IMG/VR virus record: IMGVR_UViG_3300022744_000027
Location: 1 to 64,000 of that record
DNA from: a virus
Lineage: Duplodnaviria > Caudoviricetes
Length of the DNA stretch: 64,000 bases
Strand: one strand, 5' to 3'
Below the pieces are notes generated by a model. That model was given only the letters and a program-made list of their open reading frames with translations, did no database searches and was not told the DNA's origin. Below are positions 1 through 64,000 of this stretch, piece by piece (position 1 is the first letter of the stretch; each line of letters begins with the position of its first letter). The position numbers and the translations under genes were made by a program.

Positions 1-1579
1 GGCTCTGACTGTTGCCAGCCAGCACGCCAGGGCCTTGGGGCTCTTCACGCGACAGCTCGCGCAGCGTGGACTCAGCGATGCTGATAGCGCGGGACAACAC
101 CAGTGGGTTGCCCTTGGCGCCGCGCAGCACGTCAAGCGCCTCGCGGACGTTGCGGTTGGTGAAGTCGAGGGCCACGCCGCAGGACTGCTCCACGCGGTTG
201 TAGTTTTCGTTCACAAGCCAAGTGCTGATGGACTTAACCACCTTGTAGCCGCTGGCCGTGTTCTCCAAGCACAGTACGCCACCGGTGATCAGCACGTCGG
301 TGTCAATGGGGTTGCGGAGGTCGCGCTCCAGACCACGGACGGCAATCGTCTTGTTGGTCAGCGGGGTGCCAGGGTTTACGCCGGCAAACGCCCCAGCGAT
401 CAGCGCCGCAGAGATGTAGGCGGGGTACAGCGTCAGCACACCGGCTGCGTTGTAGTTGTAGTGCCCGAGGTGCACCAAGGACGTCCGGTCGCTGTTGAGC
501 GCCTTCGCGGCAGCCACTGCGGCTGCATCGGTGCTGCTCAGGCCCATGCCAACAATTGCGCGACGCTCCATGCGGGCGACGTTGCTCATGTAGACCGCGT
601 GGGCATCAGCCATCGCGTGGATGGATGCGTCACCGGACACTGGGCAAATCCACTGCGCGTCAACCGTCTGCAGCACCTCGAAGGCGTCTGCCCAGTCGGC
701 CGTAAGGGTCGAGCCATTGGAGCCACCGGACAGGAACGCAAAAGCGGACGCGGCGGGCGGCTTGCCAACGGCAGCCACGCGGGTGGCGCGAACAAAGTCC
801 TGCTGCGCGCCGTTGAACCAGTCCACCAACGCCTGAAGGTCTGCCTTCACGGTGTAGGGCGTGGTTTTCACGTTTTGAGTCGTGATGTAGTCCAGACCGT
901 TCAAAGCGATCTTGGAGTAATTGCCGTCGCCAACAGTGGCAGAGAAGCCGGCCACCAAGTTGATGCGGTCCACCACGGCCTGAATGGTCGTGTACAGCGT
1001 CATGTCGATGGTTGCCACTGTGGTGCCAGTGGGGGCCTGCAACACCACGCTGGTACCGTCAATCGTCGCCACGGCTGTGGCTTCGGCACCGGTGTAGACC
1101 AGAGAGAAAGCGCTACGGGTCAGGTTGTCGATGGTGTAGTAGGCGTCGTCCTTCTGCACCGTTGGGCGCAAGCCGGTAACGCTACCCGCCTCAATCTTGA
1201 CCTTGATCTTGTTCTCGTTCACGCCGTAGCCGACAGACGTGAGGTTAATCACGTTGGCGGTTGTGGAGTCCTTCAGGACGCCCGTTGCCTGCACAGCAGG
1301 GTTCACACGAACAGCGACCACCTGGCTGGGGCCATTGGTTTCGCGGCTGGGGTCAAACGCGGCAAGCACGGCATCCAGCAACTCGCCGGACTCCAGCGTG
1401 CGCTGGGCTTCCTGCGGGCTGCCAAAGCGCAGCGCCGTCTTGGGCGCTCCACCGGCGGAAGACCCGACAATTGCAACGACGTTGCCGACGCTGAGGTTTT
1501 GATTGCGCATCGCGTCATCGTTGACGACAGACGCGGTGGTTGGGGTGATGAGCAGGCGCCCATTGAAGAATACAGACAT
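1..1579 (-). CDS. Tail sheath protein (3' end runs off window)
   Basis: Not in ORF track. Manual translation from ATG 1579 gives MSVFFNGRLLITPTTASVVNDDAMRNQNLSVGNVVAIVGSSAGGAPKTALRFGSPQEAQRTLESGELLDAV..., typical of SPO1/Twort-type sheath N-termini. Lies downstream of neck genes. Confidence 0.85.
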   Translation of the reverse strand, partial: MSVFFNGRLLITPTTASVVNDDAMRNQNLSVGNVVAIVGSSAGGAPKTALRFGSPQEAQRTLESGELLDAVLAAFDPSRETNGPSQVVAVRVNPAVQATGVLKDSTTANVINLTSVGYGVNENKIKVKIEAGSVTGLRPTVQKDDAYYTIDNLTRSAFSLVYTGAEATAVATIDGTSVVLQAPTGTTVATIDMTLYTTIQAVVDRINLVAGFSATVGDGNYSKIALNGLDYITTQNVKTTPYTVKADLQALVDWFNGAQQDFVRATRVAAVGKPPAASAFAFLSGGSNGSTLTADWADAFEVLQTVDAQWICPVSGDASIHAMADAHAVYMSNVARMERRAIVGMGLSSTDAAAVAAAKALNSDRTSLVHLGHYNYNAAGVLTLYPAYISAALIAGAFAGVNPGTPLTNKTIAVRGLERDLRNPIDTDVLITGGVLCLENTASGYKVVKSISTWLVNENYNRVEQSCGVALDFTNRNVREALDVLRGAKGNPLVLSRAISIAESTLRELSREEPQGPGVLAGNSQS

Positions 1580-1591
1580 GCTGGGCCTCGC

Positions 1592-1807
1592 TTAAACAGG
1601 CTTGTTGAGAAATGCGTCGAACCGAGATTTGAACTCGGACTCGGTGGCGCTCAGGCGTCCACCGGTGCGCTCGTGGTGCTCAAAGGAACCGATCAGCTCT
1701 GGACGCTTCACGGTCGCCGACAGGCGAGCGCAAAACTCATTCAGATGCTGGGGAAGTTCCGGCGTCGCTGGCTCTGCCGACGCCACAGTGGTGGCTAACT
1801 TGCTCAA
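1592..1807 (-). CDS. Small hypothetical virion protein (71 aa)
   Basis: Sits between the tail-completion gene and the sheath; overlaps the upstream stop codon. Confidence 0.65.
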   Translation of the reverse strand: MSKLATTVASAEPATPELPQHLNEFCARLSATVKRPELIGSFEHHERTGGRLSATESEFKSRFDAFLNKPV

Positions 1808-2640
1808 TTAGTGCTCCTTGAAATAACTTCGTTGATGACGCTGTTCACTCGACCGGCAACGCGAACCGGGGCCAGGCAGGTGAACGTGCTCATCACCTGG
1901 TAGATGTGAGCGGGATACTCGCCGTTGACGGCATCAATGTCCTGCTGCGACAGGCTGCACTGCTGCCACCCTTCGTCAGCGAACACCGGCAGGTTTGCCA
2001 CGACGATCCGTCGTATGGCCTTGCGAAGCTCCAGCCGCTCGTCGCTGTTCAAGCTCCAGCCGATCAGGGTCACGCTGACATTTGCCAGCCACCCCTCGGA
2101 CTCGGACCAATCGCCGCCAATCTCGTCGAACTGGTCGCCGATCATGTCCTCGCCGATAAACCGCTCGCCGGGTTCCTCGTTTTCGAGGTGCACGGTCACG
2201 AGTGGCATGGCCAGGTCGCGCTCAAGCGACGGGGATGCTGTATAGACTTGGATGTAACCAAGCTCGGTGGCGAAGTTGCCGCGTTGGCACTCCACCAGGA
2301 GGCCGGACTCAATCCGCTGACGGAGCACCGACAGCACGTCGACACTCATGTCCTCGTAGATAGCGTCAGGCGTGCCGCTTGCCGTGGGACCAGCCGTCCA
2401 GACCAAGCCATCGGACGTGTAGAACGGCCGGTAGAAGGCCATCACCTGATTTTGCAGAAAGGCAGAGTCAACGATTACACGCTCGTCTCCTTCATACGCC
2501 ACGACCGCCGATGCGTCGTCGTGGCTGGAAAATGTATCAGAACCCTTGCGAAGCACCTTCCACCGGACGGCACCAGCTGGCGGCTCGATAAAGAGCCGCA
2601 GCGCATTGCCGACGTGGAGTGGTTGCACCATGGAGATCAC
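1804..2640 (-). CDS. Putative tail completion/terminator protein
   Basis: 278 aa just upstream of the sheath; GTG start 14 nt from a late promoter octamer. Confidence 0.6.
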   Translation of the reverse strand: MISMVQPLHVGNALRLFIEPPAGAVRWKVLRKGSDTFSSHDDASAVVAYEGDERVIVDSAFLQNQVMAFYRPFYTSDGLVWTAGPTASGTPDAIYEDMSVDVLSVLRQRIESGLLVECQRGNFATELGYIQVYTASPSLERDLAMPLVTVHLENEEPGERFIGEDMIGDQFDEIGGDWSESEGWLANVSVTLIGWSLNSDERLELRKAIRRIVVANLPVFADEGWQQCSLSQQDIDAVNGEYPAHIYQVMSTFTCLAPVRVAGRVNSVINEVISRSTN

Positions 2641-2646
2641 GCCCGA

Positions 2647-2662
2647 ATTTTTACATCACGAC
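2647..2662 (-). promoter_or_regulatory. Late promoter motif
   Basis: GTCGTGAT-GT-AAAAAT-TCGGGC-GTG(2640). Confidence 0.7.
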
Positions 2663-2664
2663 CG

Positions 2665-2680
2665 GGCGTGACAACACAAT
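2665..2680 (+). promoter_or_regulatory. Late promoter motif (divergent copy)
   Basis: GGCGTGAC-AA-CACAAT-CAAGAC-ATG(2687). Confidence 0.65.
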
Positions 2681-2686
2681 CAAGAC

Positions 2687-3559
2687 ATGAGTGCACTCAG
2701 CTACAAGATCACGTTCTCCGCCGGTGCCCAGCTCGACCTCGCGGCAGGCATCAATTCTCAGGTGATGCCGCTACTGAACCAGGCTGTACGCGCGGTGGCG
2801 CAGCAGACTGCAATCGATTGGCAGAAAGCCGTGCACCGGGCCAAGTTATGGAGCGGGGAAAAGGACGCATACGCCCAGAGCATCAAGTGGCAGATGACGG
2901 GCGACTTTAGCGCGATGGTCGAAACCGACTACAAGCACGCCGCCGAGATCGAAACCGGGCGCGGGCCGCGCGACCTGAAGCAGATGCTACTGACAAGCCA
3001 GAAGGTCAGACGCACCAAGGATGGGCGCAGGTTTCTGGTCATACCCATGCGCCACAACACCCCAGGCAACACCGCGCACGCCAGCGCCGTGCCAGCAGCA
3101 GTACACAACCTCGCATCGGCCATGGCGCCGTCGCGCGTGGTCTCCATGGGGCAACGCCCCAGCGGCGAGGTTACGAACCTGTCCCCAAAATCCGGCATGT
3201 CGGCCGCCAGCAAGCAGACACCGTACCTAAGCAACCCAAAGACCAAGCAGGCCTCAATGGTGGCTGCCCGCAAGTACGCATTGGGCGGCAGGCTGACGAT
3301 GGGGGCGCTCAAAGGCGCAGGGATGGACGCGGCGTCAGCGAAACGCTACGCGGGCATGGTTCGCATGGACACCAGCACGCCAGGCGGCGGAAAGTCGTCT
3401 CAGCTTATGACGTTCAGAATCATGATGGAGGGCGCAACCGGCAAGTGGGTTATCCCGGCGCAGCCCGGCAAGTTCCTCGCCAGAGGTGTCGCCCAGGCCA
3501 TGCAGCCCAAGGCCGAGGCGGCGTTTGCAGCCGCCGTGAAGAAGACGATCAGCGGCTGA
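2687..3559 (+). CDS. Putative neck/virion morphogenesis protein (HK97 gp10-like), inverted orientation
   Basis: 290 aa with YAQSI, HAAEIETGRGPRDLK, FLVIPMRH, TFRIM and WVIPAQPG motifs seen in myovirus neck proteins; has its own late promoter. Confidence 0.6.
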   Translation: MSALSYKITFSAGAQLDLAAGINSQVMPLLNQAVRAVAQQTAIDWQKAVHRAKLWSGEKDAYAQSIKWQMTGDFSAMVETDYKHAAEIETGRGPRDLKQMLLTSQKVRRTKDGRRFLVIPMRHNTPGNTAHASAVPAAVHNLASAMAPSRVVSMGQRPSGEVTNLSPKSGMSAASKQTPYLSNPKTKQASMVAARKYALGGRLTMGALKGAGMDAASAKRYAGMVRMDTSTPGGGKSSQLMTFRIMMEGATGKWVIPAQPGKFLARGVAQAMQPKAEAAFAAAVKKTISG

Positions 3560-4190
3560 ACAAGTCCCACTTGCGGGCGACCACCTTCTTGGGCAGGCGC
3601 ATGCCGCTGTGCATGTTCCGATTACTGGGCAGCGCTGCCCACACGAAATATTCAAGATACCGCGTCCCAGTCAGGGAGTAGCTGGTGCCTGCAGGCGGCT
3701 CACCCACACCGCCGGGCCACGTGGGGCGACCGTCGGTACCGATCACCGGCAAACCGCCCTCCACAACAAGGCGAGTGGTCGGATGCAGCCAGAAACACCG
3801 AGTGACGCTGGCCACTGCGAATATCAGACGCTCCGCCGGTGCACCGCGCAGCAGCGGCTGGCTGAACACATCTGTGGCGTTGAGCATGACAACGCGGTCG
3901 AACTGGCCGGCGTCCCACAACGGGCTGGACTGGGGAATGCTGAGCACGGTGTCGCCGGACTCCCACTGCCCGGACTGCGCCCACTCCGCCAATGTCTCCT
4001 GCCCCGCGATGCCGGTCACCGTCCGCACAGGCTCATCCCACAGGCGGCCCTTGCCGGAGCACAGTATGTGCTTCGGGTCGGCCGCGCCCGATTGTGGGTT
4101 GACGCACGCACAGGCATAGGAGCGCCGCCAGTCCACGGACTGTCCGATGTTGGATAGGTGGCGATCAAACGCCGACGAATTGAACCGCAT
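3549..4190 (-). CDS. Head closure/head-tail adaptor protein
   Basis: 213 aa with CAC...C.GKG motif typical of SPO1-like head-closure proteins; position in head-neck cluster. Confidence 0.6.
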   Translation of the reverse strand: MRFNSSAFDRHLSNIGQSVDWRRSYACACVNPQSGAADPKHILCSGKGRLWDEPVRTVTGIAGQETLAEWAQSGQWESGDTVLSIPQSSPLWDAGQFDRVVMLNATDVFSQPLLRGAPAERLIFAVASVTRCFWLHPTTRLVVEGGLPVIGTDGRPTWPGGVGEPPAGTSYSLTGTRYLEYFVWAALPSNRNMHSGMRLPKKVVARKWDLFSR

Positions 4191-5269
4191 CAGATCACCA
4201 CCATCCGCACGCCGTGAATGCGCGCCATGAGGCCGCCGTTCGATCCAGCCGAGCCGTTGAGAATGGTGTCCACGGCATCGTGGTACTTACTGGCGTCCAC
4301 AGACAAGCTCTGCGACAGGCCATCGGCGCTGATAGAGCCGGACTGAGGCATGAAGCCATCCTCCACGATCTTGACCACGGCCATTTTTTGCACGGCGTCG
4401 ATCAGGTCCGGGTAGTCGCGGGCGGCATTAGCCAGGCCGGCAATGTATTCCAGCTCCACGGTGAACGGGAGCTGGCGTCCGCCAGAGAAGTGGCTAAGGA
4501 ACATGCCGCCCAGCAGCGTCTGGTACGCCGTGCCCGTGGGCACGATCTGCACCTGGCCGTACCTGCCGTCGTGGCGCACCCAGTCGGGTGGCACCTCCAT
4601 GATCGTCTGCGCCGGTGAGGGGTAGACGAATTTCATGCTGACAATCGATTGAATAGGCTTCTGGCGGGTGATGATCATGCCCCACTTGTCGCCGGTGTAG
4701 TTGCCGGGGTCGTAATCGTAGGCTGGGTCGATGTCCCACGGCATACCGGCAGGCAGCGCGGCTATCTGCTCGGGGGTTGGTGTGCGCGGGAAAAATCGGG
4801 TCGGCGCCAGCGGAACGCGCAGGGCATGCGCCACATGGGCCTCTGCTGCGAGCAGCTTCTCCCACAGGTACTCGTCGCTCACCTGCAGGTCGGGCATGAT
4901 CGAGTGAGCCAGCAGCATGAGCCGGTCCGCCCGAATCTTGTCGATGACCACGTCCTGAATGAACAGGGCCGAGCGCACGATTTGACCCAGCGCCACGGAT
5001 GTGACGGCAAAGCGCTTCACGCCACGGGACCACGCCACCACCAGAAGGGCGTCGCCCGTCGGGATTGCGAGGGTTTCTGCCTCGGTCAAATCGACCGACA
5101 CGGCACCAGGCGCAGTGCCAAGCGTGGCGGCCTTGGATGGCACGTAGACGGTGCCACCATCAACGGAGATGACCGATGCCGTCACGGCGCCTGTGATGGG
5201 GACGGCAGCGCCACTGGCCGTGACGATGACAGCCAGCGTGGCTGGCAGGTTCTGTGTGGTCGTGAGCAT
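4190..5269 (-). CDS. Head-tail connector/neck protein
   Basis: C-terminal SGSISADGLSQSLS and Y.AG motifs of neck adaptors. Start moved from 5284 to ATG 5269 because the promoter overlaps 5284. Confidence 0.65.
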   Translation of the reverse strand: MLTTTQNLPATLAVIVTASGAAVPITGAVTASVISVDGGTVYVPSKAATLGTAPGAVSVDLTEAETLAIPTGDALLVVAWSRGVKRFAVTSVALGQIVRSALFIQDVVIDKIRADRLMLLAHSIMPDLQVSDEYLWEKLLAAEAHVAHALRVPLAPTRFFPRTPTPEQIAALPAGMPWDIDPAYDYDPGNYTGDKWGMIITRQKPIQSIVSMKFVYPSPAQTIMEVPPDWVRHDGRYGQVQIVPTGTAYQTLLGGMFLSHFSGGRQLPFTVELEYIAGLANAARDYPDLIDAVQKMAVVKIVEDGFMPQSGSISADGLSQSLSVDASKYHDAVDTILNGSAGSNGGLMARIHGVRMVVI

Positions 5270-5279
5270 GATGGCGGCA

Positions 5280-5295
5280 ATCATTGCATCACGAC
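5280..5295 (-). promoter_or_regulatory. Late promoter motif
   Basis: GTCGTGAT-GC-AATGAT, immediately after the terminator. Confidence 0.6.
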
Positions 5296-5296
5296 G

Positions 5297-5320
5297 AAAA
5301 AAAGCCGCCCGAAGGCGGCT
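5297..5320 (-). terminator. Intrinsic terminator of capsid operon
   Basis: AGCCGCC-TTCG-GGCGGCT followed by a T-run on the minus strand. Confidence 0.85.
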
Positions 5321-5341
5321 GGTTCAAAGCTACAGCCAGGC

Positions 5342-5692
5342 TTAGAACGTGGTTTCGTCGTCGGCTGTGCCGTCGGCCTTGGCCGCGGGCTTCACGGCCT
5401 TAGCGGGGGCCACGGGTGCCACTGTCTTGGCGGGTGGTGCGGGTGGGGTGACAGCCTTCAATGCAGCGGCGGCCTCGTCGGCGGCGCGCTGGGCAGCGGC
5501 GGCAATTTCAGCCTTGCGGCGAGCATCAGCAGCGGGGTCTTCCTTGTGCTCCACGTAGCCGGGGATGGATAGGAAGGCCTCGGCCTGCTCAGCGGAGACT
5601 TCATCGGACAGCATACCGCCTTCGGCTGGGGTGAACTTCACGCCGTTGATTTCAGCGGCGGCGTTGGGGAGGGTACAGATTACTTTGGGCAT
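5342..5692 (-). CDS. Small Ala/Pro-rich virion protein
   Basis: 116 aa, GGAG SD; position after the major capsid gene. Confidence 0.7.
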   Translation of the reverse strand: MPKVICTLPNAAAEINGVKFTPAEGGMLSDEVSAEQAEAFLSIPGYVEHKEDPAADARRKAEIAAAAQRAADEAAAALKAVTPPAPPAKTVAPVAPAKAVKPAAKADGTADDETTF

Positions 5693-5708
5693 GGAAACTC
5701 CGGTAGGG

Positions 5709-6593
5709 TTAAAACAGAGGCACTGTGAACAGCTCGGTGTTGCCGTTATTCATGACGGGAACACCATTGTACCTGTGGCTCGAAAACTGTTGGTGCAGTT
5801 GCTTCTCGCGGATTCTGGCATCACGACCCAACGAGAACGAAATTGTTGATACCAATGACGCCTTGACGCCCTTCACAAGCCCCATGGAGAGCAAGCGCTT
5901 GCTGGGTGGGCGGTTGGTGATGCCGACCTTGTGCAGCACTGCGCCGCCAGGAGTGGTCATCCTGAATTGGTAAAGGGTGGCCGGAAGGTCGTCGCGGAAG
6001 CCGGTGAACCCTGGCTCCATGTGGCGGCAGGCGTCCAGCTCCAAGCCCCGGCGGAGCATGGTGGTGTACGCGCCAAAGTCGGTCTCCTTGAAGACGCCGC
6101 GGGTCTTGAACTGCAGTGCGATGGCGAGGATTTCGTCGTCGGTGAGGCGGCGCGTGCCGTCGGGCATGTGGGCGCAAACGGTGTCGAGGATGCCGCGCTT
6201 AATCGCAGATTGATAAGCTCCGTTGTCGCGTTCGACAAACTCGCTGCGGGTGGAATATTTCGAGGCAATTGCTCCAATTTCAGCATCCGAGAGGCGGCGC
6301 TTTTTCGTGATCATGTGGGAAAACGCAGCATCAATCAGTCCGCGCTTGCGGGCTGCCGTATAAAGCGGTTGATCAGCATTCCTGAACTCGGTGCGGGTGG
6401 AATACTTGGCTGCGGCTAACAGCACCATCTCGTCCGTTATCGACCGGTGCATGTGCTCCATGTGGGCGCAGGCTTCATCGACACGGCGCATGTGCCTGAG
6501 TGACTGATAGTGTCCATAAAACAACCTACGGAATTCCGACCTCGTCTTGCACTTCAGCGCCTCCGCTGCGCACTCTTCAAAAGTTCTTTTCAT
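5709..6593 (-). CDS. Free-standing homing endonuclease-like protein (four ~50-aa repeats plus GIY-YIG/T5orf172-like domain)
   Basis: Four repeats of the pattern A.KY.TR.EF...D..AY..A.KRG..D..C.HM, then LYQF...HKVGITN...RL...EKQLH...GNTELF. Start probably ATG 6593 (track gives 6629). Confidence 0.7.
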   Translation of the reverse strand: MKRTFEECAAEALKCKTRSEFRRLFYGHYQSLRHMRRVDEACAHMEHMHRSITDEMVLLAAAKYSTRTEFRNADQPLYTAARKRGLIDAAFSHMITKKRRLSDAEIGAIASKYSTRSEFVERDNGAYQSAIKRGILDTVCAHMPDGTRRLTDDEILAIALQFKTRGVFKETDFGAYTTMLRRGLELDACRHMEPGFTGFRDDLPATLYQFRMTTPGGAVLHKVGITNRPPSKRLLSMGLVKGVKASLVSTISFSLGRDARIREKQLHQQFSSHRYNGVPVMNNGNTELFTVPLF

Positions 6594-6654
6594 GGCAAAA
6601 AAAAATGGCGACACATAATGTGCCGCCATCTTAGCTCTGCTTTACGCTGATTTA

Positions 6655-8163
6655 TCAGCCGTGCGGACGCCAAGTGCTGGTCGCTGGAAGAATATTCTTC
6701 ACGAAACCATGATGTTTCGGCTTGGTAATGCGCAAAAAGCCGAATAAGAACTGGAACCATGATTGCACTGGCACGCCACCCACGCCGAAAGGCAATGGAA
6801 TCTTGGTCATCGGCTGGAACTGGCGCCATCCGATTGCATCAGCCGACTGAGCCAAGTTCAACACTGGCACCTTGCAAGTACCAGGGATGTCGCGGTTCAA
6901 ATCGGTAAACACGGTGGATGCACCAGTGCGGGGGATGATTTTCACCAAGCGCAGGTCGCTGGTACCGTCGGTACCATTCTGGCGACCGCGATAGATCGCG
7001 TAGCCAGTCTCGGTGCCGGATGCGGACACAGTGATAGTCACAACAGCCTTCTTGCCTGCGGCCACGGCGATCTGGCCGGACTTCAGGATAGTGGACTGAC
7101 CCTGACCAGCGCCACCCACGCCGGCGACGGCGTAGTAGTAGTTACCAGCGCGAGGCGCGGTGAACTGGCTGGCGGTGTCGTCGGCTGTAGCGACCACAGC
7201 AATTGCAGCGGGCTTGAACGTGTTGTTAGCCGTGGCCAATGCGGGCTGTGACACCTCGAACGGCTTGGACATCACGAAGTCTGCGTGGTGCAGGAACGTG
7301 TCGATGTTGGTCTTCAACACGCCTTCGGTCAGGCGAATGCCAGACACGTGAGCGCCGACTGCCATGTTCTGGTTGCCACCATCGGGGCTCCAGCGGAATG
7401 CGGGGTCCAGACCCATGTTCAAGTCAGTCTGCACAGCAGTAGGCATGAACACGTCGGTGATGCGACCCCAAGAACCATAGTCAAACACCGAAGCGTTGAT
7501 CTTGGCAAAAGGCTCCACGGAATTCAGGGGCAGGCCCTGCATGTCCACGACGTTGGAATCGGGCACATTGCCGGCTTCGATTTCCGCTTCGATCTGGGCA
7601 AAGATGCCGTCGAACTCGGTTGGGCAAGCCTTGCTGTTTCCGTAGAACAACAGGTACTCAGCGTCGGTCATCAACTGCAGGGCGCCGTTGCGCTCTTCCA
7701 CAGCGGTGGCTTCCACGATGTTCTTGCCGATATTCAGCACGTAGCCGACCTGGCGCAAAGTCATCAGGAATTTGACCAGGCCAACTTCACGGCTGTACTC
7801 GCCCTGAGCTGCGCGAACAACACCCATCTGGGAGTTAGTCGAACCGCCGAGGAAGCCACCGATGCCAGTCTGGCGGGTGTATTCGTCAACGATGTTAGTC
7901 GCGTTGGTCTGCTGCAGGCGCTTGAACAACACGAAGTGTTCCTGCTCCTGAATGGTGGTCTTCATGGCGGTGTCCAAAGACTGCACGCCCAGAGCGCCAC
8001 CACCGGTCAAGGTGGAAACGTCGGTCTGGTACGAGCTGGCTTCGAGGGCCTTCTTCAGATCGCCCATGGCGTCCAAAGAGCCGCCCATAGAGGCGCCGAG
8101 GGATGGATTGCTGCCGCCGGGGGCCATGCCCGCAAACTGCTGCATCAAGGTTTGAGCGTCCAT
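6655..8163 (-). CDS. Major capsid protein (SPO1/Twort-like)
   Basis: 502 aa; LKKA followed by ...TGGGALGVQSLD, EYLLFYG and EFDGI motifs; follows protease and scaffold. Confidence 0.9.
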   Translation of the reverse strand: MDAQTLMQQFAGMAPGGSNPSLGASMGGSLDAMGDLKKALEASSYQTDVSTLTGGGALGVQSLDTAMKTTIQEQEHFVLFKRLQQTNATNIVDEYTRQTGIGGFLGGSTNSQMGVVRAAQGEYSREVGLVKFLMTLRQVGYVLNIGKNIVEATAVEERNGALQLMTDAEYLLFYGNSKACPTEFDGIFAQIEAEIEAGNVPDSNVVDMQGLPLNSVEPFAKINASVFDYGSWGRITDVFMPTAVQTDLNMGLDPAFRWSPDGGNQNMAVGAHVSGIRLTEGVLKTNIDTFLHHADFVMSKPFEVSQPALATANNTFKPAAIAVVATADDTASQFTAPRAGNYYYAVAGVGGAGQGQSTILKSGQIAVAAGKKAVVTITVSASGTETGYAIYRGRQNGTDGTSDLRLVKIIPRTGASTVFTDLNRDIPGTCKVPVLNLAQSADAIGWRQFQPMTKIPLPFGVGGVPVQSWFQFLFGFLRITKPKHHGFVKNILPATSTWRPHG

Positions 8164-8201
8164 TGCTGTGTCCTTAAGAGTAAAAGTTAATGATGCCGCG
8201 A

Positions 8202-8843
8202 TCAGGCGAGGGCGATCTTTTGGATCAAGCCCGGCTCAATTGGGTGATTGCCGCGTAAGCTAACGCTCACCACATTGAGTTCTTTGCCGCTGATCTTCCC
8301 GGCATCGAAAGCTGCATTAGCCTTGGCGAAAAACTGCTCGGGCGTGACACCCGCATCAGCATTGGCCTTGGCCATCGTGTCGCCAATAGCGGGCTTCTCG
8401 ATCACGGACAGCATGGCTTTGCGGCCGCGACCTTGTGACGAGAGGCTGGCCACTTGGGCAGACAACGATTTGATCATGTCGCCTTGCTTGCGCACGACGG
8501 TATTAAATGAGTCCAACGCCTTGGCCAGCACATCATCGGACTGGGTCTGGCGTGCCATTAGGGACTTCACCAGATCGGTGGCGTCGACGGCTTCATGGCT
8601 TGCACCAGACTCGTCGGTGAACGCGAAAGATTTGCCGAAGTCTGGTTTGTCGCCAGCGGCAGCAGGTGCGGCAGGTGCGGCGCCACCATCGGCAGCAGCT
8701 GCTGCAATTGCGGCGTCGTCACCATCTTCGTCGTCTTCATCTTCGACGGGCGCAGGTGGCTCAGCGATAGCCTTGGCCATCGTGTCGGTTTCGGTGCTAA
8801 TAGCACCAAGCTCTTCAAGGAGCGCTTCAAAGTTCTTGCTCAT
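8202..8843 (-). CDS. Scaffold protein
   Basis: Acidic, coiled-coil, many [hydrophobic]-x-K-[AS] sites; lies between protease and capsid. Confidence 0.75.
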   Translation of the reverse strand: MSKNFEALLEELGAISTETDTMAKAIAEPPAPVEDEDDEDGDDAAIAAAAADGGAAPAAPAAAGDKPDFGKSFAFTDESGASHEAVDATDLVKSLMARQTQSDDVLAKALDSFNTVVRKQGDMIKSLSAQVASLSSQGRGRKAMLSVIEKPAIGDTMAKANADAGVTPEQFFAKANAAFDAGKISGKELNVVSVSLRGNHPIEPGLIQKIALA

Positions 8844-9748
8844 TTAATTCTCCGGTTTTTGGAAAGACCTGATTTTAGATCGCCTAGAAAGCGATCCACC
8901 CACTCGGCCGACTCATCGAGCGAGAGCACGAAGGCTTCTGCGCTGTAGTGCATCAAGCCATTCGCAGACGTGTCGCTGACCTTGCCGCTTTTGACGGCGG
9001 CCGCGAGACGTTCACGAAAGTCGAAATATGACTTCGGGGAGCGCGACCCACCGTCCAAGGACTGAGTGGTCAGTGCGGCTCCGCCGGTTTTTGCTGTGGC
9101 ATCCGTGGCATACGAGGCTTCGAGGGCTTTGGCCATGTCAAAGCCGCCCGCGCCCCAGGACTTCGCCAAGACACCGAAAGGGATTGTAGACACACCACCG
9201 ACGGTTTGATTCACCGGGTGCTGGCTGAGTGCGATGTTTGTCCAGCGCACGCCACTGACGACGCCAACGCGGTCGCCGGTATCGGGGTCGATGCGGGTGG
9301 ACTTGGCTAACACCTTGCCACCAACGCTGGGGTACCACTTGCGGGGCGGGTTCAGCTTCGTCATGCTGTCCCACACCTCATTGGCGCGCTGGGCTAGTGG
9401 CGTGTCGCCGGTAAAGAGTTGGGCCTTCACGAAGGTCGATGCGCCGCTCACACGGACATCAACGGGCGTGCCGATTTCCCAATGCTCTGGGTTGTCGATG
9501 CCGTACATCTTGGCGACGGCTGGCATTGATTTGTGGTCGAGGTCGATGTTGCCGAACTTGAGGTAGTGCCCGGCCGACTCTTCAAGAGCCTTTGCCAGCA
9601 CGATCTCGTTCTGCTGGTCTCGCGCTTCGCGGGAAGCCTCCAGATAGACGAATCGACCCCCGCCTTCCTGAGCAGGCGTGGCTTTCAGCATCATTTCGAT
9701 ACTGAGGTAATCGGGGAGGTCCGCAATCAGCTGCGCTTCGCTGGTCAT
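8840..9748 (-). CDS. Prohead protease
   Basis: ASREARDQQNEIV, GNIDLDH, SVGG and IALSQHPVN motifs of HK97/SPO1-type prohead proteases. Confidence 0.85.
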   Translation of the reverse strand: MTSEAQLIADLPDYLSIEMMLKATPAQEGGGRFVYLEASREARDQQNEIVLAKALEESAGHYLKFGNIDLDHKSMPAVAKMYGIDNPEHWEIGTPVDVRVSGASTFVKAQLFTGDTPLAQRANEVWDSMTKLNPPRKWYPSVGGKVLAKSTRIDPDTGDRVGVVSGVRWTNIALSQHPVNQTVGGVSTIPFGVLAKSWGAGGFDMAKALEASYATDATAKTGGAALTTQSLDGGSRSPKSYFDFRERLAAAVKSGKVSDTSANGLMHYSAEAFVLSLDESAEWVDRFLGDLKSGLSKNRRIK

Positions 9749-9754
9749 GAGCGA

Positions 9755-9770
9755 ATTCTTGCGTCACGAC
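9755..9770 (-). promoter_or_regulatory. Late promoter motif
   Basis: GTCGTGAC-GC-AAGAAT-TCGCTC-ATG(9748). Confidence 0.75.
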
Positions 9771-9796
9771 TGAGAGCGCGGTGGCACCGCTCGGAT

Positions 9797-10054
9797 TTAC
9801 TCGCCCAGCGCCTGCCGTGCCTTCGCAATAACGGTGGCGAGCTGGCCGCGTTCATTAATTAGGGACAGATAGCGTTCTTGCGACGCATCGGGTGCAGTCT
9901 CGACGCCGGGGTGCAGGCGCTCGATGGCGGCATTCACCTCGTCAAGCCGGGACGTTGCGCTTTGCAGGATGCGGCGCTCGGCGGCCTCGGTCTTGGTGGC
10001 CAGGCTGTGCAGCTCACCCAGGTGAGCTCGGGTGTTCTCGATGTGCTTCTTCAT
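9797..10054 (-). CDS. Hypothetical coiled-coil protein (85 aa)
   Basis: Overlaps the upstream stop codon; GAGG SD. Confidence 0.7.
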   Translation of the reverse strand: MKKHIENTRAHLGELHSLATKTEAAERRILQSATSRLDEVNAAIERLHPGVETAPDASQERYLSLINERGQLATVIAKARQALGE

Positions 10055-10245
10055 TTGCGCACCTCAGCGAGACACTGCGCCCGAAGGTCGGCCCGCTGGA
10101 TCGAGTAGCACTGGCTGGGCTCCCGGTGGGCTCGCGCCAGACACATGGTGCGGGCGTCGGCGTCCTGGATGTTGTAGCAAGCGCTGGTATTTGCGACTGC
10201 GCCGGTTGCGGCGAATGCAAGGATTAGTACGGCAAGAGTTCTCAT
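10051..10245 (-). CDS. Small secreted Cys-repeat protein (64 aa)
   Basis: Sec signal peptide plus two CY.IQ.AD.R..CLA repeats. Confidence 0.7.
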   Translation of the reverse strand: MRTLAVLILAFAATGAVANTSACYNIQDADARTMCLARAHREPSQCYSIQRADLRAQCLAEVRK

Positions 10246-10259
10246 GGCGTGAGGTTACC

Positions 10260-13200
10260 TCAAAACAAACCCTGCTGGTCGGACTGCGCTGCCGCGCGCC
10301 GGGCCGCAATGGCACCAGCCACGCCAGTATCGTCAAGACCATCCAGCGGCGAAGCCATCATATTCTTCAAGCCATACTTGCGGTCGAGGCGCTCGCGGCT
10401 GCGGCGTTCCTCCGGGTGGTCACCCTGTAGGTCGATCAGCTCCACGCCCTTCTTCTGTCCCAGCCGGTGAATGCGGGCATTCCGCTGACTGTGAGTTTTT
10501 GCGGTTTGGCTGATGTCGTGCTGGATCAGGAACTGGCCCGATTGCAGGTTCATGCCAACGGCGCCAGCGTCGGACGCAATCAGCACGTCGGCCTGCGCCT
10601 CGCCCTGCTCCGGGTTGAACATGCGGCGCTTGGCGTCTTTCTCCTTGGCGCTGTCGCTGCCCGTGATGACCACGACCTTGCGCCCAGCCTTCTCCATGGC
10701 GGCCTTGTACTGGCTGACGGCCTCGCGGTTGCGGGCGAAGATCACGCCCTGCTTGCCTGGGCGCGCCTGCACCATCTCCACGGCGCGCTGCACTTTGGCG
10801 TTGTCGGGGTGGGTGTTGATGACGCGGTTCACCGCCGACGACTTGAGCATGCCCACGGCTTTCTGGAGCTTGGAGGCCACAGCCTCGTGCTCCGCCTCTG
10901 GCACGCCATCAAATGAACCCGGCGAAATATGGCGCACGGCCTCCACGTCCACCTTGCCAGCGCGCTGCGCCAGGCGTGCGCGGGCCAAGTGCTTGTCGAG
11001 CTCGCCCAGCGCCTGCTGCTGCCCCTTGGACAGTGGCACGGTCTCTGTGCTGCGGCTGACAGCGACGTCGGGTGTGATAGAGGTCGGGAACACGTAGCGG
11101 GCCATTTCCCGCTGCAGCGCGTCCTTGCTTGCGATTGTGTCGGCACCGTAGCGGCGCATGAAGGCCGCCCGGTCGCCGTAGCGCTGCGGGTCCATCTTTT
11201 GCAGCATCGAGTGAATCTCGCTGGCGTCGTTCTTTACCGGGTCGCCTGACGAGAGCACGTGGTACGGGGTGTGGTGGCCGACCGCCTCGATGACGTTGGC
11301 CAGGCTGGAATTTTCCTTCCCCGCCCGATTCAGGGTGTCATGGGACTCGTCCACAAACGAAGCGTCGAAGTTGATACCCTCTTTCGCCATCACGCCAGCC
11401 GCCCAGTCGCGCCGCTGGTCGGTGCTCATGCCCTGCAGCTTCGCCGTCATGGCGCCCTCGTCAATTCCGGCATGCTTGGCGCCGAGGTGCACCATGTCAT
11501 CGCGGAAGGATTGGTGGGTCATGACGCAGATGTGCGTGCCGGCGTCCTTGTAGGCGGCGATGCGCTCGGACTGGCTCGCGCCGGGCTGAATGTGGGTCTT
11601 GAACTTGCCGGGCTCCAGCAGGCGCAAGGCCTCGCCGGAGAATTGACCCTGCACGATGGACGGCACCATCATGATCGACCGCTTCACCTTGCCCATGCCC
11701 GACAGGTGCGCGTGAGCGCCGAGCATCATGTTAGTTTTGCCCGACCCCGCACCAGCGGCCAGCATGGCGCGCTTGTTGGCGGCCACCAGCTTGATCGCGC
11801 GCTGCTGGGCTGCGTACTTTCCCGACATCGACACGCCCCACAGCTTCGTGGGCTGGCCGGGTTTGAAGTTCTCGCCGACGTGGCCCACCATGGAAGCAAT
11901 TTGCCGCTCGGCAGCGTGCCCCAAGGTGTGGCGCTCGTCAGCCCCCAGAGGCGCGGGTGCGCCATCCTGGCCGGGCCCAGTGGACTCCGGTGCATCCTCA
12001 GACGAGAAGAACCCCATCTGCGCCTGCTCAAACGCGGCCTGCTCCTGCTTGGCGGCGTCAATCTTGTCGGCAACTGAGCCGCTGGAATACTTGCCACCCA
12101 CCCGGTTGCGCAGCCGGTCCACCAGCTCTTTGTCCTTCGCCAGCCGGGCCTCGCGGGCGGCAGGGTCCACGGCATCCAAGTGGTTGAGGTTGTTTCTGAT
12201 CGTGCGCTTGCCCAGCTTCATGGGCGCGTCCGGGTTGAGCTTGTTGTGGGCCTCGATAAACGAGCTGGCCATCTTCGAGCGAATGACGTCCTGCACGGCC
12301 TCGTAGGCGCGCTCGTTGCCACCCATGGTCTTGAGGTACTTTGACCACGTAAGGCTGCTGGCGTTGAGCTTGGCAGCCAGGCCGTCGCGGTGCGTTTTCC
12401 AGTCCTGCCAATCAGGGTTTGGCACAGTGTCCCCGAACATATCGGTAGACTCTTTCTCGGGCTCGCCGGCGATGTGTTCCTCGAGCTCCTTGCGCATGGC
12501 ACCAGCCGCGGCGTCCTCGCGGGCGATGTGTCGGTAAAAGTGCTCGCGCAGGGCAGACTGGTCCCTGTTGGTCAGCTCGCCGATTTGCTTGTAGGCCGCG
12601 GTGCCCTCTGGTGTTTCAGCCAGGGCGCGGTGGAGCGCGTCCACCGAGTGCTGGTCAATCTGGAATTTCTGCCGGTTGAGCGTGGTGCGCTCGCCACCCA
12701 AGGCGGCCACGTGGTCGTCGGCGTATTTGTCAAAGGTGTCAGCCAGCGCCTCAGCGCGCTGCTGCTTGCCGTCCGCACCCTTGAGCGGGGCCACGGCGTC
12801 CAGCGCAGCGCGGTATTCCTCCGTGCGCCCTGCCCCGACCTTTTGGAAGAAGTCGGCGGATTGCACGTCGGACAGGATGTCGGCTGGAGCATCGCCGTCT
12901 GCGGCCCGCGCACCAATGTAGGTTTTTAGGCTGGCCTGCAGGTCTTCACCAGGTTGGAACGGCTGCGCCATGCGCTCGGCCACGCCGGGCTTCACGTCCA
13001 TGACCATGTCGGGCCGATTGGCGACGCCCATGGGTAGCCAGCCGTCCTCGTCGTGGTCGCCGCGCATGATCGCCAGATTGCGCCGCACTTGGGCAATGTC
13101 CTCGCGCGCAACGGGCTTGGCCAGGCGCGACATGCCAGCAGGCGTGACGGTGAGGAACGTGTCGCCACCGACCTTCTCCATCGCGTAATCGCCGGGCTGA

Positions 13201-14810
13201 AGCCCGATGGCGCGAACCTGCGTGATCGCCGCCTCTGGCGATGTGTTGCCAAGGGATACCTGAAAGTCGCCGGAACCAGGGCCTTTCATGGCCACCACCA
13301 GCGCGGCGTTCGCCTCCATCTCGCCTAATGCCTGCCCCAAGATGCGCTGAGCATCCCCGACAGCAGCGCGGCGGCGCGAATTCAGCTCTTGGGCTACGGC
13401 TAGGTCGGCGCCTGTTTTGGCCTCGTCCGAGAGGTCGATGGCGGCCGCGGCGTCGGTCAGCTCCCGCGCCTGCTTTAGCGCCTTGGTGCTGGTGGTCATG
13501 TAGTGGTTGACGTGCCAGTCCTGGATGCCATCGGCGACGTGCTGAACCTCGTCAGGGTTGAGGTCGGAGTGAAGGCGGCGCGCCAGCACCTGAGCGGCCC
13601 CAGCAACACCCAGCACATCCACCACGGAGCGATCCACAAGCGCGTCGCCACCCACGGCCATGGCCAGTGCGTTGATGCTGTTGTACGCCCCAACGCCCAT
13701 GTGCCCACCAAGGGTCTCGTTTGGCTGAGCTCCTGCGATTTTGCCGACTTCGGACAGAAAAGCGCGGGTCTGAGCGGTGCGCAGGTCGTTCTTGAGGTCT
13801 TCCTGCACCGAAGCGTCCACGTCGTCCGTGGTCTCCAGCACGAAGGCCTTGGGCTCAACGGGTGACTTGTCCACGTCGGCGTTGGCCTCTCGGGCGGCCT
13901 TTTCGATGAGTGCGAGCTTCTTGCCCTCCCTCACCAGATCGAGGGCGTCCTTGGCGGAAATCAGGCTGGCGTCAGCCTTTGGTGCGGCGGGCTCCTTGAT
14001 GCCGGCCAGCTCCTGTTTGATCAGTTTGGCGGCGTCGCCCTTGGCCAGAGCCTTCTGCCGCTGCTCGGGCGTCATGCCGCCAGTTTTCACTTCGACCGCT
14101 TCGGATTCGAGTTTCTCCTGCGACAGCCCGGCAGCCTCGGCGCGGCCTTTGTAGTCGGCTTGGAACCCCATCCCGGCACCAGGTGGGCGAACGGGATCGA
14201 GGTCCGCGGCGGCAATCTCGTCGGGCGAATCGGAGAACAGCGGAACCTCGCCAACGCCAGCCTCTTCGCGCGCGGCGGGGCTGATCACCAACATTTGACG
14301 GCTCTGCTGGATGACCTCTTTGGCCTTGCTGAGCAAGTCGCGGTGGAATTTTGACCGCACCTTGTCGCGTGCGGATTCGGACAAATGCTCATAGTCGGCC
14401 TCGGGGAACTCCATGTCCTCGGGTGCCCAGCCTGCCTTTTTGGCGACGGCGCTGATGACCGACTGCTCGGCCTTCTTGCGCTGTTCGGCAATGTCCTTGC
14501 GGACCTGCTCCTTGGCACCATGGATGCCGGCAGCCTTGTCGGCGGCCATTTGTTCCTTGCGTGCGGCACGCTTATCGGCGGCCTTTTTTCCGGCTTCAGC
14601 CTTGTAATCAGAGTGCGATTTAACGCCTCGCAGCTTGAGGTAGTTCAAGCTGCCGCCAGCGCCACCAATGACGCGAGCAGAGCCATCCGGGTGCGGCTGG
14701 ATGAGCACGGCCTGACCCTTTGAGCCTGGGCCGTTTGGGTGGACTGTGATCCACCGCGCGTCAGCAGGAATTGCGTCAGCCTTGATGAGAAGTCGTGGGA
14801 TTTGCCGCAT
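10260..14810 (-). CDS. Large SNF2/SF2 helicase-domain protein (DarB-like, probably virion-packaged)
   Basis: C-terminal GAGSGKT, DESH, SGDP, DAGAVGMNLQ and QRNARIHRLGQ motifs; late promoter; located in head gene cluster. Confidence 0.8.
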   Translation of the reverse strand: MRQIPRLLIKADAIPADARWITVHPNGPGSKGQAVLIQPHPDGSARVIGGAGGSLNYLKLRGVKSHSDYKAEAGKKAADKRAARKEQMAADKAAGIHGAKEQVRKDIAEQRKKAEQSVISAVAKKAGWAPEDMEFPEADYEHLSESARDKVRSKFHRDLLSKAKEVIQQSRQMLVISPAAREEAGVGEVPLFSDSPDEIAAADLDPVRPPGAGMGFQADYKGRAEAAGLSQEKLESEAVEVKTGGMTPEQRQKALAKGDAAKLIKQELAGIKEPAAPKADASLISAKDALDLVREGKKLALIEKAAREANADVDKSPVEPKAFVLETTDDVDASVQEDLKNDLRTAQTRAFLSEVGKIAGAQPNETLGGHMGVGAYNSINALAMAVGGDALVDRSVVDVLGVAGAAQVLARRLHSDLNPDEVQHVADGIQDWHVNHYMTTSTKALKQARELTDAAAAIDLSDEAKTGADLAVAQELNSRRRAAVGDAQRILGQALGEMEANAALVVAMKGPGSGDFQVSLGNTSPEAAITQVRAIGLQPGDYAMEKVGGDTFLTVTPAGMSRLAKPVAREDIAQVRRNLAIMRGDHDEDGWLPMGVANRPDMVMDVKPGVAERMAQPFQPGEDLQASLKTYIGARAADGDAPADILSDVQSADFFQKVGAGRTEEYRAALDAVAPLKGADGKQQRAEALADTFDKYADDHVAALGGERTTLNRQKFQIDQHSVDALHRALAETPEGTAAYKQIGELTNRDQSALREHFYRHIAREDAAAGAMRKELEEHIAGEPEKESTDMFGDTVPNPDWQDWKTHRDGLAAKLNASSLTWSKYLKTMGGNERAYEAVQDVIRSKMASSFIEAHNKLNPDAPMKLGKRTIRNNLNHLDAVDPAAREARLAKDKELVDRLRNRVGGKYSSGSVADKIDAAKQEQAAFEQAQMGFFSSEDAPESTGPGQDGAPAPLGADERHTLGHAAERQIASMVGHVGENFKPGQPTKLWGVSMSGKYAAQQRAIKLVAANKRAMLAAGAGSGKTNMMLGAHAHLSGMGKVKRSIMMVPSIVQGQFSGEALRLLEPGKFKTHIQPGASQSERIAAYKDAGTHICVMTHQSFRDDMVHLGAKHAGIDEGAMTAKLQGMSTDQRRDWAAGVMAKEGINFDASFVDESHDTLNRAGKENSSLANVIEAVGHHTPYHVLSSGDPVKNDASEIHSMLQKMDPQRYGDRAAFMRRYGADTIASKDALQREMARYVFPTSITPDVAVSRSTETVPLSKGQQQALGELDKHLARARLAQRAGKVDVEAVRHISPGSFDGVPEAEHEAVASKLQKAVGMLKSSAVNRVINTHPDNAKVQRAVEMVQARPGKQGVIFARNREAVSQYKAAMEKAGRKVVVITGSDSAKEKDAKRRMFNPEQGEAQADVLIASDAGAVGMNLQSGQFLIQHDISQTAKTHSQRNARIHRLGQKKGVELIDLQGDHPEERRSRERLDRKYGLKNMMASPLDGLDDTGVAGAIAARRAAAQSDQQGLF

Positions 14811-14816
14811 CGTCAG

Positions 14817-14832
14817 AGGATACGGTCACGAC
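14817..14832 (-). promoter_or_regulatory. Late promoter motif
   Basis: GTCGTGAC-CG-TATCCT-CTGACG-ATG(14810). Confidence 0.75.
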
Positions 14833-14870
14833 GAGCATGATTCTTTTGGCTTAGAGACTTCGCCGACTTT

Positions 14871-15245
14871 GTGTGCTCTTACGCTGCGCCACAACAAAAA
14901 CGGGGGGCACGGGTGGGGGACAGCAAACACGCTCGCATTGAGCGCGCGGTAATGCTCGCTAAGTCGGACGAGGGGGTAAACGCCAGCCTGGGGGAGATGG
15001 CCGATTGCGCGTGCATGAGCCGCTTCCACTTCGCCCGCGTTTTTCGTGACGTTACAGGCAAAACTCCGATGGAGTACGTGCTCGAACAGAAGATCGAGTG
15101 CGCCAAGAGGCGACTGGCCACGGGTCGCTGCAGCATCGCGGCCGTCGCGGTGATGTGCGGATTTTCAGACCAATCACACCTGACGCGGGTGTTTAGGCGC
15201 AGCCAGGGGGAAACCCCGGCGCAATTCAAGCGCCGCCAAGAATAG
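14871..15245 (+). CDS. Single-domain AraC/XylS-family HTH regulator
   Basis: SLGEMADCACMSRFHFARVFRDVTGKTP...VAVMCGFSDQSHLTRVFRR...TP signature; start uncertain. Confidence 0.8.
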   Translation: MCSYAAPQQKRGARVGDSKHARIERAVMLAKSDEGVNASLGEMADCACMSRFHFARVFRDVTGKTPMEYVLEQKIECAKRRLATGRCSIAAVAVMCGFSDQSHLTRVFRRSQGETPAQFKRRQE

Positions 15246-16383
15246 CCCGCAGCTCATCGCCGAACGCTGGGTCGTCTCCCGGAGCGTCCTCGATCACAGG
15301 CACCCACCGGCCACGGCAGTGCGGGTGGGCCAGCCCGGCCGGGATTTGCCACATCTCGTCGGGCTCGCGGTCCACCAGCACGTCGCCGACGCGCTTCTTC
15401 GGAGAGGCAGAGCGGCCCACGTTGTTCTTGCCGGGCCAGATCATGGTGTCGGGGTTTTTGTCCGGGTGGTCGGCGGCGACGACCGTGACCACGCGGCCAT
15501 CGATGCCGCGGCAAAAGGCGCACGCGCCCTCGTACCGCTCGACGCGCTGCACCTTGGTGCCAGGCTTCAGGCTGGCGATGTAGCCCTGCAGCTGGGCCTC
15601 GCCAGCCTCGGTGACGGCGATGCGCCGCCAATCCCGATTGAGGGCGCCGAACTCGTCCAGCAGCTTGGTCTCCAGGCTGCTGGTGCCCGGCGGCAGGTTG
15701 CCCAGCGCCCTCTGCTCCAGATCGGCGGCCACCAAGGCGCGCAGGCGGTGGCGGGTGTTGTCGGACAGGGCCTGCACGTGCTCGGCGGCGCGGGCGCGGG
15801 CGAACGTGAGCACGGCCTGGGTGGCGGCAGACAATCCGGTGGCCTGCGCAGCCGACGAAGGCAGCGCCGCCAGAATGGCGTCGGCCTGCTTCGCCGTGGG
15901 CGTCTTGCCTTCGAGGTTGGCCTGCACCTTGCCCATCATCGTGGCCTTGGTGGCCAGCCAGTCGGCCTCGGCCACCAGCTCGCCAGCGGGCAGGTGTCGC
16001 TGCACCACGTACTCGATGGCGAGAAGGTGGTCGTCCAGCGTCCAGACGGCGGGCGGCAGGCTTTCCAGGTACAGGCGGGCCAGGGACAGCTCGGCCTCGT
16101 TCCAGCGGGAAAGCATGCCGGGCGGCGTGGGCTGGATGGATGCGGTGGGAATGTGATTCGCGCCAGACTGCCAGGCCAGCAGCTGCTGGTGCACGGCATC
16201 CAAGCGGGCCAGGCCGCGCTCGGTGAACAACTCGATCAGGCGGCGCACCAGGGGGGAATCGTGGGGCTTCCAGATTTTGTCAGAACCGTGGTCGTGGCCA
16301 TCCGACAATGCCTTGTAGAGCCCCTCCAGCATGTCGTTGGTGGCGCGGATTGGCACATGCAAGAGATCGAGGAATAAGCCCAT
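15226..16383 (-). CDS. Head morphogenesis protein (MuF/SPP1 gp7-like)
   Basis: RDWRRIAVTEA, CAFC and HPHCRG motifs. Confidence 0.8.
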   Translation of the reverse strand: MGLFLDLLHVPIRATNDMLEGLYKALSDGHDHGSDKIWKPHDSPLVRRLIELFTERGLARLDAVHQQLLAWQSGANHIPTASIQPTPPGMLSRWNEAELSLARLYLESLPPAVWTLDDHLLAIEYVVQRHLPAGELVAEADWLATKATMMGKVQANLEGKTPTAKQADAILAALPSSAAQATGLSAATQAVLTFARARAAEHVQALSDNTRHRLRALVAADLEQRALGNLPPGTSSLETKLLDEFGALNRDWRRIAVTEAGEAQLQGYIASLKPGTKVQRVERYEGACAFCRGIDGRVVTVVAADHPDKNPDTMIWPGKNNVGRSASPKKRVGDVLVDREPDEMWQIPAGLAHPHCRGRWVPVIEDAPGDDPAFGDELRAILGGA

Positions 16384-16389
16384 CCGGGC

Positions 16390-16405
16390 AGTGTCGCGTC
16401 ACGAC
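16390..16405 (-). promoter_or_regulatory. Late promoter motif
   Basis: GTCGTGAC-GC-GACACT-GCCCGG-ATG(16383). Confidence 0.75.
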
Positions 16406-16431
16406 AAAAAAACCCGGCACGAGGCCGGGTT
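16406..16431 (-). terminator. Intrinsic terminator
   Basis: AACCCGGC-CTCGT-GCCGGGTT followed by a T-run. Confidence 0.85.
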
Positions 16432-16540
16432 CAAAACTCCTGCCCAGGGAGGAAAGGCCGGCCACCTGTAGAGTGGAAGGTCGGCAAGCCTGCCGCACGG
16501 GGCATGGAGCCCACTACGGCGGCAGAGCGTGCCTAAAATG

Positions 16541-16748
16541 TTGATGGTGGCCGGTGCTGATCTCCGGCTTTGAGGCTATGGGCGTGTGGTGCCGCCCCGT
16601 TTTACGTCTTGTCCTGCGCCATACAGAGCGGTGTTTATCCGCACTGGGCAGCTCAGGTCTTGCCCGCACCATCTGTAGCTCCACCACAGAACACCGAACA
16701 AGTCCTAGCTCTCACGATTCGCGCATCAGCCTGCGCATTCACCATCAA
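16541..16748 (-). ncRNA. C4/c4-2-like phage structured RNA with expanded central arm
   Basis: 5' TTGATGGTGAATGCGCAGGCTGATGCGC ... GCCGGAGATCAGCACCGGCCACCATCAA 3'; 9-bp closing stem and complementary loops GCTGAT/ATCAGC. Confidence 0.7.
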
Positions 16749-17169
16749 TTCAGCACCCGACTTGCCCGGCGCACCAGCTTGTAGCCGACAAGCAGAGGAC
16801 GGGTGCTGAATTGATGGCTCCGGGCCCTGCCCCCGGAAGGTTGTCGCGGCTCTCACGCGCATCAGCCGGGAAACCCCAGCCTGCCGGTTACGCTATCCGG
16901 CTCCGTGACGAGCAACTGAACTGCTCGCTGGTCGGCGGAACGAACTATACAACAACTTTATCGGAGCAGCGCGTTCACCGCGAAAAAATGGTGGCGTGCT
17001 ACCAACACGCCACCATTCTAACCCACCATTCGACTACGGGCGAACCCGCTGGCGGGAGCGTTTTCAGCGCATCTGCCTGGGACTGTTACCAGCCGAGGAA
17101 CCCGGCTGCGCGGGTTGAAAGTTCTCCCGGCGGTTTAGCCCCCGCCGGACCTGCCAGACTTCAGGTGTT

Positions 17170-17382
17170 CTAGGGCGCGCTGCTGATTCCAAGGAGCATC
17201 AAAATAAGCGCCTCTTCTTCCTGTTGCCGGCGCTTTCGCGCCAGCGCCTCTGTGTTGGTGCTGGTGTATGGCGACGGCTGCGGAGACCAGTCGTAATTGT
17301 TTGTCGGTGCAACCGGTGCCAGCATTCGGCCAAATGAATTGCCGAATGCCTTGCCAAACGACAGGCCCCATGCTGAAGCCAT
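17170..17382 (-). CDS. Hypothetical protein (70 aa)
   Basis: Abuts upstream stop; WG.SFG.AFG.SFG N-terminus. Confidence 0.6.
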   Translation of the reverse strand: MASAWGLSFGKAFGNSFGRMLAPVAPTNNYDWSPQPSPYTSTNTEALARKRRQQEEEALILMLLGISSAP

Positions 17383-17904
17383 TTAAGCCCCCGGGCCCCA
17401 TGGGTCCGTGTCGCTACCCGTCCCGCCCAACTCTTGTCCTCTGACTTGCACCAAGTTGACCGGCAACGGGGCTGCGTGCAGGGCCGCCATCATTGTCGCC
17501 CGCACTGTGTCAGCGATCTCTTGAGCTGTTGGGGCCGTCGTCCCAACGGCGATGGCCTGGACCGGCTGCTGGTAATTCACCCGCACGGCATACCCACCCA
17601 GCGTGGGCACAAACGGGTCGCCCCCGCCCTCCACCAGCAAAACGCCCTCCGTCACGGCAAGCGTGTGGTCAGCCTCCATGGGGCGAATGCGCCAGCCGTT
17701 TTGCAGGTACACGTAAAATGGCACCGCCGTGCCCTGCGCCGGGTCGATCTGGTCGCCGCCAAGCAGCCGCAAGGCCATGGGGTATTTGCCGTTGTCGGCC
17801 GTGGCGTGCCAGCGCACCCACTCGCTCCACAGGGTGCGCACACTCAAGGTGCCACCAGCGTCTGAAACAATCAGGCGTGCAGTTCCGTCAAAGCTCAGGG
17901 CCAT
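17383..17904 (-). CDS. Putative virion appendage protein
   Basis: ATG 17904 with GGAG SD; N-terminus resembles that of the adjacent 465-aa protein. Confidence 0.65.
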   Translation of the reverse strand: MALSFDGTARLIVSDAGGTLSVRTLWSEWVRWHATADNGKYPMALRLLGGDQIDPAQGTAVPFYVYLQNGWRIRPMEADHTLAVTEGVLLVEGGGDPFVPTLGGYAVRVNYQQPVQAIAVGTTAPTAQEIADTVRATMMAALHAAPLPVNLVQVRGQELGGTGSDTDPWGPGA

Positions 17905-17914
17905 GCCAGCTCCA

Positions 17915-19312
17915 TCACTGGTATGCGCGGTCGGTTTCCGCAATCATCGCAATCGTGATGCCCTTGGAGCGCGCAATCGTGCCGCCAAACAGCACCGGCT
18001 TTGCAAAGCCCGGGCGCCCCGCCACCACGGTGACGTTGGCATCGGTGCCCGCCGTGCGCCCGCCTTGCGCGTTGCTGTCATAGGCAAACGTGAATGAGGT
18101 GGTGGCGGTGGTGATAGTGCCCGCGATGGGGTTGCCCGCCGCATCGTTCACCGTTACCGCGCCGCTCTCGCCGAAGTCGTCCAGCGAGCCGGGCAGCGTG
18201 GTGAAGAACATGCGGTAATAGCTGCCCGCACCCACCAACGCTGCGTTTGCCGTGATATAGCCGCCGCTGGTGTACGGGTAAACGCGCCCGATACCGTTTT
18301 GGTCAGTGAAAATCACGCGGTTGCTGTCGTTGCCGTCGATGTTGGAAACGAAAACGCCCTGCGCCGTGATCAGCGTATCGCCCTCGAAGCGCATCAGTAG
18401 GTCAGCAGTTTTCCCGTTGACCGCCCCAGCACCACTGTCAATATCCGTGTTCTGGCGTAACAGGTACTGTACCTTCGCATATACCTGCTCCAGCGTCGCC
18501 CCGTTGCCCTCAACGATCACGCGGAAGGGGTATGCACCGGCCCCGATGGTTTGGTTCTGGTCGGCCCCGTAGTAGGTTACGGTAATACCGTTGTAAGGCG
18601 CACTGGCCATCGCCGCATCGGCCGCCGCCTTGTTGCTGCCCAGCAAATTGGTGATCTTGAAGTCTTGCTGGTTGGCCAGCAAAAGGTTCACCTTGAAAGC
18701 GCCCGTGCCGGTTTCGCCGGTGTCTGAAAGCGTGCTGTCGTCATAGGTGTAGCCGTACTCGCGCACGTAGCCCTTGAGGTAGGCACGGGTGTCGAAGTTT
18801 CCATTGGCGGCATCGCCAAACACCTGAATGCCCAGGTTTGCCGCATCGGTGAACGTGAAGTTAATTGCGGCCCCGCCAACCGCTTTTTGGTAATACTGCT
18901 GCGCCCCGCTGTTCACATCGCCAAGTGCCACCGCGCCAACATACACGCGGTTCAATGTACCTGTGTCGGTGAAGCCGGGGAGCGCCGCCGTACTGCTCCA
19001 CTCCTCCCAACCGCCGTCGCGGAGCATGTTGCGGGTCGCGTCGTTCTTTGGCTTCCAGCTGTTGTATTTGCGGCCATCCGTGCCGAATTGCCACTGGCCT
19101 GATTTGGCGTCCAGCGCATAAATGGGGAATGGGCTGTCCTGATAGGGCGCAGTTGTCCACAGGTCAACCAGCTTGGAATACAGGGCCTGGATGGTCACGC
19201 CGTCCTTAGCCACAAGGTTTCCAGCCGCCACCAGCTCGAATGTGCGGGCCGGTTCATCAAGTATCAGCTCTGTTCCGATATTGATCAGTGATTTTGAGGT
19301 GATTTTTGCCAT
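17915..19312 (-). CDS. Putative virion structural/appendage protein (465 aa)
   Basis: GGAGG SD; Gly/Thr/Asn-rich beta-strand composition. Confidence 0.7.
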   Translation of the reverse strand: MAKITSKSLINIGTELILDEPARTFELVAAGNLVAKDGVTIQALYSKLVDLWTTAPYQDSPFPIYALDAKSGQWQFGTDGRKYNSWKPKNDATRNMLRDGGWEEWSSTAALPGFTDTGTLNRVYVGAVALGDVNSGAQQYYQKAVGGAAINFTFTDAANLGIQVFGDAANGNFDTRAYLKGYVREYGYTYDDSTLSDTGETGTGAFKVNLLLANQQDFKITNLLGSNKAAADAAMASAPYNGITVTYYGADQNQTIGAGAYPFRVIVEGNGATLEQVYAKVQYLLRQNTDIDSGAGAVNGKTADLLMRFEGDTLITAQGVFVSNIDGNDSNRVIFTDQNGIGRVYPYTSGGYITANAALVGAGSYYRMFFTTLPGSLDDFGESGAVTVNDAAGNPIAGTITTATTSFTFAYDSNAQGGRTAGTDANVTVVAGRPGFAKPVLFGGTIARSKGITIAMIAETDRAYQ

Positions 19313-19324
19313 GTTGGCCTCCAG

Positions 19325-21913
19325 TTAAGAAAACGAAAAGTTGCGGTCAAGTTTTTGCGTCACGGGCAATGAAACCGGGGCGCCCGTAAGTTGGTAGTCG
19401 CGGATGTATTCCGGCTCATACCCGGACAGGTAAACGGCAATATCCACGCGGGCCAGCGACGAGTAGGTGTAGGTGTAGGCGCTTCCACCCACTGAATTGC
19501 CCGTGTCCAGAGCAGTGGTCGTGCCGGATTCGAGAATCACGACGTCAGAGCCCGGGATGATTCCGGCCACGGTAAGGCCGATGGCATCCAGCGGGTAAAG
19601 CGCCGCGTTTTGGGCGGCCAGTGTGGTTACGCCGTCAATCCGCAGGCTGTCCAGCTTGTTGCTGCTGTTTGTCGCCGTGCATGTGATGCGGATGCGCAGA
19701 ATCCATCCATCGGTGGGGCTTACCCCCGCCTCGGCGCTCAGGTTCGTGGTGTTGAGCGTTTTCCATGTGCCACTGAAGCCAGCGCCCTTGTCCACATCGT
19801 ATTCAAACGCATGATTGGCGGTGTTGGTTCCCTGGCTCACCATGCCGGAAAAGCCGCTCCAGCCCAGCACGCGGTATGGCCATGTGTAAATGATCTGGTC
19901 GCCCGCCGTCCGCATTAAAAGCGAACCCGTGGCGTTGAACACCGGCGTACCCGCCGTGACGATGTAAAGGCCCGGAGCGACGGTGGTTTTCTCCACAAAA
20001 ATGATGGCAGCCCGCGCGGTGGTGTCGCCCGTGAAGGCATCCCAGTAGCAAGTACCGTAAACGGCAATATAACTGGTAGGCATCGAGCCGCCGTTTTGCC
20101 GGTTGCCCCGCGTCCAAGCATTCAGGTACTGCGGGCCAATGGTCTTGCTGGCGTCTGTGTTGTAGCAATTCTCCAGCTTGAAGCCGTTGTTTGTGTTTGT
20201 GCCGCTGGCCAGGTTGAGGCGCAGGCCGGTAACCCAATTGCGCTGCACCTTGCATTCGATGTTGTTGCCGCCGTCGCTGAATATGTACCCGGTGGGGTTC
20301 ACCGTGCCGCAGTTGTACGGGGCGGCGTCAGAGCCAACAAAGCGCAGAGAGCCGCGCTTGGTCGTGTTCATGAAAATCAGCCCGGTGTACGGGTGGCAGT
20401 TGGCAACGCCGGGCCAGTTGGTTATGGCCTGCACGTCAATATCGGCTGACTGCGACATGATCTCGACCGCGTTCGAGCCAACGGTCGTGGGCGTCGTCCC
20501 AACGGCCAGGTCGGCGTATTGGTGCGCCTTAATCTTGATGCGGTTGCAGGCGCTTATCAGCATGCGCTTGCCAATTGACTCCACCTTGTCAACGGTCACA
20601 TCGTCACAGGTATTGAAAAACACCGGCCCCGATACCGCCGTCGGCACGCCCGGGAAAGCGCCCCGAACAAGCCCAAACGTCCACACCCCATAGAGGTTCA
20701 CAAACATCATTGCATAGCCGCTGGTGCTGATTGACTCGGCCCGGACGCCCGTAACCTCACCCACCGTGCCGCCCGTGTAGCACTGCTGAAAAACGATGGC
20801 GTTTGATGCGAACGGGGTGCCCGCCGCGTAGTTGCTCAGGCCCACATGCACGCGGTCAACGTCGGGCTTTGTCGCGGGCTCCTGGAGCAGCAATTGGTCG
20901 CAGGTGTGCAGGTCGCGGATGTAAACCGAGTACGGCTGGACGATGTTCCAGTACCATGCGCCTGTTGATAAGCTGTGTGTAAGTATGCCCGCGTTTGAAA
21001 ACCCGGTGTCATAGCGGTTCGTCATGCCTGCATAGGGCCGGACGGTCACATCCAGGTTTGTCGCGGCGCACGTCTGCAAAATGATGTTTGGCACGCGGAT
21101 GGCGCAGCCCGCCACCGGCAGGTCGCCGCATACCGAGGCGTCAACACCGGTGCCAATTGTCAGCAGCCCGGCATCGGAAATGTAAACATAGCGGCTCCGG
21201 GAATCGGTGGAGCAGTTGGCGCTGGTGAACTTTGCGGCCACGTTGTGCCACATCTTGTAAACGCCTGAGCCGGGCGCGGTTTCAATCTCCACGCCGGGGT
21301 AAGCGATCAGCTGGTCGCCCGTGAAAAATGGCAGTTGCACCGTCTGCCCACGCGCGCCGCTGGTGGTGCCCGCAGTGAACCATCGCCCGTCAACCGTCCA
21401 GATCCCCAGGCGGGAAATGGAAATGGTCTTGTCCACGCACCCAACGACAACAATCCAGCCCGTCTCATCGGGGCCGGATGCAGCCGCGCCAATTCCGGTG
21501 AGCGCACCGGAGGCGATTGAGCCGCCCGCAACATTTCGCACCTTGAGCCAGCCTGAAGCGGGCATTGCGCCGCCCGCCGCTGTTACCGTGCCGCCCGTTC
21601 TGTCGGACATTACGCACAGCAGCTCACACGTCACGCCGCCCTGCGAAAGCGTTGTACCGCTCGCAGGCACATTGCCCGTACCGGTTGAAAAGGGGATGAG
21701 GCGCACGCTTGCGCCGCTGAATACCACGGCCCCACCAAGCGTGGTGGATACCGTGATGTTGCCGAACGGCCCGGTCGTTGCGCTGGTGTTTGGACCAAAG
21801 CGGGTATCGCTGTTGACCGTGAGCGTGCCGCCGTTGACGGAGTAGGTATCGTTACCCGTTTTTCCCGTTAATTGGGTGATGTTTTGGGCGGTTGTAATGG
21901 TGAAGGAGGCCAT
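19325..21913 (-). CDS. Large beta-rich fibre/spike-like protein (862 aa)
   Basis: Thr/Gly/Asn-rich, beta-helix-like central region, Ig-like C-terminus. Confidence 0.65.
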   Translation of the reverse strand: MASFTITTAQNITQLTGKTGNDTYSVNGGTLTVNSDTRFGPNTSATTGPFGNITVSTTLGGAVVFSGASVRLIPFSTGTGNVPASGTTLSQGGVTCELLCVMSDRTGGTVTAAGGAMPASGWLKVRNVAGGSIASGALTGIGAAASGPDETGWIVVVGCVDKTISISRLGIWTVDGRWFTAGTTSGARGQTVQLPFFTGDQLIAYPGVEIETAPGSGVYKMWHNVAAKFTSANCSTDSRSRYVYISDAGLLTIGTGVDASVCGDLPVAGCAIRVPNIILQTCAATNLDVTVRPYAGMTNRYDTGFSNAGILTHSLSTGAWYWNIVQPYSVYIRDLHTCDQLLLQEPATKPDVDRVHVGLSNYAAGTPFASNAIVFQQCYTGGTVGEVTGVRAESISTSGYAMMFVNLYGVWTFGLVRGAFPGVPTAVSGPVFFNTCDDVTVDKVESIGKRMLISACNRIKIKAHQYADLAVGTTPTTVGSNAVEIMSQSADIDVQAITNWPGVANCHPYTGLIFMNTTKRGSLRFVGSDAAPYNCGTVNPTGYIFSDGGNNIECKVQRNWVTGLRLNLASGTNTNNGFKLENCYNTDASKTIGPQYLNAWTRGNRQNGGSMPTSYIAVYGTCYWDAFTGDTTARAAIIFVEKTTVAPGLYIVTAGTPVFNATGSLLMRTAGDQIIYTWPYRVLGWSGFSGMVSQGTNTANHAFEYDVDKGAGFSGTWKTLNTTNLSAEAGVSPTDGWILRIRITCTATNSSNKLDSLRIDGVTTLAAQNAALYPLDAIGLTVAGIIPGSDVVILESGTTTALDTGNSVGGSAYTYTYSSLARVDIAVYLSGYEPEYIRDYQLTGAPVSLPVTQKLDRNFSFS

Positions 21914-22094
21914 GCGTCGTCAATTCCAGCGCGGGGGCTTGTCGGGGCATGCCGCGAACGGCAAAAGGGTTTTTGCGTTCATTACGCAGTAACAAAGGCG
22001 GCACGTCACCACCAGCCCGGCCTGCTTTGCGTGCGGGCACGCCCGGCAAACCGCTAGGCGTTGGGCGGGGGTGGTGAGTGCCGTCATACCGCTA

Positions 22095-22883
22095 TCAGGC
22101 CGCGCGCGCTGCGGTCTTTGCTGCGGCGAATGCAGCGCCGAATCCAGGCTTCACGGCATCGCACAAACCTACGAATTGCGCGTAAATCTGGCCACGAATC
22201 ATGCCAATGGCATTGCCGTGCTCGGTGTGGCGGGCGTCCTCGCGGTCGCGCAAGCTGTTGACGGCCGTTTGCGCGGCGTTGGCGGCAGAAAGCGCTGCGG
22301 ATGCATCGCCACCGGCTGTAGCAATGGCGGTGGCCATGCCCGTCAGCTGGTCTTGAATGCCCGCAATGGTCACGTCCAGCGCATTCAGGCGGGTGATCAG
22401 TGCCGCGATTTGCTGCGCTTGGCCCGCATCAACGCCTTGCAGCGTGGTGATTGTGTCGCGCAGGCCGTTAATGTCAGCCGCAATTTGCGCGCAGTCGCAC
22501 GTTGCACCGCCACCGCCCGCCTGCTCCATCGCGGCAATGCGCGACTCGTAGCTCAGGATGGTGCTGTTGATCTGGCTGATTTGATCAGCGGCGGCGTCGG
22601 CACGGCCTTCCAGCGCAACAACACGATCGATCAGGGCCAGCAGGTTCTGGAGGTTCTGCATGCCGGGGGTATCGGCATCGCCGTCCAGCATGGCCACCAG
22701 GCTTGCGATCTGGGATTGCAGCTGGGCAATGGCGGCGGTGTCGGTGCCGGTCAGAAGGTCAACTTGCTTTTGCAGGTTGCCGATTTCAGCGCCCATAACG
22801 GAGCCGACCTCGCCCAAAATACAGGCAAGCTCGGATTGAATCAGGGTTTTCAGGTCGTCGATTTGGGGGTTTTCAAGGGACAT
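22095..22883 (-). CDS. Coiled-coil fibre-like protein
   Basis: Long heptad repeats; ATG 22883. Confidence 0.65.
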   Translation of the reverse strand: MSLENPQIDDLKTLIQSELACILGEVGSVMGAEIGNLQKQVDLLTGTDTAAIAQLQSQIASLVAMLDGDADTPGMQNLQNLLALIDRVVALEGRADAAADQISQINSTILSYESRIAAMEQAGGGGATCDCAQIAADINGLRDTITTLQGVDAGQAQQIAALITRLNALDVTIAGIQDQLTGMATAIATAGGDASAALSAANAAQTAVNSLRDREDARHTEHGNAIGMIRGQIYAQFVGLCDAVKPGFGAAFAAAKTAARAA

Positions 22884-22924
22884 AAGTGTTTCCAATTAGG
22901 GATGAAACATGGACAAGCCGCCAC

Positions 22925-23113
22925 TCACGCGGGCGGCGTTGCGTTCTCCAGCTGGCTGGGGAAATCGGTAGCGCAGGACTGGCCGTTCAAAACAGCCTGC
23001 AGGTCGCTGATGCGCTGCGTGTGTGACGCGATCTCGGCTGGCACCAGGCAATGCAGCAGCTCGCCAATTGCCACCGCGAAACAGGACAGTTTCTCATCGA
23101 GGATATTGCTCAT
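22925..23113 (-). CDS. Hypothetical protein (62 aa)
   Basis: ATG 23113 with AAGGGA SD. Confidence 0.55.
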   Translation of the reverse strand: MSNILDEKLSCFAVAIGELLHCLVPAEIASHTQRISDLQAVLNGQSCATDFPSQLENATPPA

Positions 23114-23148
23114 GTAGTTCCCTTGTGGATGCCAAAAGCAGCGGTAAT

Positions 23149-24150
23149 TCACGCCTGCTTCTGAACTGCTCGCGTTATATTTCCGTCCTTGTCGCGTTCG
23201 ATCTCTGTGACCATGCGGCGAGGCTCCGGCAATTCTAGCGTCACGTTTGGAGCTGGAACCACGACCGGCTCAATATTCACGACAGGAGCCGCAACGTTGA
23301 CGACGGGCGCGGGCACGACCACGGGGTCGATGTTGACGACGGGGGCTGCCACATGGACGACCGGTGCGTCCACGTTGACCACGGGGGCCGGAACCACCAC
23401 GGGCTCGATGTTGACGACCGGAGCAGCTTGCTGCGGCACGTTGACATGCACCACTGGCGGGGCCTGTTCCGGCACCGTTACATTGACCACCGGGGCGATC
23501 TGCTCCGGCACCTTTACGTCGATACGCGGGTCAAAGTTGATGACGGGCTGGGCTTGCACCAGGGCCTGTATCGCGAGCACAAGCTGCGACTGCAGTTCGG
23601 CAACTCCATCCATGCGCGCTGAAATCGCAGCCGCATCCTGGGCCCTGCTGGCAGCCAAAGAGGAAACAGAATGATGCATGGCAAGGACCATGCCATCCAG
23701 TGATTTGGCGAGGTCAGACAGGCTGTACAGGTTTACACCGCCAGCCGGACTTGAGCCGGTCGCTACAGGGGACTGAAATGACTTGGCAATCAACCCATTC
23801 GCGCTCGATTTGCGCATCACCAAGCGATCACTGCGAGCCTCCGGCGGGATGCCGACATACCGGCGGTTTCCCGCGTTATCGGCAACGATTATGCCGTCCG
23901 CACCCTCTTCGAGCACCCGGTACCGCTGCATAGTGCGCTTCTTGTGGCCAGCGACATGCTCCCACTTGACCTTGTGATGCTCGCCTCCGTGTTCAACGGT
24001 GCAACCGTGCTGTCCGGCGCAAACGACCTTGCCGGAAACGGGAAGCCCGGCCTTATGGAAATAGACCTCATCTCCAGGGAATGCGTGGCGCACAGATGGA
24101 GTGGCTGCATTTTTCTGCTTGGTGCTCTTGGGGGCGTTGAAGCTGGCCAT
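23149..24150 (-). CDS. Portal-adjacent protein with APVVNV repeats
   Basis: About 9-10 tandem PVV[NH][VI] units; K-S sites (MRKS, IAKS, LAKS). Confidence 0.75.
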   Translation of the reverse strand: MASFNAPKSTKQKNAATPSVRHAFPGDEVYFHKAGLPVSGKVVCAGQHGCTVEHGGEHHKVKWEHVAGHKKRTMQRYRVLEEGADGIIVADNAGNRRYVGIPPEARSDRLVMRKSSANGLIAKSFQSPVATGSSPAGGVNLYSLSDLAKSLDGMVLAMHHSVSSLAASRAQDAAAISARMDGVAELQSQLVLAIQALVQAQPVINFDPRIDVKVPEQIAPVVNVTVPEQAPPVVHVNVPQQAAPVVNIEPVVVPAPVVNVDAPVVHVAAPVVNIDPVVVPAPVVNVAAPVVNIEPVVVPAPNVTLELPEPRRMVTEIERDKDGNITRAVQKQA

Positions 24151-25925
24151 CAGGGCTCCACTGTGAATACTGGTAATCCAAATGACTTTGCCATTCCTGG
24201 CTCGTCATCCTCCGGTTCGGACGCCGGAGTGCCGCCATCATCGAACATTCCGTCTTCAGTCTTGCCGGCGCCATGTTCGTCGCCGTCATGCTGTCCATCT
24301 CCGGCATCGCTGTCGATGGACCCGTAGTCCTCGCCTTGGTCATGGTCATCGCCATCTTCAGGCGACTGACCACCACCAGGGCCGGGGGCGCCGTAGTCTT
24401 CCTGCTGGGCCTGGTTTTCAGCCTGCCACGCCGACATCAGCGACGGATTCAGTGGGGCGTTGCCCCATTCCCCCTTAATCTCCTGCATGCCTTGAGCCTT
24501 GCGGGCCTCGTTGAGCGTGAGGATGGTCTTGTCCTTGTCCCAGCGCATCTGGGGGTCTTCTTCATCGAGGCCGGTCCAGCGGAAGACGTACTTGTCGCCG
24601 AACTCGGACACGATGTAGTCGGAAAACAAATCCTCGAAGTGGGACAGCAGCGGGCGTAGGCCCTTGTCCTTGGAGTTGATCAGCTTCTCTTCGGTGTCGG
24701 AGCCGGACAGCGAAGACGTGCCAGCGGTGAACGACTCGAAATTGATCTCGTCGGGGGCAATGCCGTAGATCGCGCAGATGATGGACGTGAGGAACGTCAT
24801 CCACTTGGCGAACATGATCTCGTTCACGTCCACGCCGAAGTTTTCAAACGCGGCCTTGGACTCCTGATTTTTCGACACCAGCACGGGGAGCGTCCACGCG
24901 TTGTTGATGCCCTTCACCATGGCATTCCAGTACCGCTTGAAGGCAGCCATGTCCTGGTCGCTGTACTCGCCGGTCAGGTGCAGCAAGCCCTTGGGGATGG
25001 CATTCGAATCGAAATACTTGGTGTTGTAGCTGAAGGCATTGAGGAAGCCCGTGACCACGCGCACCAGCAGCTCGGTCTCGGACAGGCCGTAGCCGCCCAC
25101 CAGGACATCGGTGCGGGGATTGCGCGGAACGTAGATCAGGTCGTCGTGGGTGTAGGCGGCCCGGATGTTCCCATCCACCACCTGCAGCGCGAAAATCTCG
25201 TCCTCGTCGCGGTAGCCGATCTCGTTGGCGAGCCGGATGGTCGCGCCGTCCACGGCATACATGCCGTCAATCCCCAGCGACTTGTCGCGCTTGTATTCTG
25301 TTTCGATTGGGGCGCTGTCCAGCGTGAGGCTGTCGCGCACCAGCTTGGCCATCAGGTTGGAGAAGTTGTCGCGCTTCAGGCGGGCGCGCTGGCGCGGGTT
25401 GCGCTCCCAGCCGCTGTGCGTGAAGAAGTCCTGCATCAGCGCGATGGATTGCTGCTCGTCGCTGCCAAGTTTTGCGTTGGGGTCTTTCAGGCGCACCTGG
25501 AACCCAGGGCCCTTGCCACCGTCGGGCACTCGGCAAAACCGCTTCACCTGACGGATGCGGGTGAAGATCACGGCCGACAGAATCGGGGTCTGGTCAACCA
25601 TGCCGCGCAGCATGTCGAAGCTCATGTTCGACCAGCGCTCACGCCACTCGCCCATGGCGTTGCCATAGGTGTCGTTCACCCACACGGACTGCATGCCGGC
25701 CTTGCCGTCGGCTATGGCCCGGCTCGGGAAAGGTATGACGTTGGGTTTTGCCAGCGACTTTGCGAACTCACTCTCTTCGTACTGCCGCTGCATGTACTCC
25801 ACGACCGGCATCATGTCGGTAACGCTTTTGGGTAGCGCCGCCTGCTGCGCCTCTTGCATGGCGTGCGAGCGCTCATCTTGCGGAGCGGCGCCATTGAAGG
25901 CGGTGGATAGTGCAGTTTCAGCCAT
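24150..25925 (-). CDS. Portal protein
   Basis: LVRDSLTLD, YAVDGATIR, GYGLSETE, PKGLL and TLNEAR portal motifs. Confidence 0.92.
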   Translation of the reverse strand: MAETALSTAFNGAAPQDERSHAMQEAQQAALPKSVTDMMPVVEYMQRQYEESEFAKSLAKPNVIPFPSRAIADGKAGMQSVWVNDTYGNAMGEWRERWSNMSFDMLRGMVDQTPILSAVIFTRIRQVKRFCRVPDGGKGPGFQVRLKDPNAKLGSDEQQSIALMQDFFTHSGWERNPRQRARLKRDNFSNLMAKLVRDSLTLDSAPIETEYKRDKSLGIDGMYAVDGATIRLANEIGYRDEDEIFALQVVDGNIRAAYTHDDLIYVPRNPRTDVLVGGYGLSETELLVRVVTGFLNAFSYNTKYFDSNAIPKGLLHLTGEYSDQDMAAFKRYWNAMVKGINNAWTLPVLVSKNQESKAAFENFGVDVNEIMFAKWMTFLTSIICAIYGIAPDEINFESFTAGTSSLSGSDTEEKLINSKDKGLRPLLSHFEDLFSDYIVSEFGDKYVFRWTGLDEEDPQMRWDKDKTILTLNEARKAQGMQEIKGEWGNAPLNPSLMSAWQAENQAQQEDYGAPGPGGGQSPEDGDDHDQGEDYGSIDSDAGDGQHDGDEHGAGKTEDGMFDDGGTPASEPEDDEPGMAKSFGLPVFTVEP

Positions 25926-25931
25926 GCGGGA

Positions 25932-25947
25932 AGTGTGCTGTCACGAC
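25932..25947 (-). promoter_or_regulatory. Late promoter motif
   Basis: GTCGTGAC-AG-CACACT-TCCCGC-ATG(25925). Confidence 0.75.
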
Positions 25948-25975
25948 AACAAAAAAGAAGTTGCCACGAGTTGCG

Positions 25976-25996
25976 GCAACATTTTTGCGGTAGAAT
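25976..25996 (+). promoter_or_regulatory. Early-type promoter/operator
   Basis: GCAACATTTTTGC-GG-TAGAAT-TACT-GCATC. Confidence 0.65.
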
Positions 25997-26018
25997 TACT
26001 GCATCAACAGGAGAAACC

Positions 26019-26138
26019 ATGAACATCAACGAAATGACCCCACGCGAACGCCAAATCGAAAAGCTGAAAGACTACTTGCTGGCAGTCTCCATCGGACTCG
26101 GTCTTGCTTGGATGTTGGTGGACGCCCTGTCCAAGTAA
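26019..26138 (+). CDS. Small membrane protein (39 aa)
   Basis: AGGAG SD; one hydrophobic helix. Confidence 0.6.
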   Translation: MNINEMTPRERQIEKLKDYLLAVSIGLGLAWMLVDALSK

Positions 26139-26186
26139 CGGCCTACGGCCACTGCCGCCAAAGTGGCCGACACCCAAGGAAATTCA

Positions 26187-26402
26187 ATGTCATCAAAACG
26201 AATCTACGCAACCACCGACAACACTGGCGCGCGAAAACTCATCAGTGCCACAACATCGCACCAGGCGGTAGCCCACCATGCCAAGAGCACTATCAGCGTG
26301 CGCGTGGCTACGCCTGAAGACCTGATCGCGCTGACCAAAGCCGGTGTCGATGTCGAGGAAGTCGGAGCAGCACCATCCACAGAAGGCGGGGCTGCAGAAT
26401 GA
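26187..26402 (+). CDS. Hypothetical protein
   Basis: AAGGA SD; overlaps dUTPase start. Confidence 0.65.
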   Translation: MSSKRIYATTDNTGARKLISATTSHQAVAHHAKSTISVRVATPEDLIALTKAGVDVEEVGAAPSTEGGAAE

Positions 26403-26863
26403 TGCTAATCGTCCCTCTCAAGGTCAAAAAGCTGCACCTGGATGCCATTGTCCCGGTGCACCAGACAGCAGGCGCGGCCTGCTTTGATTTGCACGCCGTG
26501 CTAGAGGACGATGTCCATCTGAACCACGGCCTAACCGTGAACCCCGGCACCAGCGAGGTCATCCGCACCGGGCTGGCGTTTGAGGTGCCCGCCGGCTACG
26601 TGATGCTGATCTACAGCCGCAGCGGCCACGGCTTCAAAAACGGCGTGCGCCTGAGCAATTCCGTGGGCGTTATCGACTCGGACTACCGCGGGGAAATCAA
26701 GGTCGCGCTGCACAACGACAGCCGCGCCAAGTTCAAGGTGGCCAACGGCGAGCGCATCGCCCAGGCCATGCTCATGCCGGTACCGCGCGTGAACATAGTG
26801 GAGACTGAGCAACTCAGCGAAACGGATCGCGGCACTGGTGGCTTCGGGAGCACCGGTCGATGA
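26399..26863 (+). CDS. dut: Trimeric dUTPase
   Basis: AACFDL, RSG, GVIDSDYRGEI, RIAQ and RGTGGFGSTG motifs. Confidence 0.95.
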   Translation: MMLIVPLKVKKLHLDAIVPVHQTAGAACFDLHAVLEDDVHLNHGLTVNPGTSEVIRTGLAFEVPAGYVMLIYSRSGHGFKNGVRLSNSVGVIDSDYRGEIKVALHNDSRAKFKVANGERIAQAMLMPVPRVNIVETEQLSETDRGTGGFGSTGR

Positions 26864-27321
26864 GAAAACGCACGCGCCGAAAGATTTACGCATTGGTTAA
26901 CCCGATTGCCTACGCAATTGAGGGAGCAAGCGTAACCCCCACGGACCAGCTCGATAGTCTTCGTGTTTTAGAGCTTTCCGCCATCGATGCGGTCGCTCGT
27001 GGAATGGGGACTGTAAAAGACCTTTCGGCGCTGCGCGACATGGCCAACCTCTGTGAAATGATGGCGCTCGGAGGTGTCGGGCCCGAGGCGCTGGAGCCGT
27101 CAAGGCTGGCGCAAAGGGAGATGATCGACGTAGTGGAGCGCCGAAAGAGAACCGGTCGCATTGGCGCCACAGGCTCAGGGCTTGAGTCATTCCGCGAGCT
27201 TTTCAGGTGGCACGACCTCCAGCGCACCAGCATCTCGCGCAGCGAGTACGAGAAATACATCGTGAAGACGACAAACGCCGTCAAAGGCGGCAGAGCCACC
27301 GTGGTCAACTTGGACAATTAA
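26860..27321 (+). CDS. Hypothetical phage protein (153 aa)
   Basis: Coupled ORF after dut. Confidence 0.7.
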   Translation: MRKRTRRKIYALVNPIAYAIEGASVTPTDQLDSLRVLELSAIDAVARGMGTVKDLSALRDMANLCEMMALGGVGPEALEPSRLAQREMIDVVERRKRTGRIGATGSGLESFRELFRWHDLQRTSISRSEYEKYIVKTTNAVKGGRATVVNLDN

Positions 27322-29939
27322 ACCGCAATGAACAACGGGCACCCGGGGTCGGTTTCGCGCACGCGAACACCATTCCGCTCGTTGCATCGCCCGTTATCGA
27401 ATGAAATACAGCGTCCGCACACGTCGCCGGACACCTGCAAAACCTCCTGAATGGCGTTGCTCAACGTCGGCGTGTACCGCTCAAGCACCACCTGCACCGA
27501 TGTCTCCTTGGGCTTTTCTGGCTCCGGCAGGATAAACATATTGGTGCCATACGCGCGGGCCCAAGCCACGTCGGCCAGCATATTTGCGTAGCTGGTGTGC
27601 GGGTCGATGCCGACTTTCACCACCCGGCGCTTAAACTTCTTCTCTTCCTCGTCCTTTTCCGCAATCAGCGCTGTGCGCGTGAAGTGGAAGAACGCGTACT
27701 CCTTGCACACAGCGGCCATCCGCCATTTGCCCTTCTCCAGAACCTCCTGCACCAGCCCATCGGGGTCAGGGAACAGGCAGAGCTTTTTCTGGAACCGGCC
27801 CATGGAAACCTGCATGCACTTGTACTGGTCGAGCGTGACGGTGTAGCGGTCCCGCAATTCCTCGTCGGTCCGGCGCTCGCTGGTGTCCAGCTTGGGCGCG
27901 TCTCCCCAGCGCAGCATGTCGCCTTCCATGTTGCCGTATCCGGCCAGGAACACGCGGCCGTCATGGCGGCGGGCAAACGACTTGGCGTTGTCGTAGTTTG
28001 GCAGCGTTTCCACCACGCAGCACTGCACACCATAGGTCGACATCAGCTCGTCGCACCGGTCCCATGGCGAGGCCTCGGGGTCGTCCTTCGTTGGCGCGCG
28101 GAAGATGTACTCCATGTGCAGCACGGCCTGGCGACCGTCTGGCAGCCGCTCCTTGATGATGGCCACAATAAAGGAGCCCATCTGGTCGAGCCCCATGAAG
28201 GTGCCCCTGCCGTTGCGCCGCCACTGGAGCCCGTACTCCACGCCCACGCGGGCGCACTCGTTGAGCATTTCCAGGTTCACCGGCACCTGTGACGGGTCGG
28301 TGTAGGGCTTGCCCAGCTTACGGTTAAAAAAGTTCTTCATGTCGTCGGCGTTGTGGTACGCCTCGATGATGTCCCGGGGGCTGATTGTGGGCGACAGGAA
28401 CTGCGGGAAGTGCACCGAGCGAATCTCGGCATCCGGCGCCTTTGCGATCCACTGGCCGATCTGCGGGTCGTCAATCCACCCTTGGCACGACACGCACCGG
28501 TAGCGGTACTCGCCACGGGCAGCGCCGCCCTCGCGCTGCAGCAGCCGCGGCGCATCGGCGTCGTAGCCGATACACTGGGGGAAGTTCTCGTCCAGCACCT
28601 GTAGCATCGCGCAGTGCGGGCACTCGGTGTGGAACTGGTGCTGGGTGCCCTTTTTGTACCAGAAGTGAATGTCGGAATCCGGCCAGTTGGCCGTGGAGCC
28701 CATGAGCGTGTACCGCAGCGCCGAGGCCGACATACGCTCGCGGGTTTTCTCCATGTCCGCGATTGCCATCTCCTGCACCTCGTCAAACGAGACGACATCC
28801 ATGGGGAAGGATTCGGTCGCGGTCTTGCCGGTGGTCCACAGGAAGTGAAACCGGGACGAACCCAAGTTGCGAATAAGGATGTTGCCCTCGCCGCCACGGC
28901 CGCCGGATGCCTGCTTCTCGGTCATCAGAGCGTACACGTCGGGTACCGTCCGCACGATGGGCATGAAGCGCTCGCTCGACTTGCCAGAGGCCAGCATCTG
29001 CGACGGCATAAACATGCCGATCTTGGCCGGCGAGAACCGCATGGCCAGGTAGATCATGGCCAGCATTTCCATAACGGTGAAGCCCACCTGGGTGCACTTC
29101 ATGATCACGTCGGTGCGGTTGAAGGCGTCCTCAATCGTGGCGGGGATGAGCTCGTAAATGAACCGCATCGCCGGGCGGTCGGACAGCGTGAATGGCCGGC
29201 CGTCAACCTTGAGCCCTTCGGCTTCCAGCCGCTCGCACCACTGCAGGAACGTCTCGCCGGGCTTGAGTGAGCGCTGCTCTTGGGTGAACTCGACGGCCAC
29301 ATCAAAGAACTCAGCACCAAACCGCTGGCGCTGCTCCAGCTCGGTACCCAGCGACGCGGCCAGGCGCGCCTCTTCGGGCAGGTGCGGATTGCAGAAGCTG
29401 TCGAATTGCCACACCGACCAGTCGGGGTCTGTCTGGCCGAGCCGGCACAGCCGGTAGAAGTCGTTGCGCTTGCCGAACGCCCCGGACAGGAACCATGCGT
29501 CGCCGTTGTAGACCTTCAGCATGGGGCGAAGCACGTCCTCCCACAGATTGAGCAGGCCCTCCACGAGCCGGGCGTCGTCCACCACGATCAGTCCGTATTG
29601 CTCGAACAGCTCTTGGGGCTTTTCCATGCTGTAGAAGTCAATGAACCCGCCGGACACCAGCTCCAGTCGGCGTGCATTTACGCGGCGCTTGATAAGCGGG
29701 TCGATGGCCCGCATCACCTGGCGGCGGGCCTCAATCATGGCGTCGTCGGTGGGTGAGAACCACGCCACCGGCTTCTTGCTGTTGAGCGCGCCCTTGGGGC
29801 TGGCAAGCAACACCTCGATGCCGAGCGTTGTCTTACCGAACTGCTCACCGGCGGCAACGGCGTTATACCGGCTGGCCCGCGCCAGCGCCTTCTGTTGCGC
29901 GGCGTGGGGGGTTGGGAGGGATATTTTTACTTTAGCCAT
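27318..29939 (-). CDS. Terminase large subunit (GpA-like) with an extra N-terminal terminase-type ATPase domain
   Basis: Domain 1: GEQFGKT...LIVVDDA. Domain 2: MKCTQVGFT...VSFDEV, ECPHC, CVSC, FFNRKLGKPY and nuclease MGLDQ. Confidence 0.9.
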   Translation of the reverse strand: MAKVKISLPTPHAAQQKALARASRYNAVAAGEQFGKTTLGIEVLLASPKGALNSKKPVAWFSPTDDAMIEARRQVMRAIDPLIKRRVNARRLELVSGGFIDFYSMEKPQELFEQYGLIVVDDARLVEGLLNLWEDVLRPMLKVYNGDAWFLSGAFGKRNDFYRLCRLGQTDPDWSVWQFDSFCNPHLPEEARLAASLGTELEQRQRFGAEFFDVAVEFTQEQRSLKPGETFLQWCERLEAEGLKVDGRPFTLSDRPAMRFIYELIPATIEDAFNRTDVIMKCTQVGFTVMEMLAMIYLAMRFSPAKIGMFMPSQMLASGKSSERFMPIVRTVPDVYALMTEKQASGGRGGEGNILIRNLGSSRFHFLWTTGKTATESFPMDVVSFDEVQEMAIADMEKTRERMSASALRYTLMGSTANWPDSDIHFWYKKGTQHQFHTECPHCAMLQVLDENFPQCIGYDADAPRLLQREGGAARGEYRYRCVSCQGWIDDPQIGQWIAKAPDAEIRSVHFPQFLSPTISPRDIIEAYHNADDMKNFFNRKLGKPYTDPSQVPVNLEMLNECARVGVEYGLQWRRNGRGTFMGLDQMGSFIVAIIKERLPDGRQAVLHMEYIFRAPTKDDPEASPWDRCDELMSTYGVQCCVVETLPNYDNAKSFARRHDGRVFLAGYGNMEGDMLRWGDAPKLDTSERRTDEELRDRYTVTLDQYKCMQVSMGRFQKKLCLFPDPDGLVQEVLEKGKWRMAAVCKEYAFFHFTRTALIAEKDEEEKKFKRRVVKVGIDPHTSYANMLADVAWARAYGTNMFILPEPEKPKETSVQVVLERYTPTLSNAIQEVLQVSGDVCGRCISFDNGRCNERNGVRVRETDPGCPLFIAV

Positions 29940-29991
29940 GTGCCAATGATAAAGCCCGCGCGAGGCGGGCTGTTGCGGGGATGCGGAACGG

Positions 29992-30729
29992 TCAGTCGTT
30001 CATCAAGTGGCCGGAGTGGGTCACCCATGCGCGAGACTCCGCGTCGTCGCCTTTGTGGGCGTACTCGTAAGACGCCTCGCCGGTCTTGTTGTTCTTGCCG
30101 GACTTGCCGGTGAACGAGAAAGTCTTGCCTTCATGGTGGACCGTGTGGTCGCCCTTGCCATTGCTAGGAGGCTCGAACCCGCCAACGTGATGCGTGGAGC
30201 CATCGTCCTTCTTGGCGGACAGCTTCTCGCTGGACTTCGCCTGCATCGGCCACTTTTCAGAGCCGACATTTACGGTCTTGGTGGGAGCGGCAGAGCCGGT
30301 CTTCTGGTCGGCCTTTTTCACAGGCAGCGCCAGGCGGGGCTCCGGCTTGGAGGCAGGAGCTGCATCCGTAGGCTTTTCGTCACCCGGCCGCACATGCTTG
30401 TAACCATTTCTACCCATGCGCTGCGAGTCGGCGCCATTGACCACGACATGGTATCCGTGATCGGGGTGCGACATAACAAAAGCACCACCCTTGGAGGAAG
30501 CGGCCCTATTAGCGAACCTGTGAGCAGCGCCAGACGTCGAGAACGCTGCCACACCTGACCGAGACTTTGCACCAGCGGAGACAGCATGAGCCACGGCCGG
30601 GTGCACAGGATCGGCAGCCGCTGCAACCCGCTTGTCGTCATGCGCCTGCACCACAACGCCATCTTTGCGTGTGTAGGAATCGACGTGAGACTTCAGCAGA
30701 TCAGCGCTGACGATAAGGATTTTTGACAT
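29992..30729 (-). CDS. Putative internal virion protein (basic, 245 aa)
   Basis: LLKS-HVDSYTRKDG N-terminal motif; late promoter and GGAG SD. Confidence 0.7.
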   Translation of the reverse strand: MSKILIVSADLLKSHVDSYTRKDGVVVQAHDDKRVAAAADPVHPAVAHAVSAGAKSRSGVAAFSTSGAAHRFANRAASSKGGAFVMSHPDHGYHVVVNGADSQRMGRNGYKHVRPGDEKPTDAAPASKPEPRLALPVKKADQKTGSAAPTKTVNVGSEKWPMQAKSSEKLSAKKDDGSTHHVGGFEPPSNGKGDHTVHHEGKTFSFTGKSGKNNKTGEASYEYAHKGDDAESRAWVTHSGHLMND

Positions 30730-30750
30730 GGTGGCTCCAGAATTCCCGAC

Positions 30751-30766
30751 AGTATGCGGTCACGAC
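30751..30766 (-). promoter_or_regulatory. Late promoter motif (leadered)
   Basis: GTCGTGAC-CG-CATACT-GTCGGG-A...GGAG...ATG(30729). Confidence 0.7.
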
Positions 30767-31101
30767 GCGCGCTGCGGGCGACCGGTGTAGGGGGCTGTGG
30801 GCTGGAGGCGGGCGTGGACGTTCCAGAATTGGTTGTAAGCCGAGTGCAGATCGTCATCGCGCACCGAATTTTTGAAGTTTTCGTACTGAATGCCCATGAT
30901 CTCAGCAGAGATAACCTCTGCAACACGGGCGCGAGGCAAAACAGCGCGAAACGCGTAGTCGGTATTGGTGGACTTAACCACCTTGCAACCAGGAAACACG
31001 GCCTCCAAGTCGCCGGGGCGACGAGCCCTGACAACTAACTCATTGGGCTTGCACCCCTTGTGCACGGCGCTGAAAAATCCACGGTTGGTACATATCCACA
31101 T
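30760..31101 (-). CDS. Hypothetical protein (113 aa)
   Basis: ATG 31101 with AGGAG SD; MWI.T..GF.S.V...VRAR...DL...TDY.FR...Y.NFK pattern. Confidence 0.75.
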   Translation of the reverse strand: MWICTNRGFFSAVHKGCKPNELVVRARRPGDLEAVFPGCKVVKSTNTDYAFRAVLPRARVAEVISAEIMGIQYENFKNSVRDDDLHSAYNQFWNVHARLQPTAPYTGRPQRAS

Positions 31102-31130
31102 GAGAACACTCCTAAAAAATTGGTGATGCA

Positions 31131-31151
31131 ATATTACATCAACAATTTTGC
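31131..31151 (-). promoter_or_regulatory. Early-type promoter/operator
   Basis: GCAAAATTGTTGA-TG-TAATAT-T-GCATC. Confidence 0.55.
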
Positions 31152-31165
31152 GGTGTGTCGCTCTT

Positions 31166-31981
31166 TCAAAACAATTTTTTACTTCCGGTCCACTTCGCCT
31201 GCGGCTGCGGCTCGGGCTTCTTGGGTGCCGGGCCAGCGCCAACAGCCTCAGCCACCGGGTGATCGGCGTGGCCATTCAAGAGCTCGTACAGGTTACCCTT
31301 GGGGCAGAGGTGCACGGCCTGTGTTTCCCAGCCTGCATCCGTGGGGTCGCCACCCACGCGCACGGCGCGGTACATGCGGGCCTTTGACGTGGTGCGGTCG
31401 AAGTCACCGATAAATCCGGTGATGCGAACGCGGAGCCCGACTTCCTCGAAGCACTCCTTCAGCGCATTCGCTTGCAGCGAGAGCCCCTTCTCCGCCGTGC
31501 CCTTGGGTAGCGTGGCGTGATACCCACCGAAGGCGTTTGTCGGCGCGCAGAGCCACACGCGGCCGTCCGGTTCTTCCACCACCACTCCAGCGCCAACGGA
31601 CTTGCCCTGGGCCACGTGGAACGCGGGCTCTTCGAGGTCGTCATTTATTCCGTCGCAGTAATCCCACCCCTCGGCGGTAGTCGGCGCATCGCGCCAGCGG
31701 CGAAACGGCACGCCGTTCAACTCGCGGGGCACGTCGCCACCAGGCACGAACGTGGCCACGGCGTCGGGGTTGTCCCAAGTGGACTCGGCCGACGGATGGT
31801 GCGGGGCCTTGACCAGCACGGCCTCGCCCTTTTCGCCCGGCTTCGGATGATGGTGCGGTGGCAGCGGCTCGTGGCCGTTGCGGTCATACGGGCGGACGTA
31901 GTGCTCGCCACGCATGTGCCCCTTGACGTGGGCCTTGGCGAGATCGTCGCCGAACTCCAGTACGGCATCAGTCATTGCCAA
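31166..31981 (-). CDS. Nudix hydrolase
   Basis: Nudix box PKGTAEKGLSLQANALKECFEEVGL; EPDGRVWL..PTNAFGGY. Confidence 0.9.
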   Translation of the reverse strand: MAMTDAVLEFGDDLAKAHVKGHMRGEHYVRPYDRNGHEPLPPHHHPKPGEKGEAVLVKAPHHPSAESTWDNPDAVATFVPGGDVPRELNGVPFRRWRDAPTTAEGWDYCDGINDDLEEPAFHVAQGKSVGAGVVVEEPDGRVWLCAPTNAFGGYHATLPKGTAEKGLSLQANALKECFEEVGLRVRITGFIGDFDRTTSKARMYRAVRVGGDPTDAGWETQAVHLCPKGNLYELLNGHADHPVAEAVGAGPAPKKPEPQPQAKWTGSKKLF

Positions 31982-32468
31982 CCACCCCCGTCAACGCCAT
32001 AGAAATCGACCGCACGGCCGCCACCAAGGTCTGCTCTGTTTCCTCTGCTGGCGCACCAGCGGACGCCTCGCGCAACAGGTCGTAGACCGAATGCACGAAC
32101 ACGGCGAATGCTTGGGCAACCAGCTGCACATCGTCCTCGTCCGGTACCAGCTCCCGCTCCATGCGATTGCGCAGGTGATCGGCCAGCTGCTTACCCGTCC
32201 AGTTGCGCACGGGCGCATAGGCGGGGTCCGCACCAGTGAACACCCCGGCGAGTTTCAGGCACTGCGCCCGGTCGGCTTCAGCGGCATCGCTTGGCGTGAG
32301 CACGCCGTGCCCCACCTCGTCAAACCGCGTGATTACCTCAGATGCGAAGCCGCGCACGATACGCTCGACCTCCCGAATGTCGCCCAGGAACGGGCGGCCA
32401 TCGGTGGCGGCCTTCAGGGACTCAAGAAGGCCGGATGGGTCGGTGTGGCGGTCAAGTTTGTCGGTCAT
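31968..32468 (-). CDS. Hypothetical helical protein (166 aa)
   Basis: Lies between the ART fusion and Nudix genes, tightly coupled. Confidence 0.75.
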   Translation of the reverse strand: MTDKLDRHTDPSGLLESLKAATDGRPFLGDIREVERIVRGFASEVITRFDEVGHGVLTPSDAAEADRAQCLKLAGVFTGADPAYAPVRNWTGKQLADHLRNRMERELVPDEDDVQLVAQAFAVFVHSVYDLLREASAGAPAEETEQTLVAAVRSISMALTGVVGND

Positions 32469-32475
32469 TTTTTAT

Positions 32476-35400
32476 TCACTCGGTTGGCAGAATAACAGCT
32501 TCGATCACGTGGCTTGACGATTTGCCAAACCCGTCCGCATCGCCGTCCTTGCCTTTTACAGACAGGATCATAAGGCGAGTTCCAGGCGGCAGGATCATCT
32601 CATCCTCGCCGGAGTTCGAAGATAAAGCACCACCACCAGCAATCGAGTGGTGCCCGACCCATAAACCCTTCACGCCGGGGCCCACGTGTAGCTTCAGGTG
32701 CACGTTTCCGTGCCACGAAGACGGACGGATCGACGTGGACATGATCGCTGGCTCCTGAAGAATTTTCCCCGAGGACTTCAGCAGCTGATCAAGGTCACTG
32801 CCGTGCAGCGAAATCTTGCGCGACAGGACAGTGCCCGGTGCAATATCATGCCCCAGCGTTTTCAAAGCCTCTCCGGCAGCCTTTGCCGCGCCGCTGGGGT
32901 TGCCATCCCACAGCGAGCCATTCATGGCTTTATACGAGCTGCCAGTGTAACTCTTGACCGCCTGCTTTTGCGTGGCGGGCATTTTTGCAATCGCGGCTTG
33001 GGCCTGTTTGGCATAGGTCTGAGCAGAAAGCGCGCCCCCACCCTCTGCGTGCTTGATTTTTTCCGGCAGGCCCAAATCCGCCAGATTCACCGCCCCGGGC
33101 TCGCCGAGCACAATAAACTTGCCGAGCTTTTGCGCGACAGAGCTGGAAGCCGGACCAGTAAACGCGGGGTACGCAGCATTCAGCGAGTGCAGCGGGTGGC
33201 CACCGTCAAACCTGAACTTCTTGGGCGGGTTTAGCTGGTAGTTGATCTCGTTGACGGCCTGCTGGGCGTAGCCCTTCACGTGCTGGCTCGGGTGCTCCAG
33301 CACAGGCTTCTCGCCGGTGACATGGCCGGTGTCCTTGTCGTAGACCTTGGCCTTCAGGCCTTTGATGGCGTCCAGGTCGCCCGTCTTGGCGGCGGCGAAA
33401 ACCGCCTGCACGGCTTCCTCGTTGGCTTTGTTGAGAAACTCCTTCGAGGACGGACCAGAGCTGCCATTGCCGCCCCAGTTGAGGAAGGACGGCGGCGCGC
33501 TAATGTCTTCGGGCTTGAAGACCGGGGCCTTCTTCTTCTTGACGGCTGCGGGAAACCGCTTCGCTAGGTCGGCTTTGCGGGCAATCAGCGTCTCGGCCAA
33601 CTTCGTCTTGGCTGCGGCATCGCCGGGCCCGTACTGGTTGACCATGGCGCGAATGGCCACGTCGCTGATGGCCAGCACCTTTGCCGCGCTGGCGGTCAGG
33701 TCGGCCTTGGTCATGCCCTTGAAGACAGACGCGGCCTGCGGGTTTTTGCCCGCGTCCAGCAGGGTGTCGAGCTCGTCCACCTTGGAGCCAAAAGGCTTCT
33801 TCTCGCCTTGGGCGCGGTATTCGAGCGAGCCACCGGCATCCACGCGGTGGGCCTTGCCGTCGGGGCCAACCTGCAGGTTGTCGTAGCCGAGGCCGACCAC
33901 GTCCCAGTTGCCCAGCCATGCGTCGACCGCGAAACCGGCCTGCGCGCCGTCAACCTTGGCAAGCGCGCCAGGAGTGGCGGCCTTTTTGATGTCCACCCAC
34001 TTTGAGGCAATCCCGACCTTGCCGCCCTTGGTGACCAGCACAGCGTCCTGGCTGGACAAGCCCGCGAGGGCGTACAGCTTGGCCGCGAGCACTTCGGACT
34101 TGGCGGTGTCGGCGTCGGCAGGGAATTTGCAGTACCACTCCTGCCCGCTTTGGTCTTTGAACTTGCCGCCGGGGTTGGAGCCGCCCTGCCCGCCGGTTTG
34201 AGCCCATCCGTCCATGGGGAGCATGCCGCCAGCGGAGATGGGGGCGGAGGCAGCTGGGGCCGCGGGAGCTGACGGAGCTGCGGGAGCGGCGGGCTTCGCA
34301 CCAACGCCACCCGTCATGGCGTCGATCAGCGCCTGAGCAACCTTTTTCGATGCGGGCTTTCCCTTCGATTCGTTGTCAATCCACGCCTGCAGGCCAGCAA
34401 CATCACCGGCCACTGCCATCGCTTTGAATTTGTCCTTGTTCCCGGTTGCTGTTTTTGCGGCAACGGAGGCCATGATCTTGATTGCGTGGCCTGGCTTGAG
34501 GGCTTTGGTGGATGGCGCCTGCACGGTGGCTGGGGCTGCAGGCTGGTACGACGGGTCGAGCTTTTGCAGCGCCGCATCTGGCGGGATGGGGTATCCCATC
34601 GCCTTCATCTGGGGGAGAATTTCGGCGAGCGTTTCGCCCGGAATGGTGTCGGGCTCGGAGAACGAGCCATCCGTCACGCCAAATTCAAACCCGTCATCGC
34701 CGCCTCCGGCGAGGTAATAACCTTTCCCGTCTTTCTCAAATTCCAGCGATGGGTTGCCATCTAGGCCGGGATTGGATGCCGAGTGGGCCCACCCACCCAT
34801 GCCGTCGTCCTGCTTGACCCAGTGCCCATTTTTGAACACCAGCATGCCGTCGGCGCCAGGCTTGGTGTCGCCTTCCTTGGGGCCCTGCTCCACGGTGGTG
34901 GGCGCGGCCTGGGAAGCCCGCTGAGGCTTCGTCCCAGCCAGCGCGTGCCCTTGCAGCTTGTGCGCTTTCTGCTGGGCTGCCTCCAAAGCGTCATCGTAGT
35001 CTTCGTCCGTTTGATTTTCTGCCGGCATACTCTCGTTCACGGCATCCATGAAGTATTCCATGGCGGCGTCCGGGTCGTGGTCCGTCAGCGCCTCGTAGGC
35101 CTCGGCCTGCGCCTTGGTTGGCACTTTCCCAGCGGAGATTGCGGCCTTCCACTCGCTGACGACGGGGTATGGGTCGGCGGCTGGCGGTGGCGGTACCGCA
35201 GACGCAGCCATCATCGACAAGGCGTGCGAGGCGGCGGTCTTGAGCGCGGGGTTTGCTGCGTTCTTTGCCAGCTGCTGCAGGGTCTCGGTTGAACCCGCTC
35301 CAATTGCATCCTTGAGCAGCTTGGACTCGGCGTCTGACAAGCCGTCCAGTGAGACGCCAGCGCCAGCCGGAGCGGGCTGCACAGGCACAGCAGCCGTCGC

Positions 35401-37017
35401 GCCCTCCACACCCAACCCAGCCAGGGCGGTCTGAGCCGTGAGCGCCTGCTTCTTGGCGTAGGTCTGCTTGGCTCCGGCCTTCGAGTCGATAAAGGCCTGC
35501 AGCCCGGCGGTGTCGCCAGCGAAGGCCATGGCCTCGATTTTTGCCAGCGCGGCGTTGTGGCTCTTGGCGTTGGTGTTTTCGGCGGGCAGCTTCAGCTTGA
35601 ACCACGGGATGGATTGCAGGTTCTGCAGCTGCTGGGCGGAGAGTGCGCCAGGGGTGGTGGCGGCCGGCTTTTGAGCAAGCAACGACGAAATGTAATCTTT
35701 GACCGACTGCTTTAGCCCAGCCTCTGGCGACATCCACTCCTCAAGCTCCGACCACTCACCCTTGGAGGCGAGCTTGTCAAACATGGCCTTAGAGCTGGGC
35801 GTCATCACGAACGCGCCGCCCTGCGTTTTCCAGTGGCCGTCCTTGAGTACCATCGTGGAGCCGTTTGCCCCGGGTTTTGTGTCGCCCTCTTTCGGACCGG
35901 TGTCAGTCACCTGCACACCCATGGCGCCTGCCACAGCGGCCATGGCAGCGGCAGCGCCGTGCCAGCCTTTGTCGAGCGCCTGCTTATGCGCGACCTTGAT
36001 GCCGTCGGCGTCGCCATTCATGGCGGAGTCGTGAGCCAGCTTTCCGGTTGGGGTAGACAGCGAAAAGCCCATCGCTCCATCACCGGGCAGGTCGGTGTGC
36101 GCGGCCTTTATTTCCTCGGGGGTCAGCTTTTTAACAGCCGACTCCACAAACGGCTTGGCCGTGCCTTTTTCGATAGCGGTATGCAGCGAGGACTTGGGGA
36201 TTGCGACGGTATTCTTCTGGCCGGGCACCTTGGCGCCCAGCTTATTCAGGTAATACTGGTCCTCGTTTTGGTTGTAGACCACCCACTTGCCGGCGTTCAT
36301 CTTCTCGTACTGGCTGGAGAACTCGAAGACGGTGCCGGTCGAAACATTTGCCTGCTTCTCAGCCAGAACCTTCTGCGCGTAGGCCACGATGTGCGGGTTG
36401 TGCGCGTTGTTGGCGATCACAGCCTCAAGCAAGTCATGCGACCCGGCGTCAATCGTGGCCTTGGTCTTGGGAGGGATTGGCGCAGAGGCGGCGGGCTCGG
36501 CTGGCTCCGCAGCCTTCGGTGCCAGGTGCTCAGGCAGTCCAGTCGGATGCGGGTCGGCGGGCTCGGCCACCTGGGCGGCGGCGTGGGTACCGGGTTTCTG
36601 GCCCGGGGTGACGGTGTGCGCAGAGCCGTGAAGACCAAGCAAGTGGTTGGCAATCTTCGCCAACTTCTGCCCATAGGTATTCGACCCAAACGACGCACCA
36701 ACGATGGCCGTCACATCACCAGCGTCAGACCACGCGCGCAGCTTTTCCAGCGCCTTATTGAAAACGGGCGCGTTCACATTCGAGTCCGGCAGCTTCAGCG
36801 CGGACCATTGGTCGTCGGTAAAGTGCGCGGCGGCCTCGTGGTGCCCGGCAGACTTGGGATGCGCGGCGACCGGCGCGCCCTTGGGGGCTGGTGCGTCGTG
36901 GGTGATCTTCCGCCACCGGGGAGGGTTGCCGTAAAGAGCGTACCCACCCTTATGGGCAATCGAGGTGCCGGTGCCGGGTCCGGATTTCAGCAGCAGGATG
37001 AGACGCGGTGTGTTCAT
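32476..37017 (-). CDS. Large multidomain protein: repeats, PI3/4K/HipA-like kinase and VIP2/Alt-like ADP-ribosyltransferase
   Basis: Kinase (~33550-34215): GGQGGSNPGG, WYCKF, SEVLA, NWDVVG..DN, RVDAGGSL. ART (~32476-33000): YTG.SY..MN, LSRK, MSTS, EDEMILP. Confidence 0.85.
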   Translation of the reverse strand: MNTPRLILLLKSGPGTGTSIAHKGGYALYGNPPRWRKITHDAPAPKGAPVAAHPKSAGHHEAAAHFTDDQWSALKLPDSNVNAPVFNKALEKLRAWSDAGDVTAIVGASFGSNTYGQKLAKIANHLLGLHGSAHTVTPGQKPGTHAAAQVAEPADPHPTGLPEHLAPKAAEPAEPAASAPIPPKTKATIDAGSHDLLEAVIANNAHNPHIVAYAQKVLAEKQANVSTGTVFEFSSQYEKMNAGKWVVYNQNEDQYYLNKLGAKVPGQKNTVAIPKSSLHTAIEKGTAKPFVESAVKKLTPEEIKAAHTDLPGDGAMGFSLSTPTGKLAHDSAMNGDADGIKVAHKQALDKGWHGAAAAMAAVAGAMGVQVTDTGPKEGDTKPGANGSTMVLKDGHWKTQGGAFVMTPSSKAMFDKLASKGEWSELEEWMSPEAGLKQSVKDYISSLLAQKPAATTPGALSAQQLQNLQSIPWFKLKLPAENTNAKSHNAALAKIEAMAFAGDTAGLQAFIDSKAGAKQTYAKKQALTAQTALAGLGVEGATAAVPVQPAPAGAGVSLDGLSDAESKLLKDAIGAGSTETLQQLAKNAANPALKTAASHALSMMAASAVPPPPAADPYPVVSEWKAAISAGKVPTKAQAEAYEALTDHDPDAAMEYFMDAVNESMPAENQTDEDYDDALEAAQQKAHKLQGHALAGTKPQRASQAAPTTVEQGPKEGDTKPGADGMLVFKNGHWVKQDDGMGGWAHSASNPGLDGNPSLEFEKDGKGYYLAGGGDDGFEFGVTDGSFSEPDTIPGETLAEILPQMKAMGYPIPPDAALQKLDPSYQPAAPATVQAPSTKALKPGHAIKIMASVAAKTATGNKDKFKAMAVAGDVAGLQAWIDNESKGKPASKKVAQALIDAMTGGVGAKPAAPAAPSAPAAPAASAPISAGGMLPMDGWAQTGGQGGSNPGGKFKDQSGQEWYCKFPADADTAKSEVLAAKLYALAGLSSQDAVLVTKGGKVGIASKWVDIKKAATPGALAKVDGAQAGFAVDAWLGNWDVVGLGYDNLQVGPDGKAHRVDAGGSLEYRAQGEKKPFGSKVDELDTLLDAGKNPQAASVFKGMTKADLTASAAKVLAISDVAIRAMVNQYGPGDAAAKTKLAETLIARKADLAKRFPAAVKKKKAPVFKPEDISAPPSFLNWGGNGSSGPSSKEFLNKANEEAVQAVFAAAKTGDLDAIKGLKAKVYDKDTGHVTGEKPVLEHPSQHVKGYAQQAVNEINYQLNPPKKFRFDGGHPLHSLNAAYPAFTGPASSSVAQKLGKFIVLGEPGAVNLADLGLPEKIKHAEGGGALSAQTYAKQAQAAIAKMPATQKQAVKSYTGSSYKAMNGSLWDGNPSGAAKAAGEALKTLGHDIAPGTVLSRKISLHGSDLDQLLKSSGKILQEPAIMSTSIRPSSWHGNVHLKLHVGPGVKGLWVGHHSIAGGGALSSNSGEDEMILPPGTRLMILSVKGKDGDADGFGKSSSHVIEAVILPTE

Positions 37018-37023
37018 CCGCGC

Positions 37024-37039
37024 ATTTTGAAGTCACGAC
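37024..37039 (-). promoter_or_regulatory. Late promoter motif
   Basis: GTCGTGAC-TT-CAAAAT-GCGCGG-ATG(37017). Confidence 0.75.
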
Positions 37040-37050
37040 GCGCGGCCGCG

Positions 37051-37371
37051 TCAGGCGACCGGCACGACCTTGCAGGTCTTCGCGCCGAACTGGACCTCCA
37101 CGTCCACGGCGAACACGCCAGACAGGCGGATCGGCGCGCGCTTGATGGACAGCGACTCGGCGTGCGTGAGCATGTCCACCGACCACTCGTACTCGGGCAT
37201 TTTTCGCGCCAGGCGCTTTGCCATCTTCATGGCCATGCCCTCGGTGGGGCGGATGGTGTAGATCATCCGGCGGCCGGGGTCTTGCGCGGGGAAGCCCGGG
37301 ATTACCACGAGGATGGTCGGGTACTTCCGGGGAGGCTTCTTTTCCTTGGGCGGGGCGGCGGTTTCAGCCAT
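37051..37371 (-). CDS. Hypothetical protein
   Basis: ATG 37371 with GGAGG SD. Confidence 0.65.
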   Translation of the reverse strand: MAETAAPPKEKKPPRKYPTILVVIPGFPAQDPGRRMIYTIRPTEGMAMKMAKRLARKMPEYEWSVDMLTHAESLSIKRAPIRLSGVFAVDVEVQFGAKTCKVVPVA

Positions 37372-37642
37372 GCGACCTCCCGAGGTTGTACCAGTGGGCG
37401 GCATTGGCCGAGACGTGACCGCCGCACCCCAGGCATCGCCACTTTGCGCTGATCCGGGCCGGGTCTTCGCACTCGAAGTCGTGGCGCGGGCACGTATTCA
37501 GCATGGCGTTGTTGGCCTTCACCTCGTCCCAGATTTCCTGCATGGCAGCGCGGCTCAAGCCGACGACCGAGCCCAGGTTGTCAAGGGAATCAGCCACGCA
37601 AACACTCCCGGAGCGCCCGGTGTGCGCCCTGAACTCGAACAA
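37364..37642 (-). CDS. Small Zn-binding hypothetical protein
   Basis: CPRH...CLGC; start uncertain. Confidence 0.55.
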   Translation of the reverse strand: MFEFRAHTGRSGSVCVADSLDNLGSVVGLSRAAMQEIWDEVKANNAMLNTCPRHDFECEDPARISAKWRCLGCGGHVSANAAHWYNLGRSHG

Positions 37643-37716
37643 CCAGCGCGAAAGCCACGCCAGCCAAGGCGCGGCGCACGCAGGTCGAATGACTTAGGAT
37701 CATCGGGAGGGCCACA

Positions 37717-38328
37717 TCACAGCACCACCCAGTCGATGGCCAGCATGTCAGACTGGCTAGCGAGCCAGCCCATCAGAATCTCGCCCGTTGCGGTCTTCAT
37801 GGTGATGCAGGGCAGCACGGTGGCAAAACCGCCGTTTTCCTCGGCATAGGCGCGGTTGTTTTCGCTCCAGAAAGATGCCGCGGGGATGCTGCGGGCGAGA
37901 GTGAATGGACCGGAGGACGCGGGTGCAGACAGTGAAAGCCACATGCCCTTGCCATTCCAGCCAGCACGCGCAACGCGGTGGCCCGCCTTCAGGGCGCGGA
38001 TCGCGTCGCCGAAGTCGAGCGAGCGAACAGCGCCATCCGCCGTCTCAACCAGCGTGTATCCGGACTCAAACGCGCCAGCTGGCGACCAGGACTGGTAGCC
38101 GTCCTCGTAGACGACGAGGTAGCCGCCAACGAGCAAGTCGGCATCACCCAGAACATCCGGGCAATGCTTAGCAACCCATGACGCCTGCACCTCGTGCGGG
38201 GCAAACCGCTCGTCCTCGAAGTGCAACTCGAAACCGCGCGGGTTCGGGATCACGGCCTTGATTTTCAGGGCCGACACCCGCTTGTGGGACTGGTAGCGCG
38301 GCAGGGCGCGCAGGAACGCTGCGCTCAT
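37717..38328 (-). CDS. Tad2-like (DUF2829) domain fused to an N-terminal YEDGYQSWSP domain
   Basis: FGDAIRALKAGHRVARAGWNGKGMWL...PCITMKTA...GWLASQSDMLAIDW. Confidence 0.85.
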   Translation of the reverse strand: MSAAFLRALPRYQSHKRVSALKIKAVIPNPRGFELHFEDERFAPHEVQASWVAKHCPDVLGDADLLVGGYLVVYEDGYQSWSPAGAFESGYTLVETADGAVRSLDFGDAIRALKAGHRVARAGWNGKGMWLSLSAPASSGPFTLARSIPAASFWSENNRAYAEENGGFATVLPCITMKTATGEILMGWLASQSDMLAIDWVVL

Positions 38329-38651
38329 ACGGCACCCCCTGCAGCCAGTCGATCACGCAGGGCGTAGCCCATGAGGGGCCACAACTCAGAGCGGGCGTTG
38401 TCGATGGCCACCTGCTCACCGATCTCGGCGCGGTCGTTTTCAGGCGACACGCTGACGGACGGGCGGCCTGTGACGGCGTAACCGCTTCGAGTCGTGAGAA
38501 CGGCCCAGCGCAGCACCTGGCCGCTCTGGCTGACGTGCTTCACGATCTCGGTGTGCACGATGTTTGCCGCCAGATCGGCTGGTGTGACGCGCGGAGCGGT
38601 CGCGCCAAGCGCCACGACGCGGGCCTCAATGGCCTGGTCGGCCGCGCTCAT
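38325..38651 (-). CDS. Phage_gp49_66-family protein (Acb4-like sponge)
   Basis: APRVTPADL...VLTTRSGYAVTG.PS..VSPEN..AEIG..VA..NA..ELWPLMGYAL; ATG 38651. Confidence 0.75.
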   Translation of the reverse strand: MSAADQAIEARVVALGATAPRVTPADLAANIVHTEIVKHVSQSGQVLRWAVLTTRSGYAVTGRPSVSVSPENDRAEIGEQVAIDNARSELWPLMGYALRDRLAAGGAV

Positions 38652-39031
38652 TGCACCACCTCGGGAGCCTTCACCATCCCGATGGACTCGCGGGCCTTGA
38701 GCACCTTGTCGGCGTCGGCCAGGCGGTTGATCATGTCCACAGCGGCAGGGTCGCCAGCAGCAGCGGCGGCCTCGACGGACTTGGACGCGCCAACCGTGTC
38801 GAACACGAACGTGCACTTGTGCTGGGTTCCACCAACGGGGAAGCTGGTGCCGTCCCACACGACGGGCAGGTCTTCGACGTGCTGCTCAACGGATGTGGAC
38901 ACGCCCATCAGCACCAGAGGCGGCAGGTCGGAGACGAACTCGCCGTCGCCCTTGTGAACGAAAAGCATGTTGCCGCCTGTGGGGCTGGCAACGACGATGG
39001 CGGCGTCTTTTGGAAGGGTGAATTTGAACAC
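38648..39031 (-). CDS. Hypothetical protein (127 aa)
   Basis: AGGAG SD, GTG start, coupled to next gene. Confidence 0.7.
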   Translation of the reverse strand: MFKFTLPKDAAIVVASPTGGNMLFVHKGDGEFVSDLPPLVLMGVSTSVEQHVEDLPVVWDGTSFPVGGTQHKCTFVFDTVGASKSVEAAAAAGDPAAVDMINRLADADKVLKARESIGMVKAPEVVQ

Positions 39032-39071
39032 GGCGACTCCTGAAAAAATTGATGAGGGTTGATTCTACCCG

Positions 39072-40508
39072 TCAGAACGGCTGGCCGTCGTCCTCGTCGG
39101 GCGCGGGCTCGGTGAGGTCAGCCGGAGCGCGCACCTCGCCATCGCGGGGGAACGGCTCGCCGGTCACGGCGTGCACAGCCTTGCGGCCGGTCAGCATCTC
39201 CCAGCGGCGCACGGCCACGTCCACGAACTTGGGGTCCAGCTCTGAGACGCGGGCGATCAGGCCCATGCGGTCGGCGGCAATCATCGTGGTACCGGAACCC
39301 GAGAACCAGTCGATCACGACGTCGCCCGGGCGGCTGGACGGCTTCATCAGCTTCTCCCACAGGCCCACGGGTTTGGTGGTGGGGTGCAGCTCGGAGCGCG
39401 AAGGCTTGTCGTGGTAGATGACCGAGCCGGGCACTTCCTCGATGGTCGCCTGGCCGTCCACCACCAGCACGGTGTCGCCGACGGTGATGGCCCAGCGGCC
39501 GTCGTCCAGCTTTCGCACGGGGCCGGACTCGCCGTAATCGACCACGGTGGTGCGCTTGCGGCCGCCGTACCAACGGTGAGCGGCGCCGGGTTTCCACCCG
39601 TACAGGATGGGCTCGTGCTGCCACTGGTAGTCGGAGCGACCGAGCACCAAGGAATTCTTGCGCCAGATCAGGCAGCCGGACAGCTTGAAGCCGGTGGAGC
39701 GGAAGGCGTCGCGGAAGTTCAAGCCCTCGGTGTCGGCGTGGGCAACGTAGATCGGCGCGCCGGGCTTCATGACCGTGAACATGGTCGCGTACCACGAGCC
39801 CAGCATCCGCCGGAATTCGGCATCGGCCATGTTGTCGTTCTTGATCGACCCAGCCAGCTTGGACTCGTAGGCCACGTTGTAAGGCGGATCGGTGACGCAC
39901 AGGTCGGCCATTTCGCCCTGCATGAGCTTGTCGATCAGGCCGGCATCGGAGCAGTCACCGCACAGGATGCGGTGGGGACCGCACACCCAAACGTCGCCCA
40001 AACGCGAGTGCGGCACGTCCGGCGTGGGTGGCACGGCATCGGGGTCGCCGCCACCCTCGGGAGGCTCAGGATCGACCATGCCCTCGAACAGCTTGGCCAG
40101 GTCTTCCTCGGCAAAGCCGGTGTACAGCTCGAGGTCGTAGCCAGCGGCGCGCAGGTCGTCGGTTTCGAGTTTCAGCATGTCAAGGTTCCAGGACGCGCCA
40201 GTTTCCGCGCTCCTGTTGTCCATGATCACGTAGGCTCGCCGGTCGATTTCCGACAGGTGGCTGATGTCGATGCACGGAACCCGCTCAAGCCCCAGCTTCT
40301 TTGCCGCCATCACGCGGCCATGTCCTGCGATGATCGTGCCGTCGGCAACGAGGCAGGGGTTGGTCCAGCCAAACCGCTCGATGCTGCCAGCGATTATTTC
40401 GATTTGAGCCGGACTGTGGTCCTTGGAATTTCGGGCGTATGGCAGCAAAGCCGCCACGGGAAGGAACTGAACCTTCATGTCTTCAGGCTGCTTGATGGGC
40501 GCGTTCAT
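39072..40508 (-). CDS. ParB-like N-domain plus N4/N6 DNA methyltransferase
   Basis: PYARNS..H, AGHGR; TDPPYN, HPTTKP, DWFSGSGTT. Confidence 0.92.
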   Translation of the reverse strand: MNAPIKQPEDMKVQFLPVAALLPYARNSKDHSPAQIEIIAGSIERFGWTNPCLVADGTIIAGHGRVMAAKKLGLERVPCIDISHLSEIDRRAYVIMDNRSAETGASWNLDMLKLETDDLRAAGYDLELYTGFAEEDLAKLFEGMVDPEPPEGGGDPDAVPPTPDVPHSRLGDVWVCGPHRILCGDCSDAGLIDKLMQGEMADLCVTDPPYNVAYESKLAGSIKNDNMADAEFRRMLGSWYATMFTVMKPGAPIYVAHADTEGLNFRDAFRSTGFKLSGCLIWRKNSLVLGRSDYQWQHEPILYGWKPGAAHRWYGGRKRTTVVDYGESGPVRKLDDGRWAITVGDTVLVVDGQATIEEVPGSVIYHDKPSRSELHPTTKPVGLWEKLMKPSSRPGDVVIDWFSGSGTTMIAADRMGLIARVSELDPKFVDVAVRRWEMLTGRKAVHAVTGEPFPRDGEVRAPADLTEPAPDEDDGQPF

Positions 40509-41084
40509 TTGCGATCTTTTTCAAAGTATTGACGGTCAGGAGTTGGCGGTAACGCAGGCGGATGGACATGAACCACCCCACCGTCTCCGGCGAAGCGCCC
40601 AGCTTTTCCATTTGCTTGGTCGATGACTCCACGAGCTTGTGGCACGGAGGACAAAGCGGGATGAGGTTCGATTTGTCGTTGGAGCCGCCAGCGCGACGCG
40701 GCAGGATGTGGTGCGTTTCCAGCCTGCCCGGGACTTGCCGCAGCAGCCACAGAATGGCGTCCGTTTGATAACCTCAGCACTTAAACGCCGCCACGCAGCA
40801 CCCACCAAAGTTGGTGCCTTGACCTCCTTGCGCATCGAGGCCCAGTAGCACTCACGCCCGCAGAAGTTGGCCGACGAGTTGGTCTTGCCGCTCAAACGCC
40901 CGAGCTGGGCCACGAACGACTTGTCGCAGTGCTTGCAAACCCGCTCGACGGTCTTGGACTTGATGACGCAGTCGCGGGAGCAGTACGAGGCGGAGGCGTC
41001 CCGCACCCCCGAGGCAAACCGCGTGAACAGACCGCTGCACCCACAACACGTGAGCGTCAGCGTGCCACCACCGTGGTGCGCCAT
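40483..41084 (-). pseudogene. Frameshifted HNH endonuclease
   Basis: Zn-finger repeats in one frame up to CGCCGKSR; LETHHILPRRAGGSNDKSNLIPLCPPCHK continues in another frame after ~40725. Confidence 0.75.
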
Positions 41085-41689
41085 CAGAACTCACCGCCGT
41101 CGTTGGTACCGGGAGCAACGGCGGGCGCAGCAGCACCGCGCTCGACCACCACGACGGTCTGGCCGTCACCGGCACGCGCGTCGTGGTTGATGCCATAGGC
41201 ACGGCACTCGCCGACCTGCACCAGCGTCAGGGTCTCGGCGGTGATCTTCGCCAACTTGGCGCGCTCGAAGCCGCCAGCGATGTCGCCCTTGCCTGCCTGC
41301 TGCAGAGCCTCGTAGGCGACCTTACGGGGAGCCGCCCATTCCTTGCGGTGGCGGTCCAGCACCTCGGCGCGGACATCGGCGGCGAACTCCTGCGCCACTT
41401 CGCGCGAGGCCTCAGAGGCGGCGACTTCATCGGAGAGAGGTTTTCCTAATTCGGACATGCGAACCTTAAATTTATTGGCAAGCTCGCCAGCGCGAGCGGA
41501 AAGCCCGGCAGCAGCCCGGGTGGCGACAACCCACTTGCCCTCGGACTTCCACGAGCGAACCAGCTTCGGGTCCACGCCCACAGCGGCCGCAACGGTGTCG
41601 ACGGTTGCACCAGGCTGGCCCTCGAACAGCGCGCGGGCTGAGGCGCGGCGGCCGGCCATGTCCTCGACAAGTTTCTTTTTTACGGTCAT
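41084..41689 (-). CDS. Putative terminase small subunit (HTH)
   Basis: N-terminal HTH (TVDTVAAAVGVDPKLVRSWKSEGKW), helical body, late promoter, next to ParB-methyltransferase. Confidence 0.6.
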   Translation of the reverse strand: MTVKKKLVEDMAGRRASARALFEGQPGATVDTVAAAVGVDPKLVRSWKSEGKWVVATRAAAGLSARAGELANKFKVRMSELGKPLSDEVAASEASREVAQEFAADVRAEVLDRHRKEWAAPRKVAYEALQQAGKGDIAGGFERAKLAKITAETLTLVQVGECRAYGINHDARAGDGQTVVVVERGAAAPAVAPGTNDGGEF

Positions 41690-41695
41690 GGGCGA

Positions 41696-41711
41696 ATCCT
41701 GCCATCACGAC
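41696..41711 (-). promoter_or_regulatory. Late promoter motif
   Basis: GTCGTGAT-GG-CAGGAT-TCGCCC-ATG(41689). Confidence 0.75.
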
Positions 41712-41860
41712 CTGGAGCGCCCGCGTCGCGCCCTTGAGGCGGCCAGAACGGGCGAAACCCACGCCCAGCAAGGCCCGGCGGGCATGGGCTTGGTGACTTG
41801 CAATCATTTCGACAAGAAAAAGGCCCAGCGGTGGGGCTGGGCCAGTAGGGAGGAACAACG

Positions 41861-42109
41861 TCAGCGAGCAGAGCACCACCATCGCCAAGTGCCCCGACTG
41901 CGCCACAGCCAGCGGACGCCCCATACGGCAGCGTCCAGCAGCAGGAGCACAACAACCCCACCGGAAATGAGCAACGGGCCCGCCAGCAGCGCGAACAGCC
42001 ACGGGCCCCCGATGATGATCAGGTAGGCCAGCAGCGACAGCCACAGCGTGACGGCGTACAGGCAGGCAATCAGGACGTGCACGGACAGAACCCCAGCGGC
42101 GACGGCCAA
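41861..42109 (-). CDS. Small membrane protein
   Basis: Two to three hydrophobic segments. Confidence 0.45.
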   Translation of the reverse strand: MAVAAGVLSVHVLIACLYAVTLWLSLLAYLIIIGGPWLFALLAGPLLISGGVVVLLLLDAAVWGVRWLWRSRGTWRWWCSAR

Positions 42110-42170
42110 TGGTAGGACGGCGGGCAGGTCCGGGCTCAGGGGAAGGCGGGAAAAGCCGTGATGGGCCGGG

Positions 42171-42404
42171 TCAACTCAGGGCCTCGCGCCAGCGGATGGG
42201 CCAGAGCACGGCGTACTCGAACGCCACGACGAGTAGCGAGACGGAAGCCAACAAGGCGGCAGCCCAGAGCGGCAAGCCGGAACGACGCGCCTCGTGAACG
42301 ACGTAGTCGATGGATTGTTGGTGGCACAGCATCCGCGCCAAGGAGATGCCCGACACGGAGCAGCCGATAGCGACGTAGGCGAGAAGGAGGTCGGAGGCGG
42401 TCAT
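42171..42404 (-). CDS. Small membrane protein (77 aa)
   Basis: Two TM helices; variant late promoter GGCGTGAC-GT-CACAAT at 42412-42427. Confidence 0.6.
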   Translation of the reverse strand: MTASDLLLAYVAIGCSVSGISLARMLCHQQSIDYVVHEARRSGLPLWAAALLASVSLLVVAFEYAVLWPIRWREALS

Positions 42405-43214
42405 GGGGCGGATTGTGACGTCACGCCCAGGTGGTCATGGTTCCCGCAGCACCCACAGGGCGGCCTTGCCCAGCGGGCCGGCGCGCAAACTGGCGCACAG
42501 GTGCCAAGCGGCCGCTGCCACGCGGGTACGGCGGGGTGGCGAAAGTCCGTACTCCGACGCGGCAGGCAGCATCATGCGCCGGCCACGACGGCGGCGGAAC
42601 CACTCGCGGCCGTCAGGGGCCAGCCACGGGGCAGTCATCGCGGCACCACAGCCCGCTTGGCATTGCGAGCAGCCCGGCGACGGGCGGCGGACTCGATGCG
42701 GGCAAGGTCGTCCGCAACAGGGCGTGGGGCTGGTCGCGGCTGGGTGGGCCGGATGGGGGCGCCGAGAGCGCTCTGTGAGGCCAGCACGCCGAGAGCGGCT
42801 GCCAGTAACAGCGACGCGCGACCGGGTCTCACAGCCACCCCAAGAGGCCAGCTGCCACCAGCAACGTGACACACAGAAACACCGGAATCAGCGAAGCGAC
42901 CCCGATCATGGAATCCAGATCGGACAGATCGTCAACAGCGGTAGACGGCGCCACGGGACGGGTCAGCAGCCAATACTCGCGACGCGGACGCATGCGGATC
43001 ACCGGACCCACGGGAGCGGACCACGCGACCTCGGGCATGAACAGGTGGCAGGGCACGCGATCACCCACCAAAGCAGGCGCGTCGGGCTCCACGAGGTCGA
43101 TGGGCAGGCCGTGCGACGCGGACACGCGGGGCGTGAGGCAGGCGCCGCTGCACTCGCCAACAGGGTAGCCGCAATGCGGCAGTTGGCACGATTGGTCGCG
43201 CAGGTTTTCAGGCA

Positions 43215-43511
43215 TCAGGAATCTCCAGAGGAAGCAGCCGCAGCAGCGCGGCGGCGCTCCCACAAGCCAAGGATTGTCGCCTCAAGGCGACGTCGGTATT
43301 CGGGGCCAAACTCGGCCTCACGCCGCGCGAGGTGAGCGACGCGGGTGGGCTTGTCGGCCATTCGGAGAATCGAACGGGCCTCGACCTCGCGGTCGCGGGT
43401 TTCGGTTAACCAGCCGGGACACCACGTGCACACGGTCCGGCCGGTTAGCAGCACCACGGTGGGCGCGTCGGCGGCACCAAGCCGTTTGCAGCCATCGCAG
43501 CCGTCGCTCAC
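43215..43511 (-). CDS. Hypothetical Cys-containing protein
   Basis: CDGC...CTWC; ORF in minus-strand run. Confidence 0.55.
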   Translation of the reverse strand: MSDGCDGCKRLGAADAPTVVLLTGRTVCTWCPGWLTETRDREVEARSILRMADKPTRVAHLARREAEFGPEYRRRLEATILGLWERRRAAAAASSGDS

Positions 43512-43613
43512 GACTTACCCCGAGGACGAGGAAAGCAGGCGGACGGGGCAATGGTGAGGGGCAGGGCGTAATTCATGGCGTCGCAAAATTGATGCGGGAA
43601 TTTTACCATGAGA

Positions 43614-44177
43614 TCAGGCGGCGGCGTCCTCTTCGGGCCAGAGAATGCCGTGCGGGCAGACCTTGCGCCAGGCGCGTTGCCGGCAGTCGTAAGGCGCGAC
43701 CGAGAACAGCGCGCACAACTTCTCGAAGTCGCGCCAGAGCAAGCCATCGAAGCCGTCGGTCCGCACAAAAAACGGGAGCTGCTCGGGCAGCATGTCGGAG
43801 GAGTCGTCCACGATGGCGTACCGCTCAACGCCAGGATGCCGGGCAAGCCAGTCGGCGATCTCGTCGCCGCGGCAACCACCCAGCGACGGCGTGCGGTCCA
43901 CCACGGGCAGGTCCAGCCCAGCGGCCACGGACGCGAAGCCGTGAATGATGCGCCAGGACGACGACAGCACCACGGAAACGCCACCAACCCGGCAAAGCCC
44001 ACGCACCAGGCCAAGCGCGGCATGGTCAACCAAGGCCATGCCCTCGGCCGAGAAGTCGTGAGGAAAGCCACCCAGGCCAATGCAGGTCCGGTGCGAGTTC
44101 AACACGCCGTCGATGTCGAGGAACAACACGCGGGTCGCGGTGACCGGCACGGAAGCGGGAGCGGTGGAATCACGCAT
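43614..44177 (-). CDS. HAD-superfamily protein (Swiss-army-knife RNA repair-like)
   Basis: VLFLDIDGVLNS, VLSSSWR, RGDEI..WL, YAIVDD. Confidence 0.85.
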   Translation of the reverse strand: MRDSTAPASVPVTATRVLFLDIDGVLNSHRTCIGLGGFPHDFSAEGMALVDHAALGLVRGLCRVGGVSVVLSSSWRIIHGFASVAAGLDLPVVDRTPSLGGCRGDEIADWLARHPGVERYAIVDDSSDMLPEQLPFFVRTDGFDGLLWRDFEKLCALFSVAPYDCRQRAWRKVCPHGILWPEEDAAA

Positions 44178-44251
44178 CAAAAATACCTTTTTGCGCCCTA
44201 TGTGCGCCCAGAGAAAACGGCCAACGAACAAAACCCAATGAAATCAACGGG

Positions 44252-44644
44252 TTACGCATGGTTGCGCACTGATTTGGAATCATTCGGCCTAGGATTCTCC
44301 CCAGCAACGGCAATGATTTGCGAGGGTAGCGTGGGCGTCGGGTTGGGGTTGGGCGCGCACCGCACACCAACATCAACCTCGCCGCCTTTGCCCTTCAGCC
44401 TAAGACCGCAAGAGCATAGCACGTCGGGCGCAGCACCCACGGCCTCAACCCCGCAATTTGAGCACACGTAGCGCCTCGCGTCGGCTCCTGGCGCCATGGC
44501 GGACAGCAGGCGGCCAAAGCAGTGTCGGCACACATGCGGCTCTAGGCGAAACCCCACGTCTGGCGCGGGCGCGCGCGTTTTTTTTGAAATAGGGGACAGA
44601 TTGGAACCGCGCAGTTCCGACGCACGCACATTACTCAAAGTCAT
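44252..44644 (-). CDS. Zn-finger hypothetical protein
   Basis: CRHC, CSNC, CSCG. Confidence 0.65.
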   Translation of the reverse strand: MTLSNVRASELRGSNLSPISKKTRAPAPDVGFRLEPHVCRHCFGRLLSAMAPGADARRYVCSNCGVEAVGAAPDVLCSCGLRLKGKGGEVDVGVRCAPNPNPTPTLPSQIIAVAGENPRPNDSKSVRNHA

Positions 44645-45216
44645 AAGCCAACCACTCCTAAACGCCCCAAACCCATCACAACCCGCCGCGTCGAATCCCG
44701 CAGCAGCTCCACCACCAGCTCGTCCATCCCAGCCGTCAGCTCACGCACCAGAACCCGGACCTCGCCACCCACCGCGTACACCAGTCGCCGTTTCGCCAGC
44801 ACCGGGTGCAACTTCGGAAACTGCCCCTTGGCATTCTTCCCCTTCACCCACTCGTACTCGCGGTTTTTACACCCCACGCACACATTCCCCCCGATCAACC
44901 GCAGGTCAGTCCGGTGACACCGCGAGCAAATCGACACCCCACGCAGCCGGTGATAGCTCGCATCCCCCACGCCCGAGTGCCCAGCCCCAACCGAGCAAGT
45001 CCGGCACCGGAACAACCGCTCCGGCACACGCTCCGCCGAATTCGCCTCGGTCCACATCCCCACACACGACGCAACGCGAATGCTCGCGCTCAACCGGTCA
45101 CACCGAAACATCGGCTGGCCCGGCATCAGCGCGGACTCGAAGTAATGCACCCCAGCCACACGGACCGAGCCAGGCTCAGGGCAGGAAGCACGGGAAGCGG
45201 AAGCGGCAACAGGCAT
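44641..45216 (-). CDS. Cys-rich hypothetical protein (candidate late regulator)
   Basis: CRTC, CSRC, CVGC; GTCGTGAC site at 45264-45271 upstream. Confidence 0.6.
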   Translation of the reverse strand: MPVAASASRASCPEPGSVRVAGVHYFESALMPGQPMFRCDRLSASIRVASCVGMWTEANSAERVPERLFRCRTCSVGAGHSGVGDASYHRLRGVSICSRCHRTDLRLIGGNVCVGCKNREYEWVKGKNAKGQFPKLHPVLAKRRLVYAVGGEVRVLVRELTAGMDELVVELLRDSTRRVVMGLGRLGVVGL

Positions 45217-45299
45217 GGCAACGACCCGGTAATTTTGATGCCCGGAATTATGCCACCCCTACGGTCACGACAGAGCGACAAGCCGTGTATTGGCGGGAA

Positions 45300-45560
45300 A
45301 ACAACAAAGGAACTCAGGTGGCAGCCAGTTCCCCTCCGGTTCCCTTTTTGGTTCCCTCTCTTTTCCCTTTATTTATCAAGACTTAACCAGAATAGTAGTA
45401 GTAGAGGGAACCAAGGGAACCGATATAGATACCCCCATAGAGAGAGTATTTGCATTTTTACAACAAACTGAAATATTTATTGCACTTTGTTGTTCAATCT
45501 CTCGTTCACTTATACAATACCTTTTCCACCCCGGTTCCCGGTGCCTTTGGTTCCCCGACC
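45300..45560. repeat. GGTTCCC/GGGAACC iteron-like cluster in AT-rich region (candidate replication origin)
   Basis: About 7 direct and inverted RGTTCCC copies around an AT-rich core, at the strand switch; 3 more at 46388-46418. Confidence 0.5.
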
Positions 45561-45589
45561 GGCCTAAACCCTTTACTTATCAACGGAAT

Positions 45590-46370
45590 CATGCAGGAAC
45601 CAAAACAGAAACCAATGGCACAAGAGGTGCCCGAAAAAGACCCAATCGCCTTCGCAAACGACATCTGCGCGCCCGTTTTGGCGCTCAAGGACGGGCAGTC
45701 GGTTAACATTCCCCACCCAGACCTAGTGACCAAGTCGGTGCTCAGGCGGTGGCTTCCGGCGATTAAATACCGCCGAATAACCATCGAGGCCGCGCCAAAC
45801 GGGAGCACCGTGACCTTTCACGCGAAGAAAGTGGCGACTTCAAAACCGGTTGGCAGGCCGAAAAAAGACGACTCGATCAGGGCTCGGCTGCTTGAAATAT
45901 CCGTTGGAGCCACCGCGATATGGCGGGACGTGAACCCCGTCAGCCTTTCCTCACAGGCCAGCACGCTGCGCAAAAACGGGGTCGCATCCTTCCGTATCAC
46001 GTATTCAGACCAGTCGCCACCAAGCGCCAAAGTCGAGCGGATCGACGGCCTTGCCGTCACCGACGGTTATGGGCGCACCGTCCTGATTGACAAGCTGGCG
46101 GAGCGCAGCCTGTACCCATTCCGCACCATGCAGCCAGGCGACCGGTTCACCGCGCTGATGGCGCTCCACACCGGCATGGCCAACATGCGGGCGACTTGCT
46201 CCAAGTTCGGAAAGCTCTGCGGCTACGTTTTCACATGCGAAGCAAACAAGGACGGAAGCATCACGGTCGAGTGCCAATACCGCAAAGACGCTGACGTTAC
46301 AGAGGCGGACATTTCAAAAGTCAACAACAGGAAAACCAAGCCACCACAACTGATAACACTGATTTGGTAG
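45590..46370 (+). CDS. Hypothetical DNA-binding protein
   Basis: AT-hook-like GRPKK and YPF..M.PGD.F segments; lower GC; flanked by GGTTCCC clusters. Confidence 0.6.
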
Positions 46371-46449
46371 GTGTGAAATCGGGCGCCAGTTCCCCGCCCG
46401 GTTCCCCCATCGGTTCCCTTGCAAATAAAGTGAATAAAACCAACCTGCC

Positions 46450-46470
46450 GCAAAATTGTTGCAGTACAAT
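46450..46470 (+). promoter_or_regulatory. Early-type promoter/operator
   Basis: GCAAAATTGTTGC-AG-TACAAT-TCAA-GCATC. Confidence 0.7.
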
Positions 46471-46515
46471 TCAAGCATCACAACAGCAACGGACCCGGGC
46501 CAACCGGGCAAGACG

Positions 46516-46866
46516 ATGACCCGCACCGACACCCTCGCAGCCATCCGCGTAGCCGGATACCACAACGACCAGCGCGCCCGGGTGCGCCTGATGGTCGAGA
46601 ACCGCGTCAGCCGAGAAGCCGCCGACAAGGCATGGGTCACCGGCCAGGTCCAGAAGCGCCAGGGCATGCCCTGCGGATTCTTCGCCTGCAAGGAAGCCTT
46701 CCACGCCAACGTGCGCAAGCAAGAGCGCCTGCTCAACGCCGGATGCCTGACCACATGGGACGCCGCCACCGGCCGCACCACATGGACCGTCGCCGGGCAG
46801 GTCGTCGGCCACTCGGTCGGCCAGGTCGGCGCCACCACCGCATACATCAACCAACCAGCAGAATGA
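46516..46866 (+). CDS. Early hypothetical protein
   Basis: First ORF after promoter. Confidence 0.65.
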   Translation: MTRTDTLAAIRVAGYHNDQRARVRLMVENRVSREAADKAWVTGQVQKRQGMPCGFFACKEAFHANVRKQERLLNAGCLTTWDAATGRTTWTVAGQVVGHSVGQVGATTAYINQPAE

Positions 46867-47153
46867 ACATGACCACCACCACCACCACCACCACCCCCCT
46901 CGAATGGTCCGCCCTCTGGGGCGCCATGGACGCAGCCCCCACAGAGTGGATCGAAACCACTCGCGACATGTACTGGCAGATGCTCGAGTGCCTGCCACCC
47001 CGAGCCCAGCGTCGCGGCGCGTTTTTGGTCGGCGAGGCCAAGACCCACAACGACCAAGGCCAAGCCGTCCACGCCTGCTTTGATGAGCGTGCCGACGGCC
47101 GCGTGTTTGCCCGCCACCTGACCGTGGCTGAGTTTTTCAAGGAGATTACATGA
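46863..47153 (+). CDS. Early hypothetical protein
   Basis: ATGA coupling; Y.QMLECLPP...FLVGE pattern. Confidence 0.7.
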   Translation: MNMTTTTTTTTPLEWSALWGAMDAAPTEWIETTRDMYWQMLECLPPRAQRRGAFLVGEAKTHNDQGQAVHACFDERADGRVFARHLTVAEFFKEIT

Positions 47154-47374
47154 CCACCACCACCCTCACCCACCGCGTCCGCACCTCCTGCGACAAGTTC
47201 CAAATCAAGCACATGGGCCGCTGGTTCAACGTCGTCGCCCGCTTCCCCGACACCAAGGAAGGCACCAAGGAATCCAACGACTACATGATTACCAACCCGA
47301 ACACGGGCTTGCTGACCATCGCCGACGGCTGGATCAACATCGCCGACATGGCCGACGCGGGAGTGGCGGCATGA
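47150..47374 (+). CDS. Early hypothetical protein
   Basis: AGGAG SD, ATGA coupling. Confidence 0.7.
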   Translation: MTTTTLTHRVRTSCDKFQIKHMGRWFNVVARFPDTKEGTKESNDYMITNPNTGLLTIADGWINIADMADAGVAA

Positions 47375-47634
47375 TCCAACGACGCGGATTTCTTGGAGCA
47401 ATGCTGGCGCTCGTGGCAGCTCCAAGTCTAGCTGGCCACCAACCAACGAGACTGGCTCGAGCCATTGCGCCTAGACGTTACTTGTCAGTTCTTGACTTTG
47501 GTGCCGACCCGACGGGACGCGATGATAGTAGTGCCGCGTTTCAGCGAGCCATAGACGCAGCTGGTTCCAGAGATGTTGTGCGTGTCCCGATTGGAACGTA
47601 TCGCGTCCAGCCATCTATAGGCGGTGCAGCATGA
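47371..47634 (+). CDS. Tat-signal protein with truncated pectate-lyase-3-type N-motif
   Basis: QRRGFLG signal; SVLDFGADPTG.DDSSAAFQRAIDA...VP.GTY. Confidence 0.65.
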   Translation: MIQRRGFLGAMLALVAAPSLAGHQPTRLARAIAPRRYLSVLDFGADPTGRDDSSAAFQRAIDAAGSRDVVRVPIGTYRVQPSIGGAA

Positions 47635-47828
47635 CCACCGCCCGCCACCTCACCTGCTGCGTCTGCGGCAGCGCCGCCGGTCGCTGGCAACAGCACTGGA
47701 ACCGCGACATAGGCTACGGCATATGCCAGCCATGTGCGACCGAGCAAACCGGCAAAGAGACGCCCGAACGCATGGAGTCGCTGTACGGAAAGCCGGGCGT
47801 GAACTACGAGGCGCCAGTCGCACCATGA
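47631..47828 (+). CDS. Small Zn-finger protein
   Basis: CCVC...CQPC. Confidence 0.65.
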   Translation: MTTARHLTCCVCGSAAGRWQQHWNRDIGYGICQPCATEQTGKETPERMESLYGKPGVNYEAPVAP

Positions 47829-48046
47829 GCCGCCTCGCCCACGCCACAGCCGCCGCGCCAGGTCTTGAGGCTGAGCGCCGCGACCTCGACGCAACCGTCC
47901 AATGGGAGGTGCGTCGCGCAAAAGTCATCCAAGCCGACACGCACTGCAGCTGGGACGAGGCCCTGCGTCTTGCCCGCAAGGATGTCAGCATCACCCAGTT
48001 CTACACCGACCGCACCAACGGCTGCCACGCAGCAAAAGCACCATGA
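47825..48046 (+). CDS. Early hypothetical protein
   Basis: ATGA coupling. Confidence 0.55.
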   Translation: MSRLAHATAAAPGLEAERRDLDATVQWEVRRAKVIQADTHCSWDEALRLARKDVSITQFYTDRTNGCHAAKAP

Positions 48047-48276
48047 CCACACAAAAAAGCTATTTCCAAGAATACGAAGCCATGATCAAACACAACAAAC
48101 TCAACCAGCCATGCAGCACTTTTGAACTATTCCTGAACATGGTCGGCGACTTTCTGGCAGCCCTTGGGCTTGTAGCCTCCGTTGCACTTTTCGGCCTGTA
48201 TTACGGTGGGTTTTTCCACTGGGCGGCAAAGAGTTTGCCAGACAACGCGATTTTGCAATTCTTTTTTGGAGCGTGA
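48043..48276 (+). CDS. Small membrane protein
   Basis: One TM helix; ATGA coupling. Confidence 0.55.
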   Translation: MTTQKSYFQEYEAMIKHNKLNQPCSTFELFLNMVGDFLAALGLVASVALFGLYYGGFFHWAAKSLPDNAILQFFFGA

Positions 48277-48279
48277 GAC

Positions 48280-48783
48280 ATGACCATCAAAACAATCACA
48301 GACCGCGAGCAGCAGCCACAAAAACAACTAGCCCTCGCGCAACAACTTGCCCAGTTGAATGGCGAGATTGCCGCTGAACTGAAGGCCGAGCGCGACACCC
48401 TGCGCCAGCAACTAGCCGAAGCGCAGGCGCTGATTGAGGCCAGCCGGAAGCAGGAGCCTGTGGCGACGGTAGGCCATGAACTTCGCCCATGGGAGAAGGC
48501 CGTACTCGCCCCGCCACACCCAGGAGATTTCGGAATCCCGAAGGAGCACTGGGAAGCCGCGCAGCATTACGCAAATTTCTGGCACCTGAACCGACTAGAT
48601 GCTGTCCGCGTGAAGCAAGAAGCCGCGCAGCCAGTACAAGTGCCGCTGACGGCTGAGCGGATAGTTTCAGCCTGCTACTCATTCCGCCATGACTTTGGAC
48701 TGTTGCCACAAGAAACACGCGATTCACTTACCCGAACCGCAACAGACTGGGCTCAAGCATTCGGCATCGGAGGAGGACAATGA
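48280..48783 (+). CDS. Early hypothetical protein (coiled-coil, QEPVA motif)
   Basis: GGAG SD. Confidence 0.65.
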   Translation: MTIKTITDREQQPQKQLALAQQLAQLNGEIAAELKAERDTLRQQLAEAQALIEASRKQEPVATVGHELRPWEKAVLAPPHPGDFGIPKEHWEAAQHYANFWHLNRLDAVRVKQEAAQPVQVPLTAERIVSACYSFRHDFGLLPQETRDSLTRTATDWAQAFGIGGGQ

Positions 48784-48977
48784 CCCGCCCCGACTCCCCC
48801 TGCATCGCCATCTGCGACACGCTCTACCAACCTACCCACTGCTCAGGCTGCGGCCGCACAATCCAAGAGGTCGCCAACTGGGTCATCCTCAGCGAAGCCG
48901 AAAAGGACGCGGTGTGGCAGCGCATCGAGACAGAAGGCACCGCCAAGCGGTTCACCACATACCGGGAGCGAGTATGA
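48780..48977 (+). CDS. DUF1289-like Cys protein
   Basis: SPCIAIC...C.GCGRT..E...W..LS..EK..VW. Confidence 0.8.
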   Translation: MTRPDSPCIAICDTLYQPTHCSGCGRTIQEVANWVILSEAEKDAVWQRIETEGTAKRFTTYRERV

Positions 48978-49213
48978 CCACAGCCGTCCCCTACGCCGCG
49001 TTTTTCCTCGGCTTCCCCGTCGTCATCACCGCACCAGGCCAGTACGTCACCCGGTCGGGCGAGGTGGTCGAGGTGGACGACGACAGCAGCTACCACTGGA
49101 AACGCGGCCGGTACCAGTGCGGCACAGTCGAGACATGGCACCGCAGCGGCCGCATTTTTTCAGGCACCGAGACGGCCAACGACATCGTGCGAGTGAGTAA
49201 CCACAAAGATTAG
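48974..49213 (+). CDS. Early hypothetical protein
   Basis: PG.Y.TRSG..V...W...G pattern; coupled. Confidence 0.6.
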   Translation: MTTAVPYAAFFLGFPVVITAPGQYVTRSGEVVEVDDDSSYHWKRGRYQCGTVETWHRSGRIFSGTETANDIVRVSNHKD

Positions 49214-49228
49214 TCATGAATACACGTC

Positions 49229-49249
49229 GCAACAATTTTGCGGCATAAT
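49229..49249 (+). promoter_or_regulatory. Early-type promoter/operator
   Basis: GCAACAATTTTGC-GG-CATAAT-AAAA-GCATC. Confidence 0.7.
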
Positions 49250-49279
49250 AAAAGCATCCCAACCACACCACGCGACACC

Positions 49280-49534
49280 ATGAACCTCCAAGCCCACATC
49301 ATCAGCACGCTCGGCAAGCGACTGCACAGCATCAAGATTGTGACCCCATCGCTAGGCCTCGACCGCGTCACCATCTCCCTGGCTGAGCAAGAAGCCCGCG
49401 ACTGGGCCCGAACCCACGGTCACAAAGTGGTCAGCGACATCGTCAGCCAGGGCGAATACCGCGCATGGGTCGAGCCCATCCCTGCCGGTCGCCTGCGCAC
49501 CATGGCGCAACTCGGTCGCGGGGTGGCGGCATGA
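49280..49534 (+). CDS. Early hypothetical protein
   Basis: First ORF after promoter. Confidence 0.6.
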   Translation: MNLQAHIISTLGKRLHSIKIVTPSLGLDRVTISLAEQEARDWARTHGHKVVSDIVSQGEYRAWVEPIPAGRLRTMAQLGRGVAA

Positions 49535-49800
49535 ACCTCGGTACCCCAGCGCCAACCCGCGACGTGACGCGCATCGATAAAGCCCGCGTCACCACGCTCC
49601 ACGAGTGCAACGCCTACGTCGGCCACGCGACCGGCGTCCTGCTGGCCGGTGGCGTCGAGTGCATCGTCATCACAGCCACGCGCGAAGACGCGCAGGCCTT
49701 CATGGATGCCAACTTCACCACCCCGGGAGACGCCCGGTTTTCAGCCCCAGTCGCCATGGTCCAGCGCAAGGACGTGGCCATCAAGCCAATCGAAACTTGA
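49531..49800 (+). CDS. Early hypothetical protein
   Basis: ATGA coupling. Confidence 0.6.
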   Translation: MNLGTPAPTRDVTRIDKARVTTLHECNAYVGHATGVLLAGGVECIVITATREDAQAFMDANFTTPGDARFSAPVAMVQRKDVAIKPIET

Positions 49801-49877
49801 ACGCCGCGAAGTACCAGCCAACAAAACGTGGCCTGACTGCAAATTTATCAAGTAATTTTGAGGTATTTGTGGATGCA

Positions 49878-49898
49878 GCAAAATTATTGCAGTAGAAT
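49878..49898 (+). promoter_or_regulatory. Early-type promoter/operator
   Basis: GCAAAATTATTGC-AG-TAGAAT-CAAA-GCATC. Confidence 0.7.
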
Positions 49899-49923
49899 CA
49901 AAGCATCTTAACAAGGAGCAACC

Positions 49924-50226
49924 ATGACCGACCGAACCACCCTCGCCCTCGCCGCCTGCGCGGGGCTCACCGATACCGAACTCGCCGAGCGCGGAGCCCA
50001 AGGCTTCAAGAAGATGCGCGACCGCAAGCGCCAGTACGCCAACGCCGCCCGCATGCTGGCGAAAGGCATGGAGCTGGCCGAGGCGAAGATCGCCGACCTT
50101 CAGAAGCAGCTGGACGCCGCGAAAAAGCAGATCGCCACGCTGGAGCAGCTCGACGCACCAGTGACCGACACCACGCAGGCCGCCGACATGCTGACAGCCA
50201 TCGCGGGAAAGAATGGTGCGGCATGA
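49924..50226 (+). CDS. Coiled-coil hypothetical protein
   Basis: AAGGAG SD. Confidence 0.7.
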   Translation: MTDRTTLALAACAGLTDTELAERGAQGFKKMRDRKRQYANAARMLAKGMELAEAKIADLQKQLDAAKKQIATLEQLDAPVTDTTQAADMLTAIAGKNGAA

Positions 50227-50462
50227 TCATCCTGCGCATTGACGAAAACTCAATCGACCTGAAAGACCTGAACGAAACGATTGTGGCCACCAACGCCATG
50301 ATCGCGCGCCTACGCGGCCATCAAGCCGTGCAGGACACCCTGCTCGGCGAAGCCCTGAGCGTGCTGAAAACCATCGAGCCCGAGTGCAGCAGCGAGGCCG
50401 AGCTTTTGGATGACCTGAAAACCAGAATCGCCAACGCTTTGAGCAGCCACATCATCAATTAA
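50223..50462 (+). CDS. Hypothetical protein
   Basis: Coupled. Confidence 0.65.
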   Translation: MIILRIDENSIDLKDLNETIVATNAMIARLRGHQAVQDTLLGEALSVLKTIEPECSSEAELLDDLKTRIANALSSHIIN

Positions 50463-50497
50463 CGCAACCCGCCCGGAGCCAACCGGGCACCAAAACC

Positions 50498-50806
50498 ATG
50501 AAACTCAAGCACCTCACCATCATCGCAGCCATTCTCGTCAGCGCCACGGCGCATGCGCAGAACCGAAACCTCCACGTCGAAACCCCAGAGGGGCGGCTCA
50601 TTCTGCAGCCCAAGCCGTGCCAAAAAGGCGGCAAGGAGGCCACGTTTATCGAAAACCGCGACAACGGCGGCGGCGGCTACGGCTGCTGGTACCTTTGGAA
50701 CGACCACGTCTACGTCGTGTGGAACACCTTTGTGGGCGCGAACGGCAGCATGCTCCGAACCGACGCCATCATGACGTACCCAGCGCCACCAGAGCTGCGT
50801 CGTTGA
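50498..50806 (+). CDS. Secreted/periplasmic hypothetical protein
   Basis: Sec signal (ATAHA); two Cys, GCW motif. Confidence 0.7.
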   Translation: MKLKHLTIIAAILVSATAHAQNRNLHVETPEGRLILQPKPCQKGGKEATFIENRDNGGGGYGCWYLWNDHVYVVWNTFVGANGSMLRTDAIMTYPAPPELRR

Positions 50807-50824
50807 TTGAAAGCCGGCCACGAC

Positions 50825-51571
50825 ATGAAACTCAACCTACAAGCCAGACTGGTCGCTGCGGTCGCCCAGTTCAAAGCCTCCACCGACATCCGCTACTACC
50901 TCAACGGCGTCTACGTCGAACCACGCCCCCAAGGCGGTGCCGTGATCGTCGCCGCCAACGACCACGCCATGGGCGTATGGCTGGATGAAACCGGCGAGAT
51001 CGAGCGCCCAACCATCCTGCGCATCGGCGCGAAGCTCCAAGCCGCGTGCCGGGGGTCTGACATCAAGCGCCTGACCATTATCGACAACCGGCTGGCCGTG
51101 CTCGGGCAGAAGGTGAAGGGCGGACTCAAGGACATGGAGCTGTACATCCAGCCCGAGCCAGGCGATTGGGAGATGCCCGGCAAATTCCCAGACTGGGCCA
51201 ACGTCGTCCGCGTCATTGACGGCCCGCCCAGCCTGCACTCAGCACTCAACCCCGAGTACATCGCCATGATGGACAGCGCCATCAGCATCGGCATCGGCGA
51301 CAAGTTTAAGAACATCACCGTGCGCCAAGAGGCGCCACACTCGGGCATAGTGTTCACGACATCAGCCACGCCGAACTTTTTCGGCGTCATTATGCCCTTG
51401 CGCGACCACGACGCCCCGTTCCCCGCATGGGTCAAACCCATGCTGACCCGGCGCGAAATGGAGCGCCGCGCGAAGGCTGCGCCCCTGCCCGTCCACGAGC
51501 CCAGCGACGCCGGGCCGAAGGATAGTGACGAGGCTGGATGGATTCGCGTGCGTCGGCAGGAGCAAGCATGA
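50825..51571 (+). CDS. Beta-clamp-like phage protein
   Basis: DIRYYLNGV.V, VAA..H.M, GKFPDW..V, LNP.Y, GVIMPLR. Confidence 0.75.
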   Translation: MKLNLQARLVAAVAQFKASTDIRYYLNGVYVEPRPQGGAVIVAANDHAMGVWLDETGEIERPTILRIGAKLQAACRGSDIKRLTIIDNRLAVLGQKVKGGLKDMELYIQPEPGDWEMPGKFPDWANVVRVIDGPPSLHSALNPEYIAMMDSAISIGIGDKFKNITVRQEAPHSGIVFTTSATPNFFGVIMPLRDHDAPFPAWVKPMLTRREMERRAKAAPLPVHEPSDAGPKDSDEAGWIRVRRQEQA

Positions 51572-51885
51572 GCGATCTGGAATGCCCATACTGCGGAGCC
51601 GATCAAAAGGTCAACCACGACGACGGCGCGGGCTACGACGAAAACCGCCGACATGAGCAGGAATGCCGCGATTGCGGAAAAACCTACGTCTTCGACACAG
51701 CGATCAGCTTTACCTACACGCCAAAAAGGGCCGATTGCCTGAATGGTAGCGAGCACCAGCTCAAATTCCGCAAGTCATGGCCACACCAGTATTCCCGCAT
51801 GGTTTGCCGAGATTGCGACTACGAGCGCCAAGCCACCGAAACCGAACTCTCCACTAACGCCGCACCAGCGGCCAGCACGACATGA
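51568..51885 (+). CDS. Zn-ribbon hypothetical protein
   Basis: CPYC, CRDC twice. Confidence 0.7.
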   Translation: MSDLECPYCGADQKVNHDDGAGYDENRRHEQECRDCGKTYVFDTAISFTYTPKRADCLNGSEHQLKFRKSWPHQYSRMVCRDCDYERQATETELSTNAAPAASTT

Positions 51886-52214
51886 AACTCACCACCAAAC
51901 CCACCACGATGCTGCTCATCGAAGACTTGATGCGGCGACCCCACAACCTCGACCCGATCCGCGTCATCGCCGAGAACTTCGAGCTCGGCAGGGGTCGCAT
52001 CATCATCACCTGCTACGACGCCGCATGGGTCGGGTACTGGACGGCCATGGGCGGCAAGACAGTGGAGCATTTCTTTATCGACTGCGGCGCCGAATACCTT
52101 GCCGCCAACCTTGGCAGCGCGTCATCGCTTAGCCGGAGCAATAACAACCGCACCTACCTGATCCGCGTCATTCGCGCGGTGCAGGACGCGCTCATCGAAT
52201 CCTCCAATTCCTAA
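51882..52214 (+). CDS. Hypothetical phage protein
   Basis: LDPIRV..E...G.G.I.I.CY..AW..YW..MG pattern. Confidence 0.7.
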   Translation: MKLTTKPTTMLLIEDLMRRPHNLDPIRVIAENFELGRGRIIITCYDAAWVGYWTAMGGKTVEHFFIDCGAEYLAANLGSASSLSRSNNNRTYLIRVIRAVQDALIESSNS

Positions 52215-52226
52215 ACCATTACCACC

Positions 52227-52376
52227 ATGAACTTCGACAACGACGAACACGACCGCGCCGAGCTGGCTGCCGATGACCGAGCTGTGCGACGATACAACGC
52301 CAGGCTCGGTGCAAACCCCGACTGCCGCGACCCAGACCACCCAGGGTGCGAGCACTGCGAGCCCCTCGAAGACTAA
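52227..52376 (+). CDS. Small Cys/His protein (49 aa)
   Basis: Manual translation ending PDCRDPDHPGCEHC. Confidence 0.55.
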   Translation: MNFDNDEHDRAELAADDRAVRRYNARLGANPDCRDPDHPGCEHCEPLED

Positions 52377-52412
52377 CAAACCCGCTGAATTTATTGCGGA
52401 AAACCACACACA

Positions 52413-52433
52413 ATAAAATTATTGCAGTAGAAT
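52413..52433 (+). promoter_or_regulatory. Early-type promoter/operator
   Basis: ATAAAATTATTGC-AG-TAGAAT. Confidence 0.6.
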
Positions 52434-52470
52434 CGGGGCTGGGAATTGCCCCGATTTACATTAAAAAACC

Positions 52471-52626
52471 ATGAAAACCAAAATGCTTAAACGAGCCCGC
52501 CATCTCTTCTGCCACGCCTACGTGCCAACCAGCACCGCCCGCCACAACATGCGCCAGTGGGTGCGCAGTATTCGCCAGCTCGGCGACCGCTGGTTGCTTG
52601 CAAAAAACGTTCGCCGCTCCGCTTAA
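52471..52626 (+). CDS. Small basic protein (51 aa)
   Basis: Manual translation MKTKMLKRARHLF...RHNMRQWVRSIRQLGDRWLLA. Confidence 0.6.
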   Translation: MKTKMLKRARHLFCHAYVPTSTARHNMRQWVRSIRQLGDRWLLAKNVRRSA

Positions 52627-52643
52627 TTCACCACCAAACCATC

Positions 52644-53555
52644 ATGATTAAAAACGCTCACGTCTTCCGCGCCGACATTCCAAACGATCTGGTCGCGCTC
52701 CACAACCACCTGTCCGAGCGCTCGTTTGCCGAGCCGCTCAGCAACCAGACCCAGAGCCACGGCTTCGTGCCGCCATTCGGCCAGGGCTGCACGCTCGTCG
52801 GCTCCTACCTGGGGGGCATGGCCTTCAGCCTGCGCGTGGACACAAAGGTCATGCCAGCCAGCGCGATCAACGCCGAAACAAAGAAGCGCGTCGCGCTTCG
52901 CCTGCAGCAAACCGGCCAGGAACGCCTAAGCAAAACCGAGAGCGCCGACATCAAGGACATGGTGCGCTCCGAGTTTTGCGCCAAAGCCATCGTCACCACG
53001 GCGGTGATCAACGCCTTCTACGACACCGAGTCCCGGTTCTTGGTGGTGGCTACCGCCAGCCAGCGCATGGCCGATCTGGTCACCAGCGCCTTGGTACACG
53101 CCGTCGGCAGCATGAAGACCGAGACGATCAACGTCAGTAGCGTCAAGATGGGCCTCACCACCCGCCTGACCGCGTGGCTGCCCTGTGACGACACCGAGGG
53201 CGACATGGATGCCTTCGGCGAATTCAGCCCGACCGGCGAAGTCGCCATGTCCAACCCAGAGCGCCATAAGCTGACCGTCAAGGCAGACACGCTGGCCGCC
53301 GCCACGGACGCACTGCTCGAAGCCATCAAGCGCCAGTACAGCGTCACGTCGATCCGGCTGGCTCACGGCTGCTGCGCCTTCCGCCTGACCTCAGACTTCC
53401 ACCTGCGCGGCATCGACATCCCGCGCGAGGAAGACCCGGTGGGCAACGAATGGGAGCACGAAGCCGCGTGGGAGATGACCAACGTCGTTGCGGTCATGAA
53501 CGACCTCTGCGCCATGTTTGCATACGAGGCACCCGAGGAAGGCGGTGAGGCATGA
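52644..53555 (+). CDS. rdgC: Recombination-associated protein RdgC
   Basis: KNA.VFR, S.GFVPP, K..PASAI, L.VATAS.R.AD, LT.WL. Confidence 0.8.
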   Translation: MIKNAHVFRADIPNDLVALHNHLSERSFAEPLSNQTQSHGFVPPFGQGCTLVGSYLGGMAFSLRVDTKVMPASAINAETKKRVALRLQQTGQERLSKTESADIKDMVRSEFCAKAIVTTAVINAFYDTESRFLVVATASQRMADLVTSALVHAVGSMKTETINVSSVKMGLTTRLTAWLPCDDTEGDMDAFGEFSPTGEVAMSNPERHKLTVKADTLAAATDALLEAIKRQYSVTSIRLAHGCCAFRLTSDFHLRGIDIPREEDPVGNEWEHEAAWEMTNVVAVMNDLCAMFAYEAPEEGGEA

Positions 53556-53785
53556 CCAGGACCGTCGCCGATCTGGTGCGCGACAAGGCGCTGAGACTCG
53601 TAGGCTTCGCGTTCAGCGTTGGCCTGAACGTCACCATCACACGCGAGCCCTGCCACCCGCTGGCAATGGGCAACGTCCGCAACGTGATTGACGTGTGGCC
53701 GCTGCGCCAGCTGGCCGAGCCAATCAACCGGACCCATGACGTCCAGCACCTGCCGCCCGACGACACGGAAGGCGGTGCAGCATGA
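53552..53785 (+). CDS. Hypothetical protein
   Basis: Coupled; PLAMGN motif. Confidence 0.6.
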   Translation: MTRTVADLVRDKALRLVGFAFSVGLNVTITREPCHPLAMGNVRNVIDVWPLRQLAEPINRTHDVQHLPPDDTEGGAA

Positions 53786-54036
53786 TGACTTGCCCACCCT
53801 GCAACCAAAACTGCAACCAGGGCCGCACTTGCCCGAGATTGCGAACAACCGCCCCAGCGGAGCTTGCCCACAAAGAGGCGGCATTTATGGCCGAATGCGC
53901 GCCTGGATTCACCCGCGAAACAAACGGGCTGCCATCCCCAATCCCGCGCCCAATCAGCGACCGCGAGTGGGCGGCCCTGCCAGCCAACCTGCGCGAAGGC
54001 TGCACGGTGCACGTGCCGGGGGTGGGTGACCTATGA
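53782..54036 (+). CDS. Hypothetical Cys-rich protein
   Basis: CPPCNQNCNQGRTCP. Confidence 0.6.
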   Translation: MMTCPPCNQNCNQGRTCPRLRTTAPAELAHKEAAFMAECAPGFTRETNGLPSPIPRPISDREWAALPANLREGCTVHVPGVGDL

Positions 54037-54332
54037 ACCCACCAACAAAACCAGGCCAACGCTGCCGTGTCATCGGCGGCCGCATGGCCTTCAACGGCGA
54101 GGGCAAGGGGCCCAACCAAGGGAAAGAGGTCATCACGGTGTTCATGCACGACGAGAAAGCGGGCGCGGAGCTGGAGAACGTCTGGCGCTGCCGGGCGGCC
54201 AGCGGGCACGTGCTCCAGACTTACTACGGGGCAGGCGATGAGGCCGACTTCTTGGAGTGCTGGCTGGAAGTTGTCGAGCCACCCAAACCAGAAGCCATAT
54301 CCACCGCCGCAGAGAAGGACATCACCGCATAA
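54033..54332 (+). CDS. Hypothetical protein
   Basis: Last ORF before terminator. Confidence 0.65.
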   Translation: MNPPTKPGQRCRVIGGRMAFNGEGKGPNQGKEVITVFMHDEKAGAELENVWRCRAASGHVLQTYYGAGDEADFLECWLEVVEPPKPEAISTAAEKDITA

Positions 54333-54360
54333 CGGGGTGACACCACACCGCAAACAAAAC

Positions 54361-54382
54361 AGCCGCCCGTAGGCGGCTTTTT
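54361..54382 (+). terminator. Intrinsic terminator between convergent arms
   Basis: AGCCGCC-CGTA-GGCGGCT-TTTT. Confidence 0.8.
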
Positions 54383-54403
54383 CAATGGGCGTGAGCCCAA
54401 TGG

Positions 54404-57145
54404 TCAGATCGGGAGCTCGTCGTCGTCCAGCACCAATGACAGCGGCACGGTGATGACCTTGCTATTGGTGCCGGCATACTTCCGGGTCCGGTTTCCATAG
54501 TTGGTCGCACCAGGCAGCCGCGACAGCTGGCCGCGAAGGTCGGTCACGTAGGCTGTGTCCTTGACCAGCGCATTCAAGTTGGTCGAGCGAACACCGAACA
54601 GGATGGCCTTGTCCTCGATCATTATCCCGTTGCGGCGGAGGATATCCATGCACAGCGGAACACCTATCACCGTCGAGCTGACCTGGTGACCAACCGCCTC
54701 GGACAGAATCTCGTGCACGGTCACGTCTGAGTTTGCCACACGAATCTTGGCCTCCATGATAGCGGCCAGAGCCTTCTCGGGGTCGCCGGGACCGCCGGAC
54801 ACGTCGGTGTGGTCAGTCCAGTCGTAGCTGTTGATCATTGCCAGCGCTTCGGCGTCGCTGGCGACCTTACTGGATGTGAGTGACCACGTCCCAGCCAGCA
54901 GAGTGCCGTACTGGTCGCCTTGGCGCTGAGTACCAAAGCGAGTCGCGGCCACCCGGCAAAACACATCGACGTTGGCAATGACGGTAGGCAGAAGCATCAG
55001 TCCGCGGGCCAGAATGCGAGCCGGCCAGGTGCCGTCGCGCTTGATCTTGTGCAGAGCCTCCTCCAACTGCTTCCACTGGTCGTCCGACCCGCCGGACTTA
55101 GCTGGCGGGCGAAGCACCAACGGCGTGATGCGGGACTGGTCGGAATCCTTGTCCAACATGGTGTTGATGGACGCGACGCAGAACATCGAGCGGATGTGGA
55201 ACCGCATGGAATCGCCGGAAACCGTGCCCTTGGCAGTTTGGTGCGCGCCCTCGGATGACGATTGGCGCATGAGCATCATGATGGACTTCATGCGCTTGCG
55301 GTCGGCCTCGTCGTTGGGCTCGAACTCGTCAATCAGCGCGGGAACCGCGTCGGCCCGCAGAGTTTGCCGGATGCCGGGCTCGGTGGAGTCACCCTGAAAC
55401 GGCTCGGAGATGCCGGACAACAGCGCCTCCACATAGTCACTCTGAATGGTGGACTTGCCAGAGCCGGCCGACCCGGTGATCCAGACGTGCGGCCGCCAGC
55501 TCAGAGCGCCACCAACCGGGCTCAAGAACACCCAGCCCGCCAGCAGAGCCGCAGAGCCAGGCCGCGTCCAACGGGCCATCTTAGCCACGTCGAGTAGGTG
55601 CTTGCCATCTTCATCGGACAGCGGCGTCTCAGCAGGTGGAGTCATGGTCCGCGACATGGGGTAGACCCAGCGAGACTCAATGTCGGTGATGTCCGTTTTC
55701 ACGCCATCCACGGACAGGTAGTCGCCGTGGTGAAACACCGCCCGGCCATTGTCGCGCCATGCGCCACGTCCGCGCACATTCCGGGGGTCGTACACGCCGC
55801 GCTTGTGCGCAATCGCCATGATCCACTCGAAGGCTTGCACCTTGTTGATGCCGCCCTTTTGGCCGGCGAAGTGCATCTCCCACCAATTCGTTGGCGCCAG
55901 CTCCGCCAGCCCCATGTCGCTGAAGTCTTGCCGCGAGCGGTGGACCACCATCCGCTTGGCGCGGTGGAAAAAATAGTAGTAGTCGCCGTCATATCCCAAG
56001 ATTGCGAAGTGCCCGTGGTCGAGCAGGGACTCGTCCTCGCCTTCAATAGCCGGGATTGCTGGCTGAACATCAGCCTCGGCCTCGGGCGCGCTCTCGCCCT
56101 CCCACGGCAGCACATCATCATCCGGTGGCACGGGCGCAGGCGCCAAGGCAGCGCCAATGACGCTGGCCACAGCCTCCAAGCCCTCGGAGTGCTGCAGGTC
56201 GTTGAAGTCGCCAGACGGCGGCACAGCCACCAAGCCACCGACGGCATCGGCAGCCTTACGCGCAGCTGTCACGCCAGGATTGCCTGCCGTCTCGGTGTCA
56301 TTGTCCGCGGCGAACAAGATGATGGCGTCAGGCTTTGATGCGCGAACACGCTCAGCCACGCGCAGCAGATTGGAAGTGTCGAAGCACACCAGCACCAAGT
56401 GGCCGGTCGCAGCGTGCACGCTGGCACACGTGGCGTAGCCTTCGCCGAGCACGTAGACCACGCGGCCTTCGTGCTGCTGTGGTTTGCCGATGGCGAAGAA
56501 GTTGCCAGCCTTGGCTGCGTCTTTGAAGTAGCGCTTCTTGCCGCCTTCTTCCGGGTCGATGCCTTGAAGGCTCCAGAGCTGGCCCTTGTTGTCTTTGATG
56601 GGGATCAGCAGTGATTGGGTGGTGACGACGAACATCTCGCCGGTATCCGGGTCAACGCGCTCCCATGGACCAATGCGCAGGCCATACGAGGCAACACCCT
56701 TGCGGACGAGATACGGATGGGTGTCGCACGGAGTCGCTGCGTCCCAGATTTGCTTGGCGCGAACCGCGCGCTCCGCGTGAATCGCCGCATCTTCGGCTGC
56801 AGCCTGTGCCGCACGCTCGGCAGCACGGGCTCGGTCGGCGTCAATTTCTGCCTTGGACCGTTTCTTGTTGGTACCAGCATCCACCCAGCCCGACGCTTTC
56901 GCGTCAAAGAACAGGCTGGCAATAGTCAGCTTGCCAGCAGACTTGATGGACTTCCACACCGACTTGGCCGCGCCAGCGCTGTAGGTGTCGCACTGCGACC
57001 CCCACTGGTCCCAGATTTCAAACCCGTCGCTGTCAGGAAACTCGCTCTTGATGCAGGTGGCTGCGCGCACCCAAACTTCACGGCTGGCCGGATTGAGAAA
57101 ACTAAGCGCTGATCGAACACGCTCAATACTTGTGGCGTCATGCAT
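54404..57145 (-). CDS. DNA primase-helicase (PriCT-2, TOPRIM, P-loop helicase)
   Basis: W.QW...Y PriCT-2; EGYAT and AADND TOPRIM; GSAGSGKS and LIDEFE. Confidence 0.88.
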   Translation of the reverse strand: MHDATSIERVRSALSFLNPASREVWVRAATCIKSEFPDSDGFEIWDQWGSQCDTYSAGAAKSVWKSIKSAGKLTIASLFFDAKASGWVDAGTNKKRSKAEIDADRARAAERAAQAAAEDAAIHAERAVRAKQIWDAATPCDTHPYLVRKGVASYGLRIGPWERVDPDTGEMFVVTTQSLLIPIKDNKGQLWSLQGIDPEEGGKKRYFKDAAKAGNFFAIGKPQQHEGRVVYVLGEGYATCASVHAATGHLVLVCFDTSNLLRVAERVRASKPDAIILFAADNDTETAGNPGVTAARKAADAVGGLVAVPPSGDFNDLQHSEGLEAVASVIGAALAPAPVPPDDDVLPWEGESAPEAEADVQPAIPAIEGEDESLLDHGHFAILGYDGDYYYFFHRAKRMVVHRSRQDFSDMGLAELAPTNWWEMHFAGQKGGINKVQAFEWIMAIAHKRGVYDPRNVRGRGAWRDNGRAVFHHGDYLSVDGVKTDITDIESRWVYPMSRTMTPPAETPLSDEDGKHLLDVAKMARWTRPGSAALLAGWVFLSPVGGALSWRPHVWITGSAGSGKSTIQSDYVEALLSGISEPFQGDSTEPGIRQTLRADAVPALIDEFEPNDEADRKRMKSIMMLMRQSSSEGAHQTAKGTVSGDSMRFHIRSMFCVASINTMLDKDSDQSRITPLVLRPPAKSGGSDDQWKQLEEALHKIKRDGTWPARILARGLMLLPTVIANVDVFCRVAATRFGTQRQGDQYGTLLAGTWSLTSSKVASDAEALAMINSYDWTDHTDVSGGPGDPEKALAAIMEAKIRVANSDVTVHEILSEAVGHQVSSTVIGVPLCMDILRRNGIMIEDKAILFGVRSTNLNALVKDTAYVTDLRGQLSRLPGATNYGNRTRKYAGTNSKVITVPLSLVLDDDELPI

Positions 57146-57349
57146 AGACGCCCCTGGTGACTGATGTTGTATTCAAAACCGCACTCCCCACGGAATCCTC
57201 CCCGAAAAATAAAGGTGGGCGGCGCGCACGGGGGGAGGACCATGCGCGCCTTTTCAACCGGTAGCTAACCGGCGTAGCCCAAAACAATTGTGGCTGCACG
57301 GCGACCGAGTCGCTGACGTGAAGCCGGTAATTTGTGTGAAGGCAGCATC

Positions 57350-57793
57350 TTACAGCGGATCGGGGCTACTTCCGCGCCGCCATGCTGCAATAATTTCAGA
57401 CGCCTGCTCCGGCGAGCTGGCAAACCCAGCAATTCCACCAGCGCGGTGCATCTGCTGCACGAAGTTGATCTGCGCGTCGCGCTTGCGACCGCCGCCGCTG
57501 GCCTTGGTTTCAATGCCGGTGAACACAGGCACGGTGCGCCCGACCATTTCCGGCGTGATGACCACAGGGGTCCAGCCGATCAAATCGGGTGTGCCAACCA
57601 AAGGGTCGCCGTTGGGGAGCGAGAAACCGAGCGCCACGGGGCGACTGCCAGGCGGTAGGACCATGGAGCCGTCAGGGAGCCGTCGGGCCTCCCCGTGGCA
57701 TACCCATGCCTTGCCGGTGTTGATGCGGAACAGGCGGCTGACCGGCCCAAGGGCCAGCCAGACCTGGCGCATGACGGTGTTTTCCGAGGTCAC
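57350..57793 (-). CDS. VRR-NUC PD-(D/E)XK nuclease
   Basis: LFRINTG, GTPDLIG, GIETK, Q.NF...GGIAG; GTG 57793. Confidence 0.85.
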   Translation of the reverse strand: MTSENTVMRQVWLALGPVSRLFRINTGKAWVCHGEARRLPDGSMVLPPGSRPVALGFSLPNGDPLVGTPDLIGWTPVVITPEMVGRTVPVFTGIETKASGGGRKRDAQINFVQQMHRAGGIAGFASSPEQASEIIAAWRRGSSPDPL

Positions 57794-58074
57794 GGCACGC
57801 CCTCGGGCCAAGGGTGAACCTCGGTCGGGGGTTGGATGGTAACGGCGTCGGCCTGCGCCAGCACCTCGATCAGCTTTTGCAGGTGATGCGCGGCCTTCTT
57901 GATGTCTTGGTCGCCACCTTTGGCCCGCTCGCGTGCCAGGTAGGCGATGGCGACACCTTTCTGGTAGCCGCGATACTCTTCTGGCGTGAGCCAGTGCTTC
58001 AGGACGTCCCATGGTTGGAAGTCGCCCATGTCTTTGTAGTGGGTGCCCCCAACTTGGGTTTCAGATGCGGTCAT
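57790..58074 (-). CDS. DUF3310/SaV-like protein (T7 gp1.7 nucleotide-kinase-like)
   Basis: QVGGTHY, QPWD, G..IAY..R...KGG..DI.KA.H.L. Confidence 0.8.
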   Translation of the reverse strand: MTASETQVGGTHYKDMGDFQPWDVLKHWLTPEEYRGYQKGVAIAYLARERAKGGDQDIKKAAHHLQKLIEVLAQADAVTIQPPTEVHPWPEGVP

Positions 58075-58079
58075 GGCGA

Positions 58080-58553
58080 TCACCACCAGATGCGGCAAGG
58101 GGCAAACGGTATGTCGTCATCCATTGCCCCGAAGCCGCCGCCTGACGGAGCAGGAGCCTGACGCTGCTGCGGTGCCTGCTGACGCTGAGCCGGAGCAGCC
58201 GGCGCGCCAGCACCATCAGGCCGTGCCCCCAGCAGCTGGAAGTCTTGCCCACGCACCTCCGTGGTGGTCTTCTCGTTGCCGTCCTTGTCGGTGTACTTGC
58301 GCACCGAAAACTCGCCGTTGGCACGCATCTGGCTGCCCTTCTTGGCGTACTGACCAATCAGCTCGGCAGTCTTCCCAAAGAACGAGAACGGCACCCAGGT
58401 GGTCTGCTCCTTCATCTCGCCTGAGTTTTTGTCTTTCCACTTTTTGCCAACAGCCAGCGAGATGTTCACCGCGGCGTCGCCGTTGGGCATGTAGCGCACC
58501 TCGGGGTCGCGCCCGAGGCGGCCAATGACCACAACCATATTCAAATCAGCCAT
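58080..58553 (-). CDS. ssb: Single-stranded DNA-binding protein
   Basis: LN.V..IGRLG.DPE.RY...; DDDIPF tail. Confidence 0.95.
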   Translation of the reverse strand: MADLNMVVVIGRLGRDPEVRYMPNGDAAVNISLAVGKKWKDKNSGEMKEQTTWVPFSFFGKTAELIGQYAKKGSQMRANGEFSVRKYTDKDGNEKTTTEVRGQDFQLLGARPDGAGAPAAPAQRQQAPQQRQAPAPSGGGFGAMDDDIPFAPCRIWW

Positions 58554-58580
58554 AAAGAATACCCTTTCTATAACTCACGG

Positions 58581-60191
58581 TTAGAAGGCCCGTGATTTGC
58601 CTGAATTCTTGCGCTGGCGCGCGTTCCACAAATGAGCAGCCCAGCCCCGGGAGTATCCGCGCTGAGCCGCGATCTTCTCCAGCTCTTCCAACGTCTTCGC
58701 TCCTGCCACCTCAAATCGCTTCTGGTTCTTCAAAGCCGCCTCCATTTCCGGGGTAATCTCGGCAAGTTCGCCGTCCACGTGCTCGGGCCCCTTGCGGATG
58801 CGACCGGGGATGGCGTGCCCACAGTTGGGGCAGACATGCTCCTGGCCAGCGGGCCGGTCCTTGGGGTCGAAGACCGAGTAGCACTGGGGGCACTGCGTAA
58901 GGTCGATCTTGGTCTCTTCGTCCTTCTTCTTGCCCTTCTTCTTCTTGATGCCGTCCAAGTCCCACTCGCGCTCGGCGTCGGCGAAGCCGTGCTTCTGCCA
59001 GAGCCCGCAGTGGTCGATCACAAAGCACTTGCGACCCTTGGGGCCGGCATCAATTGCCGCGAAGCGCTGCTCCTTGGTGTCCAGCGGCATGCCGGGCGCG
59101 AAGATGGGGCGCAGGCCGCGCCCGATGGTCTGCAGGTAGGACGACAGGCTCATGGTCAGCCGAAGCAGGATGACGGCACCAATGGCTGGGCAGTCCACGC
59201 CCTCGACCAAGAGCATGGCGAAGGTGATCAGCTTCAGGCGGCCATCAGACAGCATCTTCAAAGCCCGGTCGCGTTCCTCGCTGGTGTTTTCGCCGGACAG
59301 CGCAATTGCTGGAATGCCGGCGGCGTTGAACTCGTCGGCCACGTGCCTGGCGTGCGCCACGTTGGTACACCACGCCACAGCGGGAACGCCGGGGCAGATT
59401 TTGTTGTATTCGGCGATGGCGCTGCCGGTGATGACGGGCTTGTCCATCACCTCGGCCATGGCGTCGGCGTCGTAGTCGCCGCCGATCTTCTTCACGCCCG
59501 ACAAGTCAATCTGCTGTTTCGAGGCGAACACGGCGGGTTTGACGAGGTAGCCTTGGTCGATCAGCTCCTTGATGCTGATACCCTGCACCATGGTGTCGAA
59601 GCTTCCACCGGCATGGCGCCCCAGACCCTTGCCGTCCAAGCGCACCGGGGAACCCGTCACACCCAGCACGCGAGCCTCTGGCCATGCCGCGAGCACGTCC
59701 ATGTAGGACTTGGCAGCGCTGAGGTGGCACTCGTCGATGACGATGAGGTCGAAGCCCACGCCCACCGCCTTCATTTTTTCGATGCGGCGCACCAGCGTCT
59801 GCACGCTGGCCACCTGCACCAGTCGGCGGGCGTTGGGCGTGAACCCGGCCATGATGATGCCGTGCTGCACACCGTTGTCGTCCAGCTTTCGGCTGGCCTG
59901 TTTGATGAGCTGGTCGCGGTGCGCCAGGATGAGCACGCGTGAGCCCTTCGCGGCTGCCGACTTGGCGATGTAGCTGAACACCACGGTCTTGCCGGCACCG
60001 GTTGCAGCCACCAGGAGCACGGCCTTGTGCCCGTTGCGGTACTCGATGCGGACCTTGTCCACGAAGTCATGCTGGTAGTCGCGCAGGCTAACGGTCGGCG
60101 CAGGCGCTGCAGGCCGAGCCACCGGTGTAGGTATTGGAGCTGCTGCATTGAGGGCTGCAGCCAATCGCCCGGGTTGAATGGAATCGTTCAT
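58581..60191 (-). CDS. DEAD/DEAH-box SF2 helicase with Zn ribbon
   Basis: LRDYQ, ATGAGKT, IDECH, TGSP.R, Q.IGRGLR, CPQC/CPNC. Confidence 0.93.
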   Translation of the reverse strand: MNDSIQPGRLAAALNAAAPIPTPVARPAAPAPTVSLRDYQHDFVDKVRIEYRNGHKAVLLVAATGAGKTVVFSYIAKSAAAKGSRVLILAHRDQLIKQASRKLDDNGVQHGIIMAGFTPNARRLVQVASVQTLVRRIEKMKAVGVGFDLIVIDECHLSAAKSYMDVLAAWPEARVLGVTGSPVRLDGKGLGRHAGGSFDTMVQGISIKELIDQGYLVKPAVFASKQQIDLSGVKKIGGDYDADAMAEVMDKPVITGSAIAEYNKICPGVPAVAWCTNVAHARHVADEFNAAGIPAIALSGENTSEERDRALKMLSDGRLKLITFAMLLVEGVDCPAIGAVILLRLTMSLSSYLQTIGRGLRPIFAPGMPLDTKEQRFAAIDAGPKGRKCFVIDHCGLWQKHGFADAEREWDLDGIKKKKGKKKDEETKIDLTQCPQCYSVFDPKDRPAGQEHVCPNCGHAIPGRIRKGPEHVDGELAEITPEMEAALKNQKRFEVAGAKTLEELEKIAAQRGYSRGWAAHLWNARQRKNSGKSRAF

Positions 60192-60241
60192 GAAGTAAAG
60201 CGCGGCATCAGGAAAAGTCCGCGTTCAATAAGAGTGGAAGA

Positions 60242-60550
60242 TCAGGACGGCTGCTCAGCCCCATCAAGGACGACGACACGCATCCCCAGCTCGACGGCCA
60301 CCTTGTGCTCCAGGCGTGCACCGCGCGAGGCAGTCCAGCCCGGAAGCAAAGCGATGGTGTCGCAAGTCAGCAGCTGCGCCATGGCCATACGCATGTACGC
60401 CGCCCATGTGCCGCACTCAGGGGTTGGATTCTCGGCTGGGTTTTCGACGTGCAAACCATTTGCCCGAAGGCTTGCTGCGGCCTTGTGGAAAGCCGGGTAG
60501 TTAAAGTCGGGCAAATTTGACATCGGCCCAGCCAGATACGTGCGGTCCAT
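60242..60550 (-). CDS. DUF4406 (nucleoside deoxyribosyltransferase-like)
   Basis: YLAGPMS.LP.FNYPAF, NPA, W..YMR, LPGW..S.GA..E. Confidence 0.88.
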   Translation of the reverse strand: MDRTYLAGPMSNLPDFNYPAFHKAAASLRANGLHVENPAENPTPECGTWAAYMRMAMAQLLTCDTIALLPGWTASRGARLEHKVAVELGMRVVVLDGAEQPS

Positions 60551-60777
60551 CAGGCACCCGCAACGGCCGCAGCCTTCTCGGCCTCCAAGCGCGCCACCTC
60601 GGCCTCCAGCTCGTCAACCTTGCTGACAGACTGGGGCGCGCGATAGCGCCAGCGTTCGACCGTGGCGCGGGCGATGCCTGTTTTTTTGCAAATTTGCGTA
60701 AAATTGCTTCCCGCAGATTTTGCTCGGGACTCAATGGACGTTAGTCGATTCTGTAGCTCTTGAGAGAAAGTGGTCAT
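60550..60777 (-). CDS. Cro-like HTH regulator
   Basis: FTQICKKTGIARATVERWR; GGAG SD. Confidence 0.7.
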   Translation of the reverse strand: MTTFSQELQNRLTSIESRAKSAGSNFTQICKKTGIARATVERWRYRAPQSVSKVDELEAEVARLEAEKAAAVAGA

Positions 60778-60861
60778 GGATAGCTCCGTAAAAGTTGCGA
60801 AGTGTACAACATTGTTGGATGTTACTCGTAATTTTTACTGCAAACTCTTTGTATTGATAAG

Positions 60862-61533
60862 ATGTCTGACATGGACATCATTACACGACGAGACGCCAAA
60901 GCAGCTGGCTACAAAAGGTTCTTTACCGGAGTTCCGTGCCTGCGAGAGCACATAGAGGAGCGGCTCACAAGCAACGGGGCATGCCTCGCTTGCGTGCGTG
61001 AGTTACAGAACAAGCGGTACGCCAGCAATCCAGAGGCGGTCAGAGCTGCGCGGTACGCATGGATCACCGCGAACAAAGACAGGCACCTCAAGAACCATCG
61101 AGACGGGGCAAAAGCGCGGTATTGGGCCAACCCTGAAAAGCACCGCGCCAAATTGCGCGGACGCAGAGCCGAGAACCCAGAGAAGTGGCGAGCGCGCGAC
61201 AAAGAATACAGGTCCGACCCAATTCGAGGTCTTGCGCACACCGCCCGCGTGCTCACGGGTGGAGCCATGAGGCGCGCCGGATATGGCAAGACGACGAAAA
61301 CAGCAGCCCTTCTTGGGTGCTCGTTTGAGTTCTTGCTAACCCACATCGAGCGCCAGTTCCTGCGTGGCATGACGTGGGCCAACCGAAGCCTCTGGCACAT
61401 CGACCATATCTTGCCAATCGCATCAGCAAAGACCGAGGCCGAGGCCAAGAGCTTATGCCACTTCACAAACCTCCGCCCAATGTGGGCGCGAGACAACCAG
61501 TCGAAGAAAGACAAGATTACTCACCTGCTGTGA
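60862..61533 (+). CDS. HNH homing endonuclease
   Basis: FTG.PC...H...R....G.C..C; WHIDHI.P...HFTNL.PMW..DN..K. Confidence 0.85.
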   Translation: MSDMDIITRRDAKAAGYKRFFTGVPCLREHIEERLTSNGACLACVRELQNKRYASNPEAVRAARYAWITANKDRHLKNHRDGAKARYWANPEKHRAKLRGRRAENPEKWRARDKEYRSDPIRGLAHTARVLTGGAMRRAGYGKTTKTAALLGCSFEFLLTHIERQFLRGMTWANRSLWHIDHILPIASAKTEAEAKSLCHFTNLRPMWARDNQSKKDKITHLL

Positions 61534-61688
61534 ATCAGAATTCTCAAGAATCATGCAACACGTCGGCTGCATGCCGCAAAAATGTTTTAGAATAAAGCCG
61601 TGACGCAGCGGGAAAACCCGGTAATTTCAGGGTTTGTACGTTGCGGACTACTGACAGATTGTTTCAAAATTTTTGAGAAAGGTGATTC

Positions 61689-62558
61689 ATGACACAAGCA
61701 GCACAGCATCTCTACCCGGACGAGGATGGAGTCCTTCAGCCACACCCAGTCGGACTGGTAGAGTGCACCAACGACGAGTACCACCGGGGGCCAGGCATCA
61801 GTAAGAGCCACCTCGATGCCATCGCCAACGCGAGCCCGCGCCACTACTGGCACCGCTATTTGAATCCCGACCGCGAGCGCCAGGAGCCAACCGCCGCCAT
61901 GATCATGGGCACAGCGGTGCACTCCGCAGTATTGGAGCCCGACCTCTTCACCAAAGAGGTGATCGAGTCGCCGGACTTCGACCGCCGCACCAAGGTGGGC
62001 AAGGCCGAATACGAAGCCTTCCAACAGGCGAACAAGGGACGGATCGTCCTCGCCCCCGAAGACTTCGCCACCTGCCTAGCCATACGCGACGCGGTGCACA
62101 TGCACCCGGTGGCTGCGGGGCTGCTCCAAGGCGGACGCGCAGAGCAATCGTTCTACGCGGTGGACAAGGAAACCGGCGAGCTCATCAAGTGCCGCACCGA
62201 CTACATGCACGACAGCGGCGCGATGATTGTCGACCTAAAAACAACCGAGGACGCCAGCCCCAACGGGTTCGGCAAGTCGGCGGCGAACTTCCGGTACCCG
62301 ATTCAGACCGCCTGGTACAACGGCGTGCTGGATGCCGCATTCGGTGAGCACCCCGAGACGTGGGTGTTCCTCGCGGTCGAGAAGAAGCCACCCTACGCGG
62401 TCGGCATTTACTTCATGGAGCCCGACACACTGGCCCGCGCTGAGATCGCGGCGCGCCGGGACTTCCTGCGCATCGTCGAGCACCGCCGGTCGGGCGACTG
62501 GCCGGATTATGGTGCCACGCCCATGCCGCTGGCCCTGCCCGGCTGGAGCAAGCTGTAA
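61689..62558 (+). CDS. RecE/exonuclease VIII-like PD-(D/E)XK nuclease
   Basis: YH...GISKS.L, GTAVH...LEP, KCR.D, VDLKTT, Y..Q.A.Y. Confidence 0.9.
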   Translation: MTQAAQHLYPDEDGVLQPHPVGLVECTNDEYHRGPGISKSHLDAIANASPRHYWHRYLNPDRERQEPTAAMIMGTAVHSAVLEPDLFTKEVIESPDFDRRTKVGKAEYEAFQQANKGRIVLAPEDFATCLAIRDAVHMHPVAAGLLQGGRAEQSFYAVDKETGELIKCRTDYMHDSGAMIVDLKTTEDASPNGFGKSAANFRYPIQTAWYNGVLDAAFGEHPETWVFLAVEKKPPYAVGIYFMEPDTLARAEIAARRDFLRIVEHRRSGDWPDYGATPMPLALPGWSKL

Positions 62559-62584
62559 TTATTCCACTCACAAACTGAACCACC

Positions 62585-63904
62585 ATGAAAATCTCCCACA
62601 TCAAAATCCAGAACATCCTCGGCATCGACCACCTCGAATTCAGCCCCGAGGGCTTCACGCAGATCACCGGGCCCAACGGTCAGGGCAAGACCAGCGTGCT
62701 CGAAGCCATCAAAGCCGCCACAGGGCAAGGCCATGATGCCACCCTGCTGCGCAAAGGCGCCGACAAGGGCGAGGTGGTGCTCGTCTTGGACGACGGCACC
62801 GAAATCCAGCAGCGCGTCACCGCCAGCCGCACGACCCGCGATGTGGTGCGCGACGGCAAGAAGGTCACGAAGCCGGGCGACGCCATCAAGGCGCTGACCG
62901 ACGCGCTGAGCGTGAACCCGGTCGAGTTCCTGACGGCGCGCCCCAAGGACCGCGTGCAGGTGCTGCTGGAGAGCATGCCCATCGAACTGGACGCTGCCAG
63001 GCTGTCCCAGGTCTCCGGCCTGCCCGTCACGCCCACTGCTGGCGCCCACGCACTGGCCATCATCGATCACGTGCGCCAGCAGGTCTACGAGGACCGCACT
63101 GGTACCAACCGGGCGGTGAAGGAGAAGGACGCGACCATCAACCAGCTGCGCATCGCCATGCCCGACGCGCCCGGCGGTGTCGAGGGGGACGAAGACAGCC
63201 TGCGAGCTCAGGTGCAGGCAGCCAAGGACACGATGCACGTCGAGCACCATCGTATCGACGCGAAGCTGACCGGTGTGCGCGCCGAGAGCGCAGCGCGCCT
63301 GCAGAAACTCAAGGACGACGCCCGCGCCAAGATCGACGCCATCAACGCCGAACTGTCTGCAGCCATCGAAGCCGAGCGCGCATCGCTGGCCGACATCGAA
63401 GCCAAGGCAGCCCGCGTGCGCCAAAAGGCAACCGACACGGCCACAGCCACCGCCCAGCCGCTGCAAGCCGCCGTGGCGGCCATCGCAGCCAACCGCGACG
63501 CGGCAGCCAAGCGCAAGGCCACCGCCGACACCATCGCCATGATGGGCACCGAGTTGGCCGACCTGCAGGCCGACGCGGCGCGCCAGACCAAGGCGCTGGA
63601 CGACATCGATGCCTACAAGGCCGAGCTGCTGGCCAACCTGCCCATCCACGACTTGGAGGTGATCGACGGCGAGGTCTACCGCAAGGGCGTGCCATTCGAC
63701 CGCCTGAACACCGCACAGCGCGTCGGCATTGCCTTCGAGATTGCCAAGCTGCGCGCAGGCGAACTGAAAGCGGTGTGCCTCGACGGATGCGAGCTGCTGG
63801 ACGAAGAACACCTGAAAGAACTGGAGCGAAATGCCGACGAAAGCGGCATCCAAGTCTTCATCACGCGGGTGACTGGAAAAGAATTTGCGGTAGAAACCAA
63901 GTAA
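62585..63904 (+). CDS. SMC/Rad50-like ATPase with coiled coil
   Basis: GPNGQGKTS Walker A, long coiled coil, LNTAQ and CLDG.E. Confidence 0.85.
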   Translation: MKISHIKIQNILGIDHLEFSPEGFTQITGPNGQGKTSVLEAIKAATGQGHDATLLRKGADKGEVVLVLDDGTEIQQRVTASRTTRDVVRDGKKVTKPGDAIKALTDALSVNPVEFLTARPKDRVQVLLESMPIELDAARLSQVSGLPVTPTAGAHALAIIDHVRQQVYEDRTGTNRAVKEKDATINQLRIAMPDAPGGVEGDEDSLRAQVQAAKDTMHVEHHRIDAKLTGVRAESAARLQKLKDDARAKIDAINAELSAAIEAERASLADIEAKAARVRQKATDTATATAQPLQAAVAAIAANRDAAAKRKATADTIAMMGTELADLQADAARQTKALDDIDAYKAELLANLPIHDLEVIDGEVYRKGVPFDRLNTAQRVGIAFEIAKLRAGELKAVCLDGCELLDEEHLKELERNADESGIQVFITRVTGKEFAVETK

Positions 63905-63905
63905 T

Positions 63906-63926
63906 CGCGTGAATTTGCGTTAAAAT
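63906..63926 (+). promoter_or_regulatory. Degenerate early-type promoter
   Basis: CGCGTGAATTTGC-GT-TAAAAT-TAGT-GCGTC before ATG 63972. Confidence 0.45.
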
Positions 63927-63971
63927 TAGTGCGTCATAACCGCCCCTCGGGGGCTTCAACCCGGAGAAACC

Positions 63972-64000
63972 ATGAGTCAAGAACTTGTCACACAATCACA
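63972..64000 (+). CDS. Start of next gene (truncated)
   Basis: GGAG SD, ATG, MSQELVTQS. Confidence 0.5.

Follow-up and report, generated by a model that had tools for sequence, protein, structure and literature searches.

A kinase-ADP-ribosyltransferase fusion protein with a linked Nudix hydrolase and a predicted active-site-binding partner beside the terminase gene of a tailed phage

Gene organization and the linked Nudix hydrolase

The window, i.e., the whole stretch of 64,000 nucleotides analyzed here, contains a four-gene cassette on the minus strand a short way upstream of the large terminase gene. As shown in Table 1, the cassette encodes a 1513-aa protein, a 166-aa protein, a Nudix hydrolase, and a 113-aa protein, and the ORF list and translations confirmed this gene set, which had been proposed in an earlier, sequence-only reading. 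Two effector domains are joined in one polypeptide of this portal-terminase phage; i.e., a kinase-like domain and an ADP-ribosyltransferase (ART) domain lie in the single ORF of the 1513-aa protein. Downstream of this ORF, on the same strand, are the genes for the large terminase, the portal, and the major head protein, and a Tad2-like Thoeris anti-defense gene (Pfam, E = 1.1e-22) is located two genes upstream. The 1513-aa gene begins 33 nt past the preceding ORF. The Nudix ORF encodes 271 aa if begun at TTG 31981 and 269 aa from ATG 31975, and with the latter start the gene overlaps the stop codon of the 166-aa gene in the sequence ATGA.

Table 1. Genes, domains, and sequence features of the cassette and its flank (positions in the window)
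Feature	Position	Strand	Basis
1513-aa polyvalent protein gene (P0001)	32476..37017, stop codon included	-	ORF list and translation
N-terminal region, aa 1-924, variable	34246..37017	-	Pfam scan; motif positions
Atypical kinase-like domain, aa 925-1170	33508..34245	-	AF2 model, Foldseek, VIA-align, invariant columns
Conserved middle domain, no family assigned, aa 1171-1330	33028..33507	-	Conserved columns; HMM co-occurrence
Putative R-S-ExE ADP-ribosyltransferase domain, aa 1331-1513	32479..33027	-	Pfam, PHROG, PDB profile, conservation
166-aa helical protein gene, predicted ART active-site binder	31968..32468	-	ORF list; homologues; complex prediction
Nudix hydrolase gene, 269 aa from ATG 31975	31166..31975	-	Sequence; Pfam NUDIX
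Near-perfect palindrome TGATGtAATATTgCATCA, possible operator	31124..31142	.	Within the 64-nt gap ahead of the 113-aa gene
113-aa protein gene, conserved fourth gene	30760..31101	-	Sequence; 64-nt gap precedes
245-aa protein gene, variable slot ahead of the terminase	29992..30729	-	Regex motif match; Nudix HMM match

Neither the single late promoter that had been placed ahead of the 1513-aa gene nor the early-type promoter assigned to the 113-aa gene was found. A scan of positions 29800-38600 with a sigma-70-like consensus gave two sites, both on the plus strand, where 1.2 are expected by chance, and the 17-nt stretch directly upstream of the 1513-aa gene recurs in the window only as one match with three mismatches. 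Because no promoter was found for the cassette, its description as a late operon derives from its place beside the terminase gene rather than from observation. The gap upstream of the 113-aa gene holds a near-perfect palindrome, which occurs as a single copy in the window (0 chance matches expected) and possibly serves as an operator.

Gene linkage was surveyed in 65 IMG/VR loci that extend 3 kb or more downstream, 52 of which carry this ART and 13 of which carry the kinase without this ART. A Nudix gene is located downstream in 50 of the 52 ART loci and in none of the 13 others; the surveyed loci belong to related phages, and these co-occurrence counts may reflect few evolutionary events. The HMM of the 166-aa protein matches 35 of the 52 ART loci, and an iterated search over separately chosen loci with both ART and Nudix placed a 166-aa homologue between them in 48 of 54. 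The full cassette is present in all five isolates examined. In one locus (L075), a single ORF fuses MuF, Nudix, kinase, and ART domains, and Nudix-kinase fusions occur in four loci. Two carriers, L073 and L074, have a different ART family and no Nudix gene nearby. The association of Nudix and ART genes suggested by the sequence-only reading thus holds in related phages.

The canonical Nudix box is Gx5Ex7REUxEExGU, and the corresponding box of the cassette protein (Pfam NUDIX, PF00293, E = 1e-10, 42.2 bits against a cut-off of 21.1) is G-x2-[ED]-x2-[LIM]-x7-[KR]-E-x2-E-E-x-G-[LIM]. The three core glutamates are invariant in 54 of 56 homologues, which are those matching the box pattern; the first glutamate of the box is replaced by Leu, Ile, or Met in 51 of these 54, and an acidic residue is found three positions earlier in all 54. 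The protein is 46% identical (E = 1e-81) to gp131, a "particle associated protein" of Yersinia phage fHe-Yen8-01. The NCBIfam matches are Nud_hyd_Dein (E = 4.7e-6), under its cut-off, and NudE (E = 0.085), far under its cut-off. An N-terminal extension of approximately 115 aa holds a motif shared with neighboring proteins. The 245-aa protein has this motif (LLKSHVxxYTRKDGxxVxAHDD; 38 regex matches versus 0.6 in shuffles) in its N-terminus and is matched by the Nudix HMM at aa 10-102 (E = 1.2e-6), and no family was found for it with Pfam, PHROG, and a further family search. The role of "eraser" of ADP-ribosylation that had been proposed for the Nudix hydrolase is not supported: among solved proteins, the nearest by sequence is an Ap4A hydrolase (E = 0.011), followed by a MutT/Nudix family protein (E = 0.059), both weak matches and neither an ADP-ribose pyrophosphatase, and Nudix enzymes are not known to strip protein-linked ADP-ribose fully.

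The Nudix hydrolase may instead be an independent counter-defense enzyme, packaged or made to destroy NAD caps or immune signals of the dinucleotide or ADP-ribose-derived kind, which stands beside the ART only as a fellow virion-cargo gene and neither erases nor safeguards ART marks. A 2022 survey, in its available text, makes the case that the Macro, NADAR, and Nudix proteins of phages are directed chiefly against low-molecular-weight ADPr signals and are frequently packaged (PMC9503650), and the Tad2-like gene upstream, the identity of the closest solved relatives, and the N-terminal module common to unrelated neighboring proteins point in the same direction. On the other hand, the gene follows this ART type almost without exception and is absent downstream of the kinase in all 13 loci without this ART, the two functions share one polypeptide with MuF and kinase in L075, and the start codon overlaps the stop codon of the gene for the putative ART partner. 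We consider an independent role to be rather unlikely.

Domains of the 1513-aa protein and their proposed virion context

The 1513-aa protein has 493 homologues at E ≤ 0.001 among 8000 candidates scored. The motifs on which a kinase-ART fusion had been proposed are all in place, i.e., GGQGGSNPGG at aa 942, WYCKF at 961, SEVLA at 974, GNWD at 1036, YDN at 1045, VDAGG at 1059, LSRK at 1398, MSTS at 1426, and EDEM at 1471, and the fusion itself is confirmed by a fold and catalytic residues that fit a PI3/4K/HipA-like kinase and, at the C-terminus, by an ART of the R-S-ExE type. In the N-terminal region (aa 1-924), no Pfam family was matched; the motif GPKEGDTKPG..HW appears twice (aa 374 and aa 712), and a self-BLAST gave no longer internal repeat. 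WGR domains are found in the N-terminal region of 10 of 35 relatives.

The AF2 model of the kinase-like domain (pLDDT 94.7, pTM 0.91) takes the shape of a bilobal kinase fold. Foldseek returned CtkA as the top match for it (E = 7.5e-7, TM = 0.60) and 102 matches at E ≤ 0.001, those listed being kinases or phosphotransferases, in keeping with an atypical kinase fold. CtkA also ranked first in VIA-align, with Z = 15.9, rmsd = 3.5, and 205 residues aligned; CotH (Z = 13.8), MavQ (12.8), PI4KIIalpha (12.6), HipA (11.5), and HipT came next. The conserved residues are the Gly loop (946-951), Lys964, Glu975, Asp1032, Asn1037, Asp1039, Asp1046, Asn1047, Arg1058, and Asp1060, and among these the Gly loop, Lys964, Glu975, Asp1039, Asn1047, and Asp1060 are shared by all, or by at least 90%, of the 35 aligned sequences. 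By analogy, the ATP-binding Lys and Glu, catalytic Asp and Asn, and metal-binding Asp were assigned, which is the arrangement of HipA/CtkA/PI3-4K kinases having the same fold (Z = 15.9 to 10). The domain is widespread, with 4677 cluster representatives at E ≤ 0.001. Pfam HipA_C (PF07804) did not match the 1513-aa protein at E ≤ 0.1; it matched 2 of 35 relatives at E ≤ 0.001 (best, 4.6e-5), and its scores in L081 (25.7 bits) and L068 (18.1 bits) are under the gathering cut-off of 30.5 bits. In contrast to HipA, the domain has neither the HipA N-terminal domain nor a HipB-like partner and is embedded in a putative virion effector.

Structural neighbors also include lipid kinases (MavQ, PI4KIIalpha, Vps34, and PI3K), the sugar kinase NahK, and aminoglycoside phosphotransferases, which would suit an enzyme that is not a protein kinase and whose substrate is a small molecule resembling an antibiotic or belonging to the lipids, sugars, or nucleotides. 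However, the entry titles of the best match, CtkA, and of CotH, HipA, HipT, actin-fragmin kinase, and Fam20C name protein kinases, and these proteins are known as such; the fold alone does not decide the substrate, and a small-molecule kinase seems unlikely to us.

Judging from its sequence, the C-terminus is a Vip2/Alt-type R-S-ExE ADP-ribosyltransferase. It was matched by Pfam ADPrib_exo_Tox (PF03496, E = 1.1e-7, 31.8 bits against a cut-off of 23.4) and by PHROG families of Alt-like ART (E = 1.5e-7) and exoenzyme toxins, and its profile matched Lmo0066 (6.3e-11), Vip2 (1.7e-10), SpvB (3.4e-7), VsdC, Vis, CdtA, and iota toxin in the PDB. The motifs Arg1400, Ser1427-Thr-Ser1429, and Glu1471-Asp-Glu1473, which are kept in all, or in at least 90%, of 27 aligned sequences, align onto those of Lmo0066 and Vip2. 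The HMM of the middle domain, which lies between kinase and ART, co-occurs with the ART HMM across loci.

No Pfam MuF or known head-targeting domain was detected in the 1513-aa protein or in five large neighboring ORFs of the morphogenesis region, and MuF is present in 1 of the 35 members of the kinase homologue alignment. Among more distant carriers of the kinase domain, 9 of the 11 scanned have an N-terminal MuF head domain, which places the 1513-aa protein with polyvalent, virion-delivered effectors. In relatives, MuF is combined with a kinase, ART, Zeta toxin, or Nudix domain, and in the Gordonia phage Phendrix the gene carrying the kinase domain directly follows the portal gene. In the record of fHe-Yen8-01, gp129 (the ART), gp130, and gp131 are annotated as "particle associated"; this label is not very selective, since 8 of the 14 listed features, including the large terminase, carry it, and no publication behind the labels was found. 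We infer that the 1513-aa protein is packaged and injected.

The 166-aa and 113-aa proteins

The 166-aa protein has 52 homologues and no informative family, and searches of Pfam, PHROG, and further family and structure collections gave no match to a known immunity family. It is 36% identical (E = 3e-32) to gp130 of fHe-Yen8-01. The sequence-only reading had suggested that it is a partner of the large protein, and complex prediction agrees with this: it places the 166-aa protein at the active site of the ART with a median score of 0.74 (runs of 0.70, 0.86, and 0.74), versus 0.00 for the best of three controls, on a scale whose mark is reached by 58 of 80 solved complexes and by 2 of 110 mismatched pairs, a calibration that is rough here, own alignments having been supplied. 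The pLDDT of the partner is 85-88, and at least 83% of the contacts are common to the runs. The predicted interface includes Arg1400, Ser1427-Ser1429, Glu1471, and Glu1473, lies in large part on the middle domain (residues 321-393 of the modeled chain), and excludes the kinase domain. No solved relative of the 166-aa protein was found, so the score is unlikely to reflect memory of a like complex.

The bulk of this interface is on the non-catalytic middle domain, the gp130 homologue has the "particle associated" label, and the protein belongs to no known immunity family, all of which could indicate an assembly chaperone or packaging adaptor of the giant protein whose contact with the catalytic site is incidental. 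Such a role appears improbable, as the predicted interface takes in the arginine, the STS motif, and both glutamates of the ExE motif, and active-site occlusion is described, in the accessible part of the source, as the prevalent mode of small proteins encoded after such toxins (PMC11699363).

The 113-aa protein has 61 distinct homologues in 79 loci and gave a confident AF2 model (pLDDT 92.6), for which no solved fold above Z = 4.1 was found. Of the 52 loci with this ART, 51 have the 113-aa gene, as do 11 of the 13 kinase loci that lack the ART; i.e., the gene goes along with giant proteins bearing the kinase whether or not they have this ART.

Relation to known systems and proposed role

The closest tested precedent for the cassette is, by analogy, Bxa of a Bacteroides stercoris prophage, an ART for which one binding and one enzymatic immunity protein were shown experimentally (PMC11699363, which cites Apk2-Tis1-Aph1 as a system analogous to Bxa-Bsi-BAH). 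The likeness is in the layout, i.e., a phage ART toxin followed by a small non-enzymatic protein and an adjacent hydrolase gene. Occlusion of the active site by the small protein was both modeled and tested for Bxa-Bsi in the available account (PMC11699363), whereas for the 166-aa protein it is predicted. Like Bxa, relatives of the 1513-aa protein carry MuF, although the 1513-aa protein itself has no detectable MuF domain. The cassette differs from Bxa in its additional kinase-like warhead and in that homologues of its partners are labeled particle associated in a relative. Its hydrolase is a Nudix protein and not an ARH1-like ADP-ribosylhydrolase as in Bxa, and full reversal of the mark is therefore not expected.

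The R-S-ExE ART of phage T4 Alt, which is packaged in the virion and injected, resembles that of the cassette, and both are proposed to be delivered together with the DNA; the genome context differs, and packaging of the 1513-aa protein is presumptive. T4 Alt is a single-domain protein of approximately 680 aa without a fused kinase, and to our knowledge no cognate inhibitor or Nudix partner has been described for it. As in polyvalent and MuF-fused phage effectors described in PMC5512222, PMC9503650, and PMC5576092, as far as their available text goes, several effector domains are combined in a giant polypeptide encoded beside the terminase and portal genes. The polyvalent-protein kinase reported in 2017 is of the truncated Ser/Thr/Tyr-kinase type and comes mainly from Verrucomicrobia-Chlamydia and Bacteroidetes (PMC5512222), whereas the kinase here is of the HipA/CtkA/PI4K type and occurs in proteobacterial and actinobacterial phages, a comparison made with the main text of that paper, the supplement of which may list it. 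ARTs of the family discussed beside T4 Alt were, according to the same text, not then found in genuine polyvalent proteins (PMC5512222). HopAG1 of Pseudomonas syringae had been put forward as a combination of ART, kinase, and Nudix domains; the ART and Nudix are described (PMC9963460), and a kinase domain was not found in the accessible literature on HopAG1. It is thus like the cassette in combining ART and Nudix, and the two differ in that HopAG1 is one fused effector injected into plants by type III secretion, while the ART and Nudix of the cassette are separate phage genes.

The least probable alternative, which we regard as very doubtful, takes the cassette to be a polymorphic toxin that the phage carries along with immunity genes, comparable to Bxa or temperate-phage MuF toxins; lysogens or phage-plasmids would turn it on bacterial competitors or on superinfecting phages, and it would not serve the takeover of a newly infected cell. 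This reading would account for a homologue on a 5.35-Mb Kaistia contig, others on Salmonella contigs of approximately 101 kb, the MuF of relatives, the prediction in the available text that the relative Touem01, which has a ParA-like gene, is temperate (PMC11256456), and the toxin, small binder, and hydrolase layout equal to that of Bxa-Bsi-BAH, but in fHe-Yen8-01 the partners are labeled particle associated together with the toxin, unlike immunity proteins retained in the cell, and the two models are not mutually exclusive.

In the reading that we prefer, the 1513-aa protein would be a polyvalent effector that a Dolphis-like myovirus carries in its virion, and in which a variable N-terminal region carries two warheads, a HipA/CtkA/PI4K-like kinase and an Alt/Vip2-type, arginine-directed (ExE) ART. 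Made beside the terminase-portal module, the giant protein would enter the particle and hit host molecules at the onset of the next infection; the enzyme activities and targets are putative, as is the substrate of the Nudix hydrolase. The Nudix hydrolase would be linked to the ART arm, with material derived from NAD or ADP-ribose as its substrate. It would serve either as a safeguard that works enzymatically, as the second immunity protein of Bxa does, or as a helper delivered together with the ART. The 113-aa protein may belong to the kinase arm, and its function as a regulator or inhibitor of the kinase is a guess. The translationally coupled 166-aa protein would be the cognate partner, sitting on the middle domain and over the catalytic residues of the ART, which would thereby be kept silent in the producing cell, and it probably goes into the particle with the giant protein. 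We hold this combination of a virion-carried kinase-ART effector with a 166-aa inhibitor, an ART-linked Nudix hydrolase, and a kinase-linked 113-aa protein to be somewhat likelier right than wrong. As a separate point, an inhibitor co-packaged in equal amounts would leave the release of the ART after injection unexplained.

The idea of a combined write/erase module is less new than it had seemed, as the available parts of PMC5512222 and PMC9503650 already predict polyvalent effectors and the packaging of Alt/VIP2 ARTs and of Nudix enzymes in virions, and the Bxa precedent exists. The kinase-ART fusion, with its predicted plug, Nudix hydrolase, and fourth gene, is a variation on known virion-carried phage effectors.

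Domain composition of the kinase-ART protein

The 1513-residue product of the minus-strand gene (the giant protein) contains a kinase-like domain (residues 925 to 1170), a middle domain (residues 1171 to 1330), and a C-terminal ADP-ribosyltransferase (ART) domain (residues 1331 to 1513), and the motifs quoted for it in the sequence-only reading are all present where they had been placed. The ART domain matches Pfam ADPrib_exo_Tox above the cut-off and both the exoenzyme-toxin and the Alt-like ART families of PHROG, and a profile built from 35 relatives matches the solved ARTs Lmo0066 (6.3e-11), Vip2, SpvB, VsdC, Vis, CdtA, and iota toxin. Residues R1400, S1427-T-S1429, and E1471-x-E1473 are conserved among the homologues. 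A phmmer search of the PDB with the whole giant protein gave nothing informative, and self-BLAST found no internal repeats.

The kinase-like domain has no Pfam family and no sequence match in the PDB. Its model, predicted from a 35-row alignment (pLDDT = 94.7, pTM = 0.91), has H. pylori CtkA as the top Foldseek match (E = 7.5e-7, TM = 0.60), followed by other kinases. In a fold search independent of Foldseek, the Z-scores are 15.9 for CtkA, 13.8 for CotH, 12.8 for MavQ, and 12.6 for PI4KIIalpha, with lower values for HipA (11.5), HipT (10.2), and actin-fragmin kinase (10.1). The Gly loop, K964, E975, D1032, N1037, D1039, D1046/N1047, R1058, and D1060 show little or no variation among the aligned sequences. 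The fold matches and the conserved residues thus support the label of PI3/4K/HipA-like kinase as to the predicted fold and the probable activity.

Cluster representatives with the domain number 4677 at E ≤ 0.001 and 1090 at E ≤ 1e-30; the carriers reach 7004 aa and in some cases hold several copies. Among 35 carriers, the Pfam domains are WGR (10), the ART of the giant protein (9), DRAT (2), HipA_C (2), and single instances of MuF, ART-PolyVal, and NAD:arginine ART. Thirteen IMG/VR loci have the kinase without this type of ART; in the 11 scanned, the carrier has an N-terminal MuF domain in nine, a different ART family in three, and a Zeta toxin in two. MuF, Nudix, kinase, and ART are united in a single ORF of 2043 aa at one of these 11 loci (L075), and a Nudix-kinase fusion gene, encoding a Nudix protein with a kinase-like domain of its own at the C-terminus, occurs at four other loci (L054, L058, L063, and L083). 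In the Gordonia phage Phendrix, the kinase carrier directly follows the portal gene. On the basis of these architectures, the MuF domains, and the portal adjacency, the kinase family is grouped with the virion effectors of the polyvalent or MuF-linked kind (PMC5512222, PMC9503650). The giant protein and the neighboring ORFs scanned in the window show no MuF domain.

Gene order and the partner proteins

The features of the region are listed in the table below; beyond the large terminase gene, in the downstream direction, come the portal and major head genes.

Features of the cassette and its surroundings
Feature	Position	Strand	Remarks
ParB-like nuclease domain fused to DNA methyltransferase	39072-40508	-	
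Tad2-like (Thoeris anti-defence 2) gene	37717-38328	-	Pfam E = 1.1e-22; two genes upstream of the ART gene
Small ORF, zinc-finger-like CxxH...CxxC spacing	about 37368-37542	-	Read from sequence only; its end, ATGGCTGA, overlaps the start codon that the 117-aa ORF probably uses
Likely true start of the ORF listed as 117 aa	ATG 37371		Preceded by GGGAGG
Small ORFs	between Tad2-like and 1513-aa genes	-	From ORF order
1513-aa gene	37017-32476	-	From ORF list
166-aa gene	32468-31968	-	Begins 7 nt past the 1513-aa gene
Nudix gene	31975-31166	-	ATG overlaps the stop of the 166-aa gene as ATGA; shared peptide at aa 12-30
Near-perfect palindrome TGATGtAATATTgCATCA	31124-31142		In the AT-rich 64-nt gap before the 113-aa gene; unique in the window
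113-aa gene	31101-30760	-	After the 64-nt gap
245-aa gene	30729-29992	-	Between the 113-aa gene and the terminase; shared peptide at aa 13-34
Terminator-like hairpin	29953-29971	-	7 pairs, 6 G-C; between the 245-aa gene and the terminase
Large terminase	29939-27318	-	phrog_675, E = 5.6e-93
1516-aa SNF2/DEAD-type helicase-like protein	10260-14810	-	Between portal and major head genes; phrog_62, E = 3.5e-203

Since the Tad2-like gene lies near the ART gene, the region holds several NAD/ADP-ribose-related functions. The promoters proposed for the cassette were not recovered: the consensus scan found no sigma-70-like site on the coding strand from 29800 to 38600, and the sequence upstream of the 1513-aa gene, where a late promoter had been placed, is not a recurring motif. 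The palindrome looks like an operator, and the hairpin could divide the cassette from the packaging operon. Terminator-like sites are no commoner than in shuffled sequences (14 found, 10.3 expected).

The 117-aa ORF shows no similarity to gp128 of the Yersinia phage fHe-Yen8-01, and it is not homologous to gp116 of phage Dolphis. The helicase-like protein may be a second large virion-associated protein. In the relatives, the counterpart of the 39072-40508 region (far ends of L001 and L002) bears annotations for adenylosuccinate synthase, DNA methyltransferase, and PAPS reductase, a hint of a DNA-modification module.

The Nudix protein matches Pfam NUDIX above the cut-off. The box pattern fitted 54 of 56 homologues, and in these 54 the core glutamates of the Nudix box are invariant; 51 of the 54 have a hydrophobic residue in place of the first box glutamate. 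Among proteins of solved structure, the closest in sequence are an Ap4A hydrolase and a MutT-like protein, both at weak E-values, so that the sequence does not indicate a substrate. The 113-aa protein has 61 distinct homologues within the 79 loci surveyed and a confident model (pLDDT = 92.6), for which the best Z-score against PDB representatives is 4.1; the fold has two unnamed viral matches in BFVD at E ≤ 0.001, and the Atlas search returned unnamed clusters only. In fHe-Yen8-01, the homologue is gp132, and gp133, also considered, shows no similarity.

A peptide of about 25 aa, LxK[AS]HVxGYT[RK]xDGxxVxPHD, is found near the N-terminus of several proteins of the cassette region, including the Nudix and 245-aa proteins, and also heads other, unrelated ORFs around the cassette. 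It recurs in L002 (9419-9790), in ORFs of L008, L013, L033, and L055, and in gp116 of Dolphis and Jeremy (46% identity over 41 aa, E = 5e-7), and the corresponding regular expression gives 38 matches compared with 0.6 in shuffled sequences. The peptide may act as a shared signal for docking or virion targeting. By BLASTP, the 245-aa protein has no significant match to the Nudix protein, although the Nudix HMM does match it. The by-eye impression that the peptide also forms the N-terminus of the giant protein was dropped, because an HMM of 32 instances matched the first 60 residues of none of 121 homologues.

Conservation, possible virion association, and the predicted complex

The source viral record has 76,805 bases (G+C about 62%) and is estimated to be 83% complete. 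Nucleotide similarity is limited to the Pseudomonas putida phages Jeremy and Dolphis (73-74% identity, 12-18% of the query). A tblastn search with the kinase region returned 20 phage records, i.e., those of three Pseudomonas phages, Aeromonas ST4, Yersinia fHe-Yen8-01, E. coli ECML-606-1, Enterobacter phiT5282EW, and Morganella Mecenats66, together with one Actinomycetia phage and 11 Gordonia records. Hosts among the relatives include Pseudomonas putida and E. coli. Mecenats66 (PMC9503643) and Touem01 (PMC11256456) are myoviruses of about 86-92 kb by record length; by term counts, ADP-ribosyl, kinase, and Nudix are absent from the main text of the former paper, and ADP-ribosyl and Nudix from that of the latter.

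When IMG/VR was scanned with the kinase alignment, 395 stretches matched; the best 80 of them represent 79 loci, to which custom HMMs were applied, and the following counts are for the 65 loci that continue for 3 kb or more past the kinase ORF. The anticipated linkage of Nudix to ART genes in related phages is borne out: the 52 loci with this ART have a Nudix gene downstream in 50, a match to the 166-aa HMM in 35, and a 113-aa homologue in 51 (48 downstream and 3 elsewhere), compared with 0, 0, and 11 of the 13 loci without it, counts that are not independent events because the phages are related. L073 and L074, which carry another ART family, are without Nudix. In a second set of 54 differently chosen loci having both ART and Nudix, an iterated search of only the in-between ORF found a 166-aa homologue in 48, with E-values that relate to a tiny database. 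At all 16 loci missed by the first 166-aa HMM, an ORF of about 160-260 aa fills this position between the two genes. The whole cassette is present in all five isolates checked.

In the record of fHe-Yen8-01, the ART is annotated as "phage particle associated protein", and gp130 (homologous to the 166-aa protein; 36% identity, E = 3e-32) and gp131 (homologous to the Nudix protein; 46% identity, E = 1e-81) as "particle associated protein"; gp132 is without such a label. We treat the label as a lead to packaging: it is given to 8 of the 14 listed features, including the large terminase, and we found no publication on this phage that stands behind it.

The 166-aa protein has 52 homologues and no informative family: NCBIfam gave nothing above the cut-offs, PADLOC matched 0 families, the Atlas contained no usable match, and a profile search of the PDB returned only designed proteins with no passing stretch. 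A complex of this protein with residues 925 to 1513 of the giant protein was predicted from our own alignments, with scores of 0.70, 0.86, and 0.74 (median 0.74) compared with 0.00 for all three controls. The pLDDT of the 166-aa partner is 85-88, and at least 83% of the contacts are common between runs. In calibration, the mark was reached by 58 of 80 solved complexes and 2 of 110 mismatched pairs, which is only a rough guide here because our own alignments were used. The predicted interface includes the middle domain, R1400, the STS motif, E1471, and E1473, with the kinase domain outside it; in this prediction, the 166-aa protein would be an active-site plug of the ART.

Precedents and proposed role

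Bxa is a prophage MuF-ART toxin neutralized by Bsi, which binds Bxa and is modeled in its active site, and by BAH, an ARH1-like hydrolase (PMC11699363); it is the closest experimental precedent of the cassette. Unlike Bxa, the giant protein has a fused HipA/CtkA-like kinase and no detectable MuF, the hydrolase of the cassette is a Nudix enzyme instead of an ARH hydrolase, and the partners are possibly co-packaged. Packaged Alt/VIP2 ARTs and packaged Nudix enzymes have already been predicted (PMC9503650), and polyvalent proteins with a different kinase type were described earlier in PMC5512222, the online files of which may list this domain. The effector HopAG1, named as a parallel in the sequence-only reading, does combine ART and Nudix; a kinase domain was not found in the passages on it that were searched. 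We found no paper joining HipA-like proteins, phage, ADP-ribosyltransferase, and virion, or the CtkA/HipA kinase domain with phage polyvalent proteins. The new elements are the kinase family in a virion-effector setting, the plug predicted for the active site, and a four-gene layout that is conserved. The sequence-only reading of a candidate injected write/erase module was largely right in its observations and partly right in its interpretation, and is less novel than it had been rated.

The best fit to the data is a virion-carried effector with two warheads, in which the ART arm has a cognate plug, as predicted, and a linked hydrolase. A more elaborate version, which we consider unlikely, makes the cassette a self-contained, safety-locked injection weapon of kinase-ART, plug, Nudix, 113-aa lock, and targeting peptide. 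The kinase-ART protein would enter the capsid inhibited, in complex with the 166-aa plug, and passage through the tail would part the two, so that arming of the ART would wait until the next host is reached. The Nudix enzyme packaged with it would then trim the ADP-ribose marks of the ART to phosphoribose, beyond removal by host erasers, or else would destroy alarm signals derived from ADP-ribose at time zero. For the kinase, the 113-aa protein would serve as the corresponding lock, and the short N-terminal peptide LxKAHVxGYTRKDGxxVxPHD of the Nudix and neighboring cargo proteins would be a new virion-targeting signal.

The cassette is a compact set of four genes, each component of which is testable in laboratory hosts. 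If the predicted plug and the Nudix enzyme act as proposed, the dual-immunity logic of Bxa would extend to lytic-type myoviruses, which raises the question of how a co-packaged inhibitor is shed on injection. The giant protein is also a candidate HipA-type kinase from a phage. Its kinase-like domain, paired here with an Alt/Vip2-type ART, is very common in the virion effectors of phages, yet it is unnamed and has no Pfam family of its own.
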